DNA from: an uncultured Planctomycetales bacterium
GTDB taxonomy: Bacteria > Planctomycetota > Phycisphaerae > UBA1845 > PWPN01
DNA length: 64,000 nucleotides
Assembly (NCBI GenBank): GCA_964579675.1
Contig: CAZOIA010000004.1
Location: forward strand, 3,551 to 67,550
Direction of reading: 5' to 3'
Both the position numbers and the translations under genes were made by a program. Positions 1-64,000 of the stretch are shown here, in pieces. The notes under the pieces are model-generated. The model searched no databases. It was not told the origin of the DNA and was given only the letters and a program-made list of their open reading frames with translations. The first letter of the stretch is position 1. Each line of letters begins with the position of its first letter.

Positions 1-156
1 TCGGAGCTGGACGAGCTGCTCGAGACCGGCACGCGCTCGCCGGAGACCGACGGGTACTCGGAAAGCAGTACCGTCCCCGAGCCGCCGACGCTCTTCCTGC
101 TGGTCCTGGGCATGGCGGGGCTTCGACTATGTCGGCGCCTGCCGGCCGCCGCTTGA
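1..156 (+). CDS. 3' end of a PEP-CTERM sorting-domain protein (5' partial)
   Basis: Frame 1 reads ...SSTVPEPPTLFLLVLGMAGLRLCRRLPAAA*: VPEP motif, hydrophobic helix, basic tail; TGA at 154-156. Confidence 0.85.
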   Translation, partial: SELDELLETGTRSPETDGYSESSTVPEPPTLFLLVLGMAGLRLCRRLPAAA

Positions 157-243
157 CCGCCCGAGCGGGCCCCCTTCTGCCATCTCCCGAGAGTCCGTTG
201 CACGCCCGGCGCCGCCCGGCCAGAATGCTTGCCGGAGGATAGT

Positions 244-1344
244 ATGGGCGTCTGCTGCCTGCTCATGGTTCTGTTTGCCGGGAGGGCTGATCTGCCGCTG
301 TCGTTGCTCGGGCGGCATTACCTCACCTGCCCCGTTTGCCGGGAAGATTTCACCACAGTCGTCTGCACGCAAAGCAACACCCGCGGCGGCGTAGACCGGG
401 ACCTGTTCGCCCGATCCCTGGGTCCGCAGCCGGAGTTCTACCGCGTATCGACTTGCCCCCGTTGCGGGTACAGCGGGTACGCCTGTGACTTCGGCCCCGA
501 CGTTCTTCTGCCCCCGGACGTCCGCCAGAAGATCCGGGCCAAACCAGGACTGCCGTTGCCGGAGGGCTTCACGCCCGAGAGCGACCCCCGGGAACTCGAC
601 GCCGCCGACCGCTACGCCCTGGCGATCACGTGCTATCGCTGGCGGCAGAAACCCGACGAGGCGCTGGCCTGGCTGCACCTCCGGGCGTCGTGGATCGAGC
701 GGGACAAGGGCTCGGTCCTCCCGCCGGAGGCGCGCCTGAAACGGGTGATGCAGTACGTCGAGCGATGGCGGCCCCCGAGGCGCCCGACCGATAACCAGGT
801 GGACGTGGAGATGCAGATGGCCACCCGGATCGCCGAGGCCCTCGCCACGGGCCGATTCAATCGCTACCAGCGGCCCTACGTCGAGCTGGCCCTGGCCCTG
901 ATCCTGCGCCGCCACGGCGAGAACCGCCACGCCTCACCGCTGCTCGAGGAGCTGGGAGAAAAGGGGACAGGTGCCTTTTTGTCGGTCGATCGACCGGCGC
1001 CCACGCTGAAGGATTCACAGGGCGATCAGGAGACGGAAAAAAAGGTCCCTGACCCCTTTTCGCCAGCGCTGCGGGAGGGGATCGAGCGGATGCGAGAATC
1101 GATCGTGCGGGAGCGTGAGCAGCAACGACAAGCGGCCCGCTGCTTCGAGCGGGCGCTGCTCACCGACCAGCCCACGCCTGGAAACCGGGGGCCGGCCTGT
1201 TATCTCCTGGCCGAGCTCTACCGTCGCCTGGGCCGGGACCACGAGGCGATTCGATGGTACGACAAGGCCCTGGCCGAATCCGCCCTGCCGCCCGACCTCC
1301 GCAAATGGGCCAAGCACCAACGGGCGTGGTCTGCGGCAAAGTAG
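244..1344 (+). CDS. DUF2225-like Zn-finger/TPR protein
   Basis: CPVC...CPRCGYSGYACDF zinc motifs, LAWLHLRASWIER, and a C-terminal TPR (YLLAELYRRLGRDHEAIRWYDKAL); GGAGGA SD before ATG 244 (ORF open from 229). Confidence 0.7.
   Translation: MGVCCLLMVLFAGRADLPLSLLGRHYLTCPVCREDFTTVVCTQSNTRGGVDRDLFARSLGPQPEFYRVSTCPRCGYSGYACDFGPDVLLPPDVRQKIRAKPGLPLPEGFTPESDPRELDAADRYALAITCYRWRQKPDEALAWLHLRASWIERDKGSVLPPEARLKRVMQYVERWRPPRRPTDNQVDVEMQMATRIAEALATGRFNRYQRPYVELALALILRRHGENRHASPLLEELGEKGTGAFLSVDRPAPTLKDSQGDQETEKKVPDPFSPALREGIERMRESIVREREQQRQAARCFERALLTDQPTPGNRGPACYLLAELYRRLGRDHEAIRWYDKALAESALPPDLRKWAKHQRAWSAAK
958..1061. repeat. REP doublet (REPIN-like) inserted in frame in the DUF2225-like gene
   Basis: Arms 959-980 AAAAGGGGACAGGTGCCTTTTT and 1039-1060 (reverse complement AAAAGGGGTCAGGGACCTTTTT) match at 19/22; each arm is itself palindromic. 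Confidence 0.7.
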
Positions 1345-1365
1345 ACGACATCACGGGTGCCCGGA

Positions 1366-1986
1366 TCACAGGGCCGCAAAGTTCCTGAGCATGGCCAGGC
1401 CGGCCTGCCGGCTCTTTTCGGGATGGAACTGGGTGGCGAATAGATTGTCCCGCCAGATCATGGCCGTGAAGTCATGCCCGTAGTTGCAGTGGCCGCAGGT
1501 GACCTCCGGGCCGATCGGGTCCACGTAGTAGGAGTGCACGAAGTAGAAGTGCTGTCCGCATTCGAGGCCCTCGAGCAGCGGACACGGGGCGGTCCAGGTC
1601 AACTGGTTCCAGCCCATGTGCGGCACCTTGAGGCCGGTCGCGGCGGGGTCTTCCGAGAAATCGAAGCGGACGACCCGGCCCGGGAGGAGGCCCAGGCCCT
1701 GATACTCGCCGTCCTCGTAGCTCACGTCGAACAGGAGCTGCAATCCCAGGCAAATCCCGAGGAAAGGCCGGCCCGATTCGCCCGCCTGAACCAGCGGCTC
1801 GATCAGGCCCTGCTCGCCAAGGTGGGTCATCGCGTCCCGGAACGCACCCACCCCCGGCAGCACGACCTTGCTCGCCCGCTGGAGCTGATCGGGGCTGCTC
1901 ACAATCTCGGCCGATGCCCCGACGCGCTCGAACCCCTTCTGCACGCTCCGCAGATTCCCCATACCGTAGTCAACAATCGCGATCAC
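1366..1986 (-). CDS. hisH: imidazole glycerol phosphate synthase glutaminase subunit
   Basis: IAIVDYGMGNLRSV, PGVGAF, LGICLGLQ (catalytic Cys), VPHMGWNQ, FYFVHSY, QFHPEKS. Confidence 0.95.
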   Translation of the reverse strand: MIAIVDYGMGNLRSVQKGFERVGASAEIVSSPDQLQRASKVVLPGVGAFRDAMTHLGEQGLIEPLVQAGESGRPFLGICLGLQLLFDVSYEDGEYQGLGLLPGRVVRFDFSEDPAATGLKVPHMGWNQLTWTAPCPLLEGLECGQHFYFVHSYYVDPIGPEVTCGHCNYGHDFTAMIWRDNLFATQFHPEKSRQAGLAMLRNFAAL

Positions 1987-2059
1987 GATAATCAGCCTTC
2001 AGTTATCAACTCTCGGCGCTCAGCCGCCCGAGATCCCGCGCCGCGAAATCCGCATCCCA

Positions 2060-3277
2060 TCATGTTGGAGTGGAAGGGACCTTGCCCTTGTTCAGCGCCC
2101 GATGAAGCTGGCGCATGGCCTGGCGCAGACGTTGCTCGTTCTCGACCAGTGCGATGCGGATGTACCCCTCCCCGTTCTCTCCGAACGCCCGGCCCGGTGC
2201 GAGGGCGACTTCCGCCTCGTCCAGCATGCGCATGGCCAAGTCGATCGTGGACTGCCCGGCCAGATGCTCATCGGGCACCCGTGCCCAGACGAACATGCTG
2301 CCGCGGTTCCGCTCGGCCGTCCAGCCCATCCGGCGGCAGCCCTCGAGCACCAGGTCCCGCCGCCCCTGGTAGACCCGCGCCTGCTCCTCGACGTCCTCGT
2401 GGCAATGGCGCAGGGCGATGATTGAAGCGATCTGCACCGGCTGGAAGATCCCGTAGTCGTAATACCCCTTGATGGTAGCGAGGGCGTCGATCATCGTGCG
2501 GTTGCCGGCGCAGAAGCCGATCCGCCAGCCCGCCATGTTATAGGGCTTGCTCATCGTGGTGAACTCGACGCCCACGTCCTTGGCCCCCTCGGCCGCCAGG
2601 AAGCTCGGAGCCTTGTAACCGTCGAACGTCGTCTCACCGTACGCAAAATCGTGCATGACTACCACGCCGTGTTCTTTCGCCAGGGCAACCACGTGCTCGA
2701 AGAAAGGCGGATCGACCGTCATTGCGGTCGGGTTGTGCGGGTAGTTGAGGATCAGGATCTTGGGCCGCGGATAAAGGTGCTCCACCACGTTCCGGACGCG
2801 CCCCAGGAACGCGTCGTCGTTGCCCAGCGGCACGGAGATCACGTTTGCACCGGCCAGGGCAACGCCGTAAACGTGAATCGGAAACGCCGGATCACCCACG
2901 ACCGCCGTATCCCCAGGGCCCAGCATCGCCAGGAGCATGTGACTGATGCCCTCCTTGCTGCCGATGGTGGCGATGACTTCGTGCTCGGGGTCGAGTTCGA
3001 CGCCTCGCTTGTCGCGGTAGTGCCTTGCCACGTCTCGTCGAAGGTTGAACAGGCCCCGGGTGGTCAGGCTGTACCGCTGGTTGCGCGGGTCCCGGACCGC
3101 CTCGCAGAGCTTGTCCACGATCGGCAGGGGTGTGGGGTCGGACGGGTTGCCCATACCCAAATCAATGATATCGATGCCCTGCTGCCGCTTGCGGTGCCTC
3201 AGGGCGTTGATCCGGCCAAAGAGGTACGGCGGGAGCCGGGAGATCCGCTGGGCAGGCTGGATTGTGAATTCGGACAT
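2060..3277 (-). CDS. class I/II PLP-dependent aminotransferase (AlaC/YfdZ- or LL-DAP aminotransferase-like)
   Basis: RISRLPPYLF, DLGMGNPSDPTP, LNYPHNPT, HDFAY, SKPYNMAGWRIGF (PLP lysine), PGRAFGENGEGYIRIALV. Confidence 0.88.
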   Translation of the reverse strand: MSEFTIQPAQRISRLPPYLFGRINALRHRKRQQGIDIIDLGMGNPSDPTPLPIVDKLCEAVRDPRNQRYSLTTRGLFNLRRDVARHYRDKRGVELDPEHEVIATIGSKEGISHMLLAMLGPGDTAVVGDPAFPIHVYGVALAGANVISVPLGNDDAFLGRVRNVVEHLYPRPKILILNYPHNPTAMTVDPPFFEHVVALAKEHGVVVMHDFAYGETTFDGYKAPSFLAAEGAKDVGVEFTTMSKPYNMAGWRIGFCAGNRTMIDALATIKGYYDYGIFQPVQIASIIALRHCHEDVEEQARVYQGRRDLVLEGCRRMGWTAERNRGSMFVWARVPDEHLAGQSTIDLAMRMLDEAEVALAPGRAFGENGEGYIRIALVENEQRLRQAMRQLHRALNKGKVPSTPT

Positions 3278-3283
3278 GCGATG

Positions 3284-3289
3284 ATTATA
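3284..3289 (-). promoter_or_regulatory. -10 box (TATAAT) 6 nt before the aminotransferase ATG; likely leaderless
   Basis: Minus strand reads TATAAT-CATCGC-ATG with no SD. Confidence 0.55.
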
Positions 3290-3320
3290 GCGCGCCGGGC
3301 GTCCGCCCGGAACTCCACGC

Positions 3321-4844
3321 TCACTCGCCCGGACCGCGGGACTCGCCCGGTATCGCGATGCCGAGCCGTTTCAGCAGTTGAGCCGCCACCGGGTTCTGCG
3401 GTTCGAGCTTCAGCAGCCGCCGGCAGGTATCGGCCGCGTCGTCGCGCTGGTACACGTTGAACTGAAGCCGAGCGAGGACCTCGAGGAATCGGGCGTTCTT
3501 TTCCCCCTGTTCGTCCGCTTTGAGCAGGACCTCCAAGGCGGCATGGAGCCTCAGCGTCTGGGCAACGTCCGCCTCCTTCTGGATCGCTGCCGCCAGTTCC
3601 ATCCGCAGGTCCAGCTCAGCCTTGGCCAACTCGATCCGCCGCTCCACGTCGTCAGGGCTCAAAGCCGACCTCGCCGTCCGCACTTCCGCCAGTTTCACCC
3701 CCAGCACCTCCGCATAGGTCGCGTAGTATCGACCGAGCGATGCCAGCAACTCCGAGTCATGACGGTTTTCGCTTAGGGCGTTGAACGCCAGGTCAACTGC
3801 CTGTCGGGCTTGAACCCCGGCTTTCTCGAGGTTCCGCCGGGCGTCCTCCGGGTTGCCCGGGACCCGGGTTTCCGGCCTGCTCTGGGCGAGCAGGATGACG
3901 GCATGGATGTTGTGGTAGGCCGGATTGCGAGGGGCCTTGTTCGTGGCGGACTCCACCAGCTTGAGTGCCTTTTCATGGTAACCGCTGTCCTGGTAGGTGC
4001 CGGCCAGCTCGACCAGGATTTCCGGGTCTTCCGGGTTCAATTCCTTCGCTTTCTCCAGTGTGCTGACCGCCTGATTGAGGTAGCGCAGCCCACGGTAGAT
4101 TCGCCCCAGTTCCAAGCGGGCCCGCGAGTCCTGCCGGCCGGCGACGGTCTTGAGATAGCTCTCGTAGCGCTCGCGGGCCTGCAGTTGCCGGTCCGAAGCA
4201 CCCAGGACGCGGGCCAGACCCACCTGGGCTTCGGGACTGACCGGATCATGGAGCAGTACCGCTTTGTACATCTGTTCCGCAGCTTGCAGGTCTCCGGCGT
4301 CCATGGCCAGCGGGGCGGCCTCAAGGTATTGCCGGATCGCGAGGCCCAGAAAGGACTTCGCCTCGTCCTCGGCGAGATTCGCCGAGGCCGCGTTTGCCAG
4401 CAGCTCATACACATACCCCAGCAATCGAAGGGCCCTGATGTTCTGCCGATCCCGCCTGACCACGACCTCCAGGAGCCTCCGGGCGTCGAAGAGCCTTTGG
4501 GCGCGCGTCGCTTCCAGGGCGGTGTCGATCAACTCGCCGTTGCTCATGCCGGGTTTGACGCCTGCCACGCCGGCCAACTCAGGCGGCACCGTCGAGGCCG
4601 GCGCGTTGGCTGCCGGCAGCCCCGTCGCAGAGTCCTGGGCCTCGGCAAGCCCCGCCGAACCTGCAACCGCCACCATCACCCCGACCGCCCACACCCGATA
4701 CGACGCGAGACGATTCACCAATTGTCTCCGCGGTTCGGGCCTGCCAGACACGCGCGTATCCGCGCCGGCGGACCAGTGCTGCCCCCGCCTGATTTCCAGA
4801 CCCCGTTCACGAGATGCTGTACCCAGTTCTGCGGGTGTGTTCAT
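3321..4844 (-). CDS. exported tetratricopeptide repeat protein
   Basis: Hydrophobic signal-like segment VWAVGVMVAVAGSAGLAEA, then multiple TPRs (ARLELGRIYRGLRYLNQAVSTLEKAKELNPEDPEILVELA); SD AGGAGAGG before ATG 4844. Confidence 0.8.
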   Translation of the reverse strand: MNTPAELGTASRERGLEIRRGQHWSAGADTRVSGRPEPRRQLVNRLASYRVWAVGVMVAVAGSAGLAEAQDSATGLPAANAPASTVPPELAGVAGVKPGMSNGELIDTALEATRAQRLFDARRLLEVVVRRDRQNIRALRLLGYVYELLANAASANLAEDEAKSFLGLAIRQYLEAAPLAMDAGDLQAAEQMYKAVLLHDPVSPEAQVGLARVLGASDRQLQARERYESYLKTVAGRQDSRARLELGRIYRGLRYLNQAVSTLEKAKELNPEDPEILVELAGTYQDSGYHEKALKLVESATNKAPRNPAYHNIHAVILLAQSRPETRVPGNPEDARRNLEKAGVQARQAVDLAFNALSENRHDSELLASLGRYYATYAEVLGVKLAEVRTARSALSPDDVERRIELAKAELDLRMELAAAIQKEADVAQTLRLHAALEVLLKADEQGEKNARFLEVLARLQFNVYQRDDAADTCRRLLKLEPQNPVAAQLLKRLGIAIPGESRGPGE

Positions 4845-5033
4845 CGAGCCTCTCCTGATTTGACGTCGAGCAACCCCCCGGAAGTGCTCCCCTACCCTCC
4901 CGCAGTCGTTCAATCGCTCACAACCGGCTCTGGTCCTACGAACGGACGGGGAGTCTGTTCGCGATTCTCACCGGCTCCCGGACATGAACTATAGAGAGGG
5001 TCCCAATACCGGTCAAGCTGGTCCCCGGAACGC

Positions 5034-5495
5034 TTACCCCTGGACGCTCAGCGGTCCGTAAGTAACGTCTGCCGGCGCGCCGCCCTGCCATTCTCCCGAG
5101 GACGCGCCCTGGGTCGCTTGTTCCTCCCGGAGTTTATCGATCAGCATGACCCAGGTTTCCCGCTGGTACTCGAGTATCTCGAGCGCCTGGTTGGCAACGG
5201 CAACGTCGCGATTCGTGCTGGCCTCGACCAGTTTCCGGTAGATGAAGTTGTACAGTCCGGCCATCCGGGTGCACAGGTCCTTGTCGACCTCGTAGTTCAG
5301 GGAATTGAGCAGCTCGATGATGATCTTCTGGGCCCGGCTGAAACCGTTGAACGCCTCTTCCCAATTCCTGCTGTTGATGCCCTCCACGCCCCGGCGCGCG
5401 AACCGGATCGCGCCGTCGTAGAGCATCAGTTGCAACTGCTCCGGCGGTGCAGTCAGGATGGCGTTGCGAAGGTACTCGTCTGGCACTTGACCCAT
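5034..5495 (-). CDS. fliS: flagellin export chaperone FliS
   Basis: YLRNAILTAPPEQLQLMLYDGAIRF, RAQKIIIELLNSL, LYNFIYRKL, RETW; follows fliD. Confidence 0.93.
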   Translation of the reverse strand: MGQVPDEYLRNAILTAPPEQLQLMLYDGAIRFARRGVEGINSRNWEEAFNGFSRAQKIIIELLNSLNYEVDKDLCTRMAGLYNFIYRKLVEASTNRDVAVANQALEILEYQRETWVMLIDKLREEQATQGASSGEWQGGAPADVTYGPLSVQG

Positions 5496-5506
5496 AGCCG
5501 GTGTTG

Positions 5507-5534
5507 TTATCGGCTACCCGCCGGGCGCGGTTAA
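5507..5534 (-). promoter_or_regulatory. sigma28 (FliA)-type promoter of fliS
   Basis: Minus strand TTAA-N16-GCCGATAA with a perfect sigma28 -10, ending 11 nt before the ATG. Confidence 0.7.
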
Positions 5535-5597
5535 CCTGTTTCTCCAGGGCCCTGAGGTGCGGTCAGGCGGCCCGACCGGCCGCCAACCGATCGTGAG

Positions 5598-8500
5598 TTA
5601 CGATCCTCCGCCGGCAAACGTCTCCACCAGGCTGGAGAGAGAAGACAAGGCCCCTTGCTGGGCCTGGAGGCTCGCCAGGGCCCGCTCCATGGCCTGGAAC
5701 TGGGCGTAAAGCCTCTGCTCCTTCAGGTCCAATAACTCCTGGATATCGGCCGCCCGATCATTGAACCGATCGACCCGTTCCTGGAGCATGTTGCCCTGCA
5801 GGGCGAAGGTGCCATACACGCTGTTGGTTATCCGGTCCAGTGTCTCGTCGAGACGGGCCGCCACACCTACCTTGCTCACGTTGCCGTCATCGTCCTCAAC
5901 GAGCAGTGTGAACAGGTCCTTGACCGCCTCCGGATCGGAGGTAAAGGTATCCCTGAACTTCTCTTCATCGAACTGGAGCCGGGCCCCCGATCCGAATGAC
6001 AGACCGACATCGTACGCGCTGGTGTACGTCAGATCGGGGGCGTTCACCCGAGCCGTCACCCCGGTGTAAAGCCGCTGCTGAACCCGCATTACAGTGCTGT
6101 CGCCGAGAAGCACGCCTCGCTCCTCAGTCTCCGGAATGTAACAGGTCAGCTCATCCATCCGGTCGAGGGTATCATTGTACGTGGTGACGAACGTTTTGAT
6201 GTCGGACACCACGCTTTCTATGTCACGGGACACGTTCACCTGAACCGGGTCATCGCTCGTCCCGACGAGATTGAGCGTCAATCCCTCCACCACGTCCGTC
6301 ACGGTGTTGCTGCTGGAAGTGACGACAATCGCGTTGGCGGAGTTGGGATCGCCGAGGACCAGCGTGGCATCGCTGGCCTCGGTGAGCGTGTTCAGCTTCA
6401 GCCCGGTTGACTGGGTGCTGAAGGCGATCGTACCGGCGACGCCGGTCGTAGCGGACGTGAGCACCAAGCGGTACGGGGCCAGAGCGGTGCCGTCGTTAAT
6501 CACCCCGGCCGTCACCCCGACGCCGGCAGAGTTGATCTTCTCGACTAAGTCGTCAAGGGTATCGTCGGCGTCGATGTCAACCGTCGTGGCGAAGCTCCCG
6601 TCTAGCACTGTACCCTCGGCGGTGCCGAGAATGCCCAGGTCCGCGGCCGCTGATCCGCTCCCTGCCTCGGCAACGGTCAACGTCCCGGTGCCCCCGGCGG
6701 TGTCCTCCAGCTTGATCCCGTCCCCGTCGTCATTGATGCTGGCGGTCACGCCGATGCTGAGATTGTTGATCGCGTCGATGACATCCCCAACGCTCTTGTG
6801 GAGTGTCTCGCGCAGCGTCAGAGTCGCCGACTGCCCCGCGCTGTCGGTAATGCGGATCTCCTCGAAATCAATCCCGCTGCCCTGGTTGAGATCAGCCAGG
6901 AGCGTGTTCTCGGAAATGCCCTGAAGCTGAAGATCGCTGCTGGCCAGTCGCCCGGGCGAGGCGGAGGTGAGATGAAGGTCAGCCGCCGTCGCGCCGCTCA
7001 CGTCGGTGACTGCCAACGTCCCGGTGCCTCCGGTGGTATCCATGATGACGATGCCGGTTCCGCCCGCGTCAATCTCGGCCGAGAGGTTGTCCTCCGCGCT
7101 GATGAGATCGATGACGTCCTGAAGGGTCTGAGCCCCGGAAAAGTCCAACTGAATCGTGCTGTTGTCGCAGCACGTGAATTCCACGGTTCCCGTGGCGACA
7201 CCACTGCCGCCGTTGAGCGAGGTCAGCAAGACGGTGTTCAATCCGGCAATCAGATCCCGTGATTCGAGCTGATCGCCCTGGAATCCGCCCAGCAGCCCGA
7301 GATCGCGGGCGGCCAGCGACTCGTTAAGAGCCTCCACCGTGCTCTGATTGCCCCCGCTGGTGGTGTCGGTCAGAACGATCCCCTTGCCGTCGGCGGAGAT
7401 CTCCGCGGTCAGGTAGCTCTCATTGCCGTCGGCATACTCGATGGCCCGCAGCACCGCCCCGATCGTGTCAACCCGGTAGATCTCGGTGCCCGTAATGGCG
7501 TCCTCCTCGGTATCGGCGACAATCCCGAGATCCGCGGCGGCATACCCCGCGATGTCTTCAATCTTGAGATTCGACGCAGTTCCCCCGGACGTGTCGGTCA
7601 CGATAACCTTTCCCCCCGCCAGCGCGACCGCCACCGACAGGGACTTCGCGGCGATGGCGTCAACGACGTCCTGCATCGTTTCCGCACCGGTCAAGACGAT
7701 CTCCTCTGAATCGCCGTTACGATTGGTGATGCGGATTCTGCGTTCACCGTTGCCGTCGCCACGGACACCGCGTCCTTCGTTCAGTTCCGCCAGCTTCGTA
7801 GAGAACTGGAGATTGCCCGACAGACTGACGTCGAAGCTATCGCCGCTCTTCAGGCCGAACCGCAGATCCGCGGCCAAGCCGTCCACCCGCACGCCAGTCC
7901 CGTCGTTCAGCCTGGACAGCCCCGTGGTCTCGGTGAGGTACATGAGCTGATGCCCGGTGACCTCGCCGGCGGCATGAATGCCGGCAATACCGAGATCCTG
8001 AGCCGCCAAGCCATTTCCAACGTCACTGATGACCAGGTTCCCCGTCGTCTGGCCGGTGTTATCGGTGATCACGATCCGGTCGCCCTGCACCCGGGCTCGC
8101 ACATTGATTCCGGCTTGGGCGTTGATGGCGTCGAGCACGCCGGCTACGTCGGTGGCCGCCCGCAGGTCCACGTTCGCCGAGGCCCCGCTGCGGTCCGTGA
8201 TGCGAATGATCCCGCGCCGCAACCCCGCTCCGCCGTTCAGCGCCGCCAGCTCGGTGGCGCGGTTGACGCGACCCTGGCCGATCTCGAACGTCAGCGTGCC
8301 GGCGCCGATCCGAGTCGAATCGCGATCCGCCAAACCCGCAGACACGAGTTGGTGCGTGGTCGCGAGGGATTTGACAACGAAGGAGTAGTTGTTGATCGAC
8401 GCGTTGGAGGCCGCCGTGGCCGACAGGACTTGCTCATTCGAACTGACGGCAGTCCTGCTCCTGAACGCCGACGATTGGGAAAGCCGCTGGATGGCCGACT

Positions 8501-8675
8501 TGGCGCCGAGAAGGCGCGCGTTCAATTCCAGGTACGCGGTTCGCTGCGTTTGCGCGTCGGCAACCCGCTGTTCAAGCTGCCGAAGTGGACGCGCCTCGAT
8601 CTCAATCAACTGGCTGACCAGGTCCTGGATATTGAGTCCAGAGATCAGGCCCACCCCCGAGGAAATCGTTCCCAT
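5598..8675 (-). CDS. fliD: flagellar filament cap protein FliD, greatly extended (1025 aa)
   Basis: N-terminal GTISSGVGLISGLNIQDLVSQLIEIEARP; C-terminal FVTTYN...GVLLGDS...LYAQFQAMERALASLQAQ; central repeats; SD GAGAGGAG before ATG 8675. Confidence 0.92.
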   Translation of the reverse strand: MGTISSGVGLISGLNIQDLVSQLIEIEARPLRQLEQRVADAQTQRTAYLELNARLLGAKSAIQRLSQSSAFRSRTAVSSNEQVLSATAASNASINNYSFVVKSLATTHQLVSAGLADRDSTRIGAGTLTFEIGQGRVNRATELAALNGGAGLRRGIIRITDRSGASANVDLRAATDVAGVLDAINAQAGINVRARVQGDRIVITDNTGQTTGNLVISDVGNGLAAQDLGIAGIHAAGEVTGHQLMYLTETTGLSRLNDGTGVRVDGLAADLRFGLKSGDSFDVSLSGNLQFSTKLAELNEGRGVRGDGNGERRIRITNRNGDSEEIVLTGAETMQDVVDAIAAKSLSVAVALAGGKVIVTDTSGGTASNLKIEDIAGYAAADLGIVADTEEDAITGTEIYRVDTIGAVLRAIEYADGNESYLTAEISADGKGIVLTDTTSGGNQSTVEALNESLAARDLGLLGGFQGDQLESRDLIAGLNTVLLTSLNGGSGVATGTVEFTCCDNSTIQLDFSGAQTLQDVIDLISAEDNLSAEIDAGGTGIVIMDTTGGTGTLAVTDVSGATAADLHLTSASPGRLASSDLQLQGISENTLLADLNQGSGIDFEEIRITDSAGQSATLTLRETLHKSVGDVIDAINNLSIGVTASINDDGDGIKLEDTAGGTGTLTVAEAGSGSAAADLGILGTAEGTVLDGSFATTVDIDADDTLDDLVEKINSAGVGVTAGVINDGTALAPYRLVLTSATTGVAGTIAFSTQSTGLKLNTLTEASDATLVLGDPNSANAIVVTSSSNTVTDVVEGLTLNLVGTSDDPVQVNVSRDIESVVSDIKTFVTTYNDTLDRMDELTCYIPETEERGVLLGDSTVMRVQQRLYTGVTARVNAPDLTYTSAYDVGLSFGSGARLQFDEEKFRDTFTSDPEAVKDLFTLLVEDDDGNVSKVGVAARLDETLDRITNSVYGTFALQGNMLQERVDRFNDRAADIQELLDLKEQRLYAQFQAMERALASLQAQQGALSSLSSLVETFAGGGS

Positions 8676-8721
8676 TGTTGCTCCTCTCTCGCAGGCGCGC
8701 AGATACACCTTTCTCCATAGA

Positions 8722-8750
8722 TCATCGGACCTGATGCGAGGCGAACTTCA
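8722..8750 (-). promoter_or_regulatory. possible sigma28-type promoter of fliD
   Basis: Minus strand TGAA-N17-TCCGATGA, a degenerate match. Confidence 0.35.
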
Positions 8751-8846
8751 CCGGAATGAGGCCCGAGCGCGGAATGCGTCCGCCCGGGGCGCTGCTGCGC
8801 TGGTAAGGCGCGGATTATAGGACGTGCGGCGGCACCCCAACAGAGA

Positions 8847-8876
8847 GCCGGTCCCACCTGCCGGGATGGGACCGGC
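8847..8876 (-). terminator. 10-bp GC-rich hairpin after flagellin 1; terminator or stabiliser
   Basis: GCCGGTCCCA/TGGGACCGGC stem; only a weak pyrimidine tail (TCTCTGTT) follows. Confidence 0.35.
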
Positions 8877-8914
8877 CTTGAAGAAACCCCATCAACCCAC
8901 GTAGCCGGACGCCG

Positions 8915-10336
8915 TTATCCAAGAAGGGCCAACGCGTTTTGGGGCAACTGGTTGGCCAAACCCAGAATCGAGGTCGTGCTCTGCACGAGGATCTGGGCCC
9001 GCGTGAGGGCCGCCACCTCCACCGCAATGTCGGCGTCGCGGATGGCGGATTCGGCAGCCATCACGTTTTCCAGTGCAACCCGCTGACTGTTGATGTTGGT
9101 TTCGATCTGGTTCCGCTGCAACCCGCCCAGCCGGCCCCGGACGATTGCCACCTGGCTGATGGCCTTGACGACGATCTGCTCGGCGGCCTGGTAGTTCTCA
9201 CCGACGACGGAGTTGCTGCCGGCCCCGTTGATCGTGTTGAGGAATCCGAGCGTCGCATTGCCCAGATTGCTTGTGCCCACCGATGGTATGCCGATCGCGA
9301 CTTGCCCATTGGTGTTCACCTCCGGTCCGATCTGGAACGTTGCGCCGCCGCCGGTAATGTAGAAGCTCGTCGTGCCGAGGCGCGTGCCGCGGTCGGCCGT
9401 GAGATCCAGCTCCAGGTCGAGGCCGTTGGCGCGAAGCGACGCGGTAACCCCGTTCACCGAAGCGGCCTGGCCGTTGATCAGAACCCCCGCATCCTGCCCG
9501 GTATCGCGGGTGGTCGAGCCGGTCGCCACGATAAACGTGCCGTCGATCGGCTTAACCGCCACGAAGGCGTCGGAGCCGTACGTCTGGCTGTTCAGGAGGA
9601 TTCTCGTGCTGGCCCCGGTGCCACTGACAGACGCCGACACGCCGGTGGTTTGCGCGTTGGCGTTGATGGCGGCAGCAATGGTGGCGGCACCCGATCCACT
9701 CGTGATGGCGATGATTTCGGCGCCGTCGTTGCCTTTGACTTCTATGGTGATGTTTTCCGACACACTGCTTCCTGCAAAGGCGACCTGGGCCGTCTGGGCG
9801 CTAGTGGTGACCTGGACCGTCACATTCGTCTGGCCACCGTCAGGCACGCGTGCCCCGAATATGGTCGCAGTGGCGATGGAGGACGCGGCAAGCCCGGAAA
9901 CGGTGTACTCGAAGTTCCCGTTGACCAGTTTTTCTCCGCCGAACTGTGTCGTATTGGCGATGCGGTCGATGGCTTCGAGAAGAGAATCAATCTGGAGCTG
10001 GTCGGCCTGGAGCTCCTCGCTGCTGTTCGCCCCTTCGTTGGCGGCGTGGGTGATGAGGGCGCGCATGTCGAGCAACAGAGCCGAGATCTCATTGAGGGCC
10101 CCTTCGGCGGTCGTGATGACGTTGACCGCCCGCTGCGAGTTCTCAACCGCCTGGCTGATGCCGCGGATCTCGCTGCGCAAGGTCTCGGATGCGATCAGGC
10201 CGGCCGGATCGTCCCGACCCCGGTTGATTCTCAGCCCGGTGCTCAAACGCTCCAGCCGAATCGCCAGATCGAATTGGTTGGCCGCCAACCGGTGGGTGGC
10301 CTGAATCGAGGGAATGTTGGTGTTGATGCGAGTCAT
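8915..10336 (-). CDS. fliC: flagellin 1 (473 aa)
   Basis: MTRINTNIPSIQA...LSTGLRINRGRDDPAGLIASE; C-terminal ESAIRDADIAVEVAALTRAQILVQSTTSILGLANQLPQNALALLG; SD AGGGAGG. Confidence 0.95.
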   Translation of the reverse strand: MTRINTNIPSIQATHRLAANQFDLAIRLERLSTGLRINRGRDDPAGLIASETLRSEIRGISQAVENSQRAVNVITTAEGALNEISALLLDMRALITHAANEGANSSEELQADQLQIDSLLEAIDRIANTTQFGGEKLVNGNFEYTVSGLAASSIATATIFGARVPDGGQTNVTVQVTTSAQTAQVAFAGSSVSENITIEVKGNDGAEIIAITSGSGAATIAAAINANAQTTGVSASVSGTGASTRILLNSQTYGSDAFVAVKPIDGTFIVATGSTTRDTGQDAGVLINGQAASVNGVTASLRANGLDLELDLTADRGTRLGTTSFYITGGGATFQIGPEVNTNGQVAIGIPSVGTSNLGNATLGFLNTINGAGSNSVVGENYQAAEQIVVKAISQVAIVRGRLGGLQRNQIETNINSQRVALENVMAAESAIRDADIAVEVAALTRAQILVQSTTSILGLANQLPQNALALLG

Positions 10337-10340
10337 GGCA

Positions 10341-10545
10341 TCCTCCCTGACTGTCGGGGCAAGAATCCGTGCTTGCACCGTCCGGAACACGGCCTTGTGT
10401 TCCGGGGCTAGGCTTCGGCAAGCCCAGCATCGACCCGACCCGCCAGCGGCGGATTCCACCGCCCCTCTTGCGGGCTCGCCCTGCTTTCCTGACTGGCAAA
10501 CCCTGCAGGCAAGGCGAACTCGTCCAGTTGATCCTCCCGATCAAC
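10341..10545 (-). promoter_or_regulatory. structured flagellin-1 leader with GGA-loop hairpins (CsrA-type sites)
   Basis: Hairpins 10527-10545 (loop GGGAG), 10448-10463 (loop UGGAAU) and 10360-10375 (loop CACGGAUU), plus the AGGGAGGA SD. Confidence 0.55.
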
Positions 10546-10663
10546 CCCCACCTTCCCTGGTGAGTTGTCGCCGGTGGCCCCTGTGGTCACTGGCGACTGA
10601 CGATTCCTGGTTCTCCCCCTCGGGCAGAGCCCCCCTAAACATCATCTGCGAGAACCATTCGGG

Positions 10664-10692
10664 ATTTCGACTAAACACCTGGACAGCCTTTA
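10664..10692 (-). promoter_or_regulatory. possible sigma28-type promoter of flagellin 1
   Basis: TAAA-N17-GTCGAAAT in an AT-rich patch; an alternative is GGAA-N16-TCCGATAT at 10725-10752. Confidence 0.4.
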
Positions 10693-10829
10693 ACTATAAA
10701 TGCTTAGTCCGGTTTTGATTTCAGATATCGGACGTTCCCGGCGGCGGGTTCCGGCCCCTGCCGCGCGAAGGATCGCGGGGGTGGATCGGGCTTTCTTATC
10801 CTCGGCCCCCCCGGACGATCTGTACTTCA

Positions 10830-12272
10830 CTATCCGATCAAGGCCAGGACGTTCTGCGGAGCGGCGTTGGCCAACTGAAGCGCCATCGTGGACGAATTCA
10901 CGAGGATCTGGGCCCGGGTCAGGTTACTGGTCTCGACCGCGAAGTCCGCGTCGCGGATGGCGGACTCAGCGGCGGTGGTGTTCTCGAACGCGATCTGAAG
11001 GGAATTGATCGTTGAAGCAAGGGTGTTCTTCTGGAAAGCCCCGAGCCGGCCTCGGAGGCTGGATACCTGTTTGCCGGCCTCACGAATGATCCGCTGGGAA
11101 GTCTCGAAGTTACCCGAGGTTAGCTGATTCGTCTGGCCGCTGCCCATAGACGACAGGTATCCGATGCTGCCCTTGCCCAGGCTGCCGGTGGCGACATTCG
11201 CTATGCCGAGACTCGCCATGGAGTTGATCCCCACCGTGGGGGCGATGCTGAAGTCGGCACCGCCGCCGGTCACATAGAACGTCTTGGTGCTACTCGTACT
11301 GGTGGCGAATGTGCTGGCGAGCGTCAGATCCAGGCCGAGGGCGGTGGTTCGCAACGAGGCGTCAAGACCGTCAGTAATCGCATCAATGCCGCTGATCCGC
11401 AACCCGACATCGACCCCGTGATCCCCGGTCGAACTGTCACCACCAGAGACGGTGAACGTGCCCTGAATGGCCTCAACGGTCACGAACGCATCCGATCCGT
11501 AGTCAGTGCTGTCGAACAGGATCCGCGTGCTGGCTCCGGTCCCGCTCACGGAGGCGGAAATACCGGTGAGAGTCTTGGACTGATTGACGGCAGTGGCGAC
11601 GTCGGCCGCGGACGTGCCCGATGCGAAGCTCAGTTGTTCGGTGCCGTAGTTCCCCGTAATCTGCAGCGTCGCGCCGCCGGTACCGACTGAGGATCCGGCG
11701 TAATTGACCTGGGCCGTCTGGGCCGATGTCGTCACCGCCACCGTAACGGTCCGGTATCCGCCGGTGGGGATTCGGGCCCCCGTAATCTTCAGATGCGAGA
11801 TACTCGACGCTCCGGTCCCGGTCGTGACGCCCGATGTGGTGTAATCCAGGGTCCCATTGAGCAGCTTCTTGCCCTGAAACTCGCTGGAGGTCGAGATCCG
11901 GTTGATCGTGTCGAGAATGGAGTCGATCTGAAGCTGGTTGGCCGATACCTCTTCCTTGCTCAGGGCCGCCTCGTTGGCCGTGTGGTCCACCAGGCTTTCC
12001 AACTCGATCAGCAGGGCACTGATCTCCTGTAGGGCTCCCTCGGCAACGGAGACCATGTTATCGGCCCGCCGGGCGTTGTCGATGGCGGCCCCGATGGCGG
12101 TAATCTCCGAGCGCAGCGTCTCCGAGGCGATCAGACCGGCCGGATCGTCCTTGCCCTTGTTGATGCGCAGGCCTGTGCTGAGGCGCTCCAGCGCGGTATT
12201 CAACGACCCGTTGTTTCGTGTCAGAATACGTGCGGCTACCAGCGAAGGTACATTAGTGTTGATTCGGCTCAT
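10830..12272 (-). CDS. fliC: flagellin 2 (480 aa)
   Basis: MSRINTNVPSLVAARIL...LSTGLRINKGKDDPAGLIASE; C-terminal ESAIRDADFAVETSNLTRAQILVNSSTMALQLANAAPQNVLALIG. Confidence 0.95.
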   Translation of the reverse strand: MSRINTNVPSLVAARILTRNNGSLNTALERLSTGLRINKGKDDPAGLIASETLRSEITAIGAAIDNARRADNMVSVAEGALQEISALLIELESLVDHTANEAALSKEEVSANQLQIDSILDTINRISTSSEFQGKKLLNGTLDYTTSGVTTGTGASSISHLKITGARIPTGGYRTVTVAVTTSAQTAQVNYAGSSVGTGGATLQITGNYGTEQLSFASGTSAADVATAVNQSKTLTGISASVSGTGASTRILFDSTDYGSDAFVTVEAIQGTFTVSGGDSSTGDHGVDVGLRISGIDAITDGLDASLRTTALGLDLTLASTFATSTSSTKTFYVTGGGADFSIAPTVGINSMASLGIANVATGSLGKGSIGYLSSMGSGQTNQLTSGNFETSQRIIREAGKQVSSLRGRLGAFQKNTLASTINSLQIAFENTTAAESAIRDADFAVETSNLTRAQILVNSSTMALQLANAAPQNVLALIG

Positions 12273-12568
12273 GTCTTGCGTGCCTCCAAACTGCCGCGAT
12301 CAGCTTGCCCGTTCCACCTGTCGAGTTCAGCCTGATCGTCGGAGCGCGGTTTAGCTGGTCACGATCCAGCCTGCCCGCGGGCTCGTCTTTACCCTGCCCG
12401 TCTGCCGTGTTTCCCCCAAACAGGTTCTTCACATCATGCCGACCCGTACCGGCACTCGACCCTCGGTCTCCACTTCATCCCCTGTCCCGGAAAACCCTCG
12501 CTCCATCGTGGCAAGGAAGCCGCAGAACAGGCTTCGCCACGTCCGCCGATCCTTCGGCGGTGTTCGTC

Positions 12569-12596
12569 GGATCGTCATCACGCTATGGGCGCTTTA
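12569..12596 (-). promoter_or_regulatory. sigma28-type promoter of flagellin 2
   Basis: Minus strand TAAA-N16-GACGATCC; just downstream is a hairpin CCGCCGA-AGGA-TCGGCGG (12543-12560). Confidence 0.5.
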
Positions 12597-13099
12597 GGTT
12601 TCTTCAGACGGTCCGAAAGTACGTGGTGACAAGGGCGAGGATGTTTCCGGACATGGGCCTGCCTGATAGGTCGAAAGGCGTGCCTTGGCACCGCGCGTCT
12701 CGGCCTTTTACCGGACAGCGGCCCCAAAGCCCGATCATCCTTGAGGTGAAAAAAAAAGTCGATCCGAAAAGGAATTCCTGTTCCGAACGGTGGTGCCGAT
12801 TCAGCCCGCAGGAATCGATTGTGACGATGATGCCCGATCGAGGAGCAGTTGCGCGCCAATCGGACCTCGCCCTCGCCCGCCGTGTTGCGGGAACCTACGG
12901 CCCTGTCGCGGTCCCGTCCGGGAGGACATTCCCGGCGGCCGGTGCCTACGGTAGCGGTGCAATGCACAGCTTCCCCGTGTCGGCCGGGTCCCCGGTTGGA
13001 CCATGCGGTCCCAACCTTCACCGGTCTGTTCTCACCACCCGTCCGGGCTCTGCACCCGATCCGATAACCTCAACGCGTTTTCGCTGCCGCCGCGCCCCA

Positions 13100-14551
13100 T
13101 CAGCCGAGCAGGGCCAGCACGCTCTGGGCAGAAGTATTGGCCAACGCCAGCACACTGGTTCCCGCATTGACGAGAATCTGGCTGCGCGTCAACCGGGATG
13201 TCTCAACCGCGAAGTCGGTGTCTCGAATCGCCGACTCGCTGGCGGTGAGGTTTTCCATCGTGATCGACAGCGAAGTTATGTTCGTCTGGAGCGTGTTCCG
13301 CTCAAACGCGCCCAAGCGCCCGCGTAGCACCGCGACCTGGCGAATCGCCTCGTTGATGATCTTGGACGCCTGGTTGGAAGCCGTCACGTCCCGAGTGGAG
13401 TCGTAGGTGCCGCCTTCCATAACCTGGCTCAGGAACCCGATCTGGTCATTGCCCAAGCGCGAGGCGGCCACAGACTGTACAGCAATGTTGACCTGCTGAT
13501 TGGGAGTGACGTCCGGCCCAAGCTGGAAAAGGGCTCCGCCGCCCGTGACGGCAAAACTCGTGGACCCGATGCCGAAGTTCTCATTCAGCGTCAGGGACAG
13601 ATCAAGCGTCTTCGTGTTGAGGACCAGTTCGAGCCCGCGGCCGATACTCTGGGCGCCGTTGATCATGGCCACCGCGTCGCGGCCTTCGTCTCGCTTGAAG
13701 TTATCGGAGTAAAGCGTTCCCGACGCATCGTGAAGATCGAACGAACCGCTGCCGGGCAAGAGGTTGACCTCCACGAACTCGGCGGTACCGTACCCGACGC
13801 TACGGAACGCCACGCCGCTGTTGGGGTTGCTGGCGTTCAGGAGCGCCACCTCGATACCACTGGCCTGGGTCTCCCGATTGACCGCGGCCATGAGGTCCGA
13901 AGTGGTCGTTCCCGAGGCAAACGCGATCACCGTTGTACCTTCGGTGCCGCGGAACTCGACCGAGATACTGTTGGTCAGTTGGCTGGTCCGGAACTGCAGC
14001 TCCCCCTGCTGGGCGGACGTGGTCACCGCCATGTCAACCGGGATGTAGCTTGCGGTCCCGAACTGGGCTGCATGCACCGCCAGCGTGGCGATAGCAGAAG
14101 ATTTCACCCCGCTCGTGATGTAGTCGAGCTCTCCGTTGAGCAGCTTGCGTCCCGCGAACGTGGCTGTGTTGGCGATCCGCGTGATGGACTCGATGGCCGA
14201 GTCAACCTGCAGCTGGTTGGCCCGCTTCTCGTCGCCCGACATGCCTGCATCGTTAGCGATTTCAACGATGAGGCCCTGAACGTCGATCAACAGCGAGGCG
14301 ACCTCGTTCAGCGCCCCTTCGGTGGTGGCGATGATACTGACCGCCCGCTCTGAATTGCCGATGGCCCTTTCGACCCCGGCGATCTCCGCCCGGAGGTTCT
14401 CTGAGTTGATCAGACCCGCCGGGTCATCCGCCCCACGGTTGATTCTCAACCCGCTTGAGAGTCGTTCCAGTGAAACCTGGAGGTCGCGATGGGTTTGGCG
14501 GAGGGTTCGCTGGGCGACGAGGGCCGGTACATTTGTGTTGATCCTAGCCAT
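13100..14551 (-). CDS. fliC: flagellin 3 (483 aa)
   Basis: MARINTNVPALVAQRTL...LSSGLRINRGADDPAGLINSE; C-terminal ESAIRDTDFAVETSRLTRSQILVNAGTSVLALANTSAQSVLALLG; SD AAGGAGG. Confidence 0.95.
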   Translation of the reverse strand: MARINTNVPALVAQRTLRQTHRDLQVSLERLSSGLRINRGADDPAGLINSENLRAEIAGVERAIGNSERAVSIIATTEGALNEVASLLIDVQGLIVEIANDAGMSGDEKRANQLQVDSAIESITRIANTATFAGRKLLNGELDYITSGVKSSAIATLAVHAAQFGTASYIPVDMAVTTSAQQGELQFRTSQLTNSISVEFRGTEGTTVIAFASGTTTSDLMAAVNRETQASGIEVALLNASNPNSGVAFRSVGYGTAEFVEVNLLPGSGSFDLHDASGTLYSDNFKRDEGRDAVAMINGAQSIGRGLELVLNTKTLDLSLTLNENFGIGSTSFAVTGGGALFQLGPDVTPNQQVNIAVQSVAASRLGNDQIGFLSQVMEGGTYDSTRDVTASNQASKIINEAIRQVAVLRGRLGAFERNTLQTNITSLSITMENLTASESAIRDTDFAVETSRLTRSQILVNAGTSVLALANTSAQSVLALLG

Positions 14552-14554
14552 TTG

Positions 14555-14620
14555 CAATCCTCCTTGATTGATTCTTGGCTACGAATCCGTCATCGTGACG
14601 GATGGGCCCGCGGTCCGCGG
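14555..14620 (-). promoter_or_regulatory. CsrA-type binding sites in the flagellin-3 leader
   Basis: SD hairpin CAATC-AAGGAG-GATTG (14555-14570); CCGC-GGACC-GCGG (14608-14620); 8-bp stem at 14585-14603. Confidence 0.6.
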
Positions 14621-14654
14621 TGCCGACCGGCCCCAGACCGCGGGGGTGGTGCCC

Positions 14655-14906
14655 CTACGTTTTCTTGCTCGGTTTTGCATGGTCCGCGGGGGCGCCGGCC
14701 ACATTAGCAATGTCTTCCGGCTTTACGTTGGCCGCCGCGCGATTCTCTCGCTTGATGGCCTCATACACTTCTTTTCGATGAACGGGGATCTCCTGGGGGG
14801 CGTTGATCCCCAGTCGTACCTTATCCCCGCGAATGTCGACAACCGTGATCTCGATGTCGTCCCCAATCATGATTGTCTGGTCGCGCTGTCTGGATAGCAC
14901 CAACAT
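14655..14906 (-). CDS. csrA: carbon storage regulator CsrA
   Basis: MLVLSRQRDQTIMIGDDIEITVVDIRGDKVRLGINAPQEIPVHRKEVY. Confidence 0.97.
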   Translation of the reverse strand: MLVLSRQRDQTIMIGDDIEITVVDIRGDKVRLGINAPQEIPVHRKEVYEAIKRENRAAANVKPEDIANVAGAPADHAKPSKKT

Positions 14907-15136
14907 CCTCGGCTCCTTCCTTGGCCATGCCGATGCTTCACGAATACCCTGCTTGACTTGTCATCGAGGTGTCGTTGAATCGGCAACCAACGCGTGGGGC
15001 GCCCGGCGGGCCAACCACCACGGACCTCGATGGCCAAGCAGCCGATAGCAACGCATTCGGTCTGGCCGGAGAACCTATCATACCATCTGGGAATCAGGCG
15101 GAACAGATGGGCAGCTTTCCGGCCCGGCCGGTGCGT

Positions 15137-15589
15137 CTAAGCTGTTTTGCTGACGACCTCCTGCTTCTCGCTCAGGTTCATCAGCGGGTGGCGGGTCGAA
15201 TACCGACGATCCGACAACACCAGTTGTCTGCCCTCGCGGGTATCCACATTGACCACGAGGGGGCCCTGCAGGTTCCCCGTCAGCATGTTGTCCACCTTGT
15301 TCACAATCGTGAACACCTGGGCTGACGAGGGGTCAGACAGGCCGATCTGCGAAAGATCCTCCAGCTTCACCGGCACCACATAATCTGAAACAAACAAACG
15401 CGGATCACACACCACAAATGCCAGATCCGCCCTGTGGACCGCCTGAAGCCAGTAGAACCCACTGTCCTCTGCGGTCTGAATCAGGGCATACTCCTGCTCA
15501 TCCGGAAACCCCAGAATACCCTTCGGGAATCGGAGCAACCGTTGCTCATCCACCTCCAATGGTCCAAACCGCGACGTATCTACGATCAT
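15137..15589 (-). CDS. fliW: flagellar assembly factor / CsrA antagonist FliW
   Basis: TSRFGPLEV...FPKGILGF...FYWLQAV...LAFVVCDP...NLQGPLVVN; SD GAGGAG before ATG 15589. Confidence 0.93.
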   Translation of the reverse strand: MIVDTSRFGPLEVDEQRLLRFPKGILGFPDEQEYALIQTAEDSGFYWLQAVHRADLAFVVCDPRLFVSDYVVPVKLEDLSQIGLSDPSSAQVFTIVNKVDNMLTGNLQGPLVVNVDTREGRQLVLSDRRYSTRHPLMNLSEKQEVVSKTA

Positions 15590-15888
15590 CGCGACTCTCC
15601 TCGTATTGACCCATCCAGAGTCGATTGGCCCTTCTCGTGCCCGCCCGGTCCGCCGGCCGGCGTCATCCTTAACGTCCGTACCACCGGTTTGACCGGCCAC
15701 ATCCATCCGCGCGAGAACAACCTGCGTCATCCTGATCGCAACCCGGCTTGTCTTTGCCGGGCAATCATTCCACCGCGCGCTTGCTGGGTCACATAAAGCC
15801 GCACGGTGCGTCCCGCGCCCCTCCTGCTTCCGTCCCGCCCCTTGCCGGACCTCCCCCTCCCCTGCCGCAACCAGCAGGCCAAGACCTG
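15590..15888 (-). ncRNA. candidate CsrB/RsmZ-like multi-GGA RNA (fliW leader or processed intergenic RNA)
   Basis: 15 GGA trinucleotides on the sense strand in 15598-15860, at least four in hairpin loops; repeated AGGAUGACG. Confidence 0.4.
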
Positions 15889-17844
15889 CTAGAGGAAATC
15901 CAACAACGATAACTGAAGCAGTTGCGAGCCCGTCATCAGGTTCGCCTGCAACGTCATTTGTGCCTGCTGAAACCGGGTAACCGCCTCCGTGTAATCCAGA
16001 TCCCTCACCTCACTCAACAGCGTGCTGCTGGCAAGGACGGCATCCTCGGTCAACTGAAGCCTGGTGTGCATCGCCCGCGATCGCGCGCCGACAACACCCT
16101 GCGTTCGGCTTGCGTGATCGATGAAATAGTTGATCCGCTCCGCTGCCAGCGTGATATTCTGTTCAACCTGACCCCCGCCGGTCACGAGAGCCTCGTGCAG
16201 GTCCAACAGGGCGGTGAAGATGCTGTCCGGCTTGATGCCGTTGGTGTCGTCGCCGACGAGTTCGTTGCCGCTCACCACCTTCTCGAGGCCTAGACCATCA
16301 ATCGCCGGCGAAGCACCCGCGCGGTCGACGCGGAGATCCCCGCTCCCGCCGGTACCATCTACAATGCGAATTCCGTTACCCGTCGTCGCCAGCGAAGCGG
16401 TCAGCGCAACGCCCGCCGCCGCCGCCGCGGCGTTGATCTTGTCGATCACGTCCTGAATCGTGGTCGAACCATCGAGACGGACGTTGAAGCTCGAGCCGTC
16501 CCTGGCCGTGACGGCGAGGTCGTCGAACCCCTCTCGGATGTCAACGCCCCGGCCGTTGTTCAACTCGCTGAGTTGGGTCTGCCCGTGCAGCGATCGGATG
16601 CCGAGAAGCTCGGCCGTGTTGCCCCCCTCCTCGCCGATCCGCATCTCAAGCCCGGACATCAGGTTGATCACATCGATCCCCGTCCCGGCTTCGTTGATCT
16701 CCGCGCGGGCCTCGACCTCAGCGGCGTTGATCCGGTTGAGCACGTCCTGGACCGTGGTGAGCCCGCTCAGATCAATGGTCTCCGCCAGCGACCCGTTCTC
16801 GATGCGAATCGACCCCAGGACCGCCCCCGCCCCGCCGAACAGCGACGCGAGGGTCGTCATCGACGTCACCTGCGGATCGAGATCATTGCCGGCGATCACA
16901 CCGGTCCCGGTGCCGCGGATCCCGAGGTCCCGGGCGGTAACGCCCCCGCCCAGATCCTCAACTGTCACATTCCCGCCGCTGACCGTAATCTCCAGCCCGT
17001 TGGCTCCCGCGTTGATTGCGGCGTTGAACTGACTGCCCGCACCCACGGTGAGGCCCGCTCCCTCGGCCGCCGCGTTGATCATATCAATGACGTCGCCCGC
17101 GGTGTCCGCCAGGCTCAGATCGACGACAAAGGTCGTCGCCGGCGTGTCCAGGGAAAGCCGGATGAGCCCTTGCGCGATGCCGTTGCCGGCGGCCCCGTTC
17201 ATGTCTGCCAGTCGCGTGTCACCGGTGAGGGCGGGATCGAGATCGACGCACCCGCTCACCTGGCCGGTCATGGCCCCGAACAGATCATCGCCGGTCAGGT
17301 TGATCTGGGCGTCCTGGAACAGATCCACGTGCGTGGTCAGCGCCAGCCGGTCGCCGCGGTATTCGACCCCGCCGTGGGTCTGCGTAAAGGGGGTAGTGGT
17401 GGTCTGATGCCCGCCGAAGAGGTACACCCCCTGGTACGTCCGGTTGCCCACCGTGACGAGCTGGTTGATCATGCCGAGCACCAGTTCCGCCATGGAATCC
17501 CGTTGGGCCTGATTGGCGGTGCTGTTCACCATTTCCGACGCAATCGAGTGCGCCTCGATCAGCAGGTCATTGATCTCGCCAATGCTGCTGTCGGTGGCGG
17601 CGAGGAAGCTGTCGGCGTGCCGGATGTTCGCCAGGATCTGCTCCTGACGTTCGAGGGTTTCGGTGAGCTGCGTGGCCCGGGCCGCCAGCACCGGGTCCTC
17701 GCTGGGAGCGTTCAGCCGATAGCCCGTCCCGAGACGGTTCTGCTCCAGGAATAGCGCCATGGTGTTCTGACGCAGCGAGTCCAACAGCGAAATCGTTCGC
17801 AGGTTGAAACTCGTTCGCGAGATGTTGATCGGGGTTATGGCCAT
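15889..17844 (-). CDS. flgL: hook-associated protein 3 FlgL, extended (651 aa)
   Basis: LGTGYRLNAPSEDPVLAA, YLFGG, C-terminal LSEVRDLDYTEAVTRFQQAQMTLQANL; follows flgK. Confidence 0.92.
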   Translation of the reverse strand: MAITPINISRTSFNLRTISLLDSLRQNTMALFLEQNRLGTGYRLNAPSEDPVLAARATQLTETLERQEQILANIRHADSFLAATDSSIGEINDLLIEAHSIASEMVNSTANQAQRDSMAELVLGMINQLVTVGNRTYQGVYLFGGHQTTTTPFTQTHGGVEYRGDRLALTTHVDLFQDAQINLTGDDLFGAMTGQVSGCVDLDPALTGDTRLADMNGAAGNGIAQGLIRLSLDTPATTFVVDLSLADTAGDVIDMINAAAEGAGLTVGAGSQFNAAINAGANGLEITVSGGNVTVEDLGGGVTARDLGIRGTGTGVIAGNDLDPQVTSMTTLASLFGGAGAVLGSIRIENGSLAETIDLSGLTTVQDVLNRINAAEVEARAEINEAGTGIDVINLMSGLEMRIGEEGGNTAELLGIRSLHGQTQLSELNNGRGVDIREGFDDLAVTARDGSSFNVRLDGSTTIQDVIDKINAAAAAAGVALTASLATTGNGIRIVDGTGGSGDLRVDRAGASPAIDGLGLEKVVSGNELVGDDTNGIKPDSIFTALLDLHEALVTGGGQVEQNITLAAERINYFIDHASRTQGVVGARSRAMHTRLQLTEDAVLASSTLLSEVRDLDYTEAVTRFQQAQMTLQANLMTGSQLLQLSLLDFL

Positions 17845-17924
17845 CAGTTCAATTCACTCTCAGCACCAATGAGTCCCTTGCGTCTCAACCACTTCAATTC
17901 AGGCGGCTCCGCGTGCCTGCCTGA

Positions 17925-19634
17925 TCAGCGGACCAGCATGAGCATCTCCTCAAGCAACTGATCCACGATCGAGGCATAGCGGGCTGCACCTTGAAACGCC
18001 CGTTCGAAGCGGAGCAGCGAAATCGTTTCCTCATCCAGGCTCACCCCACTGATGGATTCGCGCTGGGCGGTCAGCGACAGGGTGATGGCATCAGCGGCCT
18101 CGACGCCCGCCACTGCCGCCTGGCTCGTCACCGCGAGGTTGGCGGCGATCGCGTTGTAGAAATCGGTGAGGCTTTGCCCATTCAGGCCGGTCAGGGAATC
18201 GGTCCCCAGGGCGGCGATCCGGGCCGCGTTCGAACCGTCGCCGGTCGTGCCTACCATCGCGGCGGCCAGCAGGTTCACGTTGCCGGTGAGCGTCGTGTTG
18301 ACCGCGATGTCCTGGGCATCTCGCCCGGTGAAGAAGGTGTTGATCCCCAGTGCCGCCAGCACGTGAGAACTGTCCTCGGAGAACGTCATCTCGAACCCGG
18401 TGGCCGCGGTGAGCTGGAGCCGGTTGTCCACCGTCACTGCCGCCGTCACATTGGCCACGTTGGCGTTGATCTGGGCCACCAGCGAATCCAGCGAGTCGTC
18501 GGTGCCGACCCCGTCCAGATCAACGGTGATAGTGGTCGTGGTCGGGGTGCCGGAACTCTGATCCGTGACCGTGATGAGGAACGAGCCGTTCCGCGGCGTC
18601 AAATCCAGCCCGGCGCCGGTGCTGTTCAACACCGCCGCGGAATCGAGTACGTCGTAGGTGCCAACCACATTTATGATGCCCTCAAGCCCTTGGCCCTCGG
18701 CATGAACCTTGTTGACTTCCTGGATGAGGGCCTTGGCGAGACTGTTGAGCTGGGCCACGTATCCGAGGCTATGGGAATCTCGTGCCTCCACAAACCCGGC
18801 CAGTTCTCCGTTATCCAGGGCGATCGGGCCGTTGTTGTCGGCGAATCGGACAACGACCGTCGGCTCCCCGTTGACCGTCTCAAACGTACTCGTGATGCCG
18901 CGATTCAGGCCGCTCTGAATAAGCAGTTCGTTGCCGGCGTAAACATTGATACCGCCGTCGGGCTGTTCACGGATCTGGATTTCCAGGAGTTCAGCCAACT
19001 CCCGCAGCAGTTGATCCCGCTGGTCGCGGAGGGCGTTGGCGCCGCCCCCCTGCGAACTCTCAAGAGCGGTGATCTGGACGTTCAACGCGGCGATGTCCTG
19101 CGTCAGCTCCCCTGCGTGCTGGGCTGCATCTTCCAGGTCGTGATTCAGTTCATCACGTATCACCAGCACATCGGACCGTTGCCGCTGGATCTCACGGATC
19201 AGCGAATCGGCCGCCGTCAGCACCATGCCTCGAGCGGCCAGATCGTGCGGCTGATTCTGCAGCGAGCTGCAGGAGTTGAAGAACTCCTGCAGTAGCGTGG
19301 ACAGGTCGGTGTCGGTCAGTTCGTGAAGTACGCCTTCGAGCTGTCCCAGAACCTGCTGCTCAACCACCGACCCTGACTGCTGCCCGATGGCCGCCCGGAG
19401 CCGGTTCTCCAGCGAGTGGTCCACATTCCGCCGCAGCGCCTCCAGCGCCACCCCGCCCCCCGGAGTAAAGCCTTCCGGCAGCAGTACACCCGTTGATGGC
19501 GTCATGACCGGCGTCTGCCGGGTGTAGCCGGGGCTGCCGGCGTTCGAGATGTTGTTGCCCACCACCTGCAGCGCGCTCTGGTACGCCAGCAGAGCACTCC
19601 GGCCGATCTGTAATGCTCCCGTAAGCAGACCCAT
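17925..19634 (-). CDS. flgK: hook-associated protein 1 FlgK
   Basis: LQIGRSALLAYQSALQVVGNNISNAGSPGYTRQ, NALRDQRDQLL, RESISGVSLDEETISLLRFERAFQGAAR. Confidence 0.95.
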   Translation of the reverse strand: MGLLTGALQIGRSALLAYQSALQVVGNNISNAGSPGYTRQTPVMTPSTGVLLPEGFTPGGGVALEALRRNVDHSLENRLRAAIGQQSGSVVEQQVLGQLEGVLHELTDTDLSTLLQEFFNSCSSLQNQPHDLAARGMVLTAADSLIREIQRQRSDVLVIRDELNHDLEDAAQHAGELTQDIAALNVQITALESSQGGGANALRDQRDQLLRELAELLEIQIREQPDGGINVYAGNELLIQSGLNRGITSTFETVNGEPTVVVRFADNNGPIALDNGELAGFVEARDSHSLGYVAQLNSLAKALIQEVNKVHAEGQGLEGIINVVGTYDVLDSAAVLNSTGAGLDLTPRNGSFLITVTDQSSGTPTTTTITVDLDGVGTDDSLDSLVAQINANVANVTAAVTVDNRLQLTAATGFEMTFSEDSSHVLAALGINTFFTGRDAQDIAVNTTLTGNVNLLAAAMVGTTGDGSNAARIAALGTDSLTGLNGQSLTDFYNAIAANLAVTSQAAVAGVEAADAITLSLTAQRESISGVSLDEETISLLRFERAFQGAARYASIVDQLLEEMLMLVR

Positions 19635-19636
19635 GA

Positions 19637-20158
19637 TTACCCAACCGCCTCAAATACGCTTGTCGATCCGGCGCGCTGCCGCTCTCCGCTTCGCGAGTAG
19701 ACGTCCGCGCCCGTGCTCCCCGCGGTCATCACCGAGAAGACCTCTTCCATGTGCTTGAGCATTTCCCGGGTGATCAGCGTGGTCGTGACCCGCATCCGTT
19801 CGATCTCTTCGAGCCTTTCTCTCAAACCGGCCGCGGCCACGAGCAACTGGCTTCGTCTCGGCTCAGGGAAGTACTCCGCCAGTGCGGTCAGCCTGATCGC
19901 TTCGTCCTCAGCAGGGTCCAGGTTCAAGCTCTTCACGACGCGCCGGGTGATCTGGCGACGCAGCCCCTCGCGCTCCCTGATGCGCTCGGCCAGCATCATC
20001 TCGCGGGCGGTAAGAGATTGAATTTGATCGCTGTCGGCCCGCTTGATCGCATCCAGTTTGCTGCGCATCAGCGCCGCCAATTCCCCGTGCAGCTCGAGCA
20101 TGTGGCTCAGGAGCCGGGCCAGATTGTTCGCCAGTACGTCCGCCTGCGAATCACTCAC
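19637..20158 (-). CDS. flgN: FlgK/FlgL export chaperone FlgN
   Basis: 173-aa helical protein directly upstream of flgK; LLSHMLELHGELAALMRSKLDAI, C-terminal YSRSG. Confidence 0.75.
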   Translation of the reverse strand: MSDSQADVLANNLARLLSHMLELHGELAALMRSKLDAIKRADSDQIQSLTAREMMLAERIREREGLRRQITRRVVKSLNLDPAEDEAIRLTALAEYFPEPRRSQLLVAAAGLRERLEEIERMRVTTTLITREMLKHMEEVFSVMTAGSTGADVYSRSGERQRAGSTSVFEAVG

Positions 20159-20160
20159 CG

Positions 20161-20451
20161 TCAGGACCTCTTGATCAGCCGGTTGTAGATCGCTTCACTC
20201 AGACTGTTCCGCGTGCCTTGCCCCGCCCGACGGGCAAGCTCCAGGTCGAGCTGCCCGGCGAAAATCTCCTCGCCTCGACCACCGTGACCGAGTTCGCCCT
20301 TGAGCGCGCTGTTACGGGCGATCTTGAGCATCTCTCCAAGGAAGGTCACACCGACCATCTCGTCCACCGCCTGGCGAAGCATCGCACGACGGCACTGGGG
20401 AGAGGCGGCCCCAACCGCAGCCGGGTCGAGATGCAACTGCTGGATGCTCAT
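20161..20451 (-). CDS. flgJ: FlgJ-like rod-binding (rod-capping) domain protein with no muramidase domain
   Basis: 96 aa; FLGEMLKIAR...GHGGRGEEIFAGQLDLELAR fits the rod-binding motif; lies between flgI and flgN. Confidence 0.7.
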   Translation of the reverse strand: MSIQQLHLDPAAVGAASPQCRRAMLRQAVDEMVGVTFLGEMLKIARNSALKGELGHGGRGEEIFAGQLDLELARRAGQGTRNSLSEAIYNRLIKRS

Positions 20452-21632
20452 CAGTCCTCCACGATTAATGTCGCGTACAGCTTGCCCGTCTTCTTCAACT
20501 GTTCGATAATCGTGATCCGATCCGGGGCCGGCACACGCAACTGACTCAACGCCTGAACCAGATCCGTAAGCTTGGCCCCCCCTTTCTTCTGGGGATCCAC
20601 CGCCACGAACTCCGTTGTGAGGACGCGCGGGTTGCCCGCTGTCGCGGGCGGCTCGGGGACCATCGTGGTGATGGTCAACCCCTTATGGGTAATGACAGCC
20701 GGAGCGATCTCCACGTCGCCCGTAATCACGATCGACCCGGACTTCCGGTGAATCGTGACCCGGGCCTCGGTGAATGGCATGAACAGTTGCAGACTCTCGA
20801 GACGGGCCAGGAACGGCGCGGGGTTGACCCGTTCCTCCGCGGGAATCCGCACGATCACCGTCCGAGGATCAAAGGCCCTGGCAATCTGGTCGCTGGCGTT
20901 ACCGGTTGCCACCCCGGGAACGGAAGCCTCTTCGTTGATCGCCTGGGCAATGGTGGACGCGATGCCCCACTCGGCCAGCGGCTCATGGATCACGAAGGTG
21001 ATGTAAGGTTCGTCCGGACGGAGCCAGCTAAGGGGGCGAACCGTATTGCGAACCTTGTAAACCTCCAGATCACGCCCGAGGGCCACGTAGTTGTGGATCC
21101 AGTCCTGTTCGAGCGTGGCCCCCTGAGCGATCCGGGCAACCGTCGGGACCTCAAGGTCTTCGAGTTGCAGGGGCCCGCCCGCCAGGGCCATGACGCCCCG
21201 GGGATCATCCGGATGCGGGCCCACGAGCGGCGTCAACAACAGCCGGCCGCCCAACAGGCTCTTGGCCGAACCGACGCTACTGACCTTTACGTCCACCCGC
21301 TCGCCCTCGCGCGCTCCGTCGCGGGGCAGCGTCGCTTCCACTTCGACGATGGCCACGTTCTTGGCGTCTTTCAGTTCATCCAACGTCATGATCGGATTCG
21401 CGAATCGCAGATGCGCCTGGGCCAGGGCCCGCATCGTCGGGGCGTACTTCCCGCCGTCGCCGGTGCGATTCAGCCCCACCACCAGGCCGAACCCGACCAG
21501 CTTATTGATCCGCGAGCCCTGCAAGTGCGTGATGTCGCCGATCTTCACCGCAAACGCGGTGGCCGGCACCAGCAACGACCCCAGCATCACACCGGTCAGT
21601 CGCATCCAGACTGTGTTTCGCCAGCCGGTCAT
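20451..21632 (-). CDS. flgI: flagellar P-ring protein FlgI
   Basis: KIGDITHLQGSRINKLVGFGLVVGLNRTGD, NVAIVEVEATLP, GSAKSLLGGRLLLTPL, RKSGSIVITGDV. Confidence 0.92.
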   Translation of the reverse strand: MTGWRNTVWMRLTGVMLGSLLVPATAFAVKIGDITHLQGSRINKLVGFGLVVGLNRTGDGGKYAPTMRALAQAHLRFANPIMTLDELKDAKNVAIVEVEATLPRDGAREGERVDVKVSSVGSAKSLLGGRLLLTPLVGPHPDDPRGVMALAGGPLQLEDLEVPTVARIAQGATLEQDWIHNYVALGRDLEVYKVRNTVRPLSWLRPDEPYITFVIHEPLAEWGIASTIAQAINEEASVPGVATGNASDQIARAFDPRTVIVRIPAEERVNPAPFLARLESLQLFMPFTEARVTIHRKSGSIVITGDVEIAPAVITHKGLTITTMVPEPPATAGNPRVLTTEFVAVDPQKKGGAKLTDLVQALSQLRVPAPDRITIIEQLKKTGKLYATLIVED

Positions 21633-21708
21633 GAGCGTCTCCGCACTTCGCCTTTCCCCGGCCCGCAGCGGCGGCGTCGCCGCCGGGCACTCTCACCACC
21701 GCCCGGCC

Positions 21709-22470
21709 TCAAAATGGCCGGGCCCAATCCAGAATCCGCGGTATCCAGCCCCGCCGGGTCGCGTCACGCAACGCGCCGACGTTCTTCTCAACCAGCACCA
21801 GTTCCGCAACCTGGGTGCTCAGGATCGAGTTGTCCGGCGTGACGTCCTCGCTGCGGCACACGCCGGTTACCGTGATCTCGATTTCCTCCTCGTCGTGCCT
21901 CTCCACCTGTTTCGCTTCCAGGACCAGGTTGCCGTTCGGCTTGACATCGATGATTGTGGACTGGATCCGGGTCGTGAACTGGTCCTTTCGCTCGTTCTTC
22001 CCGTCCGTCTCATACTTGTTGTCGAAGTTGAACTTGAAGCCCGGATCGCCGTTGCTCAATTGGTCCGTTCCCAGGCGATCACGTGGATAGAAGCGGAACC
22101 ACTCGCTCAGCTTCCCTTCGATGTCCCACTTCTTCTCCGTATCCAGCTTGCCTTTGGCCTTGTAGTTCTTCTGTTGACGAACGATGATGGTGATAAGGTC
22201 TTGGGGTTTGAACTTCCGCGGCGGCAGGCGGGGAATGGCAATCAGCGACACCGCCTCGATCGCCTTCGTGGATACCCGGGACTCGTCCTTGGGAGGCATG
22301 GCCACAAAGCGGGAGCTGCCCGCGCCCGCCGGCGCGCCGGTCGCGGCCAGGCTCGCAGCGGCATGCGGCTGCGCGGTCGGGGGCAGCCGCATCAGCGAGG
22401 AACTCTGACCCGCCAACTCCGAGGCCAACCCACAAACCAACAGCCAAACCATGATGCAAACCGATCGCAT
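21709..22470 (-). CDS. flgH: flagellar L-ring protein FlgH
   Basis: DLITIIVRQ, IIDVKPNGNLVLEA, VTGVCRSEDVTPDNSILSTQVAEL, GWIPRILD; ATG 22470 overlaps the flgA TAA. Confidence 0.88.
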   Translation of the reverse strand: MRSVCIMVWLLVCGLASELAGQSSSLMRLPPTAQPHAAASLAATGAPAGAGSSRFVAMPPKDESRVSTKAIEAVSLIAIPRLPPRKFKPQDLITIIVRQQKNYKAKGKLDTEKKWDIEGKLSEWFRFYPRDRLGTDQLSNGDPGFKFNFDNKYETDGKNERKDQFTTRIQSTIIDVKPNGNLVLEAKQVERHDEEEIEITVTGVCRSEDVTPDNSILSTQVAELVLVEKNVGALRDATRRGWIPRILDWARPF

Positions 22471-23714
22471 TAAAGATCCTCTTTCGTCGGGGCCGGTGCC
22501 CTGCCCGGTTCTCGATCCCGGCTGGGAATCTCCGCGGTCTTGTGACCGGTCACGATTGCGGTGAATACTCCCGCGTTCCTCTTGGCCATTTCGTTCTTGA
22601 GCTCGACCGTATCGCCGTACCCGCCGCCAGACAGCGCCCGGGCCGATCCTCTGATCATCAGGCTTCCCCGACGCACGATCACCGTCACCAGGTCGTTGCG
22701 CCGCACGAGGGGCACGGGCTCGATGTCCCGGGAACAAACCTGGTCTGCCTCCCTGATGAAGCGTTTCGCGCGCTGGCCGATCAGCGGTCCCGTTTCCGTC
22801 AAGCCGATCTCCTCGATGCGGTGGAAGACGCGGTCCTCGAGAGCCAGGTCATTGGGGCCGATCGTTTCGCCACGATTGATCTGCCGGGCCCCCACCACCA
22901 CCTGCTTCCGCAGCGAGACCTTGGCGATGACCTGAAGCACCTGCTTGACCTGGTTCTTCTCGAGGATGGTGACCTCGAAGGGCACCAGACCGAGCAAGCG
23001 GTCGCTGCGATCCCGCACTTCGAACTCATAGGTCGCCTTAGAAAGCCCGAGAAGCCGGGTGACCGCAGGTGTGAACTCGATCAAGGGCAAGCCCCCGATG
23101 TTCGCCAGCCGCTTGCTGATGTGCTCGTGGAGCGCGCCCCCCAGGGTATTCGGATCGATGCGAGTCGAGGTGTCCGCCGTCGCACCGTTCGAGGCGGGAG
23201 CAGCTCCTGCATGATTCTCGCCGGGTTTTGATCGAAGCTTCTGAAGCGCGCCCGGCACGCCGGATCGGCCGGTGCCGCTCGCGACGGGGCGCGTGACCGT
23301 GCAACGCGTACTGCCGCGGAACACCCACCGGCCGAGATTCGCACCCCGGCCGACGAGCACTTTCTGAACGTGGTTCAGATCAACAATCCGGGATCTGCCG
23401 GCCTTCGGGGCCTGGGCGATCGGCCATTTGGCCGCCAGTTCCGCCACTTCGCCCTCGACCTCCGCCAAGTCGGCCAGGGTCACCCGAGCCGCCGCGACCA
23501 CCGCGGTGGGGTACATGCGAACGATCGTTTCGGCGGAGCTGCTTTCCGGGCGACGGTCGGCCCCATCGCCAACACCCGCCGCGGCAACCGCCGACACGCA
23601 GGCCAGGGCCGCTGCCACGATGCCCGCACGCACCGGCCCTGCGGCATGCTTCAAGTCGAAATGATTGCCGCCCTCAATCCCTCCATCCAGCAGTGTCCGC
23701 TTTGCATCCTGCAT
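22470..23714 (-). CDS. flgA: P-ring assembly chaperone FlgA, with N-terminal extension
   Basis: VVVGARQINRGETIGPNDL SAF domain, PLVRRNDLVTVIVRRGSLMI...ALSGGGYGDTVELKN; SD GGAGG. Confidence 0.88.
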   Translation of the reverse strand: MQDAKRTLLDGGIEGGNHFDLKHAAGPVRAGIVAAALACVSAVAAAGVGDGADRRPESSSAETIVRMYPTAVVAAARVTLADLAEVEGEVAELAAKWPIAQAPKAGRSRIVDLNHVQKVLVGRGANLGRWVFRGSTRCTVTRPVASGTGRSGVPGALQKLRSKPGENHAGAAPASNGATADTSTRIDPNTLGGALHEHISKRLANIGGLPLIEFTPAVTRLLGLSKATYEFEVRDRSDRLLGLVPFEVTILEKNQVKQVLQVIAKVSLRKQVVVGARQINRGETIGPNDLALEDRVFHRIEEIGLTETGPLIGQRAKRFIREADQVCSRDIEPVPLVRRNDLVTVIVRRGSLMIRGSARALSGGGYGDTVELKNEMAKRNAGVFTAIVTGHKTAEIPSRDREPGRAPAPTKEDL

Positions 23715-23808
23715 CGACGACCTCCGCGCCGTTACCAGGCTCCGCGGGCAACCCTACTCCTCGTGCCCGCCGCTTCCTCGCCTCCGCGGTTCGACCTTAC
23801 CTTGGCGC

Positions 23809-24615
23809 CTACCTCCGCAGATTCGCTACCACGCGCAGCATGTCATCCGCGCTCTGGATTGCCTGAGAGTTCAACTCAAACCCCCGCTGGGTGAAGATCA
23901 GGTCCACCAGTTCACGAACCGGCTCGACGTTGCTGCCTTCCAGCACCCCGCTCTTGAGGGCCCCGAGCCCGTCCTCCATCGGGTTACCCTCAATGGGCGT
24001 CCCCGAGGCATCCGTCTCGATGAAGAGGTTCTTGCCGATCGAGAGCAGACCCTCGGGATTAACGAACCGGGACAGCTCGATCTGACCCACCTGCACCAAC
24101 TCCGGGTTGCCCTGCTGAAGAACCCTGACCTGGCCCGTCCGCTCGATCTCGACCTGGATGACGTCTTCCCCCAGGGTCACCGGCGGCTCCAGCAGCGAGC
24201 CGTCGCTGTTGGCCAGCACCAGGTTGCCGTTGGCGTTCTGGACGAAGTTGCCCGCACGGGTGTAGGCAATGATCTCCTCCCCGTTGTGGTAGGTCCTGAC
24301 CTTGAAGAAGCCCGGCCCCTCGATGGCTACGTCCAGTTCCCGACCGGTCAGGTCGAGCGTGCCGTTCTCGAAATTCAGTTGCGTACCCGAGACCTGTACT
24401 CCAAGCCCGACCTGGATGCCGTGGGGGTTCGGCTCGTCGTTGACATCCCGCACGCCCGGCTCCCGGCGAATCTGGTACAGCAGGTCCTCGAAATTCACCC
24501 GCGATCGTTTGAACCCGACGGTATTGACGTTGGCGAGGTTGTTGGCCACCACGTTGAGCTTCGTGTCAAGCGCTCTCATCCCCGTGGCGGCAGCATGCAT
24601 CGCGCTGATACCCAT
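23809..24615 (-). CDS. flgG: distal rod protein FlgG
   Basis: AATGMRALDTKLNVVANNLANVNTVGFKRSRVNFEDLLYQ, LEGSNVEPVRELVDLIFTQRGFELNSQAIQSADDML. Confidence 0.95.
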   Translation of the reverse strand: MGISAMHAAATGMRALDTKLNVVANNLANVNTVGFKRSRVNFEDLLYQIRREPGVRDVNDEPNPHGIQVGLGVQVSGTQLNFENGTLDLTGRELDVAIEGPGFFKVRTYHNGEEIIAYTRAGNFVQNANGNLVLANSDGSLLEPPVTLGEDVIQVEIERTGQVRVLQQGNPELVQVGQIELSRFVNPEGLLSIGKNLFIETDASGTPIEGNPMEDGLGALKSGVLEGSNVEPVRELVDLIFTQRGFELNSQAIQSADDMLRVVANLRR

Positions 24616-24639
24616 CGCGTTTACTCAACCTTTCGGTAT

Positions 24640-25401
24640 CTACCGAAGCCGGGCGATGTCATTGACCGCCCGTCCCAACGTCGAATCCGCCAGGCCAATG
24701 AGCGTCGCATTGAGCTCATAGGCCCGGGACACCTCGATCATGGCCACCATTGTTTGCGTCGGATCGACCGTGGAAGCCTCGACCGCCCCCGTGCGCAACT
24801 GCGCGGCCCGCGGCGCCGGCTCCACGCCCACCGCCTCGAACAGGTTCCCGCCGATCTTGCGGAACCGCGAGGTGTCTTCCAAGCCGACTACGCCCAGCCG
24901 CCCGAAGGTCGCGTTGCCCGCACGCACCTCCCCGCTTGCCTCAATCCGCACCTTGTCCGTGGCTTCTTCGGAAACCACGATCGGCTGCCCCTGGTCGTCG
25001 AGCACCGGATGGTTTCCCGCAACCGTGACCAGTTCGCCGCCGGCGTTGAGCGTGAATCGCCCGTCCCGAGTGTAGCGCACCGCGTCCCCGTCACGCACCG
25101 CAAAGAAGCCGTCGCCTGCCAGGGCCACATCCAACGGACCCCTTGTCGCTTTGATCACCCCTTGCTCAAAGCTGGTATGCGTCGGCGCGACGAATGAACC
25201 GCCGGTCATCCGATCCAACCCCGGATTGCTCCAGGACGAATCGGTGATATCCTCCTCGGACGCCACCTGACGCTCACGCACGATGGTCAGATCATGCTTG
25301 AAGCCGGCCGTATCGACGTTGGCCAGGTTATTGGCCAGTACCGCTTGTCGATACTGATTCACCTGAAGGCCGGCTGCTGATTGATAAATGCCATAGACCA
25401 T
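24640..25401 (-). CDS. flgF: proximal rod protein FlgF
   Basis: MVYGIYQSAAGL...LANNLANVDTAGFK, YTRDGRF, VEASTVDPTQTMVAMIEVSRAYELN; directly upstream of flgG. Confidence 0.88.
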   Translation of the reverse strand: MVYGIYQSAAGLQVNQYRQAVLANNLANVDTAGFKHDLTIVRERQVASEEDITDSSWSNPGLDRMTGGSFVAPTHTSFEQGVIKATRGPLDVALAGDGFFAVRDGDAVRYTRDGRFTLNAGGELVTVAGNHPVLDDQGQPIVVSEEATDKVRIEASGEVRAGNATFGRLGVVGLEDTSRFRKIGGNLFEAVGVEPAPRAAQLRTGAVEASTVDPTQTMVAMIEVSRAYELNATLIGLADSTLGRAVNDIARLR

Positions 25402-25488
25402 CGCGTATCCAACCTCGCTTACCGGCGGCTCATTCGTCACGCGGATAGCGCCCGTCCTTCGCTTGAGCCGGTCCAGCTACCGTTTCAT

Positions 25489-25680
25489 CTATTCGTCCCT
25501 CCCGCGGTAGGCTGCCCCGGCCTCTTCAACCGCCGGTCCGTCGTGCGTCATCCGGACTCGCTCGGCCAGATGAATATCGCTGGCCATGATGGCGGCCTGC
25601 ACTATGCGCGCGCCGATGGTGGTCCAATCCATGGACCTTCCCTTGCGATCCGTCGCTCCGTGCACCAGTCGCACGCCCAT
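25489..25680 (-). CDS. small hypothetical protein (63 aa) at the head of the flgF operon
   Basis: SD GAGGAG 7 nt before ATG 25680; alternative start at 25632 with an AAGGGAAGG SD; no recognisable domain. Confidence 0.35.
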   Translation of the reverse strand: MGVRLVHGATDRKGRSMDWTTIGARIVQAAIMASDIHLAERVRMTHDGPAVEEAGAAYRGRDE

Positions 25681-25756
25681 CGACACACTCCTCACGCAAG
25701 CCGGTCATCACCCGCTACTCATCGAGGTGGACCGACGGTGCTTGCCCCGGCGTCGG

Positions 25757-25771
25757 GCAACCGGTGTGCCA
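25757..25771 (-). promoter_or_regulatory. sigma54 (RpoN) -24/-12 promoter of the flgF-flgL operon
   Basis: Minus strand TGGCAC-ACCGG-TTGC, an exact consensus with exact spacing, oriented toward flgF. Confidence 0.75.
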
Positions 25772-25996
25772 GAACATCGCGGCGCGCGAATTGCGGAGGG
25801 CGCAACGATCCCCACACACGGTAAGTGCTTTGTATACAAGAGATTACGGAGATTGGTGAACCAGGCAGGCGCCCTGGGGGCGTCGTCCGCGCTTCCTCCC
25901 CGCGCCGCGCAACTCCTGCCTGAGGCCGGCAACTCTTGCCGACCCTCGACGCCTCCAACGAATGGTTATGCCCGACTTGCCTCGCTCAGACCAGCG

Positions 25997-27346
25997 TCAC
26001 CCCGCCAGCGAGCGAACCAACTTGCGAAAGGCCTCGCCCCGCTCCTCGTAGTTGCTGAACATGTCGTAACTGGTGCAGGCGGGCGACAGCACCACGACGT
26101 CGCCCTGGTGGGCCAGGCTCCGGGCCCGGCCAACCGCCTCCTCAAAGCCGTCGGCCAATTCCACCTGCGCCGAACGCGATGAACGGTCCACGTGCTTCGC
26201 TACTTCCTCGAAGAGCTTGTCTCTGGTTTCGCCGTAGCACACCACCGCCCTGGCCTTGCAGGCGAGCCGGCTACCGAGGTCCTCGAACGCCATTCCCTTG
26301 TCCCTGCCCCCCACCAGCATCACCACCGGCTCGGCAAACGTCTCCAAGGCAATGCAGGCCGATTCCGGCGTGGTTGACTTGGAATCGTTGAAGTACCGGA
26401 CCCCGTCGTGCTCACCGACCAGTTCAAGACGGTGCGGCAAACCGGTGAACGTGGCCAGCCCCCGCGCGATCAAATCGTCCCCGAGACCCACGGCCCGTGC
26501 AACCGCCACCGCGGCGGCCGCGTTCTCCTCGTTATGGCGGCCCGGCACGCGCAAAGCATCCCTGAATCCAGGCTCAAACTCGTAGCGGCGGATTCGCGGG
26601 CCCCCGCCCACACGTTCGACCTCTCTTGCCAGAGCGCCCTGCTCGCGGTGGATCAACACCAGACTGTCCGGCGACTGAAACCGGACTATGTTCAACTTGG
26701 CGTCCGTGTAGGCCTCCATGGTGCGGTGCCGGTCCAGGTGATTCGGTTTGATGTTCGTGATCACCGCCACCAGGGGACTCCACGCCAACGCCGCCAGATC
26801 CTCCAATTGGAAGCTGGACAGCTCAAGCACCACGATGTCATCCGCGGTCATGTGATCCAGATGACTCAGCAGTGAGCACCCGATATTGCCGCCGACGTGG
26901 ACTGGTGGCAGATGCCCCGCCGACCAGGCGGTCGTCAGGATCGCCCCGATCATCGCGGTGGTCGTGCTCTTGCCCGCCGATCCCGTCACGCCAACCACCA
27001 GCCGGGCGCAGCAACGCTCGACAAAGAGGTTCATCTCACTACTGAGCGGAATCCCGCGGGTGACGGCTTCCTGAACGAACTCGGACCTGGCCTTGTCAAC
27101 CGCCGGGCTGACCACGAGCAGATCGCACCCATCCAGGTCGCCCGGGTCGTGCCCCCCCAGATGCAGAGTCACCGGCAACCCGGCCAGTTGGACGACGCTC
27201 TCGGCGAGCACGTCGGCTGACTCACGGTCGGTCACCGTGACCCGGGCACCGCACTCGACGAGCCACCGGCTCACCGCAATCCCACCCCCGAACCGCCCCA
27301 GGCCCATCACCACCACTCGTCGCCCAGCCAGATCGCTCGCTTTCAT
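25997..27346 (-). CDS. murD: UDP-N-acetylmuramoyl-L-alanine--D-glutamate ligase
   Basis: VVVMGLGRFGGG, GVTGSAGKSTT, GGNIG, ELSSFQLE, NHLDRH, NDSKST, LSPACTSYDMFSNYEERG; TACAAT-N7-ATG start. Confidence 0.93.
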   Translation of the reverse strand: MKASDLAGRRVVVMGLGRFGGGIAVSRWLVECGARVTVTDRESADVLAESVVQLAGLPVTLHLGGHDPGDLDGCDLLVVSPAVDKARSEFVQEAVTRGIPLSSEMNLFVERCCARLVVGVTGSAGKSTTTAMIGAILTTAWSAGHLPPVHVGGNIGCSLLSHLDHMTADDIVVLELSSFQLEDLAALAWSPLVAVITNIKPNHLDRHRTMEAYTDAKLNIVRFQSPDSLVLIHREQGALAREVERVGGGPRIRRYEFEPGFRDALRVPGRHNEENAAAAVAVARAVGLGDDLIARGLATFTGLPHRLELVGEHDGVRYFNDSKSTTPESACIALETFAEPVVMLVGGRDKGMAFEDLGSRLACKARAVVCYGETRDKLFEEVAKHVDRSSRSAQVELADGFEEAVGRARSLAHQGDVVVLSPACTSYDMFSNYEERGEAFRKLVRSLAG

Positions 27347-27447
27347 GACCGGGATTGTAACCACCAGACCGGCCTGTGTGGAAGGAAAGATGAACAGGCA
27401 GCAGGACGAGGCGCAGCACCCGCGCCCGCAGGACAGGATCAAGCGTC

Positions 27448-28293
27448 CTACCTCTGGCGGCGGACCCTGGTTGACAGCTTGTCCACGCGTTCACGCAGCT
27501 CGATCACCGTCTGGCGAAGCTCCTCGACTTCCTCCCGGAGTTGATGCACCATCTCGTGCAACTCGGCGAGGGCCTGGTCCTTGTCGCGGGCGGCCCGGGC
27601 CTTTTGCTCCTCCAGGAGTTCGTGCCTCATCTGATCGGCCTGGTGCTGGAAGTGATCGGCTGGTTCGTGCAGGCCGGCGGCGTGGAGGTTATCGGCGGCG
27701 GCCTCGAGATGCCGGATCCGCTGCTCCATCTCCTCGATCCCGGACCGCGGCCCCGGGATGCCCCGGCCGTCCCACGGCGCCACGATCTCCCGGCCTTCGC
27801 GCTCCAGGCGATCAGCTCGCTCGCCAGGGCCGACCCCCGGCGCCTCGCCTATTTCTCGCTTCGGCCGGGACGCTTCCTCTTCGATGGCCCCGGGCGGAGG
27901 CGGTGGAGGGAGCTGAGCAAGCTGCGCCATCACTTCGGCAAGGCGTCGTTCAACCTGTTCAGCCTCTTTGAGCTTGTCGGCATCGAGCAGATCCCTCAGA
28001 CGGACCCGCAGTCCGTTGGCCTCGGCCTCCAGCTCGCGACGTAACTCCTGACCGCGCCTCACCCTTTCGTGCGGAGGTGGGTTTATCTCCGCGCTCGCTC
28101 GCAGGAGCGCATCAACCTGACGGGCCGCCTTGCGGACGTCGGCGTCAGGGTCGCCGGCCTCCGGTTCCTCCGCCGGTTCTCGATCCTGGTCCGGCACGGC
28201 TTCGCGTCCCGCGGGATCCTGGCCGGAGCTGGCGGTGTACACGCCGACCATGCCGAGGGCAACGGCAGAGACCATGAGCAGTCGATTGATCAT
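27448..28293 (-). CDS. exported coiled-coil hypothetical protein
   Basis: Signal-like N-terminus (MINRLLMVSAVALGMVGVYTA), long E/R/L heptads; SD AGGGAG. Confidence 0.7.
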   Translation of the reverse strand: MINRLLMVSAVALGMVGVYTASSGQDPAGREAVPDQDREPAEEPEAGDPDADVRKAARQVDALLRASAEINPPPHERVRRGQELRRELEAEANGLRVRLRDLLDADKLKEAEQVERRLAEVMAQLAQLPPPPPPGAIEEEASRPKREIGEAPGVGPGERADRLEREGREIVAPWDGRGIPGPRSGIEEMEQRIRHLEAAADNLHAAGLHEPADHFQHQADQMRHELLEEQKARAARDKDQALAELHEMVHQLREEVEELRQTVIELRERVDKLSTRVRRQR

Positions 28294-28551
28294 GATGACT
28301 CCCTATCGTTCATTGGAGGTGCACAAGTTCTCATCTCGGACGATTCGGGCCGGGCCCCACGCTCTCATGCAGGCGGCCGTTCCGGCGGCCGGAATAGTAT
28401 ACCACGGGTGCTCGCCCCCGGACGCGATCGGCTCGGATTTGATCTTTTCCTGGCCCGATGTGGTAGAATGACAGGCGGCCCCCAGCGCCGGAAGAGAGGA
28501 GGCGATCTGGGTGGCGAAGCGCGAAGCGCACTCTTGCGGGAGACAACGGTT

Positions 28552-29553
28552 ATGACCCGACAAATGGCAGCCGCGATTCTCATTCTCGGTGCCGGGTGGG
28601 TCTTCGTTACCCCGGGACGGGCCCAGGAGCCCGGTGAGCGGGGCCCCCGCCGGTCACGAGCCCGTTTCGGCTTCACCCCCGACGACCGCGAGCGAATGTA
28701 TGAGCGTGTCGCGGAGCACTACCTCGAACGCTTCGCATCGAACTACGAGCTGACCAATGAGCAGCGCGAGGCGGTTCGCGCGCGGCTGGAGCAGCTCAAA
28801 GCACAGCAGCGCCAATACGGCAAGCTCCATCTTGAGGAGTTTCAGACCCTTCGGGAGGAGATGGGCGAGCTGTGGCGCAAGCAGCGCGCCGGCGAGGACA
28901 CCAACGAGCAGCGTATGGGCGAAATCCATGACCGCATGCGAACCATCTGGCACGATTCCCCGCTGATGAACTACGAACGGGCTACCGAGGTCATCGAGTC
29001 ATTGCTGCCCGCTGAACAGGTCGAGAAAGGGCGCCAACGCCGCGAGCAGCGCCGGGCGGAGTGGGAGAGCCGTCGGGCCGAGTGGCGAGTTCGGCGAGGC
29101 GATAGGGGACCAGGGGGGTTCGCCGGCAGGGAACCGTGGGATCGTTACGTGGAGGACTTCACCCGCCGCTATCAGCTCGATGAATCGCAGCAAGCCACTG
29201 CCCAGTCCGCACTGCGCACCCTTAAACAGCAGCGCGACGCCTATCGCGAGTCTCAAAAGCAGAACTTTGAGACGCTTCATCAGATCGAGGATCCCGAGGT
29301 GCGACGCCAGAGGTACCGGGAACTAAACGCGCCCATCGAGAGCATGTTCAGCGAACTCAGGCAGCGGTTGATGAAGCTGCCGACGTCGGCTCAGATCGCA
29401 GCAGCCGAGCGATTCCAACCGGCGTCCCGGCCGGCACGGTCAACGACTTCCCGCCCGGCACGGTCAACGTCGCAGCCGGCCGACGGGGTCTCTCGTCCCG
29501 GCCCGGACCAGCAGCGGCCGCCGCGGCGAAAACCGGGGCGCCGAGCCCGTTAG
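28552..29553 (+). CDS. exported helical protein with duplicated Spy/CpxP-like (LTxxQ) hairpins
   Basis: Signal peptide, then YELTNEQREAV, LLPAEQVEK, YQLDESQQATA and LPTSAQIAAAE; SD GGGAG before ATG 28552. Confidence 0.65.
   Translation: MTRQMAAAILILGAGWVFVTPGRAQEPGERGPRRSRARFGFTPDDRERMYERVAEHYLERFASNYELTNEQREAVRARLEQLKAQQRQYGKLHLEEFQTLREEMGELWRKQRAGEDTNEQRMGEIHDRMRTIWHDSPLMNYERATEVIESLLPAEQVEKGRQRREQRRAEWESRRAEWRVRRGDRGPGGFAGREPWDRYVEDFTRRYQLDESQQATAQSALRTLKQQRDAYRESQKQNFETLHQIEDPEVRRQRYRELNAPIESMFSELRQRLMKLPTSAQIAAAERFQPASRPARSTTSRPARSTSQPADGVSRPGPDQQRPPRRKPGRRAR
29425..29472 (+). repeat. 24-bp tandem duplication encoding SRPARSTT/SRPARSTS
   Basis: TCCCGGCCGGCACGGTCAACGACT followed by TCCCGCCCGGCACGGTCAACGTCG. 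Confidence 0.8.
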
Positions 29554-29697
29554 CGCCGTTTGCGGCCGGAGGCGGGAATGTCACAATCTCCGAGACCGTC
29601 CTGCCCCAGAGCTAGAACCAACACCCCGCCTCGTTCCACGATTCGACACTGAAGCACTCAGAATTGCAGCAACACGGAACACCGCCGGCTTTGTCCG

Positions 29698-29743
29698 AAG
29701 CTTTCCTATGAAAAATGGGTCTGATTCCAAGCTTTCCCATGAA
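29698..29743. promoter_or_regulatory. 15-bp direct repeat, putative operator
   Basis: AAGCTTTCCTATGAA (29698) and AAGCTTTCCCATGAA (29729), 31 bp apart, in AT-rich DNA upstream of the FG-GAP gene. Confidence 0.45.
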
Positions 29744-29846
29744 GCACTTGATTCGTGGTAAGCTGTTGGATACTATCACCGTAGAGCAGTACTGCCATCA
29801 AGCAGTAGGCTGCAGGTTGACACGTGGGCTTAGGAGGGTTGAAACG

Positions 29847-31898
29847 ATGCGTAAGACAAGTTTTGAGCGTTTGTTATGCACCGGAAGTCTGGTGCTGGCA
29901 CTTCTGGGGTTGGCGGCGCATCCCGCCGCCGGGCAACTCAATCTGGGGCCGGAAGAAATCGTTCAAGCTGGCGGCGCTAACATCGTCGTACCCAGCTACT
30001 CGGTGCCGTCTTTCGTGTACTGGAACGACGACGGCCTCAAGGATCTAATCATCGGTGAGAAAACCGATTCGTCCCACGCCAAGGTGCGGGTGTATCTGAA
30101 CGTCGGGACATCGGTGTCCGACCCGCAGTTCTCGGGCTACACTTACGCACAGTATACCGCCGGAGGAGACGTGAGCTGCACCCCGTCGGGATGTCTCGGT
30201 TGCTTCCCTCGGGTGGTTTACTGGAATGCGGATGCCAGGAAGGATCTGCTCGTGGGCCAGGCGGGCGGTACCGTCAAACTGTTCCTGAACACCGGCACCG
30301 AGGCGAGCCCGACGTTTGACAATGGGACGTTGCTCCAGGTGGGGCCGCCCGACGAGAAGACGGACATCAACGTCGGTGGCCGCGCGTGCCCCGTCGCTGT
30401 GGATTGGAACAGCGACGGCAGGAAGGATCTCGTGGCGGGGGCGATAGACGGCAAAATCCATATCTTTATCAATGAGGGAACCGACAGCCTGCCGGTTTTC
30501 TGGACTGAGACCTTCGCCCAGGAAGACGGGGCCGACCTGGGCGTGCCGTCAGGTCGTTCCAGCCCGCACGTGCAGGACCTGGACGACGACGGCAAGAAAG
30601 ATCTCCTTGCCGGCAACTCCGTCGGCCAACTGCTGTTCTACAGCAACGTGGGGACCGACGCCGCCCCGACCTTCTCCGGCTGCGAGTACGTCGAAGCCGA
30701 CGGCGTTGTCATAAACATTGGAGGTACCAGTTGGACGAGGTCCAGGCCGTTCGTATGCGACTGGACGGGCGACGGCTTGCTCGATGTGCTGATCGGCTCG
30801 GCTGATGGCAAGGTACGGCTGTACCAGGGCGTTCCCACCGTCACGCCGCCTGCACTGGTGAGTGCCGCCTCCCGCAAGTCACACGGTGTGGGAGAGGGCG
30901 ATTGGGACATCGATCTTCCGTTGGATGAGGCGGCCGTCGAAAGTCGCCAGGACAATGCCCAACGCATCCTTCTTGCGTTCAGCGAACCCGTCAACATTGA
31001 TTGTACCAACATCGTTCCGAGCATCGGGACCTGCTCGGGCGTGATCGATCTCGGCAGCGGCGTCTACGAAGTGGGAATCTCCGGCGCCCCGGATGAAACC
31101 TGCCTGACCATCACCCTTGCTGGCGTCACCGACCTCGACGGCACGCCGCTGACCGGCGACAACGACGTGCAGGTCGTGCTGTTGTGCGGCGACGTTAACG
31201 GCGACGGCGTCGTGGATGGGGATGACGAGATTGAAGCCACGAACCGGATTGGCCAACCGCTTGACCAGACGAACGCGCGTTACGACGTGGATCGGAACGG
31301 CCACATCGACGTGGTAGACGTGGCGTTGATCCGGGACATGGCCGGCCACTCGGCGAGCTGCGCCGGGGTCCCGCCGGAACTGGTGGCCGCCGCTTCACGC
31401 CGGACGCACAGTGCCCAGGGTGACTTCGATATCACCCTCGCGCTGGCGGTGGAATCGTCAGTCTCCGAACCCCGCACCGGCGGCCCCCAGCGCATCGTGC
31501 TGACCTTCAGCGAATCGGTCAACATCGGCTGTGCCAACATCAGCCTCAGCGGCGGCGCATCCTGCACGGGCGTGATCGACCTCGGCGGCGGCGCCTATGA
31601 AGTGGGTATCTCGGGCGTCCCGGACGCATCCTGCCTGGCCCTCACGCTGATCGGGGTCACCGACCTCGAGGGCATGCCGTTGACCGGCGACGACGACGTG
31701 CACGTTCGGGCCTTGACCGCGGACACGAACGACGACGCCAACGCCGATCTGATCGACATGGCCCAGGTCAAGAGCAAGAATGGCCAACCGCTGGGTCCAA
31801 GCACGGCGCGTTTCGACCTGAATCTGGACGGCAGCATCGACCTGATCGACATGGCCCTGGCCAAGAGCAGGAACGGCAACGCGACGAGCTGCCCATGA
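29847..31898 (+). CDS. secreted FG-GAP/VCBS repeat protein with two C-terminal Ig-like + dockerin-like modules
   Basis: Signal peptide; repeats WNDDGLKDLIIG, WNADARKDLLVG, WNSDGRKDLVAG, LDDDGKKDLLAG, WTGDGLLDVLIG; two modules AASR(K/R)(S/T)H...GD(W/F)DI.L ending in DVNGDG/DVDRNG and DTNDD/DLNLDG EF-hand-like pairs; SD AGGAGG. Confidence 0.85.
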   Translation: MRKTSFERLLCTGSLVLALLGLAAHPAAGQLNLGPEEIVQAGGANIVVPSYSVPSFVYWNDDGLKDLIIGEKTDSSHAKVRVYLNVGTSVSDPQFSGYTYAQYTAGGDVSCTPSGCLGCFPRVVYWNADARKDLLVGQAGGTVKLFLNTGTEASPTFDNGTLLQVGPPDEKTDINVGGRACPVAVDWNSDGRKDLVAGAIDGKIHIFINEGTDSLPVFWTETFAQEDGADLGVPSGRSSPHVQDLDDDGKKDLLAGNSVGQLLFYSNVGTDAAPTFSGCEYVEADGVVINIGGTSWTRSRPFVCDWTGDGLLDVLIGSADGKVRLYQGVPTVTPPALVSAASRKSHGVGEGDWDIDLPLDEAAVESRQDNAQRILLAFSEPVNIDCTNIVPSIGTCSGVIDLGSGVYEVGISGAPDETCLTITLAGVTDLDGTPLTGDNDVQVVLLCGDVNGDGVVDGDDEIEATNRIGQPLDQTNARYDVDRNGHIDVVDVALIRDMAGHSASCAGVPPELVAAASRRTHSAQGDFDITLALAVESSVSEPRTGGPQRIVLTFSESVNIGCANISLSGGASCTGVIDLGGGAYEVGISGVPDASCLALTLIGVTDLEGMPLTGDDDVHVRALTADTNDDANADLIDMAQVKSKNGQPLGPSTARFDLNLDGSIDLIDMALAKSRNGNATSCP

Positions 31899-31947
31899 CC
31901 GAGCGGGGCTGCTGTGGTCTCGGCGAAGCGGGTTCGCAGGAGGCATC

Positions 31948-33276
31948 TCACCCGGGCCCGAGGAGTGCGACGACCTCGGGCTTGATCTTCACGTACATCA
32001 CGGCCGCGATGCCGATCAGGACGGCGGCGCCGAAGAGTACGAACGCCTTGGCCCACCGGGGCAGGTCTTTGCCCCGGGTGGCCCGCCGGTCGAAGAGGAC
32101 GACCAGCATGGCAATCGTCCCGAAGGGGACCGCGAGCATCGTCGCCGACTGCCCCACGGCAATGGCAGTTACCTTGAGGTCGCGGGGAGCGGGCGGCGGG
32201 GCGGCGGGCTCCGCCTGGTCCGCAGGCTGGGTCCGGACAACGACCTGAGGCGTGCTGGAAGGCTCAGGCTCAAGGCGGATAATCGCTATGGCGGTCGTCA
32301 TGCCGATCAGCAGGACGAGTGTGGCGCAGACCTTGGTCGGTATCGAATCCAGCCTGCCCCCCAGGCCCAGGCCGTCGTTAAGCAGAACGCCGCCGATCAG
32401 CGAGTTGGTAATGAAACTCGAAAAGGCGGCCGAGAAGAACCCGACGCAGAAGACGATCTTGCCGTGCCGGCCGAAGATGCCCTCGAGCTGTTCGACCATG
32501 CTCTCGAACGTGATCTGGGTCGTACGTCCATGGAGCACGGCAGCCGCGGTCATCATGATCACGGTGCCGATGAGCGTGTATATGATCGACGCCAGAACGG
32601 TATCGGTGGCCGCGCTGGGGAGGTCTTTTTCTTTCCATCCCTTGGCCTTGACCAGGTAGGACTGGAAGAAGGCGGCGACGATGACGAACGTCGTTGCCAC
32701 CAGGCCCCCCACGGTCACCCAGTCAACACCCTTGGGGACAGCCGGTACGAATGCCCCTCTGATCGCGGCAGGCAGGTTCGGCCCGGCCCAGACCAGGTTG
32801 ACCAGGAACGCGCAGAACATCCCGACCAGAAAGACGGTCATCATCTTCTCGACGATGCGGTACATGTTCTTCAAGGCGAACATGAAGAGGATGGCGGCGG
32901 TGGTGAAGGCGATGGGCCAGAAGGTCTTGGGCACGGTGGGGAACAGTACCTCCGTGGCGCTGGTCACGCCGAGGTTGTTGCCGAACTGGAACGTCGCATC
33001 GACCGAAAAGAGCGAAATCCCGCACACCACGGCGAACCATCGGCCGAGCTTCTTACCCGCCAGACCCAGGAACGTGTCGTCGCAGTAGATGCCAAAGCGC
33101 ATGAACAGGGCGATGAAGCCCGCCATCAGGGCTCCCGAGAGCAGCGAGAGCCAGATCATCGAGTAGCCGTAGAGCGCGCCCGTCCTGGACATGAGGGTCA
33201 CGCTTCCCGGCCCGATGATGCAGGCCCCGACGATGAACGCGGGCCCGATTCGCCTGAATACGCTGGGAGCTTGCAT
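31948..33276 (-). CDS. NRAMP/MntH-family divalent cation transporter-like protein
   Basis: IGPAFIVGACIIGPGSVTLMSRTGALYGYSMIW, FQFGNNLG, about 11 hydrophobic segments. Confidence 0.8.
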   Translation of the reverse strand: MQAPSVFRRIGPAFIVGACIIGPGSVTLMSRTGALYGYSMIWLSLLSGALMAGFIALFMRFGIYCDDTFLGLAGKKLGRWFAVVCGISLFSVDATFQFGNNLGVTSATEVLFPTVPKTFWPIAFTTAAILFMFALKNMYRIVEKMMTVFLVGMFCAFLVNLVWAGPNLPAAIRGAFVPAVPKGVDWVTVGGLVATTFVIVAAFFQSYLVKAKGWKEKDLPSAATDTVLASIIYTLIGTVIMMTAAAVLHGRTTQITFESMVEQLEGIFGRHGKIVFCVGFFSAAFSSFITNSLIGGVLLNDGLGLGGRLDSIPTKVCATLVLLIGMTTAIAIIRLEPEPSSTPQVVVRTQPADQAEPAAPPPAPRDLKVTAIAVGQSATMLAVPFGTIAMLVVLFDRRATRGKDLPRWAKAFVLFGAAVLIGIAAVMYVKIKPEVVALLGPG

Positions 33277-33362
33277 GGACCGCCTCCCGGAGATTGACAG
33301 CTTCTTTGCGACGTTGTAACCCAGCGTGGATAAGCGGACGGGGGTAAGCTGGAGCCGTATAG

Positions 33363-34406
33363 ATGACGGGCCTGCAGCGCGTTGTCAAGGTTCTCGCGGG
33401 CCGAGGCGGGGATTCCCCGGGAGGGGGCGTTGACCGCCCGCCGGTCCTGCCGATGGTGCATACCGGCCTGGCGGAGCACGCCGGGGTTCCGCTGGGACGG
33501 TTCTTCACCGACGCCGGGGCGATGGCCCAGGTGATGATCGAGGGCTGCCGGCGGTTCGGCTTCGACGGAGTGCAACTCTCGCTCGGGGTGACCGGTGAAG
33601 CCCAGGCCCTGGGGGCGGCGGTAAGGCAGCCGGCGGACGCGGCGCCGGTACTCAACGAGCATCTTCTGGCGGAACCGGGTCGTCTGGACACGCTCCGTCG
33701 CCGGGATCCGACTACCGGAGGCCGAATGCCCTTGTTCTTCGAGGCTGTCGAGCGAGTCTCGCGGGAAATCGGCAGCGAGGTCTTCATCCTGGCCACCATG
33801 CGGGGGTCCCTGTTGATCACATCCCAGTTGCGCGGCGTGGAGGAGATGCTGATCGACCTGATCGAGCAGCCGGCGCCGGTGGAGGAGATGCTGGCGTTCG
33901 CGACGGACGTGGCGTTGAAGCTTTCGCGGCCGCTGCTGGGCACCGGTGCCCATGGGTTGCTCCTCGGCGAGGCCACCTGCTCGCCGAACTTCATTTCGCC
34001 GGAGATGTACCGCCGTCTCGTTCTGCCTCATCACAGGCGTCTGGTGGCCGGGCTCAAGGAGATGGGCTGGCCGTTCGTGGGGTTGCATGTTTGCGGGAAT
34101 ACGACCAGCATCATTAAAGACATGATCTCGACCGGTGTGGACTTTCTTGACGTGGACTACCAGGTGCCGCCTGATCAGGCGATTTCGCTGTCTGGGGACC
34201 GGGCCGGGCTTCGGGGCAACCTCGATCCCAGCTCGGTTTTCCGTTTCGGCACCCCCGATACCGTGAAGAGGCAAACCGAGGCCGTCTGCGCCGCCGCCCG
34301 CGGGGCGAGATGGATCATGAGTAGCGGTTGCGACATCCCGCCGGGCACGCCGGCTGAGAACATCGCAACGTTCGTCGAGAGCGTTCGGGCATCCACGGCG
34401 GATTGA
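33363..34406 (+). CDS. uroporphyrinogen decarboxylase / MtaA-CmuA methyltransferase family protein
   Basis: VDRPPVLP, NFISPEMY, LHVCG (HxC Zn motif), GNLDPS, SSGCDIPPGTPAENI. Confidence 0.85.
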   Translation: MTGLQRVVKVLAGRGGDSPGGGVDRPPVLPMVHTGLAEHAGVPLGRFFTDAGAMAQVMIEGCRRFGFDGVQLSLGVTGEAQALGAAVRQPADAAPVLNEHLLAEPGRLDTLRRRDPTTGGRMPLFFEAVERVSREIGSEVFILATMRGSLLITSQLRGVEEMLIDLIEQPAPVEEMLAFATDVALKLSRPLLGTGAHGLLLGEATCSPNFISPEMYRRLVLPHHRRLVAGLKEMGWPFVGLHVCGNTTSIIKDMISTGVDFLDVDYQVPPDQAISLSGDRAGLRGNLDPSSVFRFGTPDTVKRQTEAVCAAARGARWIMSSGCDIPPGTPAENIATFVESVRASTAD

Positions 34407-34423
34407 CTCTGGAGCAAGGGCGG

Positions 34424-37216
34424 ATGAATGTGAGTCTTCCGTGCAGGCAATGGCTACTCTCCGGGCTGATGCCTGTTGTCTGTCTCGCTGCCGGAGCGGG
34501 CACGGACCGGCTCACCCGCGACGGCCATCGGGTATCCGTCTCCGTGCTCGCAGGCAAGCTGACCGAGGTCTACCAGGTACGCACGCCGGACGGGTGGCGG
34601 GACGCATTGGCGTACGATGGCCCACAGATGCGACTGGCCAGGCCGATCGACGGCAAGGTGCTGTTCGACTTTGAACAGGACAGCGAGCGGCAGGTGACGC
34701 TTGAGGGGCTGCCGCCGCACGTGCTGACCCACTCCAAGCGCACCAGGTTCCGCCCGCACGGCGAGTGGTTTGTCGGCACCTGCGAGGACGGCAGGGGCGG
34801 CTACAACGATGACTACACCGGTCAGCTCGAGCTCGGGCCGGTCACGCTCCCGCACCGGTACGTCTCGCTGCTGGTCAGCGGCGGACGGAAGCCGGACCAG
34901 GCGTATGTCGCCGTGCTTGATGCCCGGAGCGGCAAGGAGCTGCATCGGGCAACCGGCCGGAGCAGCGAGACGTTTCGGCGCGCCGAATGGGACCTGGCCG
35001 ACTACGTGGGCCGAGAAGTCTCGTTCCGCATCGTCGATCAGGCCACAGGAGACTGGGGCCACATCAATGTGGACCACATCATCTCTCACCCGGATTCCGG
35101 GATGTTGGCCCCGGTGCCCGTCACTTGGACGGGCCTCGAACGCCACGGCGATGCCCTGGCTGTTCGCGGCCGGGCCGACGCGATCGACATCACGCGGACG
35201 ATCACGCTCTCGGATGCCGGCGCGGTAATCTCGCACCGGGCGGTTCCGGATCCACAGTATGAGTGGAACCGCTACGAGGATCGGTACACGTTTGCCGCGG
35301 GCGCACCTGACTTTGTCTGGTCCCAGAGCATCAAGCGCCAGGAAAGCGACCTGATACCTCACTGGCAGTTCAAGTCACCGGCGGTGATCTTTCAGGCAGG
35401 CCCGGTGCTCGCGTCTATCGTTGCGGATTTGCGTCCGCTCGGTGCCGACATGCTCCGCCGGCAGCCTGCCGCCCTGGACCTGGGCAACCCTCCGAGCGGC
35501 ACGCCGTGGTTCAGCTACGGCATCGCGCCGAGCAAACTGACGTCTCATTCGATCTACAGCCGCGATGACGAGGCGAGGTTGGAGTGGGACGGTGCGGAGT
35601 TGGCGATCGACCATATCCTCGTTCTTTCGGGCAGCGAGCCGCCCCGCCAGGGCTACCGCCGGGTCGTGAGCCACCTGTGGGAGACGTTCGGCCGGCCGGT
35701 GCTGCTGGCATCACCCGATGCCCAAACCAACTACGCCAGCAAACAACTGAACCTGTTCGACACGTGGCGGCAGGAGACCTGGCACCGGTACGCACAGGAG
35801 GTCTATCGGGAATTCGACTGCGACGGCGAGCGGTGTGCCGCGCTCGTGTCGAAGCGCAACAAGTGGTCCAACAAGCTCGGCACGAACGAGGATTGCTGGT
35901 TCAACTCGTGGTTCCAGACCTTGCGGACGGCATACGGCATGTACGTGTATGGCCGGCGTGCCGGAGACTCACGGATCATGGAGCAGGCCCGGGGGGTGCT
36001 CAACCTGGCCCTGCACGCCCCGCAACAAGATGGTGCGTTTCCGACGATCTACTGGCGGGGCGAGGACGGCTCGCATAACTGGGTCCGCGACAACGGATGG
36101 GCCGGCCTGCGTGACTGTTACCACGTGTTCGACATGGCGTGGACCGCCTACTGGATGCTTCGCTGGCATCGGGACCTGACGCCCGACGAGGATCGGATCA
36201 TCCCGTTTTGCCGGGCGTTCGGCGACTTCCTGGTCAGCCGGCAGGACAGCCGCGGCGGGATCCCCTGCTGGTTTGACGAGAAGCTGTTGCCCCGCGTCGA
36301 GCTGGCGGAGTTCAATGCCGAGACGGCGGGGGCCGCCCTGTTCCTGGCTGAGCTGTCCGCCGCCACGGATGAGAGGCAATACCTGGACGCGGCACAGCAA
36401 GCGATGACCTTCATCGAGCGGTTCATGCTGCCGCGACACCGCTGGTTCGACTACGAGACCTTCCTGAGCTGCTCGCGGAAGCCGCTGGACTTCTACGATT
36501 CCCACACCCAACAATGGCCGCAGAACAACCTGTCCACGTTCCAGGCGGCCCGGGCGTGCCTGCGGCTGCACGAGCTGACCGGCAAGCGGCAGTGGCGCGA
36601 GCTTGGCGAACAGATCTGCGACTACGCAGCCCTGACGCAGCAGGTGTTCAATCATCCGCTGCTGACCCCGAAGCTGATCGGCGGGTTCACCACGCAGAAC
36701 ACCGATGCCGAGTGGAGCGACGCCCGGCAATGCTACGCGGCGGTGATCTTGCTGGACTACTATGAGCTCACGGGCCGGCTTGCGTACCTGGAGCGTGGCG
36801 TGGCGGCGCTGCGGTCCACGTTTGCCGTGGCTCCATACGAGAACTGGGCCCATAGCGGCAGCGTTGATCGCCCCGGGGCAATGACCGGTCTGCACTGGGG
36901 CACCGGCAGTGCAATGGCATCGGTCGAGATGAAGCACGACCGCTGCCGCGATGCCTACGTCCACGTGGGCCGCCGACACGGCGTGGGGGTCAACGGGTGT
37001 ACGCTCACGGACCTGACGGTGACGCAGCGTCGCGTGAGCTTCAGACTGCACACGCCCTATCGCTGGCCCACCCCGCCGGTGGCGGTGATCGACGGTGCCC
37101 TTGGCCCGCTCGAAGTCATCGTGAACGGCCAATCCGCGGGCCTGCTGTCACCTGGCAAGCTGCACAAGGGTGTTGCCTTGCCGTTCGTCGGGCAATCGAC
37201 TGGAATGCTGCCATGA
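34424..37216 (+). CDS. large secreted glycoside hydrolase-like protein (beta-sandwich plus alpha/alpha barrel)
   Basis: Signal peptide; module VSGG...ATGRSSETFRRAEWDLADYVGREVSFRIVDQATGDWGHINVD resembles the domain seen next to GH32 enzymes; Trp/Tyr-rich helical C-terminal half. Confidence 0.55.
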   Translation: MNVSLPCRQWLLSGLMPVVCLAAGAGTDRLTRDGHRVSVSVLAGKLTEVYQVRTPDGWRDALAYDGPQMRLARPIDGKVLFDFEQDSERQVTLEGLPPHVLTHSKRTRFRPHGEWFVGTCEDGRGGYNDDYTGQLELGPVTLPHRYVSLLVSGGRKPDQAYVAVLDARSGKELHRATGRSSETFRRAEWDLADYVGREVSFRIVDQATGDWGHINVDHIISHPDSGMLAPVPVTWTGLERHGDALAVRGRADAIDITRTITLSDAGAVISHRAVPDPQYEWNRYEDRYTFAAGAPDFVWSQSIKRQESDLIPHWQFKSPAVIFQAGPVLASIVADLRPLGADMLRRQPAALDLGNPPSGTPWFSYGIAPSKLTSHSIYSRDDEARLEWDGAELAIDHILVLSGSEPPRQGYRRVVSHLWETFGRPVLLASPDAQTNYASKQLNLFDTWRQETWHRYAQEVYREFDCDGERCAALVSKRNKWSNKLGTNEDCWFNSWFQTLRTAYGMYVYGRRAGDSRIMEQARGVLNLALHAPQQDGAFPTIYWRGEDGSHNWVRDNGWAGLRDCYHVFDMAWTAYWMLRWHRDLTPDEDRIIPFCRAFGDFLVSRQDSRGGIPCWFDEKLLPRVELAEFNAETAGAALFLAELSAATDERQYLDAAQQAMTFIERFMLPRHRWFDYETFLSCSRKPLDFYDSHTQQWPQNNLSTFQAARACLRLHELTGKRQWRELGEQICDYAALTQQVFNHPLLTPKLIGGFTTQNTDAEWSDARQCYAAVILLDYYELTGRLAYLERGVAALRSTFAVAPYENWAHSGSVDRPGAMTGLHWGTGSAMASVEMKHDRCRDAYVHVGRRHGVGVNGCTLTDLTVTQRRVSFRLHTPYRWPTPPVAVIDGALGPLEVIVNGQSAGLLSPGKLHKGVALPFVGQSTGMLP

Positions 37217-38415
37217 GCGTGTTCTTACCGGATGACGTGTCCCGGTTGTCCTGTCGAGTCGCAGCGATCGGGGTGAGTCTTCTGAGCTGCCTGCCGGCGC
37301 GTGCGCTGGATCCCGAGCCGCTACCGTTTCCGGTGTACGTTGCCTGCCGGATCACCGGAGACATCACGATCGACGGCAAGCTGTCCGAGGCGGCGTGGCG
37401 GGAGACCTCGCTGGGTTGGGGGATGTCCCACTCGATTGAGCCGAACACGCTGTGCCCCGATCCCACTCTGTTCAGGATCGGCTACGACGATGAGTGGGTC
37501 TATCTGTCGCTGGCCGCCTACAAGCGGAGGGTGCAGGACGACATACCCGAGCACGTCTGGAAGCCGCGGGAAACGGACATCATGGATATGCAGGCGGTGC
37601 CCCGGCACAACCGGATGCGCGGGATCATCCCCCCGACCAACACCGCCGACGTGCTGATCTCTCGTGAGGGGCGAACGGTGACGCTGCACTTCGAGCCGCC
37701 CAAAACGCCGACGGCGAAGGTGCACGATTCGCTTGGCGAGCGAGGGCTTGATCTGGAACTGACGCACGCGTACGTGGGTAGCCTGGACGACGCACTGTGG
37801 ACGGTGGAGGTCCGGGTTGGCTGGGATGCGTTGGGTTTCCCGGCTCCGGGCAGCGGCGATGACTGGGCGTTGAACCTCTATCGCGATATCCGTTTCTTCA
37901 GCAACTGGTCGTTCATCTCCTGGATGCGGCGATGGGCCAAGGCCGAGTACTCGCGGTACAACATGGTCGATCGGTTTGGCCGGATCATCTTCCAGAACAA
38001 GCCGGACCTCGGGGCGATCGAGAAGGAGGCCAGGCGGATCGCCGCCGGGCGGGGCCCGGTCCGCGTATTCACGCCGGACGCCTACGTGCGGGTGGACACC
38101 GGGGGGCGGGTGGTCCGGCAATGGTACGCCGATCGGCTCAGGCAGATGCTCAAGTATGCCGGCGAGATCTTCCGCGACCGGACCCGGATCGGGAATGATT
38201 TGCCCTACCATCCGTTCTTCACGGAGCGCAAGCCGCGGGAGCATCTGGCCAAGGCCCAACAGAAGCTCGGCTGGCTCCACGACGCCATGACCGGTCCTGT
38301 GGCGTGGGACGATCCGGCAAGCGGCGTGGCACGAATCGCACACGCGATCCCCAAGGCGAGAGAGGGTTTATACACCTATAAGAAGGAACGGCTGTACCGT
38401 GGCTTGCCGGAGTAG
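37213..38415 (+). CDS. secreted CBM9/DOMON-like sugar-binding domain protein
   Basis: ITIDGKLSEAAW, FRIGYDDEWVYLSL, WTVEVRVGWDALG, WALNLYR; ATGA overlap with the previous stop. Confidence 0.65.
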   Translation: MSVFLPDDVSRLSCRVAAIGVSLLSCLPARALDPEPLPFPVYVACRITGDITIDGKLSEAAWRETSLGWGMSHSIEPNTLCPDPTLFRIGYDDEWVYLSLAAYKRRVQDDIPEHVWKPRETDIMDMQAVPRHNRMRGIIPPTNTADVLISREGRTVTLHFEPPKTPTAKVHDSLGERGLDLELTHAYVGSLDDALWTVEVRVGWDALGFPAPGSGDDWALNLYRDIRFFSNWSFISWMRRWAKAEYSRYNMVDRFGRIIFQNKPDLGAIEKEARRIAAGRGPVRVFTPDAYVRVDTGGRVVRQWYADRLRQMLKYAGEIFRDRTRIGNDLPYHPFFTERKPREHLAKAQQKLGWLHDAMTGPVAWDDPASGVARIAHAIPKAREGLYTYKKERLYRGLPE

Positions 38416-41400
38416 ATTGGCAGTCCTGATGGGTGTGATGGCGACCGCGGCCGTGACGTGCTGCGCGGGGGCGGCTGATCCCGGGCAAGTCGGCGAGCCG
38501 CCCCAGTACGGGTGGCGGCTCAGCGGGGATGCGTTCCTGAGACTCGGGGAGGGCCTGGAGACGCCGCACACCAGGTGGATGAAGCCGGCGGCGGCAGGCA
38601 CCGTCAGGGCGCTCTTTCTGGTCAACAAGATAGCGGCCTACGACGTCGGGGAACTCGGTCGCCGGCTGGACCTGGAGATCCGTGGTATGCCTGCTGAGAC
38701 CTGGCTCCGGCTGGGAGACAACTACTGGCTGTGGCTGTGGCACGAGTCGTCGAGCAACCCGGAGCGGTCGGCCCATTTCGAGGCCATGCTGGACGATGAA
38801 TACGACGTCATCGTCCTGGGCAACTGCCGGTTCCTCTCGCTCTACGAGAGCGTCCAGTACAAGATCCTCAAGAAGGTGGCGGGCGGGTGCGGGCTGGTGA
38901 TGTTCTACCCTCACGACCTTGACCCGCGCATGTTGCGGCATCCGCTTCCCGAAGCCGCCCAGCAGTTGTCGGTCGGGATTCCGTTTGCCGGACTGACGTT
39001 CTACCGGAACCTGTTCATGCTGCGCAAGGACCTGAACCGGCCCGACGAGATCGGCGGGCACCTGTTTCGGGCGTATCAGTTCGGCCGCGGGCGCGTTCTG
39101 GAGGTGGACTACGCGACGCAGTCGAGCGTTTTTGACGCCGTGCCCGGCGCGATCACGCCGTTCGAGGATTACGACTACACGTCCCCGGTTCAGTACGACT
39201 ACCACCAGGCATTGGCGGCCCGATGCCTGATGTGGGCTGCGGGTAGAGAACCGCGGCTTGCGTGGACGAGGCCGTTGCCGGACCGGATGGAGATCGCAGC
39301 GCTTGCCGAATCACCCGCGGACAAGGTGGAATGTCAGTGGTCGGGAGCGGCGGGCATCACCCTGACGCGGCGGACGCGCGTGCGAAACCGCTGGGGCGAC
39401 GTGGCACATGAGCATGAGGAATCGTTCCGGGCCGATGCCGGCGTGATGTCCTGGGAGACGGTCCTGCCGCCGCTGCCCGCAGGAACGCACTTCGTTGATT
39501 TCATCGTCTCCAGCGCCGACGGCGTCGAGAACTGGGGGTCCTTCGCGGTTGACGTCCGGTCGTCGCTGTGGATCAGCGCGGTTGAGCCGGCTGACTCGTT
39601 CTTCGAGCGGGGCCAGGACGTGACGGGTCGGGTGCTGTTGTCGCGCCGGGTGACGGATGACGAGGAGGTGGCCCTGTTGCTGACGCTGCAGGACGGTTAC
39701 GACCGCGTCTTCTCGATGGCACGCAGAGGTGTCCAGGCCGCCACGGACCGCGTTGAGTTCCGGATACCGCAGGGCAACCTCATCGCCTGGGGAGCGCGGC
39801 TGCGCGTGAAGCTCTCGCTTGGCGGCCGTACCGCCGACCAGGACGAGGTGGAGCTGTGGTTCCGCCGGCCGGGGCGGGGCGAGTTCCCGATTGCCATGTG
39901 GGGTGCGATTCCAGGTTACGGGAACCACATCGGCAACCTGCAGATGCGTAAGCTCGGCTTCACGGCCGTCCTGGCTGGTCATCCGATTAACCAGGCCCGT
40001 GACGATCTCGGCTGGATGACTTTCGGCGGCGGGCGCGGGGCGCTGGTTCATTCGCTCGGCGACGAGATCCAGGTGCCGCATCCGAAGAAGGGCGAGGTGT
40101 TCGGCGACTTCCTGAAGAGGCGATACGACTCGATCGACGAACTGGACGCCGCGTGGAAGACGAGCTACACCGCATGGGAAGAAGCGGAGCCGGGCGGCGG
40201 CGTGGAGGATGGTTCGGCGGCGAGCTTCGTTCGCTACCATGATTCGCTGTCATGCGGGGAATCCCTGCATGCCGAGCGTTGTCGGGAAGGGCGCGAATCG
40301 GTCGAGAAGACCAATCCCCAGGGGGTCGTGGGTCCGGAAGGCTCGCCGGTGGGCGACCCGGAGCTGACGTTGCCGGAGGTGACGTTCTGGGGCCCCTATC
40401 TGACGGTTCGAGACAACCTGCTGGTAACCGCCATTGCCAGGCCCGGTACACTGCGCGGGAACTGGTTTGGCGGTTACGTGGAAGACCGCCAGGTGCCCAC
40501 CCGGCTGCGCCACGTTCTGTGGCTGTCGATCCTCGGCGGCAACAACATGATCGAGTACTTCACCATCAGCGGTGGGCTGCTGGCCCCGGACCTGACGCGG
40601 ATGCCGTTCACCGATCAGTTCATGAAGTCGTGGCACCAGCTTCGCCGGGGGCTCGGTCCGCTGCTGGCAAAGTGCCGGCCGGCGGGCAACCCGGTGGCGC
40701 TACTGCACTCGCAACCGTCCGAGCACGTCGGCCGGGCGGGCGGGCAGTGGACGGACACAACCAAGGTGCACGCGTTTATGCTGGACCTGCTGGGGGATGC
40801 GGGCTATGGGCCGCAGTACGTCGCCTCGGGCCAGGTCAAAGCCGGGCGGCTTCAGGACGGCGATATCAAGGTTCTCTTCCTGTTGCACGCCTTCGCGTTG
40901 TCCGACGATGAGATCGCTGGGATCGTGACGTTTGCGGAGAAGGGCGGCACGGTGATCGCGGACATCCCGCCCGCCTGGTTCGACGAACGATGCCGGTTGC
41001 GAGAACTGCGGGCGCTGGATGCGTTCTTCGGGTTGCAGCCGGCTGCCCCCCAGGCGTCATTGAAATGGCGCAGGTCGCTCATGGGGGAGACAGCAGAGGT
41101 CGAGGTTGCCGGCGGCGTCATGCACCTGCGGGGGCGCGATGCGTCACTCGTCGCGGCCGGCTCCGAGACGTTTCCGGACATCCTCGAAAGAGCACATGGT
41201 CATGGCAGATCGGTCCTGCTCAACGGCGTCGTGTGGCAGGAAGGGCGAGCTAACGCCGGCACGGCGCGGGCGTTGCGGCAACTGCTTTCGGACCGGGCCC
41301 GCACGCCGCGGGCCTTCGAGCCAAGCTTTCGTCACCCGCTCGGCAAGCCGGGGATGAAGGTCTATTCGTACGAACGGGGCGACATCCGGATCGACGCGGT

Positions 41401-41884
41401 CCTGCCGCCGGAGGCTACGGACCCGGCCGTCCCCGTCGTGCCTCGCGTCCGGTGGTCCGAAGCGAAACATACGTACGATCTGCGCGAGGAGTCGTACCTC
41501 GGCCACCTGGACAGGCTGGAGCAACGCGTGGACCGCAGCTCACCACTGGTCGTCGCCCGGCTGGATTACCGGGTGGGCGGTGTGCGGATCGACGCGCCGG
41601 CGGCGGCCGGAATCGGGGACGTCCTTACCCTTGCCTGTCACGTGCTCGACGACGGCGGCAAACCGAGGCCCGGCCACGTCGTCCGCGTCAAAGTCGAGGG
41701 TCCCACGGGCATCGAGTACCCGTATTACGGCGCGATCCTCGACGCGATCGGCCCGGAACAATCCTGGCGGATTCCGTTTGCCATGAACGACCAGCCCGGG
41801 CAGTGGCGCATCACCGCAACGGACGTGGTCAGCGGTCAATCCGCCACCGCGTCGATCCGTCTCAGCAAAGGCCAACACCGGTAA
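38399..41884 (+). CDS. large secreted protein with beta-galactosidase (GH42-like) trimerisation domain and C-terminal Ig-like domain
   Basis: Signal peptide; FLKRRYDSIDELDAAWKTSY, VALLHSQPS, IKVLFLLHAFALSDDEIAGIVTFAEKGGTVIAD, PGQWRITATDVVSG. Confidence 0.6.
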   Translation: MACRSRLAVLMGVMATAAVTCCAGAADPGQVGEPPQYGWRLSGDAFLRLGEGLETPHTRWMKPAAAGTVRALFLVNKIAAYDVGELGRRLDLEIRGMPAETWLRLGDNYWLWLWHESSSNPERSAHFEAMLDDEYDVIVLGNCRFLSLYESVQYKILKKVAGGCGLVMFYPHDLDPRMLRHPLPEAAQQLSVGIPFAGLTFYRNLFMLRKDLNRPDEIGGHLFRAYQFGRGRVLEVDYATQSSVFDAVPGAITPFEDYDYTSPVQYDYHQALAARCLMWAAGREPRLAWTRPLPDRMEIAALAESPADKVECQWSGAAGITLTRRTRVRNRWGDVAHEHEESFRADAGVMSWETVLPPLPAGTHFVDFIVSSADGVENWGSFAVDVRSSLWISAVEPADSFFERGQDVTGRVLLSRRVTDDEEVALLLTLQDGYDRVFSMARRGVQAATDRVEFRIPQGNLIAWGARLRVKLSLGGRTADQDEVELWFRRPGRGEFPIAMWGAIPGYGNHIGNLQMRKLGFTAVLAGHPINQARDDLGWMTFGGGRGALVHSLGDEIQVPHPKKGEVFGDFLKRRYDSIDELDAAWKTSYTAWEEAEPGGGVEDGSAASFVRYHDSLSCGESLHAERCREGRESVEKTNPQGVVGPEGSPVGDPELTLPEVTFWGPYLTVRDNLLVTAIARPGTLRGNWFGGYVEDRQVPTRLRHVLWLSILGGNNMIEYFTISGGLLAPDLTRMPFTDQFMKSWHQLRRGLGPLLAKCRPAGNPVALLHSQPSEHVGRAGGQWTDTTKVHAFMLDLLGDAGYGPQYVASGQVKAGRLQDGDIKVLFLLHAFALSDDEIAGIVTFAEKGGTVIADIPPAWFDERCRLRELRALDAFFGLQPAAPQASLKWRRSLMGETAEVEVAGGVMHLRGRDASLVAAGSETFPDILERAHGHGRSVLLNGVVWQEGRANAGTARALRQLLSDRARTPRAFEPSFRHPLGKPGMKVYSYERGDIRIDAVLPPEATDPAVPVVPRVRWSEAKHTYDLREESYLGHLDRLEQRVDRSSPLVVARLDYRVGGVRIDAPAAAGIGDVLTLACHVLDDGGKPRPGHVVRVKVEGPTGIEYPYYGAILDAIGPEQSWRIPFAMNDQPGQWRITATDVVSGQSATASIRLSKGQHR

Positions 41885-41898
41885 GAGAGGAAAAAGGA

Positions 41899-41975
41899 AC
41901 CACCAAGACACGAAGGCACCAAGATAGCAGCATCTTTTCTCCCGGCTTTGCTTTGTGCCTTGGTGTCTTTGTGGT
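41899..41975. repeat. REP doublet, ACCAC(A/C)AAGACAC.AAGGCAC.AAG family
   Basis: Arms 41899-41923 and 41951-41975 form a 25-bp inverted repeat (22/25); a degenerate CACGAAACCGCGAAA copy follows at about 42013. Confidence 0.75.
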
Positions 41976-42194
41976 TTCCGGTGCCTCCAGTACCAGTCTT
42001 GAATAACGAGAGCACGAAACCGCGAAAACACAAGACGATTTCGACCTTGGGCTGTTTCGCGTTGCGGAGCCCCCAATGGGGTCAGGGCAGCGTGGCCCGG
42101 GGGCGTGGAGGCGTTGGGGCCAGGGTGCTGAGACCGGCGATGTTATCGGGTCAACCGGCGCGCGCCGGCTGCAGCCGGCCGACCTATAAAGCGC

Positions 42195-42222
42195 TTAACC
42201 CGGCCCCGGGAGCGACCGATAA
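42195..42222 (+). promoter_or_regulatory. sigma28-type promoter outside the flagellar cluster
   Basis: TTAA-N16-ACCGATAA, the same layout as the fliS promoter; ATG 42230 lies 7 nt downstream. Confidence 0.55.
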
Positions 42223-42229
42223 GCCATCT

Positions 42230-42421
42230 ATGTCGGCATGTTCACCACGTCGAGGGTTAGCGGGGCCCGCGCGGCGCCGGTGGACGCTCGCAACCGGAGT
42301 GATAACCGCCGCGTTCCTCACTGTGCTGATCGTCTTTGTGCACCAGTCCCGAGCGATCAGAGTGAGCTATTGGAGGCTCTGGGGGATGGGTGCGGCGGTT
42401 GCGGATCGAATCCAGGAATGA
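42230..42421 (+). CDS. small single-pass membrane protein (63 aa)
   Basis: RRRW-TLATGVITAAFLTVLIVFV-HQSR; its TGA overlaps the next ATG (ATGA). Confidence 0.5.
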   Translation: MSACSPRRGLAGPARRRWTLATGVITAAFLTVLIVFVHQSRAIRVSYWRLWGMGAAVADRIQE

Positions 42422-44397
42422 TGCAGCCCGACAGCAGCACACTCGCGTGGCTCATCGCGGTGCCGGTGCTCGGCGCGCTGGCGGTGGCTGCCATCGCGCG
42501 CATGCTGCGGCGACGCTGGGTACCCGATGCCGATGCCGTGACGACGGGCACGCTGGCGGCGGTTCTGGTCATGGCCGCATTTCTGACGGCGTTTCATCTG
42601 ATCGCCTTGGGGCGGATGTTGGAGCTGCTATCGGGCCTGTCGGTGGGCGGCATCACGGCGCTGTTCGTGCTGTTCCTGGAGATCGCGCTGGTTCTGATGA
42701 TCCGATACTCACCGGCGGCGCCGGTTTCCAGGCGAGCGCTTTCCCGGTGGGGCGGGCCAAGCCGGGCGGATTGGCTGTGTCTGGTGCCGGTGGTCGGCGC
42801 GCACCTCCTGCTCATGGTCGAAGCGCTGTCTCGGACGCCGACGGGCCATGATGCCCTGAAGTATCATCTGCCGTTGGCGGTAATGTGGATCCGCACCGAC
42901 GCGCTGATCGTGAGACCCGACATCTGGATGTTCGCCCTGCCGGGCAATGGTCATCTGCCCATGTGGTGGCTGCTGAAGTCCGGCGTCGAGCACCTGGCCA
43001 GTCTGGCCTACTGGCCGGCGGGCGTCCTGCTGGCCGGCGCGGTCTGGTCGATCGTGCGGACCCAGCGGGGCTCGCGTTTCGCGGGAATCCTGGCCGTGGC
43101 CATCGTGCTCTCGACCCACCTGGTGGTGTGGCAGATGTATGCCGGCTACATCGACCTGTTCGGGACGGCCTTCCTGGCGGCGGGTATTGCCTCGTTTCTG
43201 CTGGCGGTATCAGAAAAAGAGCGGACGCGGCCGGCCCGGCGACTCCTCGTTGTCATCGCGGGGCTGGCGATCGGCATCGCGCTGGGCACCAAACCGGTCA
43301 ACTGGGGTTACGGCCTTGCCGTCGCGGTGTTCTTCTTCGTCGTTCACCTGTACCGCAACCGCCGGCAATTAGACCTGGTGTTCCTTCTGCCGGTGTTTTG
43401 TCTGGCGTGCTTGGCCTGCTCGATGTTCTGGTTCCTGCGGGCCGCGGTCGAGACGGGCAACCCGTTCTGCCCCATCCAGGTGACGGTCGGTGACCACGTA
43501 CTCCTGAAAGGCTTTGATATCGGCTGGACCGGGCAGGACCCGCCACTGTACATGCTTGCGTCGCTGGGGGGCATCATTGAGTTGCTGCGACGGTTGCCCG
43601 GCTTTGCGGCGACGGTGGATGTGAAGGTCGGGGGCGTCGGGCCGCTGTTTTCGATGTTCGTCCCGCCCGGCATGCTGATCGCCGTGGCCGGCGTCACGCT
43701 GAGAGGACGACGGGCCATGCGCCACGATCGGCTCGTGGTGCTGCTGCTCACCGGTATTCTGTTCGCGGTCTGGGTTCTTGCGATTCGGCACTACGGCCGG
43801 TTCGGGATCATCTATCTGGTGATGGCCACCTGCCTGGCAGCGCCGGTTGTCGGGTGGGTGGCCCGGTTCTGGCCCCGCGTGATCTATGGCGCCGCGCTGG
43901 TGGCAACCTGCCTGGCCTGCGCCACGGTGACGATCGTTCCCTGCGACAGCTTGTGCCGCCGGATCCTGGCCAACGATCTTTCGCGTGCGCACTACTACCA
44001 CATTCCCAAGCTGATCGATGGTTTTCCTGCGGGAACGCGCATTGCCAATCTGACCTCACCGAAGTTGATCGGGGCCCGTGGCCTGACCTATCCCCTGTAC
44101 GGCAAGGGCTTGAAGAACGATGTCATCGACTTCATGACAATCGAGGCGTTGTTCCCGGACCTCAGGCCGACCGTCGAGCAGCTTCAGGAGCTGGACGTGG
44201 AATACGTGTTCCTCCGCGAGCCCATTACCGACGACTGGACCGACGGGACTCGACTTGAACTGATCTACCAGGATCGGGAGGATCCGAACCGCCCGCCCAC
44301 CACGCCCGCCTCACGCATCTATCGCGTGCCCGCCCCCGACACCGAGGCCCGTCACGCAGTAGCGATGACGAGGACCCCCGGCTCAAGTCATCGCTGA
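42418..44397 (+). CDS. polytopic membrane protein, GT-C (ArnT/PMT-like) glycosyltransferase-like
   Basis: More than 12 TM segments; GHDALKYHLP in an early loop, YIDLFGT, LGTKP, WFLRAAVETGNP; soluble C-terminal domain. Confidence 0.6.
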   Translation: MMQPDSSTLAWLIAVPVLGALAVAAIARMLRRRWVPDADAVTTGTLAAVLVMAAFLTAFHLIALGRMLELLSGLSVGGITALFVLFLEIALVLMIRYSPAAPVSRRALSRWGGPSRADWLCLVPVVGAHLLLMVEALSRTPTGHDALKYHLPLAVMWIRTDALIVRPDIWMFALPGNGHLPMWWLLKSGVEHLASLAYWPAGVLLAGAVWSIVRTQRGSRFAGILAVAIVLSTHLVVWQMYAGYIDLFGTAFLAAGIASFLLAVSEKERTRPARRLLVVIAGLAIGIALGTKPVNWGYGLAVAVFFFVVHLYRNRRQLDLVFLLPVFCLACLACSMFWFLRAAVETGNPFCPIQVTVGDHVLLKGFDIGWTGQDPPLYMLASLGGIIELLRRLPGFAATVDVKVGGVGPLFSMFVPPGMLIAVAGVTLRGRRAMRHDRLVVLLLTGILFAVWVLAIRHYGRFGIIYLVMATCLAAPVVGWVARFWPRVIYGAALVATCLACATVTIVPCDSLCRRILANDLSRAHYYHIPKLIDGFPAGTRIANLTSPKLIGARGLTYPLYGKGLKNDVIDFMTIEALFPDLRPTVEQLQELDVEYVFLREPITDDWTDGTRLELIYQDREDPNRPPTTPASRIYRVPAPDTEARHAVAMTRTPGSSHR

Positions 44398-44437
44398 ACA
44401 TAAGACCCATCACGAGACCTCGCTGCGGCACCGGTGC

Positions 44438-45652
44438 TCAACCGGCCCGGCCATAGTCGGGGATCTTCATCTGTTCGCCGTCCTTGAGCGCCGACTGGTG
44501 GGCGATGATGCCGGGAACCGTGTACGCGACCGCTTCGTAGACGTCCACGAACGGGGGCCGGTCCTCGAGCAGGGCGCTGACGAACTCGTGCGTCAGGAAC
44601 GTATGCGAGCCACCGTGGCCGCTCGCTTTCCGCAGCGGCTCGGGCAGCATGTCCGTGTCGTAGTGTTTTGGGATCTCGATCGGTTCGGTCCGGTGGCCGG
44701 GGTTGGGGTACCCGACCATGGCCGGTATCCCCCCGGGCCGCGGCATGAAGAACGACATCTTGTCGCCGTAAAGCTCGCCGCGCTCCGTCCCGCCCGCCGC
44801 CACGTGCCAGAAGACCGACACCCGTGACGAATGACCGCCCGAGGTCTTGAAGAAACCGCTCGTGTTCCAGAAGGGGTTGTGGTAGAGGTTCGATTGCAGC
44901 ACCTCGTGCCCGTCGCCCCACCCGATCGCGCTGACCTCGGTGAACCGTTCGCCGGTCACGCTGGTCAGGATGCCCGTGCAGTGCGTCGGGTAATGCATAG
45001 GCGGGAGCCCGTGCCGCCAGGTGGGCAGGCCCCGCTCGTCGAAGTACAGCCCGATGAGCCCCTCGTGGTGGTACTCCATCTCCGAGTAGAAGATCTCGCC
45101 GAACTTGCCCTTGTTGAACCAGTTGCGGCAGGAGATGACTTCCTGACGGTAGACGCTGGTCTCGGCCATCATGTAACTGCGGCCCGTACGTTTGACGGCG
45201 TCGATGAGCTTCTCGCAGCCTCCCACGGTCATGGCGGCCGGTACGGCCGAGATCACGTGCTTGCCGGCCTCCATCGCCTTGACCGCGTGGTAAACGTGCA
45301 GCGGGGCAGGCGTGAACACGGCAATGGCATCCACGTTCTTGTCCTTGATCAGGTTGTGGAAGTCGTCGTAGCCCACGTCGCACTGGTACCGTTTCCTCAG
45401 GCGATCGAGCGCCTCCGGGCGAATGTCGCACACGGCCTTGACGACCGAGTTGGGATGCTCGTGCCAATAGAAGCTGCATCCGAACCCGCCGCCGACGACG
45501 CCCATGCGGACCTTCTTGCCATCCGCGCCGTCGGCCGCCGTGGCTGATGAGGTCATTGCCGGTCCGATGGTAGTCGCCGCCACCGCGGCTGAACTCATGC
45601 CCTTGATGAACGAACGACGCGTCATGTCCGCATGATCGTGGCTCGGTGCCAT
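44438..45652 (-). CDS. Tat-exported Gfo/Idh/MocA family oxidoreductase
   Basis: TRRSFIK twin-arginine signal; MGVVGGGFG, FTPAPLHVYHAVKAMEAGKHVISAVP, MMAETS; SD GGAGG. Confidence 0.88.
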   Translation of the reverse strand: MAPSHDHADMTRRSFIKGMSSAAVAATTIGPAMTSSATAADGADGKKVRMGVVGGGFGCSFYWHEHPNSVVKAVCDIRPEALDRLRKRYQCDVGYDDFHNLIKDKNVDAIAVFTPAPLHVYHAVKAMEAGKHVISAVPAAMTVGGCEKLIDAVKRTGRSYMMAETSVYRQEVISCRNWFNKGKFGEIFYSEMEYHHEGLIGLYFDERGLPTWRHGLPPMHYPTHCTGILTSVTGERFTEVSAIGWGDGHEVLQSNLYHNPFWNTSGFFKTSGGHSSRVSVFWHVAAGGTERGELYGDKMSFFMPRPGGIPAMVGYPNPGHRTEPIEIPKHYDTDMLPEPLRKASGHGGSHTFLTHEFVSALLEDRPPFVDVYEAVAYTVPGIIAHQSALKDGEQMKIPDYGRAG

Positions 45653-45692
45653 TGCACACCTCCGGTTCGTGTTCCGCACGTCAAACAACGCA

Positions 45693-46259
45693 TCAGCCGC
45701 CACCGCCAAGCCCAGCCCGTGAAACGACGTGGTAAGTCGGGCCGCTGGGGCGGAGGATCGATTGAAACAGCACCAGCTCCCCGGCAACAAAAGGGCCGGC
45801 CGAGAACTGCGATTCGCATTCGACCGCCGCCCGAATCTCCCGCGATGCACGACTATCACGCACCCGCCCCACAGTCAGGTGAGGGACGTACTTGCGGTTT
45901 TCCTTCTTGAACCCAAGCTCGGCGCAGGCCTGCTCGCACGCCCGCTGGCAGTCGATAAGCGTTTGTGGTGGGTCGATGATGCCCGCCCATACGATCCGGG
46001 CTTGCCCACCCGGCGGGAAGCAACCCGTCCCTCGCAGTTCGAGTTCAAACGGCCCGTACTCACCGGCGACCGTGGCGGCGGCTTGACAGACCGACGGCAC
46101 CTTCTCGTCAGGCACCTCGCCCAGGAACTTGAGCGTCAGATGGATCTGGTCCGACCTCATCCACCGTACCGCCCTGCCCAACGAGCTCAAACGCTCCTGC
46201 AACTCGGCCAGACGATCACGTACATCCGCCGGCAGCTCAATCGCCAGGAAGCAACGCAT
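45693..46259 (-). CDS. thpR: RNA 2',3'-cyclic phosphodiesterase (2H family)
   Basis: MRCFLAIELP, IHLTLKFLGEV and VPHLTVGR (two HxT motifs), LFQSILRPSGPTY. Confidence 0.92.
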   Translation of the reverse strand: MRCFLAIELPADVRDRLAELQERLSSLGRAVRWMRSDQIHLTLKFLGEVPDEKVPSVCQAAATVAGEYGPFELELRGTGCFPPGGQARIVWAGIIDPPQTLIDCQRACEQACAELGFKKENRKYVPHLTVGRVRDSRASREIRAAVECESQFSAGPFVAGELVLFQSILRPSGPTYHVVSRAGLGGGG

Positions 46260-46431
46260 GGCCGTCATCTTACGCATGATCGCAGGAGCGGCAAGGATGC
46301 GGCAGGCAGAGCGACTGGTCTCCTTCTTGCTCCCCTCGAGGTGCCCATAACGGCTCTTACTGCGGAACGGCTGACGTGTTCTAATCACTCAAACTGACCG
46401 GTTCTGTTGCCCGGATGACCATAACTCCAAA

Positions 46432-46521
46432 GAGCCACGAGCTTTAGCCCGCGCGGCCGTTCCAGCGTGTAGGCAGGCACAATCGCCTCTTGAAACACCG
46501 CGCGGCTGAAGCCCGCGGCTC
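46432..46521. repeat. REP doublet, GAGCCGCGGGCTTCAGCC(C)GCGCGG family
   Basis: Left arm 46432-46456 GAGCCACGAGCTTTAGCCCGCGCGG; right arm 46498-46521 reverse complement GAGCCGCGGGCTTCAGCCGCGCGG. Confidence 0.75.
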
Positions 46522-46663
46522 GTCGCTATCGAGACCGGTGATTTGAGTACCCTGGTATGGTTGGCGGGCCCAAGGTAATATGCCCCCCGTTCCTTGTGTA
46601 GACTCGTGGTATCTGGCAGGGATTGGTGGACGAATTCGACGAGGAGTATCTGGAGGATTATCG

Positions 46664-47632
46664 ATGAGCGAGCAATCGAATCGAAGGGAGTTCTTGCAAA
46701 AGTCGGCGATGACGGCAGCGGCGATGACGGCGGTCGGAGCCGGTGGCGCCAAAGCCCGGGCCGCGGGCAATCCCGTGTCCCTGCCCGAGCCGAAGCGGGA
46801 AGCGGTGCTGAAGCTCTCCGCCCAGGAAGGGCGGGTGGCCGGTGCCAATCTCGACGAGCAGCTCGACAACATGGAGAAGATGGGTTTTGAAGGGCTCGAG
46901 CCCGGCGGAAGGGGGCTTCCCGGCCGCGTTAAGGATCTCAAGAACAAGCTCAAAGGTCGGCCGATCAGGATCAGCGCTATCTGCGCCGGCTTCGAGGGCT
47001 GGATCATCGCGGACAATAAGGAGATCCGCGACAAGGCAATGGGAACCATGAAGGAGATTCTCAACGCGGCGGGCGAACTCGGGTCCACCGGCTTGATCAT
47101 CGTCCCGGCGTTCAATCGTCAGAAGTCTCTGCCGCACAAGCAAGCGAGGCAACTGCTCACGGGGTTTGCCAGGTGGGACAAGAAGGACCGGAAACGAGAG
47201 GGGGCTTTGCTCCAGGAGTTGGGCGATCACGCGGTAAGGGCCGGTACGCGGATTCTCCTGGAGCCGCTCAACCGCGAAGAATGTTACTTCCTTCGCACCT
47301 TGGCCGATGCGGCCTCTATATGCAAGGACCTGGAGAATCCCGGCATTGCCGTGTTGGGCGACTTCTGGCACATGACCTGGGAGGAGACGAGCGACCTGGG
47401 TGCTATCCTCTCCGCGGGCGATTACCTGCACCACATTCACATGGCCAGCCGCCGACGGCGCGTGACACCCGGCGAGGATGGCGAAGCGGACGACTACGTA
47501 GAGGGGTTCAAGGGCCTCAAGCTGATCGGCTACCAGGATTACGTGAGCCTGGAGTGCGGCGCGGTCGGCGATAAGAACGTGGTCGTGCCGGCGTGCGCGA
47601 AGTTGCTTCGCGATCAGTGGGCCAAGGCCTGA
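46664..47632 (+). CDS. Tat-exported sugar phosphate isomerase/epimerase (xylose isomerase-like TIM barrel)
   Basis: NRREFLQK Tat signal; LLEPLNREE, LGDFWHM, HHIHMAS, YVSLECG; SD GGAGG. Confidence 0.88.
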   Translation: MSEQSNRREFLQKSAMTAAAMTAVGAGGAKARAAGNPVSLPEPKREAVLKLSAQEGRVAGANLDEQLDNMEKMGFEGLEPGGRGLPGRVKDLKNKLKGRPIRISAICAGFEGWIIADNKEIRDKAMGTMKEILNAAGELGSTGLIIVPAFNRQKSLPHKQARQLLTGFARWDKKDRKREGALLQELGDHAVRAGTRILLEPLNREECYFLRTLADAASICKDLENPGIAVLGDFWHMTWEETSDLGAILSAGDYLHHIHMASRRRRVTPGEDGEADDYVEGFKGLKLIGYQDYVSLECGAVGDKNVVVPACAKLLRDQWAKA

Positions 47633-47758
47633 CCACCGATCCGGGGCGAGCTCGGGTTACCACCGGGCAGGCAGGCGAGTTGGAGTTGACAACCCTCCAC
47701 CGACACGGTGGATAGCTCAAGGCGGCCATTCCGGTGAAGCCGGTAATGGTGGCGGCGA

Positions 47759-48775
47759 TCATGGGACCACTGGGCGCTGGGTCCTCGCGGCTTTCTCGCA
47801 GTATTCGTGGAGCAGTGATACGTAGATATGGTAGTTATCCAGGGAGACGTCGGGAGGGGTCTGATGGTCCACGGAGGGAATGTAGCCGCCGGACCGCATG
47901 ACGGGCAGGAGGCGCTCGAATTCCCCGCGCATCGCCGCTTTCCCCTGGTGCATCACGGTCTTATCGAAGGCGCCGAGCATCTTGAAGCGTGGATGGCGGT
48001 TGCGGATCTCGACGATGTCGCTGCCCGCCCTTTGCTCCAGGGGGGAGACGCCCTCGATTCCGACCTCTCGAAGCCAGGGAATCATTTCGATCACGTCGCC
48101 GTCGGAATCGACGACGGGAATGATCCCGCGTCTCTTAATGGCCGGTATGACCTGACGGTAGTAAGGGGCAAGGAACTCATCGAAGCATGCCTTGGAGATC
48201 ATGGGCCCCTTGTTGTAGGACATATCTTCGGCAAAAGAGATGATGTCGGGGACGCAGACCCGGCACAATGCGCGTAAGAGCCGGAGGGTGTACTCCGCCA
48301 GGTCGGTGTTGATCCGGCAGAGCAGCTCCGGTTGGTCGTGGAAAGCACACAGGTGGGGTTCGATACCGAGCAAATCACGCGGGAACCAGAAGAACCCGTC
48401 GATCTGAAGCCAGACGAACACATCACCCTCTCGCTGCTCGGCGGCATACTGCCCCACCTCGTCCAGGTCGAACGTCGGGTCGGAGAACAGGGCCCTGACG
48501 AGCCTTTCGTACTCGTCCGCGTTCCGTACGAGACCGGCGTCAGGGGCGCATTCGGCCCGCGGGGGAAGGCGGGTTCGGGGCGTCAACCAGAAGATCCGGT
48601 GGACGTCGAGCCCGAGGTAGCGTGCGATCTCGCCGTGCCCGGTCAACTCCCGCGGCAAGCCTTCCTCGTACCAGCGGTCAAGCGTCTGGTCCCACCACCA
48701 GTAGGACTCGATGGCAGGCAGACGGTCCACCGGCTCGAAGGCCATCACGGCCTGGAAGCGTTCCCGGGTGTTCAT
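47759..48775 (-). CDS. uroporphyrinogen decarboxylase family protein (second paralogue)
   Basis: MNTRERFQAVMAFEPVDRLP, FAEDMSYNKGPMISKACFDEF, VDSDG, GGYIPSVDHQTPPDVSLDNY; TATAAT-N7-ATG start. Confidence 0.85.
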   Translation of the reverse strand: MNTRERFQAVMAFEPVDRLPAIESYWWWDQTLDRWYEEGLPRELTGHGEIARYLGLDVHRIFWLTPRTRLPPRAECAPDAGLVRNADEYERLVRALFSDPTFDLDEVGQYAAEQREGDVFVWLQIDGFFWFPRDLLGIEPHLCAFHDQPELLCRINTDLAEYTLRLLRALCRVCVPDIISFAEDMSYNKGPMISKACFDEFLAPYYRQVIPAIKRRGIIPVVDSDGDVIEMIPWLREVGIEGVSPLEQRAGSDIVEIRNRHPRFKMLGAFDKTVMHQGKAAMRGEFERLLPVMRSGGYIPSVDHQTPPDVSLDNYHIYVSLLHEYCEKAARTQRPVVP

Positions 48776-49013
48776 GGTGGGCATTATAGGATGAACGCGA
48801 GAGGTGGCCACCTCTCCGCAGGTGCTCAGCGTATATCGACACCCCAACGGGGCGCAAGTTTAAGGCGGCAGGGTTTTTCGCTGGCGAGGACGGTTTCTGT
48901 CGGATTCGGCCGGCCGCCCGGACTCCAAGCTGGTGGCTCCTGTGTGAGGTTTCACGTTTTCAGTTCCGACTCGGGTCATTGGATTTGCCGCCGGAGTCTC
49001 GTATCATCGCAGG

Positions 49014-50954
<1,941 letters not shown>

Positions 50955-51145
50955 GTTCCCGAAGCCGCAAGCGGCAGGCGAGGAACTCGCCGAGAGGCCG
51001 CAAGGACACGATCGGCCGGGATATCAAGATGCGCGGAGGCGCGGCGTGCCTGCGATACGGCGCCCGCGGGGTGATGAAGCCGCGTGGAGGGAATCAGAAT
51101 CAGAATCAGACGTAATGAATAAGAGTCAATTTGGAGCACGGAAGA

Positions 51146-53320
51146 ATGTGGGAACGGCTCGTGTTGTGGACAATCGTCGTCGGCCTGCTTTGCCTCGGTC
51201 AGGTTGCCGTGGCCCGGGGACCAGACGGCCCGGGCCCATTCCTGGCAGCCAAGACCCTGTTTCAAACCAATACCGGCTACGACCGGCGCATCGCCATCGC
51301 CACTGACGGCGTGATCGTGCACCGGCACGGGGCGGACCCGGCGTCGCTGGCCAACGCCATTTCGTCATGGCAGCAGCAGGGTTACACCGTCGGGCGGATG
51401 TTCTTCGCCGACTCGGACGCAACGAACGAGTACTGGACCGGCAAGTGGGACGGAGTGCCGCATCCCGACGATGTCGAGCGGAACGCCGCGGGGGAGGTGG
51501 TCAAGTGTGCCGGGGTTCGGCCCTACATGCTGCCCACGGAGGGATGGATACGCTATCTCGAAGAGATGGCCGTCGAGTCGGTGGAGGCAGGGGCGGACGC
51601 CGTTCTGCCCGAGGAACCCCTTGCCCACGTGAGCACCGGCTACGAGGAGAGCTTCAGGAAACTCTGGGTCGAACGCTACGGGCGGCCGTGGGAGCCCCAG
51701 ACGAAATCACTCGAAGCGAGATTCCTCACCGCCCAGCTCAAGAATGAACTCTACATCGAACTCGAACGACGCCTGGCCCGGGCCGTCGAACGCCGCGCCC
51801 GGCAGCTTCGAAGGGATGTTGACTTCGTTCTTCCCGTGCACAGCCTGTACAGCAACGTGGCGGCGGATCTGGTGGCGCCACTCGGGACGTCCGCTCAGAT
51901 CGCCGGCGTTGACGGGTACATCGGCCAGGTATGGACCGGCCCCGTCAACTGGGCGCTTCATCACTACGACTCCCCGGAAGAGAGCTTCTTCGCTTCGGCC
52001 TATCTCCTTTACGACTACTTCGTCGAGTTGACGGCGGGCAGCGGCAGGAAACTGTGGCTTTTGGTTGACCCGGTGGAGGATAATCCGCGGCACGCGTGGG
52101 CGGAGTTTGAGCAGTGGTACCGCCACTGCGTGGTGGCCAAGCTCCTGTTTCCAGGGGTGGATGCGTTCGAGGTCATGCCGTGGCCCGAGCGGATCTTCCT
52201 GCCGGGGCACAGTACGGGGGGAGGAACCCCCGCGCCGGAGCGATTCCGCGTCGTCATCCTGTCGGCGACCCAGGCGCTTCAGGAGCTCCCGCGAGGCGGG
52301 CAGTGGAACCCGCACGCCGGGGCCCAGTCGAAAAACGATCCCACCCAGGGGATTGGAGTGGCCCTGGCCGACACGTTGATGTGGGAAGAGGAAACCCCGC
52401 CGCGGTTGCAGGTGACCTACGGTTTGCTCACGCCCCTCGTCCAGGCGGGCGTTCCCGTCTCCGCGTGCGTGATGGAGAGGATCGGGGATTCCCGTTACCT
52501 ATTGCGATTCAAGGTGATCGTCCTGTCCTGTGAAGCGTGGAAACCGACCAGCGCGGAAATGAACTTTGCCCTGGTCGAGTGGGCAAGGGCAGGCGGTTCG
52601 TTGATCGTCCTGGGCGGGGCCGACGACCTGGATGGTGCCCCTTTCTGGTGGCACAAGCTTGGCCATGCTTCGCCACTGCATCACCTGCTGGCGGAACTTG
52701 GTGCGGCGAACGTTGACCAGGACGGTGATCATGCCGTGGGCCGGGGTTGGGTCTTCCGGCGCAAGGCCTCACCGAGGCGTTTCGGAGATCCGGCCGTTGC
52801 CCGCGATGAGTACTTCCCGCTGGTCGAGCTGGGGCTGGCGAAGAGCGGGGTCCCGGGGAAGCTGAAAACGCCGGGCAGCTTCTGCCTGCGGCGAGGACCA
52901 TTCATCATCGCCCATGCGGCCGGCACACCGCTTGAGCTGCCGGGCAAGCTCGTGGACATATTCGACCCCGAGCTGCCGGTCCTTCAGAACGTGGTTCTCA
53001 AGCGCGGGGCGAGCGGTCTTTACCGTGACGTAAGCGCGATCGTTTCCGCCAAGGGCGGCCAGCCCTGCGTGCTTCACGCCACTCATCGCTTGATGAGTGA
53101 AGAGTACAAGCGGGGCATCTTGCGGGTTGTGATACGCGGCCCCGCGGAAACGCCGGCCGTTGTCCGGCTCTTCACTGCCGGCAAGACGCTCACGAGCGCA
53201 GCGGCCCGCGATGCCGCCCACGCTAAACGCGACGTGCAATGGCAGCAGGACGGTTCAACGGTCCTGGCGCGGTTCCCGAACGATCCGGCCGGCGCGGCGC
53301 TGGAGGTCCGGCTGAAGTGA
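51146..53320 (+). CDS. secreted hypothetical glycoside hydrolase-like protein (TIM barrel plus trimerisation-like domain)
   Basis: Signal peptide; AVLPEEPL, FRKLWVERYGRPW, FKVIVLSCE...WARAGGSLIVLGG; family uncertain. Confidence 0.55.
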   Translation: MWERLVLWTIVVGLLCLGQVAVARGPDGPGPFLAAKTLFQTNTGYDRRIAIATDGVIVHRHGADPASLANAISSWQQQGYTVGRMFFADSDATNEYWTGKWDGVPHPDDVERNAAGEVVKCAGVRPYMLPTEGWIRYLEEMAVESVEAGADAVLPEEPLAHVSTGYEESFRKLWVERYGRPWEPQTKSLEARFLTAQLKNELYIELERRLARAVERRARQLRRDVDFVLPVHSLYSNVAADLVAPLGTSAQIAGVDGYIGQVWTGPVNWALHHYDSPEESFFASAYLLYDYFVELTAGSGRKLWLLVDPVEDNPRHAWAEFEQWYRHCVVAKLLFPGVDAFEVMPWPERIFLPGHSTGGGTPAPERFRVVILSATQALQELPRGGQWNPHAGAQSKNDPTQGIGVALADTLMWEEETPPRLQVTYGLLTPLVQAGVPVSACVMERIGDSRYLLRFKVIVLSCEAWKPTSAEMNFALVEWARAGGSLIVLGGADDLDGAPFWWHKLGHASPLHHLLAELGAANVDQDGDHAVGRGWVFRRKASPRRFGDPAVARDEYFPLVELGLAKSGVPGKLKTPGSFCLRRGPFIIAHAAGTPLELPGKLVDIFDPELPVLQNVVLKRGASGLYRDVSAIVSAKGGQPCVLHATHRLMSEEYKRGILRVVIRGPAETPAVVRLFTAGKTLTSAAARDAAHAKRDVQWQQDGSTVLARFPNDPAGAALEVRLK

Positions 53321-53559
53321 TCGGCAAGGCGGATGGCTGGTCCCCGGAAGACCTGCTGTTGCCGGCGACATCCACCGAGACGACCAAGCAGCAGGACGGA
53401 TACAGACAGCTCCGTCGCTCCACAAAGCGAGAAACGGACGCTCAGAACGGGGTGATTCTGCTGGATACTGAAGGTTTTCGGACGTTTGTGACGAAAAACG
53501 GCCGGATGGCGGTTGACCTGGGGCAGATGCGGGGTAATGATCGTCTGATCGTTGATTGA
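53317..53559 (+). CDS. possible 80-aa hypothetical protein (alternatively part of a structured RNA)
   Basis: GTG overlaps the upstream TGA (GTGA); G/C-rich third positions; stop lies just before the terminator. Confidence 0.3.
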   Translation: MIGKADGWSPEDLLLPATSTETTKQQDGYRQLRRSTKRETDAQNGVILLDTEGFRTFVTKNGRMAVDLGQMRGNDRLIVD

Positions 53560-53579
53560 GAACTCCTTTCCTTGTAATG

Positions 53580-53615
53580 AGCCGGGCCCCGCAGGAAGCG
53601 GGGCCCGGTTTTTTT
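53580..53615 (+). terminator. Rho-independent terminator
   Basis: AGCCGGGCCCCGC-AGGAA-GCGGGGCCCGGTT stem-loop running into a T7 tract. Confidence 0.9.
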
Positions 53616-53771
53616 CCGGCTTCACACGGGAAGAAAGCAGGCTAGGTCCGCTCGCCGGCCACGTTGCGTCAGTGCGCGGTCCGCGCGCCCGGCCCCGTGA
53701 ACTTGTGCAGTACCGCCGGAGCCGCCCGGCGGACAATCCGGGTTACTCAAGCACCCTTTCCCGACAACCAG

Positions 53772-53799
53772 TAAAGGATGCAAGCAGAAATACCGATCC
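53772..53799 (+). promoter_or_regulatory. sigma28-type promoter upstream of the repeat lipoprotein
   Basis: TAAA-N16-ACCGATCC, ending 53 nt before ATG 53853. Confidence 0.5.
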
Positions 53800-53852
53800 T
53801 ACGCAGGCCATGGTTGGAATCTGAACCACAGTCCAATATGAAGGAGAAAGTC

Positions 53853-54860
53853 ATGCGAGGACGGCAGTACAGGTATGCTCATCCGGCGCCCAGGATCGTG
53901 GTCATGATGCTCGGTACGCTCGGCTTCCTGTTGGGAGCCGGTTGCCCGATCGAGATTCCCGAGGATCTCCTGCCGTATATATCGGAGCCCGGTCCGGGCA
54001 GCGGCTCCGAGTCGAGTGGGGCAATTCTCGTCCAGACGGTCGAGGAAGCCGCCGACGGCGAATACGACATCTACGACCAGACCATGGGCGAGTCGGTGGC
54101 GACCTACAACAGCCCGAACGAACCCGTCAGCGTTCAGCCGGGGACCTATTACCTGACCGAGTATTTCAATTCGGATTTCGTGTACGCCTCTGACGTCGTC
54201 GTCACTGCCGGCAACACGACCACCGTGACCCTGGGCGGTATTCAACTGGTGACGTTACCAGACGCGTCCGACGGCACTTATGGTATCTACAACGCCGGCG
54301 GAGAGACTGCTTACTCGACCTACAACGAGCCGAATACGATCGTTACCGCCCCGGCCGGCACTTTCACCCTCAAGGAGTACTTCAACGAGGATTTCACGTA
54401 CGCTACCGAGGTCACGGTGATCGCAGGTGAGACTACCACCGTGGAAATGGGCGGCATCGAGCTCGTAACGGTTCCGGGCGCTGCAGACGGCACCTATGGC
54501 ATCTACGATGAGAGTGGGGCAGTCGTCTATGCCAGCTACAATGATCCGGACGTCATCATCACAGCGCCCGAAGGCACTTTCACGCTGAAGGAGTACTTCA
54601 ACAGCGACTTCACGTACGCCTTCGACGTTGCGGTAACCGCGGGTGCGGCCACTACGGTGGAGATGGGCGCCATTCGTTACAACGGCTCGCTCGACTACGA
54701 CATCTATGTAAGCGGCCAACTGGTATCATCGTACAATGAGCATGGGTTGATCATCACCGCCCCGGCCGGAACGTACACTCTGACCGAATACTTCGACGAC
54801 GAGAACGTGTTGGCAACTGACGTCGTCGTTGTTGCCGGTGCCGTAACCGACGTGCCGTAA
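53853..54860 (+). CDS. acidic putative lipoprotein with four tandem ~72-aa beta-rich repeats
   Basis: Signal ending LLGAG-C; repeats G.I.LVT...DGTY.IY...YN.P...TAP.GTFTLKEYFN.DFTYA..V.V.AG.TTTV; DNA period 216 bp (54357 vs 54573); SD AAGGAG. Confidence 0.8.
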   Translation: MRGRQYRYAHPAPRIVVMMLGTLGFLLGAGCPIEIPEDLLPYISEPGPGSGSESSGAILVQTVEEAADGEYDIYDQTMGESVATYNSPNEPVSVQPGTYYLTEYFNSDFVYASDVVVTAGNTTTVTLGGIQLVTLPDASDGTYGIYNAGGETAYSTYNEPNTIVTAPAGTFTLKEYFNEDFTYATEVTVIAGETTTVEMGGIELVTVPGAADGTYGIYDESGAVVYASYNDPDVIITAPEGTFTLKEYFNSDFTYAFDVAVTAGAATTVEMGAIRYNGSLDYDIYVSGQLVSSYNEHGLIITAPAGTYTLTEYFDDENVLATDVVVVAGAVTDVP

Positions 54861-55040
54861 TCCCGACCGCCAGTTGCCGAAAGCCCGGTCTGCCCGACCG
54901 GTACCGGTGGCAACCGCACGCTTGGCCCAGAAATCGCGGCGGGTGAACTTCCACATTGCGGCAGGATGGTCACCGCCTCGAACGCCGGCGGATGATCCGG
55001 ATTCATCGAATTCGGCCCGCTTTTTGAGCGGGAGCGGTTG

Positions 55041-56075
55041 TCACCGGAGGGGTACTTCCTGCAGGTCGATGTAATCCTGGTCGTCGGTGCCAAGCCCGAT
55101 GCCGGCGGCGGCGTGTACGTGCGGGATGTGGCCGGCCGCGTCGCCGATCGGGGGCAGTTTGGCCAGAGCCCGCTGATCGTTGATGATGTTCACGCCCACC
55201 GCGTCGGCGGCGACTGGATCCTTGCTGACCAGGATCCCGGCATGATCCCAGATCCCCTGGACGCGGACCGCCGGTCCCCCGTCGAAGAGGGCCCGGACGG
55301 CGTTGACGATGTGGATCCGCAGTTTCGAGCGGATTTGCGGCAGGGCAACAATGTGGCCTGCAAAAGGTGCACAGGCATTGGCGTGATAACGTGCCGGTCT
55401 TCGAATCAATGCATGCGAGAGATTCTTGAGACAGCCGGTCATCCCCGCGATGTTGTGCGTCTTGAGGAAGGGTACGTTAATCAGGGCGGTGACCTCCTGC
55501 AGGACGGCCGCCAGCTCGTCCGCGCCGCTGCCGAACGAGACTTCACCGCCGCTGAAGCCGAACACGCGGGGCCTGGTCTTCAACTCGCGGGCCAACCGGC
55601 CGGGGGCCTCAATCAGAACGATCTTGTCGGGCGCAAACCCCGCATCCCCGAGGGATTCGACCACCTGGGCCGCCAGCACGTCCGCGGTCCCAAGCTCCTC
55701 GAAACCGACCTGGTTGAACTTGATGCCGATGACGTCATCGCGGTTGAACAGTTTGTTCCAGGCATCGCCCGGTTTGGCCGTTGCGGTCGTGACGCACACC
55801 CCGTCTTCCACCATCTCGCGCAACAACCGCTCGTGTAGCTGCCGCCGGTCCACGACCTCCGGGCGACAGACGTGGGCGACGAACGACTTGGCCTCCTGGT
55901 CGATGGGGCCGGTGTCCGGCCGGGTGGCCAATACGGGCAGTGTCGTCGCGGACTCCCCGGCATGGGACGCCGACCCCCCCGCCAGCCACCGGGCCACAAC
56001 CGAAGCGATCCCTGCCCGTCCCACGCGCCGCAAGAACGATCGGCGACTTTCGTCATCCATGATATCTTTCGCCAT
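55041..56075 (-). CDS. Tat-exported DUF362 domain protein
   Basis: SRRSFLRR signal; DVIGIKFN, LINVPFLKTHNIAGMTGCLKNL, SKDPVAADAVG. Confidence 0.8.
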   Translation of the reverse strand: MAKDIMDDESRRSFLRRVGRAGIASVVARWLAGGSASHAGESATTLPVLATRPDTGPIDQEAKSFVAHVCRPEVVDRRQLHERLLREMVEDGVCVTTATAKPGDAWNKLFNRDDVIGIKFNQVGFEELGTADVLAAQVVESLGDAGFAPDKIVLIEAPGRLARELKTRPRVFGFSGGEVSFGSGADELAAVLQEVTALINVPFLKTHNIAGMTGCLKNLSHALIRRPARYHANACAPFAGHIVALPQIRSKLRIHIVNAVRALFDGGPAVRVQGIWDHAGILVSKDPVAADAVGVNIINDQRALAKLPPIGDAAGHIPHVHAAAGIGLGTDDQDYIDLQEVPLR

Positions 56076-56197
56076 GTGCCGGTTCAGCAGCTTGGCCGCT
56101 CTGATCGACCCATTGAGCCTGCCGGGTCGAGCCCTTACAGTTATCGGCTCCGTAGCGGGCCAGCCTGAGCTTTTGCGGGGTGATCCGGCGCCCCAGG

Positions 56198-56330
56198 CTA
56201 CGTCAGCTTCTGGTAGGGCCACATCGCGATTCCGCCGTCCATCACGCGAACGTTTTCAAACCCGGCCGCCTTCAGGATCAGCGCGGCCTCGTAGCCCCGC
56301 AGCGAGATCTTGCAGAACGTGACGATTTCC
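56198..56330 (-). pseudogene. 3' remnant (rhodanese active-site half) of the IS-disrupted oxidoreductase
   Basis: Reads EIVTFCKISLRGYEAALILKAAGFENVRVMDGGIAMWPYQKLT* and rejoins the upstream part exactly at the TSD. Confidence 0.9.
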
Positions 56331-57838
56331 GAGACTGTAGCATCATTACAGAGCGATTATCCTGTTCTGGCCAAGTGCAGAGCGGTTGCCGTGCGGGTTC
56401 GCCCCGGCGCTTGAGCATCTCGTTGCATGTCCAGGGCAATGCGTTCAACGATTCGCTCGTATGTTCGCACACGGTAGACGCTCTTCTGCATCTTGCGGTG
56501 ACGGCGATTACCTCGCTCGACGGCGTTGGAAGTCGCGGGCAGAAGCGAATCATCCAAGAAGGTCAGCGCCTTTTCCAAGTTGGGTGAGAACAGCTTCTTC
56601 AACGTCTGGCCGACCTTCTTGAAGCGTCGAACCCGTCGCCGCAATTTCGCCAGCTTGTCCAGTGCGGTCTCCGTTCGGCAGCGCCGGTCAAATAGGCGGT
56701 AGACTTCGTTCATGATCTCGCGCAACGCACGGAGATGGGCGAGGCCCCTCGTGATTCGGCGGAGCGTCTTCTTCTCTCCGGGCGTCAGATAATGCTGAAC
56801 GAAGAGATGGCGATGCTGAAAAAGATCGGTGATCTTGGCCTGAATCCGTTTCCGGCGACGAGCCAGTCGTTTCGTCGCCTTCGACGGACGTCCTCGCCCC
56901 AGCTTGGGCATCGTGGCCGCCAGCGACTTGCGGACCTTGGTTACCGCCTTCAGAACCGCTTTGGTGAGTTCGGCGATCACATGAAACTCACAAATCTGGT
57001 GTGGGATCTCGCCAAACACATCAACGATGGGAACCGGATACAGCGGCGAGCCGTCGGTGGTGATGCCGGTCAGCGAAAGCCCACGGGCATTCAGCGCCCC
57101 CCTGAACCGCCGAAAAAACGCCCTCATGTCGTCATGGCTCGGATCGTGGTCAAGGACCTCGTAGATGATTCGTTTGAATGTATGATTGTCCACGATCGAC
57201 AGAACGCAGAAAGGCCCATCGTACACTTCATCCGCGGCGATGTAGCCGGAGAAGTCCGCCAATGCCTGATCAAGATACTCACCGGTGATGTCAGCGGCCG
57301 CCTTTTTCCCCCCCGGCCTCAACCCAGTTCTGAATCGTGGCGAACGGGACGAACACACGATGGTCTCGCCATAAATGCCAGGACGCGGATCGGTACGGCA
57401 GGCCGTCCTCCACCACCAGTCGGACGGCGGTATGGACCACGCGATGGGTGTAGTGGCTCTTGGGCAGGGCCAGGTCATCCATGTCGGCGTTGAAGTAGGT
57501 GTTGCATCCCAGACAGCGGTGCTGAGAGTAGGTGATGTGGAGGTCGCGCGGTCGCCCCGACGCCGGGTCGCCCAGATCATGCAGCTTTCGCACGACGGTC
57601 CGGAGGCGATAGGCGCTTCGGTCACAGTGCGGGCAGGGGCGCCGTTTGTAATTGCGACTGCGCTTGCTGAGCTTGGGCTTCGGCAGATCCGCAACACGCG
57701 TCACCCCTTCGGTCACGTCGGGGACGTACTTCCCAGGGCCGGCCATGACGACTTCCTCCAGAGTGCGCGTCCACCTGGAGTTGTCGGCAAACCGGCCGCC
57801 TGATCAGCAGGAATACTCTGTAATGATGCTACAGTATC
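56331..57838 (-). mobile_element. complete 1508-bp insertion sequence (Mutator-like DDE group, ISL3/IS256/ISH6-related; exact family uncertain)
   Basis: TIRs 56331-56353 GAGACTGTAGCATCATTACAGAG and 57816-57838 (reverse complement GATACTGTAGCATCATTACAGAG), 22/23; 8-bp TSD CGATTTCC at 56323-56330 and 57839-57846. Confidence 0.93.
56357..57746 (-). CDS. transposase split over two frames (orfA 57746-57291, Zn finger/HTH; orfB ~57311-56357, DDE domain)
   Basis: orfA CPHC...HRCLGC; orfB AADEVYD, ITTDGS, QICEFH (CxxH), TSNAVERGN; junction at a G7A5 run (57303-57314). Confidence 0.88.
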
Positions 57839-59384
57839 CGATTTCCCTGTCTTTGGGCAGCTCGTTCAACCGACCGCGAAGTGCACCCAGTGGGATCAAT
57901 GTCGAACCGGGCAAACGCATCTGCTCGTATTCGGCCGGACTGCGAACGTCGAGAAGGACGAAATCCTTCTTCTCTTCCCACATCCGGTGGACTTCCATCG
58001 GCGTCACACCGACCATGTGCCCGTCGAGCTTGTTCCGGGCGACGTTGGCAGCAGTGATGATGTTGTCCATCGCCGGCGAGTAGGGCGGGGCGTAGCACAA
58101 GTCCGCGTTGGCGAGCTGATCGACGGTCATCCCGGCGGTAATCGCCATGGCGGCCACGTCGATACGTTTGTCACCGGCGCCGGGCCCGCCCACCTGGGCT
58201 CCGAGAAGGCGACGGCTCCGCTTGTCCACGACGAGTTTGAGCAGTAGCGGCCTGGCCTGCGGCATGTAATGGGCTCTGTCCGGCGCCGGGGCCAGAACGG
58301 CAACGACATCGTAGCCTGCCTGGCCGGCGGCAGCCTCGGTGAGTCCCGTTCTGCCGACGCAATAGTCGAAGACTTTGCAGACGGTGCTCCCGATGACCCC
58401 GGGGAAACGGTCGCTGCCGCCACAAACGTTGGCCGCCGCGACCCGTCCCTGCTTGTTCGCCGTCGAGCCCAGTGGAACGTAGCAGGGCTTGCCGGTCACC
58501 GAGTCGATGCACTCGACGCAGTCACCGGCAGCGTAAACGTCCGGATCGGAGGTGCACATGCGCTCGTCCACCCTGATGGCCCCCATCGATCCGATTTCCA
58601 GGCCGGCGTCCCGCGCGAGTTTGACGTTCGGGCGGACACCGATCGCAAGAATCACCATGTCCGCGGGGAGCGTGGCCTTATCGGTCACCACCTTTGTCAC
58701 TTTGCCGTTGCCTTCGAAGGACTCCACTTTCGTGTTGGTGAGAATCTTGACTCCGTGCGACTCCATGTGCTGCTCGACAAGCTTGGCCATTTCCCAGTCG
58801 AGAATGTTGAGGATCTGAGGGAGCATTTCGACCACGGTGACCCGGCACCCTTTTTGAACGAGTGCTTCGGTGATCTCGGCACCGATCAGCCCTCCGCCCA
58901 CGATGACGACGTCGCGGGCCCTTCCTTCGGCAAGTACCGCCTTGATGCCTTCAGCATCGTGAACCCCGTGAAGAGAGAAGATATTGTCCAGCTTCACCTT
59001 GGGAATCGGTGGCACAACGGGGGACGCCCCCGTGGCGAGGACCAGACGATCATAGTTGAGCCAGGATTCCTGGCCGCCAACTGCATCCCGCGCGCGGACA
59101 CGCTTGCCGGTGCGGTCGATTTCCATCGCTTCAGTCTGGTTCATGACCCGGACGTTCTTGACCTTCTGAAAGAACACCGGGTCACGAACCACACCCACTG
59201 GAGTGGCCATGAGTTCTTTTTGCTTCTTAACGACACCGGAAACGTAGTAGGGCAGACCGCACCCGGCATAAGAAAGAAGCTCGCCCTTTTCGACAATGGT
59301 GACCTCGGCGTCGGGCATAAGGCGGATGATTCTTGAAGCCGTCTTCGGACCGGCGGCCACCCCGCCGATGATCACGACCTTCAT
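57839..59384 (-). pseudogene. CoA-disulfide reductase-like FAD/NAD(P) oxidoreductase-rhodanese fusion, 5' part, interrupted by the IS
   Basis: MKVVIIGGVAAG, SYAGCGLPYY, LVLATG, GGGLIG, VYAAGDC, CYAPPYS, LLDVRSPAEY...IPLGALRGRLNELPKDREI, then IS sequence; GTG at 59396 is a possible alternative start. Confidence 0.9.
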
Positions 59385-59794
59385 GGAACTGTTCACTTCA
59401 TCGTCTCCTTGACCCACGGGCCTCTACGATCAAGCCCCAGACCGATGCTCCCAGGCATCGCACGAGCCGGTTGAGACCGCGACGATCAGCATCGTAGTAG
59501 CGAGGCAATCATTCAGCAAGAACCATGGGCCCACCAGGAACAGGGTCCGCCCAGTCTGCGAAACGAAGCCGCCCGAAGGATGACCTGCCGCTAAATCTCA
59601 CCCATGCGCCTGTCCGCATCCGCGATGCCGCAGTTTTCTTGCCTTTCCGTGCTTGCACTCTCGCATACGCTGCTTATCCTGCCTCGTTTAGAGAGGGTGT
59701 CTACACGCCCCGGCATTGTGGCCGGGAAGCCCGTCTTGTGCCGTGGCGAATGTCTCAAGGCGGCGGGGTTGGCGTATACTCGGGATGATAGAGC

Positions 59795-62329
59795 ATGGGC
59801 AGGAACACGCGAGTTCGGCCGGACGTAGCACTGCTCGGTTGCGTGGCGGGCGTAAGCCTGGTCGTCTGCACCGGGCAAGCATCATCTGCCGACGAGCGGG
59901 CGGCGGCAATTGAGCAGCGCAAGCGCGCGTTCCTCACCCAGTTGGCCGACCACTGGATACGGGCGGGCTGCCCCGTCCAATGGAAGCACGAGGAATGGAA
60001 GTTCGATGAGATCGAGCCGAACTGGGCCGGTGCGTTGGCGGCGATGTGGCTCAAGCGGTCCCCGGACGAGGTGGCCAAGGCCAACGCCTTTTTCGAGGCC
60101 ATGCCCATCGACGAGAAGATTGATCCCGATATGCGGGTCTGCGAGGCGCTGCATACCTATTACCTGTTTCGCGACGATCCGGACCTGAACTCAGCGGCGA
60201 GAGGGCGTTTGCTGGATATCATTCGTTTCAGGCCCGCACCGCGCCGGATCAACCCCTCGATCTGGAAGTTCGCCGCCACGGAGAACCACGCCTTCATGGG
60301 TCACGTCTGGTGCCTGCTGGTCGCCCAGATCGACCGTGATCGGGCCACGGCCGAGGTGGTCGGCCGACACATCGACGCTTACGTGACCGAACACATCAGG
60401 AAGGGGTGGTTGGAGTACAACTCGCCTTGCTACGTGGAGAAGGAAGTCGGCTGCCTGGTCATGCTGGCTGAATGGGCGGAGGATCCGTTGCTCCGCCGGA
60501 AGGCGGAACTCGGGCTCGACGTGCTGTTGGCCGAGCATGCTGTGCTCAACCTCGAAGGCATGCTAACCGGGCCGGCGTGCCGGGTGTACAGGCCCGGCTA
60601 CGAGGGCATTCTGCCGGAGGAGCTGGGTCACAACAGCCGGCGCGATGCAAAGTGCAGCGGGAGCTATCCGTTGATGTACATGCTGTTCGGCGAGGGCGAG
60701 CCGCACTTCTATGGTGTGCTTGGCGCGCCCTTATTGGCCACCAGCCGGTACACGCCTCCCGGTGCGATCCACGCGCTGGCAACCGCGGGTCGCGGGCGCG
60801 GAGCGTACGCGTTCAAGGCACGTCGGCCGGGGCATGGACACCGGGTGTTCCGCCACGATTCGCAAATGGATCAGCCCCCCGCCGAGGCGTTCAATGCCCG
60901 CGTATACGCGTGGGTAACACCGGACTTTGTCCTCGGGTCTTTCCAGGAGGTACAGGGTACATACGGTGCGATCAGGTCTCTCCCGCTCACGAGCGTGCTG
61001 CGAATGGCCGGCAGCACGCGCCGCGTCATCTACACGGATTTGATACTTCGCGAGCGAAAACAACTGCCCGAGGCGGTGGTTGATTGCGTGCAGCACCAGA
61101 ACGTCGCCATCGGCCGGGGCGTTGTCGGCCAGGCGTACCTCGCCACCAGTGAGTTCGACGAACTGGCCGAGCACGGCGACTGGATCTTCGTCCGGGCGGG
61201 GGGGACGTTTGCCGCCTACCGCCTCGTCGGTGCGGGCTACGACTGGCAACATGCGAGTGGGGCCTCCGTATACGGCGATTTCATCAGATTCGACAAACCG
61301 GATGCACCTTTCGTGATCGAGGCGGCACAAGCTGAGGACTATGGTGCCGACTTCGGACGATTCCAGGCGGACATGCTTGACAATCAACTCAGTCAGACGC
61401 CGGGTGGCGTAGTCTATGAGAGCTGTTCAAGCGGCGACAGCGGCCCGTCATCGGAGCCGTTTACGCTGACGCTACGCTACGAGGAGATGCCGCTGCTGGA
61501 CGGGGAAGTCATTGACCTGGAAAGCTACCCCACGTTGGCGTCGCCCTATCTGAACTCCGCATGGGACTCCGGCGTCGTGACGGTGCGTTTCGCCTGCCAC
61601 CGGCTGACCATCAACGTGACACGACCTCGCTCTCCAACGCGGATTGAGGAAACCATCCGTCCCCTGTCCTTGCCGTATGAAACCGATTGTGACGAATCAG
61701 ACGCGGCGTGGGTGCCCTTCCTGAACTACTGGCGTCTCAAGCCGGAGCAATGGTACTGGGATGTCGAGGGGGGCAGGTCCGGCGGCTGTTTACGACACGA
61801 TGCCGGGCTCGGGATCGACCATCCCAAGCGCGGCGCGCACGATGCCGCCATTCTGCTCCGCGGCGGCGAGGACTGGACCGACTACATCCTCGAGGCCGAC
61901 GCCTGCGCCACAAAGGGGCACTTCGGGCTCTGGGTGCGGGCGGATATGCATGATGAAGGGGCCGGCAACGGCCGATGGGTGCAGGGATACTACTTCGTCC
62001 TCGATCCATCCCACCATAAGTGCCGGCTCTGGCGAGCACGCAAGGACGGCCTCGCGTACCGGGACGAAACCGGCCGGCCGATGAAACCGGAGAAGAACCA
62101 TTTCTCGAACCCGGCTCTGCTCGTCGAGGCCGACGCGCCATTATCCGCCGATCGCGGCCGCTGGCTTCGCCTCCGCATGGAAGTTCGCGGGCCTGCGATC
62201 AGGTGCCTCATCGACGGCAACCAGGTGCTCACCGCGAACGATGATCTGTACTCGTCGGGTTCGGTCGGCCTGGCCGCCTACAAGGGCCGCGACGTGCGGT
62301 TCGACAATGTCCGCGTTGTACCTTTCTGA
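59795..62329 (+). CDS. secreted multidomain protein: lyase/heparinase-like helical N-terminal region plus C-terminal DUF1080/ConA-like domain
   Basis: Signal peptide; ATENH, GWLEYNSPCY; C-terminal WTDYILEAD...FGLWVR...IRCLIDGNQVL...SGSVGL...VRFDNVRV. Confidence 0.55.
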   Translation: MGRNTRVRPDVALLGCVAGVSLVVCTGQASSADERAAAIEQRKRAFLTQLADHWIRAGCPVQWKHEEWKFDEIEPNWAGALAAMWLKRSPDEVAKANAFFEAMPIDEKIDPDMRVCEALHTYYLFRDDPDLNSAARGRLLDIIRFRPAPRRINPSIWKFAATENHAFMGHVWCLLVAQIDRDRATAEVVGRHIDAYVTEHIRKGWLEYNSPCYVEKEVGCLVMLAEWAEDPLLRRKAELGLDVLLAEHAVLNLEGMLTGPACRVYRPGYEGILPEELGHNSRRDAKCSGSYPLMYMLFGEGEPHFYGVLGAPLLATSRYTPPGAIHALATAGRGRGAYAFKARRPGHGHRVFRHDSQMDQPPAEAFNARVYAWVTPDFVLGSFQEVQGTYGAIRSLPLTSVLRMAGSTRRVIYTDLILRERKQLPEAVVDCVQHQNVAIGRGVVGQAYLATSEFDELAEHGDWIFVRAGGTFAAYRLVGAGYDWQHASGASVYGDFIRFDKPDAPFVIEAAQAEDYGADFGRFQADMLDNQLSQTPGGVVYESCSSGDSGPSSEPFTLTLRYEEMPLLDGEVIDLESYPTLASPYLNSAWDSGVVTVRFACHRLTINVTRPRSPTRIEETIRPLSLPYETDCDESDAAWVPFLNYWRLKPEQWYWDVEGGRSGGCLRHDAGLGIDHPKRGAHDAAILLRGGEDWTDYILEADACATKGHFGLWVRADMHDEGAGNGRWVQGYYFVLDPSHHKCRLWRARKDGLAYRDETGRPMKPEKNHFSNPALLVEADAPLSADRGRWLRLRMEVRGPAIRCLIDGNQVLTANDDLYSSGSVGLAAYKGRDVRFDNVRVVPF

Positions 62330-62414
62330 GATGACGTGACCTCAAATTGCCCGTGCCGCCCGGCGGTGAGTGCTGCCATGCTCGGCGAATTGAACGTCCG
62401 GCCCTGGGCCCGGG

Positions 62415-64000
62415 TCACTCCGTCGCCCCGGCTTCGCCCGATGACTCAAGGCTGCACCGTCTCGCTACCGACGGCAGGAACTCGCCGAGCTCACGGTCGA
62501 GCAGTTCGAGCTTCGCGCGGATCATCGTGGCGCCGTCGGCGAAGCTGTGGTCGCCCCCGTAGCGGAAGTTGAGCCGAACGTCGGCCTCCATCACCGGCAA
62601 CGCCTCGGTCGCGTTCGCCTTCTCGTCCAGCAGGACCGCGCGCCATTGCCGGTACGCGTCCCGGGCCTCGGCTGTTTCGGCCAGCGTTCGCGAATCCTTC
62701 GCCGCAAGAGCCAGCAGCCGATCCCGAAACTGACACGACTCGTAGAAGTTCGCCTCCGTCCGCGCCGTGTGGTAGAACCAGCGTACCGGTGATGCCTCGG
62801 CCTCGAATGTCAGGCGATGCCGCTCTGCTACCAATGGAGCCGCCTGCTCGATCTCATCCAGGGCGCGTTTCAACAGTTCCTCCATCCGCCGGTAAAATCT
62901 CCCGAAGGCGGCCACCTTGTCGCCGCCGGTCGGAGAGGTGTAGAACGTGGGACGCTTCTTCATCCCTTCGGCATCATCGATCTCCGCCATGAAGAAGTAG
63001 TAGCCGTAGAAGGTGTCCGGCACCTTCGCGTCCGGATCGGCGCACATCGGCTGGGCAGGGCCGAGGTAGTAAGGCCCTCTGTAGTAGCTGGGCAGCTCCG
63101 GCGACCAGGCGATGGCATCGGATACATGCTTCCACGCTTGGCGCACGTGCGGACCGGCCTTGTCGCCCGCGATCCGCGCAGCGAACTCCTGCAGCAGCTC
63201 CTCCTTCTCCGGCGCCGGGTCCCACCAGAAGAACTTACTCACTTCCGCCGCGATCGTGCCGTAACAGGGCCTGAACGCCGGGAATACCCACGCGCCGTCC
63301 GCGCCGCATTCGACCAGCGCGTTGGCCCGATCGGCCCAGCGGTCCATGCACGGGATGTGGGGAAGCCGCGGGGCTTCAAAGCCAAGCTCCGGCTCGCTCT
63401 TCATGTAGATCGGAATACCCGCTGCCCGGCACGCAGCCACCTGGTCTTTCGCCCGCTGGCCGGGACCGATCAGGTCGATGCTGTAATCCCACAGGTGTTT
63501 GTTGACCCCGTCGGGTTTCGCGACGTACTCGTCCTTCTCGATCTCGGTAAAGATCCCCGTGCCGGGTGCGAGCCTGGCGATCAGGCCTGACTGTGCCCGG
63601 TCCGCCGACCAGACGTGCTCAGCCGAGTAAGGCCACGCGATCACCTCGGCGTCAGGGTTGAACTTCCGCGCCGTCTCGGCGAGCGCGTTACAGAGATTGG
63701 CCACCACGATGTCGGCACCCAGCTTGTCGCAGCGCTTGCAGTTCGTCCGGCCCTTGGGCGTGCCGAAGGAACGCATGTAGCAGTGATAGAACCCTTCGCC
63801 GCCGATGATGATGACGATCCCGTCGAGCTCCGGAGCCGCCTTGAAGAGGTCCGCGATGCTCTCGGTCAGGAAACGACGGACCACCGGATGCTCGGTACAG
63901 AGGACGTACTCGCCGTCGGCCTTCCAGGTCAGCGCCCCGCGCATGTCTGGATGCGCCTTGAAGACCGGGTGGTCCTTCGGGAACTTCTGCTTCGTATGCA
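62415..64000 (-). CDS. hypothetical glycoside hydrolase-like protein (5' partial; frame open to the window edge)
   Basis: CTEHPVVRRFLTESIADLFKAAPELDGIVIIIGGEGFYHC, TIM-barrel-like; no stop between 63944 and 64000. Confidence 0.6.
   Translation of the reverse strand, partial: HTKQKFPKDHPVFKAHPDMRGALTWKADGEYVLCTEHPVVRRFLTESIADLFKAAPELDGIVIIIGGEGFYHCYMRSFGTPKGRTNCKRCDKLGADIVVANLCNALAETARKFNPDAEVIAWPYSAEHVWSADRAQSGLIARLAPGTGIFTEIEKDEYVAKPDGVNKHLWDYSIDLIGPGQRAKDQVAACRAAGIPIYMKSEPELGFEAPRLPHIPCMDRWADRANALVECGADGAWVFPAFRPCYGTIAAEVSKFFWWDPAPEKEELLQEFAARIAGDKAGPHVRQAWKHVSDAIAWSPELPSYYRGPYYLGPAQPMCADPDAKVPDTFYGYYFFMAEIDDAEGMKKRPTFYTSPTGGDKVAAFGRFYRRMEELLKRALDEIEQAAPLVAERHRLTFEAEASPVRWFYHTARTEANFYESCQFRDRLLALAAKDSRTLAETAEARDAYRQWRAVLLDEKANATEALPVMEADVRLNFRYGGDHSFADGATMIRAKLELLDRELGEFLPSVARRCSLESSGEAGATE

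Follow-up and report, generated by a model that had tools for sequence, protein, structure and literature searches.

A conserved structured RNA in front of fliW in a Phycisphaerae clade, with candidate CsrA sites

The spacer between flgL and fliW of an uncultured Planctomycetales bacterium contains a conserved RNA of about 230 nt, located at 15584-15812 on the minus strand of the window (the whole 64,000-nt stretch of DNA analyzed). This RNA represents a structured family that is absent from Rfam and well supported by covariation, a pseudoknot and pairing into the coding region. We propose, with a probability of roughly 0.6, that the element is a cis-acting, CsrA-responsive leader of fliW and not a sponge RNA of the CsrB/RsmZ type. 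Since the conserved leader displays loop motifs of the CsrA type, CsrA probably controls the amount of its own inhibitor, FliW. With its start-codon hairpin the leader covers 15569-15812 and is preceded by a GGA-rich linker; the full feature (15569-15890) is larger than indicated in a preliminary description of this DNA.

Genes on the minus strand follow the order flgK, flgL, a 299-nt spacer, fliW, csrA and fliC (Pfam assignments), which matches the B. subtilis neighborhood flgK-flgL-fliW-csrA-flagellin. The genes closest to the element are:

15889-17844, minus strand: flgL
15137-15589, minus strand: fliW, 150 aa (Pfam FliW, E=2.9e-35), the gene proposed as regulated
14655-14906, minus strand: csrA, 83 aa (Pfam CsrA, E=5.7e-26), the proposed trans-acting partner

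A recognizable cognate CsrA is therefore encoded 230 nt downstream of fliW, with no overlap between the two genes. csrA has a -10-like element of its own, and its nearest solved relative, aligned along the length of csrA, is the FliW-bound Geobacillus CsrA (5DMB). Homologs of FliW number about 2,600.

The element is fliW-specific and limited to one clade of Phycisphaerae, where it is found in uncultured members of this class from sediments, sludge and groundwater. A covariance model finds it in 38 of 80 species at E<1e-5, with a single match per locus whose end is always the fliW AUG. Among these is a sequence on which the model was not trained (L021; 120 bits, 46% GC): in this complete genome the element stays before fliW, and the upstream gene is murD, not flgL. 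Scanning metagenomes for a DNA pattern, with no knowledge of gene content, gave 11 matches, and fliW lies downstream in all nine loci that reach the next gene. Rfam 15 yields no match in the whole window at gathering thresholds, and at E<=10 only chance microRNA and AS1726 matches in 14500-15950. In our literature search, neither CsrA sites within a fliW leader nor an RNA motif preceding that gene turned out to have been described.

Covariation across Phycisphaerae flgL-fliW spacers, suggested as a check in the preliminary description, proved strong (21-29 sequences) and shows a conserved fold, predicted to consist of P1, a pseudoknot, P2, P3, P4-P7 and a start-codon hairpin. When 21 species are aligned with MAFFT, blind to structure, 92.7% of cells pair (81% in shuffles), both sides change in 25 of 46 pairs, and the covariation score is 0.41 against 0.19 in shuffles, none of 500 shuffles scoring as high; a control with slid partners reaches only 0.07-0.15. 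The 29 model-aligned sequences agree (0.49 against 0.19), and 20 of the 39 pairs given by RNAalifold carry double changes. The features of the spacer and of the fliW start, in transcript order, are:

15873-15890, minus strand: hairpin AGCAGG-UCUUGG-CCUGCU, read from the sequence, overlapping the flgL stop codon
15813-15872, minus strand: purine-rich, GGA-rich linker, variable, between the flgL-stop hairpin and P1
15771-15808, minus strand: P1 hairpin, stem of 10-13 bp, different in each species (single-sequence folds of 21 species)
15786-15790, minus strand: GACCC, 5' strand of the pseudoknot (RNAalifold), pairing with 15608-15612
15763-15766, minus strand: GAUU, 5' strand of P0, tentative, 96% of cells paired
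15741-15762, minus strand: P2 hairpin GCCCGGC-loop-GCCGGGU, 97-100% paired; pair 76:90 is GC in 19, CG in 6, AU in 2 and UA in 1
15724-15739, minus strand: P3 hairpin GCG-AUCAGGAUGA-CGC, with invariant columns
15709-15722, minus strand: 5' strand of P4, a long-range helix pairing with 15627-15640; 11 of 12 pairs change on both sides
15698-15708, minus strand: internal loop J4/5, GGAUGGAUGUG here and AAUGGAGGUG in most species (alignments)
15659-15676, minus strand: P7 apical hairpin, hexaloop AAGGAU (15665-15670), closing pair U.G or C-G
15627-15640, minus strand: 3' strand of P4, partner of 15709-15722
15623-15626, minus strand: AAUC, 3' strand of P0, tentative, within conserved GCCAAUC
15613-15617, minus strand: UGGAU, single-stranded, beside the pseudoknot; G and A at least 95% conserved
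15608-15612, minus strand: GGGUC, 3' strand of the pseudoknot (RNAalifold and covariation)
15597-15602, minus strand: fliW Shine-Dalgarno sequence GAGGAG, GGA at 15598-15600
15570-15593, minus strand: start-codon hairpin, CGCGA (15589-15593, with the A of AUG) and UCGCG (15570-15574, fliW codons 6-7)

All nine counted pairs of P1 vary, eight of them with double changes, as the structure-blind MAFFT alignment confirms, and the P1 loop bears the conserved GACCC. The pseudoknot that this loop forms with GGGUC is paired in 99% of cells and shows compensatory changes in separate lineages: GAUCC/GGAUC (L026, L029), GGUCU/GGGCC (L021), and also in L022. Its 3' strand lies 5-9 nt upstream of the Shine-Dalgarno sequence. 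P0, which would enclose P2, P3 and P4 in a four-way junction, is kept tentative because a single lineage is compensatory (U-A to C-G, three sequences). The P7 stem has covarying pairs (UA in 10 and CG in 10), and its pair 290:406 is CG in 12 and UA in 12. Alternative pairings that involve the two copies of GUCGCGAU, the second of which lies at the P2/P3 junction, or AAUCG and CGAUG are conceivable; all these sequences are invariant.

The start-codon hairpin leaves a trace in the coding sequence. Species with GCGAUG have ACG UCG CGN at fliW codons 5-7 in 50 of 50 cases, and serine is encoded by UCG just 35% of the time elsewhere in fliW; species lacking GCGAUG have other codons in 14 of 31 (Fisher p=1.5e-7, uncorrected for phylogeny; since the species are related, neither this association nor the conservation counts represent independent events). 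The mean predicted unpaired probability of the fliW AUG is merely 0.16.

GGA content had first drawn attention to this spacer. Our recount gives the same nine sense-strand GGAs at 15598-15771, with none on the opposite strand. The announced threefold excess holds against the window mean (about 2.8 times 3.1-3.3 per 175 nt) and shrinks against composition: this stretch is G/A-rich, nine GGAs are 1.5 times the mononucleotide expectation (5.9), and in dinucleotide-preserving shuffles of the single sequence (mean 7.3) the count is not significant (p=0.25). The whole spacer holds 15 GGAs against 11.2 expected (p=0.07, dinucleotide shuffles), and close relatives hold 10-16. With 5.0 GGAs per 100 nt, the spacer has the highest density of all those in the window that measure 150 nt or more. 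AGGAUGACGC, reported as a repeat in the preliminary description, occurs exactly twice in the window, both times within the element. The linker is enriched for GGA: about 70% purine and unconserved in sequence, it carries 3-9 GGAs in every species, or 93 against 63 expected when 21 species are pooled (z=5.3). GAG and AGG are not enriched in the same pooled linkers, nor is GGA in two control regions, IGR2 and the 3' end of flgL.

Comparison with relatives alters this view. The four GGA hairpins described earlier are correctly read as sequences, and two of them, at 15724-15739 (P3) and 15661-15674 (P7), are conserved with an invariant GGA. The other two are not conserved: at 15645-15656 relatives lack the GGA and the CCGG strands are part of other helices; at 15608-15622 GACUC is variable and GGGUC pairs instead with GACCC at 15786-15790. 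Overall, five GGAs are both conserved and predicted to be unpaired, in two hairpin loops, the internal loop, UGGAU and the Shine-Dalgarno sequence; with the start-codon block excluded, 22 unpaired positions reach a conservation of 95% or more, and 13 of these fall in GGA motifs. In the P3 and P7 loops the flanks vary and A(N)GGA stays constant. The P3 loop, AGGA-N-G, is invariant (GGA at 15730-15732), keeps its GGA even in the distant L064, L069, L037 and L072, and contains CAGGAUG, which we take to be a CsrB-type repeat. The P7 hexaloop follows A-N-GGA-Y, with GGA and the A two bases earlier invariant and the base between them free. Both loops have predicted unpaired probabilities of about 0.9-1.0 in most of 22 folded species, and the near-invariant GGA of J4/5 (15702-15704) of about 0.9. 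The GGA of UGGAU (15614-15616), absent from L017 only, is followed 16 nt downstream by the Shine-Dalgarno GGA, itself part of a conserved (A/G)GGAG 6-7 nt ahead of the AUG. One GGA thus covers the Shine-Dalgarno sequence, with further A(N)GGA sites upstream within bridging distance. Both loops, of P3 and P7, fit the consensuses published for CsrA sites, namely RUACARGGAUGU, (A/U)CANGGANG(U/A) and a hairpin-borne AnGGA (PMC6692469); P7 matches the last two.

Canonical CANGGANG hairpins also lie over the ribosome-binding sites of csrA and fliC1:

14904-14938, minus strand: csrA ribosome-binding-site block AAGCAUCGGCAUGGCCAAGGAAGGAGCCGAGGAUG, invariant in 25 of 25 aligned species
14555-14570, minus strand: fliC1 ribosome-binding-site hairpin CAAUC-AAGGAG-GAUUG, with an ANGGAN hexaloop, invariant in 22 species

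The csrA block contains CAAGGAAG, which matches CANGGANG, and is predicted to fold with AAGGAAG in the loop and the AUG paired. Together with the conserved unpaired GGAs, these hairpins argue for the second wording of the preliminary description, an autoregulatory leader. Hairpins with an ANGGAN hexaloop number 14 in the window against 8.6 expected, so that no window-wide enrichment is present. Five of these matches are located in the sense-strand leaders of fliW, fliC1, fliC2 and fliC3.

We may thus outline how a CsrA-responsive leader would work. The CsrA dimer, whose gene lies 230 nt downstream, would bind at the conserved GGA motifs. When free, it would first occupy the loops of P3 and P7, as sites of high affinity, and next the pair formed by UGGAU and the Shine-Dalgarno sequence, setting the rate of FliW translation. 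Repression is our best guess for the direction, with CsrA occluding the ribosome-binding site and favoring the start-codon hairpin. Because CANGGANG hairpins are also found at the ribosome-binding sites of csrA and fliC1, the leaders of all three switch partners, flagellin, FliW and CsrA, would read one signal, free CsrA. Such feedback would replace the translational coupling of fliW and csrA used in B. subtilis, and any retention of CsrA by the bound leader would be a side effect and not its main role.

A bolder version of this model, which we regard as possible but rather doubtful, makes the leader a true CsrA-sensing RNA switch, in which CsrA, once bound to the loops of P3 and P7, would shift the balance between alternative pairings. 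Candidate pairings are the GACCC/GGGUC pseudoknot, the CGCGA/UCGCG start-codon hairpin and the second GUCGCGAU copy, which could compete for one and the same partner. The production of FliW would in this way follow free CsrA, and csrA, with a CANGGANG leader of its own, would respond in parallel. Activating, homeostatic feedback is even conceivable; by analogy, CsrA positively affects CsrB/C synthesis in E. coli.

Among readings that dispense with CsrA, the strongest, although unlikely, is a riboswitch-like leader in which a small molecule, an ion, temperature or another protein gates fliW and the GGAs are structural or incidental. To our knowledge, a four-way junction with a pseudoknot far exceeds known CsrA-bound leaders in complexity and resembles a ligand-sensing aptamer, which counts against our preferred reading. 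The 5' leader does contain a conserved, covarying multi-helix domain whose pseudoknot runs from a hairpin loop to just 5' of the Shine-Dalgarno sequence, the start-codon hairpin with its synonymous-site constraint looks like an expression platform, and conserved unpaired segments exist outside the GGA motifs (GAUU, GCCAAUC and GACCC). However, relaxing the Rfam search to E<=10 still brings up no matching riboswitch or other family, and fliW, as the sole associated gene, gives no hint of a metabolite. Four separate GGA motifs account for over half of the unpaired bases that are strongly conserved, the variable flanks of these motifs follow the CsrA consensus, and the same type of motif lies over the csrA and fliC1 ribosome-binding sites.

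It is less probable still that the leader is passive, stabilizing or processing the flgKL-fliW transcript or fixing a translation rate with no trans-acting sensor. This would suit the hairpin after the flgL stop codon and the very stable domain that follows it (MFE -95.5 kcal/mol, z=-2.1). The hairpin has no U tract after it, relatives have a hairpin at the same position with a different sequence, and it may be a weak terminator or a 3' stabilizer. Stability alone, however, explains neither invariant loops with free flanks, nor the pseudoknot, nor the GGA enrichment of an unconserved linker.

The lead reading of the preliminary description, an independent CsrB/RsmZ-like sponge of 200-300 nt titrating CsrA, appears improbable in the light of these results. 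The GGA counts of the spacer in this species and its close relatives, and the enriched linker, would be in its favor. Moreover, CsrA represses the flaA leader of C. jejuni and is in turn titrated by it (PMC4894983), so that an RNA acting beside FliW is not unprecedented. Yet no Csr/Rsm model of Rfam matches, and in place of an array of repeated units there is one complex single-copy fold displaying two GGA hairpin loops and three single-stranded sites. The element is always found before fliW, it has no terminator of its own between itself and the gene, and its 3' end is paired to the ribosome-binding region and coding sequence of fliW. A sigma-70 scan of the spacer found no promoter-like site. 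Across bacterial genomes, RNA sponges and fliW are anti-correlated (PMC4682653).

Other signals in the region were rejected. GCCAA also occurs upstream of the csrA and fliC1 ribosome-binding sites, and by eye one might read sigma-54 (GG-N10-GC) or sigma-28 (GCCGATAA-like GCCAA) promoters; at csrA and fliC1 such promoters would sit too close to the ribosome-binding site, and what would serve as the -35 region forms one strand of a covarying helix. Likewise, the 5' arm of P1 accounts for a terminator-like match at 15801-15818, which shows no conservation as a terminator. Regarding transcripts, a salt-marsh metatranscriptome gave three short contigs, which lie over fliC and csrA and leave the leader uncovered; twelve sludge runs labeled 'RNA-Seq' (relative L015) are DNA, judging from their flat depth and contigs of up to 234 kb.

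Finally, the idea of no feature at all, by which the spacer, rich in G and A, would abound in GGA by chance or would encode an N-terminal part of FliW missed in annotation, can draw on the non-significant single-sequence shuffle test and on an ORF that prolongs fliW upstream to 15730 in the window, but is refuted by conservation and covariation over at least 29 species, by more than 100 FliW homologs of about 150 aa and by in-frame stop codons inside the element in many species, which leave no upstream reading frame conserved among the relatives.

Our view of CsrA control is dominated by two models, one of RNA sponges for the Gammaproteobacteria and one of the protein FliW for other bacteria. 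The structured RNA family described here stands whatever its function, and belongs to a phylum in which CsrA is common and in which our literature search found no study of it. If the leader is indeed an RNA switch, a FliW lineage would possess a layer of RNA feedback through which CsrA acts on its protein antagonist, in place of translational coupling. Gene overlap fixes the FliW:CsrA ratio in B. subtilis, for which further, unknown controls on abundance have been predicted (PMC6529632). The locus studied here provides a concrete candidate for a control of this kind: a large conserved RNA with CsrA-type sites before fliW, with companion leaders on csrA and fliC1.

How does this leader compare with known systems? 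The flagellin leaders of B. subtilis hag and C. jejuni flaA belong to the same regulatory module, flagellin-FliW-CsrA, and have a GGA in a hairpin loop combined with a Shine-Dalgarno GGA, as here (PMC13443453, PMC4894983). The fliC1 leader of the window is of this hag/flaA type. In the fliW leader, by contrast, the gene regulated would be the antagonist and not flagellin, and two simple stem-loops are replaced by about 230 nt with five candidate sites, at least seven helices and a pseudoknot. In E. coli, four sites mediate the repression by CsrA of its own leader (PMC7652899); several CsrA sites, one of them over the Shine-Dalgarno sequence, and feedback on the system are traits that the fliW leader would share, in another gene, phylum and fold, and csrA here has a separate leader with an invariant CANGGANG ribosome-binding site. 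CsrB, RsmZ and RsmY likewise display several GGAs in loops, CAGGAUG resembling the CsrB repeat, and the leader would hold CsrA if bound; unlike them, it is not an independent gene, has neither a repeat array nor an Rfam match, and is tied physically to the ribosome-binding site of fliW. Translational riboswitches of the pseudoknot type share a covarying aptamer-like domain, a pseudoknot adjacent to the ribosome-binding site and start-codon sequestration, but the leader belongs to no known class, offers no clue to a ligand, and repeats a protein-binding motif in its conserved loops. Last, the overlapping, translationally coupled fliW and csrA of B. subtilis (PMC6529632) perform what may be the same task of keeping FliW and CsrA in step, whereas the two genes here lie 230 nt apart, each with its own structured leader.

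The leader, an RNA of about 230 nt, lies between flgL and fliW in a flagellar gene cluster on the minus strand. Pfam assignments of the genes, together with the spacer in question, are as follows.

flgN, minus strand
17925-19634, minus strand, flgK
15889-17844, minus strand, flgL
15590-15888, minus strand, flgL-fliW spacer (299 nt), site of the leader
15137-15589, minus strand, fliW (150 aa)
14655-14906, minus strand, csrA
13100-14557, 10830-12272 and 8915-10459, minus strand, three tandem paralogous flagellins
5598-8708, minus strand, fliD
5034-5495, minus strand, fliS

FliW has its nearest homologues in metagenome-assembled genomes of Phycisphaerae and Planctomycetota, and the window's own sequence was found again in salt-marsh metagenomes. 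A FliW profile run over species-representative genomes yielded 80 loci, nearly all with the order flgL, spacer, fliW, spacer of ~230 nt, csrA, spacer of ~95 nt, fliC. In the ~20 closest species the flgL-fliW spacer measures 206-349 nt (one exception, locus L001, has 592 nt), with 33-47% G and 8-16 GGAs each. Its flgL-proximal third is unalignable across relatives; the fliW-proximal 230 nt are strongly conserved, invariant blocks alternating with segments that change pairwise.

RNAalifold, applied to a MAFFT alignment, predicted 39 pairs, of which 20 carry compensatory changes; among the 39 is an unexpected pairing over long range between GACCC (15786-15790) and GGGUC (15608-15612). Since GACCC lies in the loop of the P1 hairpin (10-13 bp in single-sequence folds, with a different stem in 21/21 species), this pairing is a pseudoknot. 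Compensatory changes occur in separate lineages: GAUCC/GGAUC (loci L026 and L029), GGUCU/GGGCC (L021), and L022. We scored a full model comprising P1, the pseudoknot, P2, P3, long-range P4, P5, P6 and apical P7. A covariance-model alignment of 29 sequences gave 92% paired cells, changes on both sides in 34 of 48 pairs and a covariation score of 0.49 against 0.19. Because such a model-fitted alignment is biased towards the structure, the pair count was repeated on the structure-blind MAFFT alignment: 92.7% of cells were paired against 81% in column shuffles, both sides changed in 25/46 pairs, and covariation reached 0.41 against 0.19 (0/500 shuffles as high), all statistics being computed without phylogenetic correction. 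Sliding the partners by 1-3 columns lowered the score to 0.07-0.15. The window sequence folds at -95.5 kcal/mol (z=-2.1). P0, a helix of four base pairs (GAUU/AAUC) that would complete a four-way junction, is kept as tentative because compensatory changes come from one lineage only.

The preliminary description had likened this region to a CsrB/RsmZ-like array on the strength of its GGAs. Nine sense-strand GGAs are indeed present in 15598-15771, and zero on the opposite strand. The claimed excess holds relative to the window average (~2.8x) but not relative to dinucleotide shuffles (9 vs 7.3, p=0.25); at 39% G and 22% A, mononucleotide composition predicts 5.9. The whole spacer has 15 GGAs against 11.2 expected (p=0.07), no other window spacer of 150 nt or longer being as dense, and several short spacers match it. 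GGA count on its own is evidence of nothing. The four hairpins, like the two copies of AGGAUGACGC, are present as described; the hairpins at 15645-15656 and 15608-15622 show no conservation in the relatives' alignment. Pooling 21 species for the unalignable purine-rich linker upstream of P1 gives 93 GGAs where 63 are expected (z=5.3, a value that overstates independence, the species being kin); the permuted trinucleotides GAG and AGG occur as often as expected. The GGA excess is absent from the control regions, the csrA spacer and the flgL 3' end.

Unpaired positions conserved to at least 95% number 22 when the start-codon block is excluded, and GGA motifs account for 13 of them. Five GGA sites are conserved in the leader.

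Site 1, minus strand, P3 loop: GCG[AUCAGGAUGA]CGC; AGGA-N-G invariant, flanks varying (CAGGAAG, UAGGAG, CGGGAUG, GAGGAUG)
Site 2, 15698-15708, minus strand, internal loop J4/5: AAUGGAGGUG
Site 3, minus strand, P7 apical hexaloop: A-N-GGA-Y, closed by U.G or C-G
Site 4, minus strand, UGGAU immediately 5' of the pseudoknot strand
Site 5, minus strand, Shine-Dalgarno sequence, 16 nt beyond UGGAU

All four bases occur directly before GGA in the P7 hexaloop, and the stem pair beside the closing pair switches between U-A and C-G in a 12:12 ratio. In partition-function folding, sites 1-3 are predicted to be unpaired (p ~0.9-1.0) in most of 22 species, the leader-wide mean being 0.33. The published CsrA/RsmE consensus is RUACARGGAUGU, (A/U)CANGGANG(U/A), with AnGGA within a hairpin (PMC6692469); judged by sequence and predicted structure, the invariant GGA, the A at -2, the free flanks and the hairpin-loop display are a match to it. 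In most species J4/5 reads AUGGAGGUGG, with a near-perfect Shine-Dalgarno-like GGAGGUG deep within the leader, which might serve as a decoy or standby ribosome site besides being a GGA site.

R1, a covariance model of the leader, finds a single strong match in the window (15584-15812, 205 bits) and one match per related locus, with the 3' end always at the fliW AUG. It detects 38/80 species at E<1e-5, among them some that were not used in training, for example L021 (120 bits, GC only 46%) and L019. In the latter, a partial inverted copy (L019:1-163, minus strand, 56 bits) overlaps the forward copy at the contig's very end and probably reflects misassembly. Searching metagenome contigs by DNA pattern, without regard to gene content, returned 11 loci, the window's own among them; the downstream gene is fliW in 9/9 loci long enough to show it. 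In the complete genome of L021 a murD-like gene replaces flgL and the element still precedes fliW, so that it belongs to fliW. These comparisons demonstrate a conserved, structured, fliW-specific leader, predicted to display GGA motifs and to pair the ribosome-binding region and start codon. That it is a conserved structured leader we consider almost certain; that it responds to CsrA we put at roughly 60%.

An elaborate fold of this kind might also be expected of a switch sensing a ligand or another protein, a reading we find unlikely: the element matches no known class (no Rfam family at gathering thresholds, nor at E<=10), is associated with one gene only and repeats its GGA motif. A passive stabilising structure, less probable again, would leave the invariant loops unexplained. 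Still more doubtful is the free-standing CsrB-like sponge, three of whose four defining features were looked for and not found here. By analogy with C. jejuni flaA, whose leader titrates CsrA (PMC4894983), the bound leader could nevertheless plausibly titrate some CsrA. Chance or coding sequence is refuted as an explanation, with next to no probability left. No reading frame is open across the whole element in relatives. No promoter was found in the flgL-fliW spacer, and the sole metatranscriptome has zero coverage over the leader. Sludge runs X12-X23, labelled 'METAGENOMIC RNA-Seq', show flat depth across all genes of locus L015 and contigs as long as 234 kb, which is the behaviour of DNA and makes them unusable for expression.

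The structure seems to extend into the gene. Codons 5-7 of fliW are ACG UCG CGN in 50/50 species with GCG before the start codon, UCG making up only 35% of Ser codons elsewhere in fliW; species without GCGAUG use other Ser or Arg codons in 14/31 cases (Fisher p=1.5e-7, kinship ignored). This synonymous-site constraint indicates a hairpin, CGCGA (-4 to +1) with UCGCG (+16 to +20) (15570-15593, minus strand), that would take in the A of AUG. The mean predicted unpaired probability of the AUG is only 0.16. An octamer, GUCGCGAU, occurs on the minus strand at the P2/P3 junction (15735-15742; GUUGCGAU in the window) and again at 15587-15594, running into the AUG. The copies could form mutually exclusive pairings with codons 6-7 through the palindromic core UCGCGA; as all are invariant across relatives, this pairing is beyond the reach of covariation.

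Similar signals precede csrA and fliC1. The 35 nt ending with the csrA start codon (14904-14938) are identical in 25/25 species compared. The predicted fold of this block pairs the AUG and places CAAGGAAG, a perfect instance of CANGGANG, in a loop. The 230-nt fliW-csrA spacer (14907-15136, minus strand), whose length is conserved (~215-250 nt in close relatives), contains a conserved -10-like TAtnAT (15077-15082; in L021, TTCCCA-16-TATGAT plus a TG upstream). Within the spacer, 15032-15041 pairs with 14949-14957 in a covarying long-range helix. From these features csrA appears to have its own promoter and structured leader. CsrA aligns over its length with FliW-bound Geobacillus CsrA (5DMB). 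The fliC1 ribosome-binding site is an invariant hairpin, CAAUC-AAGGAG-GAUUG (14555-14570, minus strand), whose hexaloop fits ANGGAN and has a C-G closing pair. Ahead of it lies another conserved hairpin, AUCCGUC...GACGGAU (14585-14603, minus strand), with GGA in its stem. The pentamer GCCAA lies upstream of the ribosome-binding sites of fliW, csrA and fliC1 alike. In the 827-nt fliC1-fliC2 spacer (12273-13099) there is a T9 run, and a hairpin of 6 bp at 12543-12560 has AAGGAU as its loop; fliC3 is preceded by a similar hairpin with AGGGAA (10547-10564). In distant Phycisphaerae (loci L030-L059, L071, L073, L078) the fliW leader is short (57-150 nt): AUGGAU directly follows the stop codon of flgL, and a 3' hairpin, GGUCGC-loop-GCGACC, abuts a GGGAG Shine-Dalgarno, with GGA in the loop in ~40%. 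In these species the same gene has a leader of simpler design.

We propose that CsrA dimers would bind the loop sites and the UGGAU/Shine-Dalgarno pair, controlling FliW translation. Where CsrA sites cover the Shine-Dalgarno sequence, repression is the default (PMC7652899); alternatively, activation by CsrA would create homeostatic feedback on its antagonist FliW. CsrA-type GGA leaders are a known kind of element. New here are the target, which is the mRNA of the antagonist itself, a fold of this size and complexity, and the arrangement of three leaders. Our literature searches turned up neither a report of CsrA sites in the leader of fliW nor one of an RNA motif preceding that gene, and Planctomycetes are named only as presumed FliW users (PMC4682653). 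In B. subtilis, overlapping, translationally coupled genes fix the FliW:CsrA ratio, and further abundance controls have been predicted (PMC6529632). The genes are uncoupled in the present clade, where a sensitivity to free CsrA shared by the leaders of fliW, csrA and fliC1 may serve the same end as coupling does in B. subtilis.

Follow-up and report, generated by a model that had tools for sequence, protein, structure and literature searches.

Class III promoters of the sigma28 (FliA/SigD/WhiG) type are built of two blocks, TAAA-N15-GCCGATAA in E. coli. The fliC promoter of P. aeruginosa reads TCTAAAG-N-GCCGATAA, and in the solved sigma28 open complex of this organism the -10 element spans -15 to -8 and the A at -11 is flipped (PMC12784957). 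FliA regulons include non-motility genes, and FliA promoters that lie outside the core flagellar set are seldom kept from one species to another (bioRxiv 10.1101/188474). Within the window, i.e. the whole 64,000-nucleotide stretch of DNA analysed here, from an uncultured salt-marsh bacterium of the Phycisphaerae, a site of this type stands in front of two overlapping genes for a small membrane protein and a GT-C-fold glycosyltransferase, and unlike most non-core FliA promoters (10.1101/188474) it is kept across 49-55% protein identity. It shares with the class III promoters the two blocks, the 15-nt spacer, a -10 element that agrees at 7/8 positions, AA at -33/-32 and the A at -11, and the same motif also fronts fliS, a late flagellar gene, both in this genome and in its clade. 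On sequence grounds it appears to be set apart from known sigma28 promoters by its clade-type elements (a -35 of T[G/T/C]AAC rather than CTAAAG, and A rather than G as the first -10 base), by the C or T at -9 of its orthologous copies, by a +1 that is predicted to fall on the start codon, giving a leaderless start, and by a target that is not a motility gene.

ArnT (GT83) and PMT/PMT_2 (GT39) are GT-C_A enzymes that use polyprenyl-phosphate sugars, and GT-C active sites are located at the periplasmic face. Bacterial flagellin is never exposed there, being exported unfolded from the cytoplasm to the filament tip through the flagellar type III channel. Flagellin is normally glycosylated by a soluble cytoplasmic transferase, usually encoded beside the flagellin genes, and all cases of bacterial flagellin glycosylation known to us are cytoplasmic. 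Unlike the Maf and Pse/Leg systems, which use cytoplasmic GT-A/GT-B enzymes and whose genes usually adjoin those of flagellin, the window enzyme is an integral-membrane GT-C protein encoded at least 28 kb away, and its homologues are unlinked to flagellar genes. GT-C enzymes do act on motility filaments from the outer face in the case of archaeal AglB, which modifies archaellins, and of P. aeruginosa TfpW, which modifies group IV pilins. The context of TfpW is described in PMC11841053. The window protein resembles AglB and TfpW as a putatively lipid-carrier-dependent GT-C enzyme with a proposed functional tie to the motility apparatus; however, the substrates of AglB and TfpW are Sec-exported, pilin-like and face the periplasm or exterior, unlike bacterial flagellin, and the window operon has no genetic linkage to a filament gene.

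Two further systems offer points of comparison. Ost4 is a 36-aa single-TM mini-subunit carried on STT3, the GT-C catalytic subunit of the eukaryotic oligosaccharyltransferase. The window operon likewise joins a very small single-pass protein to a GT-C enzyme, here a putative pair encoded in one operon at 8 loci, although there is no sequence relation to Ost4-STT3. The small partners known in bacteria beside GT-C genes (GtrA, ArnE/F) are 4-TM and flippase-like, not single-TM. The csbB-yfhO envelope GT-C system of B. subtilis is under SigB/SigX, and control of an envelope glycosylation enzyme by an alternative (stress or developmental) sigma factor is what we predict here.

The putative promoter site and its conservation

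The site is composed of the -35 element CTTAAC (42194..42199, plus strand), read directly, the 15-nt spacer ccggccccgggagcg (42200..42214) and the -10 element ACCGATAA (42215..42222, positions -15..-8). The whole, CTTAAC-N15-ACCGATAA, spans 42194-42222 and can equivalently be written as TTAA (42195-42198), a 16-nt gap and ACCGATAA; 7 nt (gccatct) separate it from the ATG at 42230 of a 63-aa ORF. All letters of TTAA-N16-ACCGATAA at 42195-42222, as given in a preliminary description of this DNA, were checked and are correct. With +1 at 42230, the TAA of the -35 occupies -34..-32. CTTAAC conforms to the clade fliS -35 consensus xT[G/T/C]AAx, and TAAC at 42196-42199 followed by the 15-nt spacer constitutes a TAAA-like sigma28 -35 at the required spacing. 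ACCGATAA matches the commonest clade fliS -10 at 8/8 positions and the canonical GCCGATAA at 7/8. The spacer length is common to 22/22 fliS training promoters and to all homologous loci, and the spacer letters show no conservation relative to the homologues.

The site is intergenic, correctly oriented for the small ORF, and preceded by a strong hairpin at the close of the upstream gene. This long, near-perfect hairpin (41896..41978, plus strand) follows the stop (41884) of a 1161-aa gene, has a dG of -52 kcal/mol (z -4.96, 0/200 shuffles as stable) with no U-tract after it, and probably marks the end of the upstream transcription unit. Its Rfam matches were of miRNA-precursor type only and were discarded as spurious; the 345-nt intergenic region yielded no genuine Rfam match to an RNA structure or riboswitch.

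The layout had been described as nearly identical to that of the fliS promoter, and this holds: the latter reads GTTAAC-N15-GCCGATAAC on the minus strand (5506..5535; GTTAAC-N15-GCCGATAA over 5535-5507), 11 nt before the fliS ATG (5495). An equivalent promoter is found upstream of fliS in related loci (L032-L111; 33 related loci in the matrix scan). A PWM trained on 22 independent fliS promoters from related metagenomic Phycisphaerae, all of them in other organisms, ranks the 42194-42222 site second among 127,942 window positions (18.4 bits), behind the window's own fliS promoter (23.9 bits). In first-order Markov simulations a 64-kb window is expected to contain 0.02 sites that score 18.4 bits or more, and the exact string TAA-N17-CCGATA is found at two places in the window, fliS and this site, versus 0.06 expected, in agreement with the earlier estimate of well under one chance occurrence per window. 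In 308 kb of fliS-flanking DNA 33/35 sites of at least 14 bits are fliS promoters. The assignment of the 42194-42222 site as a sigma28-type promoter is thus supported both by an independent clade-specific matrix, T[G/T/C]AAC-N15-ACCGATAA, for which dozens of fliS loci stand as support, and by the persistence of the site at orthologous loci. As separate observations, a single non-fliS site in the related DNA reached 20.4 bits, and CCGATAA is enriched in the window (11 copies versus 3.8 expected), several copies being intragenic and coding Ala-Asp-Asn.

In this organism the motif is documented as a fliS promoter, not as a general late-flagellar one, since the three window flagellin genes, like fliD and flgKL, give only poor matches to the fliS-type matrix (3.5 bits at best); flgF has a sigma54 site instead. 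Neither fliA nor flgM is found within the 64-kb window. A 96-aa ORF (20161-20451) considered as FlgM reads like an FlgJ-type rod-binding protein and has no Pfam match.

Conservation was followed in the window and 7 further independent loci (49-55% protein identity). An alignment-based scan of genome collections was successful, and a single-protein scan gave nothing. Assemblies with close homologues are GCA_052744855.1, GCA_041890195.1, CAZPIO01 and CAZTQK01. The T at -35 and the A at -32 are invariant in an alignment of the 8 GT-C loci and fliS, and CGAT, the A at -11 and the last A of the -10 (A-8) are invariant across the GT-C loci. In 8/8 independent loci CCGAT stands 9 nt from the ATG, with exactly 7 nt between the -10 8-mer and the ATG, and the start codon is always ATG; the flanking intergenic sequence is otherwise unalignable. 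The orthologous site is the top PWM match of its locus in most of the 7 homologous loci, whose -35 variants TTAA, TCAA and TGAA also occur among fliS promoters. Their -10, however, is CCGATCAA or CCGATTAT, unlike any fliS promoter inspected: C or T at -9 is found in none of roughly 70 such promoters, and because of this base the homologous sites score just 1-10 bits. To judge from these sequences, the ancestral promoter may be weak, or may depend on a different sigma factor. GT-C relatives at a greater distance (<=35% identity; Acidobacteriota and others) lack both the sigma28 site and the linked small ORF, and flagellar neighbours were not found around the homologous loci.

The solved sigma28 open complex places the last A of the -10 at -8 (PMC12784957), so that, with the fixed spacing, +1 would fall at 42230 (plus strand), on the A of the small-ORF ATG, and the bicistronic mRNA is predicted to be leaderless. 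This numbering agrees with the transcription start at 42229-42230 proposed earlier (PMC12784957). The window sequence is present solely in salt-marsh metagenome DNA runs, and no RNA-seq run carries it. The operon would be a concrete candidate for leaderless translation in the Planctomycetota.

The small ORF and the GT-C-fold enzyme

The first gene (42230..42421, plus strand) encodes a 63-aa protein with a basic N-terminus, one TM segment by hydrophobicity (residues 19-37) and a conserved C-terminal S..(V/I)R..YW motif. Orthologous ORFs of 55-57 aa occupy the equivalent position at the 7 other loci, with G23, L33, F36, S40, R44, Y47 and W48 invariant. A profile search of 5.8 bn proteins returned only 4 called relatives, neither Pfam nor NCBIfam gave a match, and the low GC3 of the ORF (0.68) was counted against it. 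The TGA of the small ORF (42419-42421) overlaps the ATG of the large ORF (42418-42420) as ATGA, and the preliminary account of a single-TM ORF coupled in this way to the large gene is borne out by its conservation across loci. Judged by that conservation, the small protein represents a genuine family that is both conserved and rare: a likely membrane partner of 55-63 aa, dedicated to one GT-C subfamily and mostly missed by gene callers.

The second gene (42418..44397, plus strand) encodes a 659-aa protein whose assignment as a GT-C-fold glycosyltransferase draws on homologues, an AF2 model and Foldseek. Homologue N-termini align to 42418, and the source collection also has the 659-aa form; a 719-aa reading from 42238 was rejected, the extension being not conserved and the homologues starting at the 659-aa position. 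The protein has 13 hydrophobic segments: three TM helices at the N-terminus precede a PMT/ArnT-like core, and a soluble alpha/beta domain (about 520-640) makes up the C-terminal part. With the AF2 model (pLDDT 77, pTM 0.83) as query, Foldseek ranks 1-20 in the PDB are all GT-C folds (ArnT, AglB, PglB, DPY19, ALG9, AftD, Pmt4, ALG3, AftA/B and Emb), the best being ArnT 5f15 (E 2e-6). The suggestion that this polytopic protein of ~660 aa is GT-C-like is thereby sustained, and its model shows a GT-C fold.

The closest resemblance is to ArnT and PMT/PMT_2. The best structural matches, 5f15 and 5ezm, have TM scores of 0.56-0.59 normalised to target; shared features are the C-terminal soluble domain, an Asp that does not vary in the first extracytoplasmic loop, and a Lys/Arg conserved in loops further along. 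The invariant core residues are D145 (GHDALKYHLP), D246 (YIDLFGT) and K292 (GTKP). D145 is invariant in 13 sequences with identity down to 26%, and in the AF2 model it begins a helix in the first loop after core TM1 (H116-138). Unlike ArnT, to which identity is about 14%, the window protein carries three additional N-terminal TM helices.

At the level of sequence profiles the relationship is faint. The large protein has no match above threshold in Pfam, PF02366 (PMT) and PF13231 (PMT_2) included, or in NCBIfam, and a PDB search with the family sequence profile gave no match. At a permissive E <= 1, PF02366 (PMT) matches 7/13 aligned members (best E 2.5e-5); a relative of 49% identity (P0008) passes the PMT gathering score (23.8 vs 22.7 bits), and two distant relatives (P0014, P0015) carry PMT/PMT_2. 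The name that NCBI gives to a relative with 49% identity is 'phospholipid carrier-dependent glycosyltransferase'. The PMT HMM matches in relatives correspond to window residues about 200-345. The family comprises 309 clusters at 50% identity (E <= 1e-30), 9/10 sampled representatives lack a Pfam match, and the three-helix extension is kept in the wider family, profile matches beginning at position about 7. The enzyme family is uncharacterised, lies at the edge of PMT/ArnT and is barely covered by Pfam, and the present work defines it as a GT-C family with an unusual three-helix N-terminal extension.

Proposed mechanism, rival explanations and acceptor

We regard as probable, though by no means secure, an account that runs from a sigma28 promoter through a leaderless bicistronic mRNA to a small membrane partner and an envelope GT-C enzyme. 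A FliA-family sigma28 would initiate from 42194-42222 at or adjacent to the A of the 42230 ATG. The first cistron would yield the 63-aa single-pass protein with its N-terminus in the cytoplasm, and the second, translationally coupled by the ATGA overlap, the 659-aa glycosyltransferase, of which the small protein would most likely be a membrane partner. From the modelled fold we infer that the sugar donor is most likely a polyprenyl-phosphate carrier and that transfer would take place at the inner membrane, on its extracytoplasmic (periplasmic) side; plausible acceptors are an envelope lipid, an envelope glycan and a Sec-exported protein. Under sigma28, this modification would be timed with the late, motile stage in the assembly of the flagellum. 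It is the promoter motif that suggests membership of the flagellar regulon, and with it a cell-envelope sugar modification switched on together with motility.

The main rival accepts a real promoter but assigns it to another sigma factor (housekeeping, a group-3 paralogue or a planctomycetal ECF), the operon then lying outside the flagellar regulon and the perfect CCGATAA of the window being lineage-specific drift toward sigma28-like sequence. This we consider unlikely, though it deserves serious weight: CCGATCAA and CCGATTAT of the homologues are unseen in fliS promoters, TATTAT or TATTGT lies in the spacer of several homologues, the flagellin genes lack the motif, and the clade -35 (TGAAC) contains AAC, which is typical of ECF promoters. 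The spacer TATTAT, considered as a sigma70 -10, is however absent in the window and in one homologous locus (L030), whereas T-35, A-32, CGAT and A-8 are invariant; moreover TTAAGT-N17-GATCAA agrees with the sigma70 consensus at just 6/12 positions, and the 8-bp ACCGATAA with its 15-nt spacer is a sigma28 signature identical to the clade fliS -10. A TATAAA had been noted at 42185-42190 as allowing a sigma70 promoter. The hexamer is indeed present (42185..42190, plus strand), but as a -10 it is weak and was judged not functional: it has no -35, a scan detects no sigma70-type promoter in 41700-44700, and it has no counterpart at this position in the homologous loci.

It is also conceivable, if rather improbable, that the conserved letters are not a promoter and instead belong to a cis-regulatory RNA or DNA element in an extended 5' UTR whose transcription begins at a more distant upstream start. 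The element TTATCGGGTC (42143..42152), a reverse complement of the CCGATAA-type 8-mer, could for example pair through its TTATCGG with the CCGATAA before the start codon and so control translation of the small ORF. TTATCGG and CCGATAA are exactly complementary, and as TTATCGG(A/G)(C/T)(G/C) the former occurs 5' of the -35 in 6/7 other independent loci, usually 32-34 nt before it; the MFE fold of the window pairs the two, with a possible compensatory pair, CGGAC/GTCCG in relatives versus CGGGT/ACCCG in the window. Yet the segment from TTATCGG to the ATG folds no better than shuffles in 5 loci (z -0.9 to +1.0) and into differing structures; L030, the single locus missing the element, keeps the -35, -10 and ATG; L005 has the element at a distance of 144 nt; and RNA pairing leaves the conserved -35 at exact sigma28 spacing unexplained. 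The lack of an Rfam match and the strong hairpin that sets the region apart from the upstream gene also weigh against it. TTATCGG (42143-42149) was tried as a divergent minus-strand sigma28 promoter and rejected for want of a conserved -35 and for low PWM scores. A base-composition coincidence without function is scarcely credible: the over-represented and partly intragenic CCGATAA and the 20.4-bit non-fliS site speak for it, but it is contradicted by the rarity of such sites in simulation, by the intergenic position, correct orientation and fixed distance to a conserved ATG, and by conservation of that position in 7 other loci whose flanks are otherwise unalignable.

The earlier proposal was that the enzyme may glycosylate flagellar or envelope components from the periplasmic side; in its strongest form the flagellins would be the acceptors. 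The Ser/Thr richness of the flagellin variable domains that was noted with it is real (21-30% Ser+Thr in the central domains vs 9% in reference proteins), the promoter is of sigma28 type, and a scan of window ORFs recognised none as cytoplasmic Maf/Pse-type genes. Against this form speak the route of export, since flagellin leaves through the type III channel and never enters the periplasm, and the location: 28-37 kb lie between the operon and the genes for flagellin and FliS, and homologues of the operon are unlinked to flagellar genes. Flagellin is therefore an unlikely acceptor, and that this enzyme glycosylates the flagellins themselves is very hard to believe.

Returning to a sigma28-driven envelope modification, a bolder and decidedly doubtful form of it is that in Phycisphaerae FliA directly controls a dedicated, lipid-carrier-dependent GT-C enzyme with a single-TM micro-subunit, expressed from a leaderless mRNA, that specifically in motile cells modifies the surrounding envelope or periplasm-exposed motility parts, i.e. 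the P/L-ring or other Sec-exported flagellar proteins. If true, a flagellar regulon of bacteria would for the first time be seen to include glycosylation at the periplasmic face, and a GT-C family that numbers several hundred clusters and is barely represented in Pfam would gain its first functional handle. Since the site is kept across about 50% protein identity with a predicted +1 on the start codon, a selected link between motility and envelope glycosylation is suggested. Knowledge of promoters and regulons in the Planctomycetota is almost nil, and the site adds one conserved, non-flagellar target.

Two observations concern the neighbourhood of the GT-C gene. Of the window ORFs that were scanned, none was recognised as a polyprenyl-phosphate sugar synthase (GT2); in one homologous locus (L001) a GT2 gene lies 6.4 kb upstream. 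A gene for a TPR + Peptidase_MA_2 protein, of which the window has no copy, follows the GT-C gene on its 3' side in those homologous loci whose downstream gene has Pfam annotation (L001, L002, L003, L030 and the P0003 contig).

A sigma28-type promoter site and its alternatives

The site at 42194-42222 (+) is interpreted, with partial support, as a putative sigma28-type promoter of a conserved operon encoding a microprotein and a GT-C enzyme. Its -35 element TTAA (42195-42198, +) and -10 element ACCGATAA (42215-42222, +) are followed after 7 nt by an ATG at 42230, and the preliminary description had placed these elements and both ORFs correctly. It had also estimated that such a pattern should be rare by chance, which is borne out by an exact count, a matrix scan and a simulation; as these three tests agree, the motif is more than chance. 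Exact TAA-N17-CCGATA has two occurrences across the window, one in the fliS promoter and one at the candidate site, versus 0.06 expected. Nearly all of 80 loci encoding FliS relatives, taken from metagenomes, carry a promoter-like block directly before fliS. In 22 distinct close relatives, the window left out, its consensus is xT[G/T/C]AA[C/T/G]-N15-ACCGATAA-N11-ATG; ACCGATAA is the commonest fliS -10 of the clade and matches the textbook GCCGATAA at 7 of 8 positions. A weight matrix from the -35 hexamer and -10 region of these 22 relatives was scanned over both window strands, as had been suggested earlier. The highest score, 23.9 bits, goes to the fliS promoter in the window itself; the candidate follows with 18.4 bits, and no other site exceeds 15.5 bits. 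Simulated 64-kb sequences with the window's dinucleotide statistics contain 0.02 sites reaching 18.4 bits or more, and of the 35 sites that score 14 bits or more in 308 kb of fliS-flanking DNA, 33 belong to fliS promoters.

CCGATAA as such is over-represented in the window (11 copies vs 3.8 expected), and several copies inside fliD and the flagellin genes are Ala-Asp-Asn codons, not promoters. The third-best matrix match, CTCAGG-N15-GCCGATAA (56169-56140, -, 15.5 bits), is intergenic and lies ~80 nt upstream of 55041-56054 (-), whose product is a DUF362 protein carrying a twin-arginine signal; this gene may also belong to the regulon.

Eight relatives of the enzyme have 49-55% identity, and DNA was recovered for seven independent loci (L001, L002, L003, L005/L031, L030, L112/L113 and L115). 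In all seven the small ORF begins with ATG exactly 9 nt after CCGAT, and T[T/C/G][A/C]A stands 17 nt ahead of CCGAT; the intergenic DNA is otherwise unalignable between loci, except for a TTATCGG-type upstream element. The -35 variants (TTAA, TCAA, TGAA) are those of fliS promoters, and the site is the top matrix match of the whole locus in most cases. The -10 at the orthologous loci is CCGATCAA or CCGATTAT; none of the fliS promoters inspected has C or T at -9, and only the window's copy of the operon promoter is a full sigma28 match. In more distant enzyme relatives (35% identity or less; Acidobacteriota and other Planctomycetota) both the site and an evident small ORF are missing, so that the promoter, the microprotein gene and the enzyme gene constitute a module of one Phycisphaerae subfamily.

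In the solved sigma28 open complex of P. aeruginosa, the -10 of fliC is (-15)GCCGATAA(-8), the -35 is (-36)TCTAAAG(-30), and the -11 A is flipped out (PMC12784957). This numbering places the last A of the candidate -10 (42222) at -8, TAA at -34 to -32, the invariant A of CGAT at -11, and +1 at 42230, the A of the ATG, in keeping with the start at 42229-42230 predicted in the preliminary description; the fliS leader would be 4 nt. The operon mRNA is thus probably leaderless, a prediction that fits the invariant spacing from -10 to ATG and the exclusive use of ATG by the small ORF in a genome where GTG and TTG starts are abundant.

Other origins for the transcript fare less well. A sigma70 promoter using a TATAAA in the window, which had been left open as an alternative, is rejected: a scan for sigma70-type promoters over 41700-44700 found nothing, and the TATAAA is not accompanied by a -35 and is without a counterpart in homologous loci. 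Several homologues have TATTAT or TATTGT within the spacer that might serve as a sigma70 -10; these are absent from the window and L030, and this reading is likewise rejected. Read-through from the upstream gene is opposed by a very stable, near-perfect 83-nt hairpin (41896-41978; dG -52 kcal/mol, z -4.96) directly after the stop of a 1161-aa ORF. It probably closes the upstream transcription unit; it has single mismatches at regular spacing, no U-tract and no further copy in the window.

The conserved motif could in principle reflect an RNA element in a longer transcript, in which the upstream element pairs with the -10 region. TTATCGG(A/G)(C/T)(G/C), at 42143-42152 in the window, reads in reverse complement as a CCGATAA-type, sigma28 -10-like 8-mer, and is conserved upstream of the promoter in all but one of the seven other independent loci (L001 7732; L002 3655 and 3709; L003 1532; L005 5640; L112 3224; L115 786). 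However, the RNA folds no better than shuffled sequences and the structures vary by locus. In several loci the element's CGGAC core is complementary to a GTCCG that follows the -35; the corresponding window sequences are CGGGT and ACCCG. A minus-strand promoter at the element was also considered and rejected, a conserved -35 being absent.

The small protein and the operon

The small ORF ends at 42421, its TGA overlapping the enzyme ATG (42418), and the enzyme ORF ends at 44397. The small ORF and its ATGA coupling, reported from the sequence at the outset, are real: a 55-57-aa ORF alignable with the 63-aa ORF precedes the enzyme gene in all seven homologous loci. A 719-aa enzyme frame from 42238 was rejected, its 60 extra residues looking non-protein-like and 13 homologues aligning from 42418; the public collection entry is the 659-aa form. 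In the small protein the N-terminus is basic, a single TM segment is present and the C-terminal motif is S..VRQLYW; G23, L33, F36, S40, R44, Y47 and W48 are invariant. It is conserved, inherited together with the enzyme and translationally coupled to it. The best reading is a putative membrane partner of the enzyme, by analogy only with Ost4 and STT3.

Among homologous loci with a Pfam-annotated downstream gene, a ~950-aa TPR + Peptidase_MA_2 gene follows the enzyme gene in L001 (10329-13133), L002 (6091-8967), L003 (4129-7023), L030 (2842-5721) and the contig of the related protein P0003. The window has no copy; its operon is therefore bicistronic and abuts a convergent gene. An MBOAT gene and a 383-aa gene of no assigned function precede the operon in L001, L112 and L113.

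The enzyme and its acceptor

The window enzyme has nothing above Pfam/NCBIfam threshold, and a PDB sequence search with the family profile gave no match. An AlphaFold2 model from a 13-sequence alignment is confident (pLDDT 77, pTM 0.83), and its best 20 Foldseek PDB matches are all GT-C, in agreement with the original assignment; ArnT is the top match (E 2e-6, TM 0.56-0.59 on target), followed by AglB, PglB, DPY19, ALG9, AftD, Pmt4, ALG3, AftA/B and Emb. PF02366 PMT matches 7 of 13 aligned members at a permissive E <= 1 (best 2.5e-5), and a relative with 49% identity (P0008) exceeds the PMT gathering score over the equivalent of window residues ~200-345. In GT-C_A enzymes the catalytic acid lies in the first extracytoplasmic loop; from the model, core TM1 would span ~116-138 and place the invariant D145 (GHDALKYHLP) in that loop. 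The model has three confident N-terminal helices (6-96) ahead of the core and a soluble alpha/beta domain (~520-640) after it. An exhaustive HMM search over 50%-identity clusters gave 309 at E <= 1e-30 and 2623 at E <= 1e-10; since most matches begin at profile position ~7, the N-terminal extension is a family trait. Of ten sampled members, nine lack a Pfam match.

GT-C enzymes use polyprenyl-phosphate-sugar donors and act on the periplasmic face, and the modeled fold implies the same here. The flagellins are Ser/Thr-rich, as had been claimed. Flagellin was rejected as acceptor because it travels through the type III channel, inaccessible to a GT-C enzyme; a lipid or glycan of the envelope, or a protein exported by Sec, is favored.

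Relation to the flagellar genes

The window (G+C ~64%) derives from an uncultured Phycisphaerae-like planctomycete of salt-marsh metagenomes. Its flagellar genes, all on the minus strand, are flgF (24640-25440), flgG (23809-24615), flgA (22470-23714), flgH (21709-22737), flgI (20451-21632), a 96-aa FlgJ-like rod-binding ORF, flgN (19637-20158), then flgK, flgL, fliW and csrA in that order, three flagellins (13100-14557, 10830-12272, 8915-10336), fliD (5598-8708) and fliS (5034-5495). No fliA or flgM was seen in the 64 kb. The distance from the operon to flgF is ~17 kb and to fliS ~37 kb, and its neighbors are unrelated to motility: three consecutive large ORFs upstream (937, 472 and 1161 aa; 34403-41884, +) without Pfam/NCBIfam match, the last (38399-41884, +) of no known domain, and a convergent GFO/IDH/MocA oxidoreductase gene downstream.

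A perfect sigma54 consensus TGGCACaccggTTGC (25757-25771, -), the window's only exact match, lies upstream of flgF; the rod and ring genes thus appear to be sigma54-dependent, while a sigma28-type promoter serves fliS. The fliS-type motif is lacking at fliD, flgKL and all three flagellin genes. The flagellin genes (8915-14557, -, and upstream) show neither a good fliS-type sigma28 site nor a sigma54 site; the top-scoring match there, CGGAAC-N15-TCCGATAT (10753-10724, 3.5 bits), is ~390 nt ahead of where the third flagellin gene starts (10336). What is documented for this organism is a fliS promoter motif rather than a general late-promoter motif. Of the original proposal of a late-regulon operon, the sigma28-type promoter stands on matrix and conservation, and flagellin as likely substrate does not; on sequence grounds it seems fairly likely that the operon belongs to the flagellar regulon in this lineage.

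An ISL3-family transposase-like ORF (56357-57697, -) has a weak PF01610 match (E 1.5e-5). Downstream of fliS on the same strand is a 530-aa TPR protein ORF (3321-4913, -) with an apparent signal peptide (...AGSAGLAEAQD); since tblastn detects a relative in that position in 33 of the related fliS loci, fliS and the TPR gene appear to form a conserved late flagellar operon in this clade.
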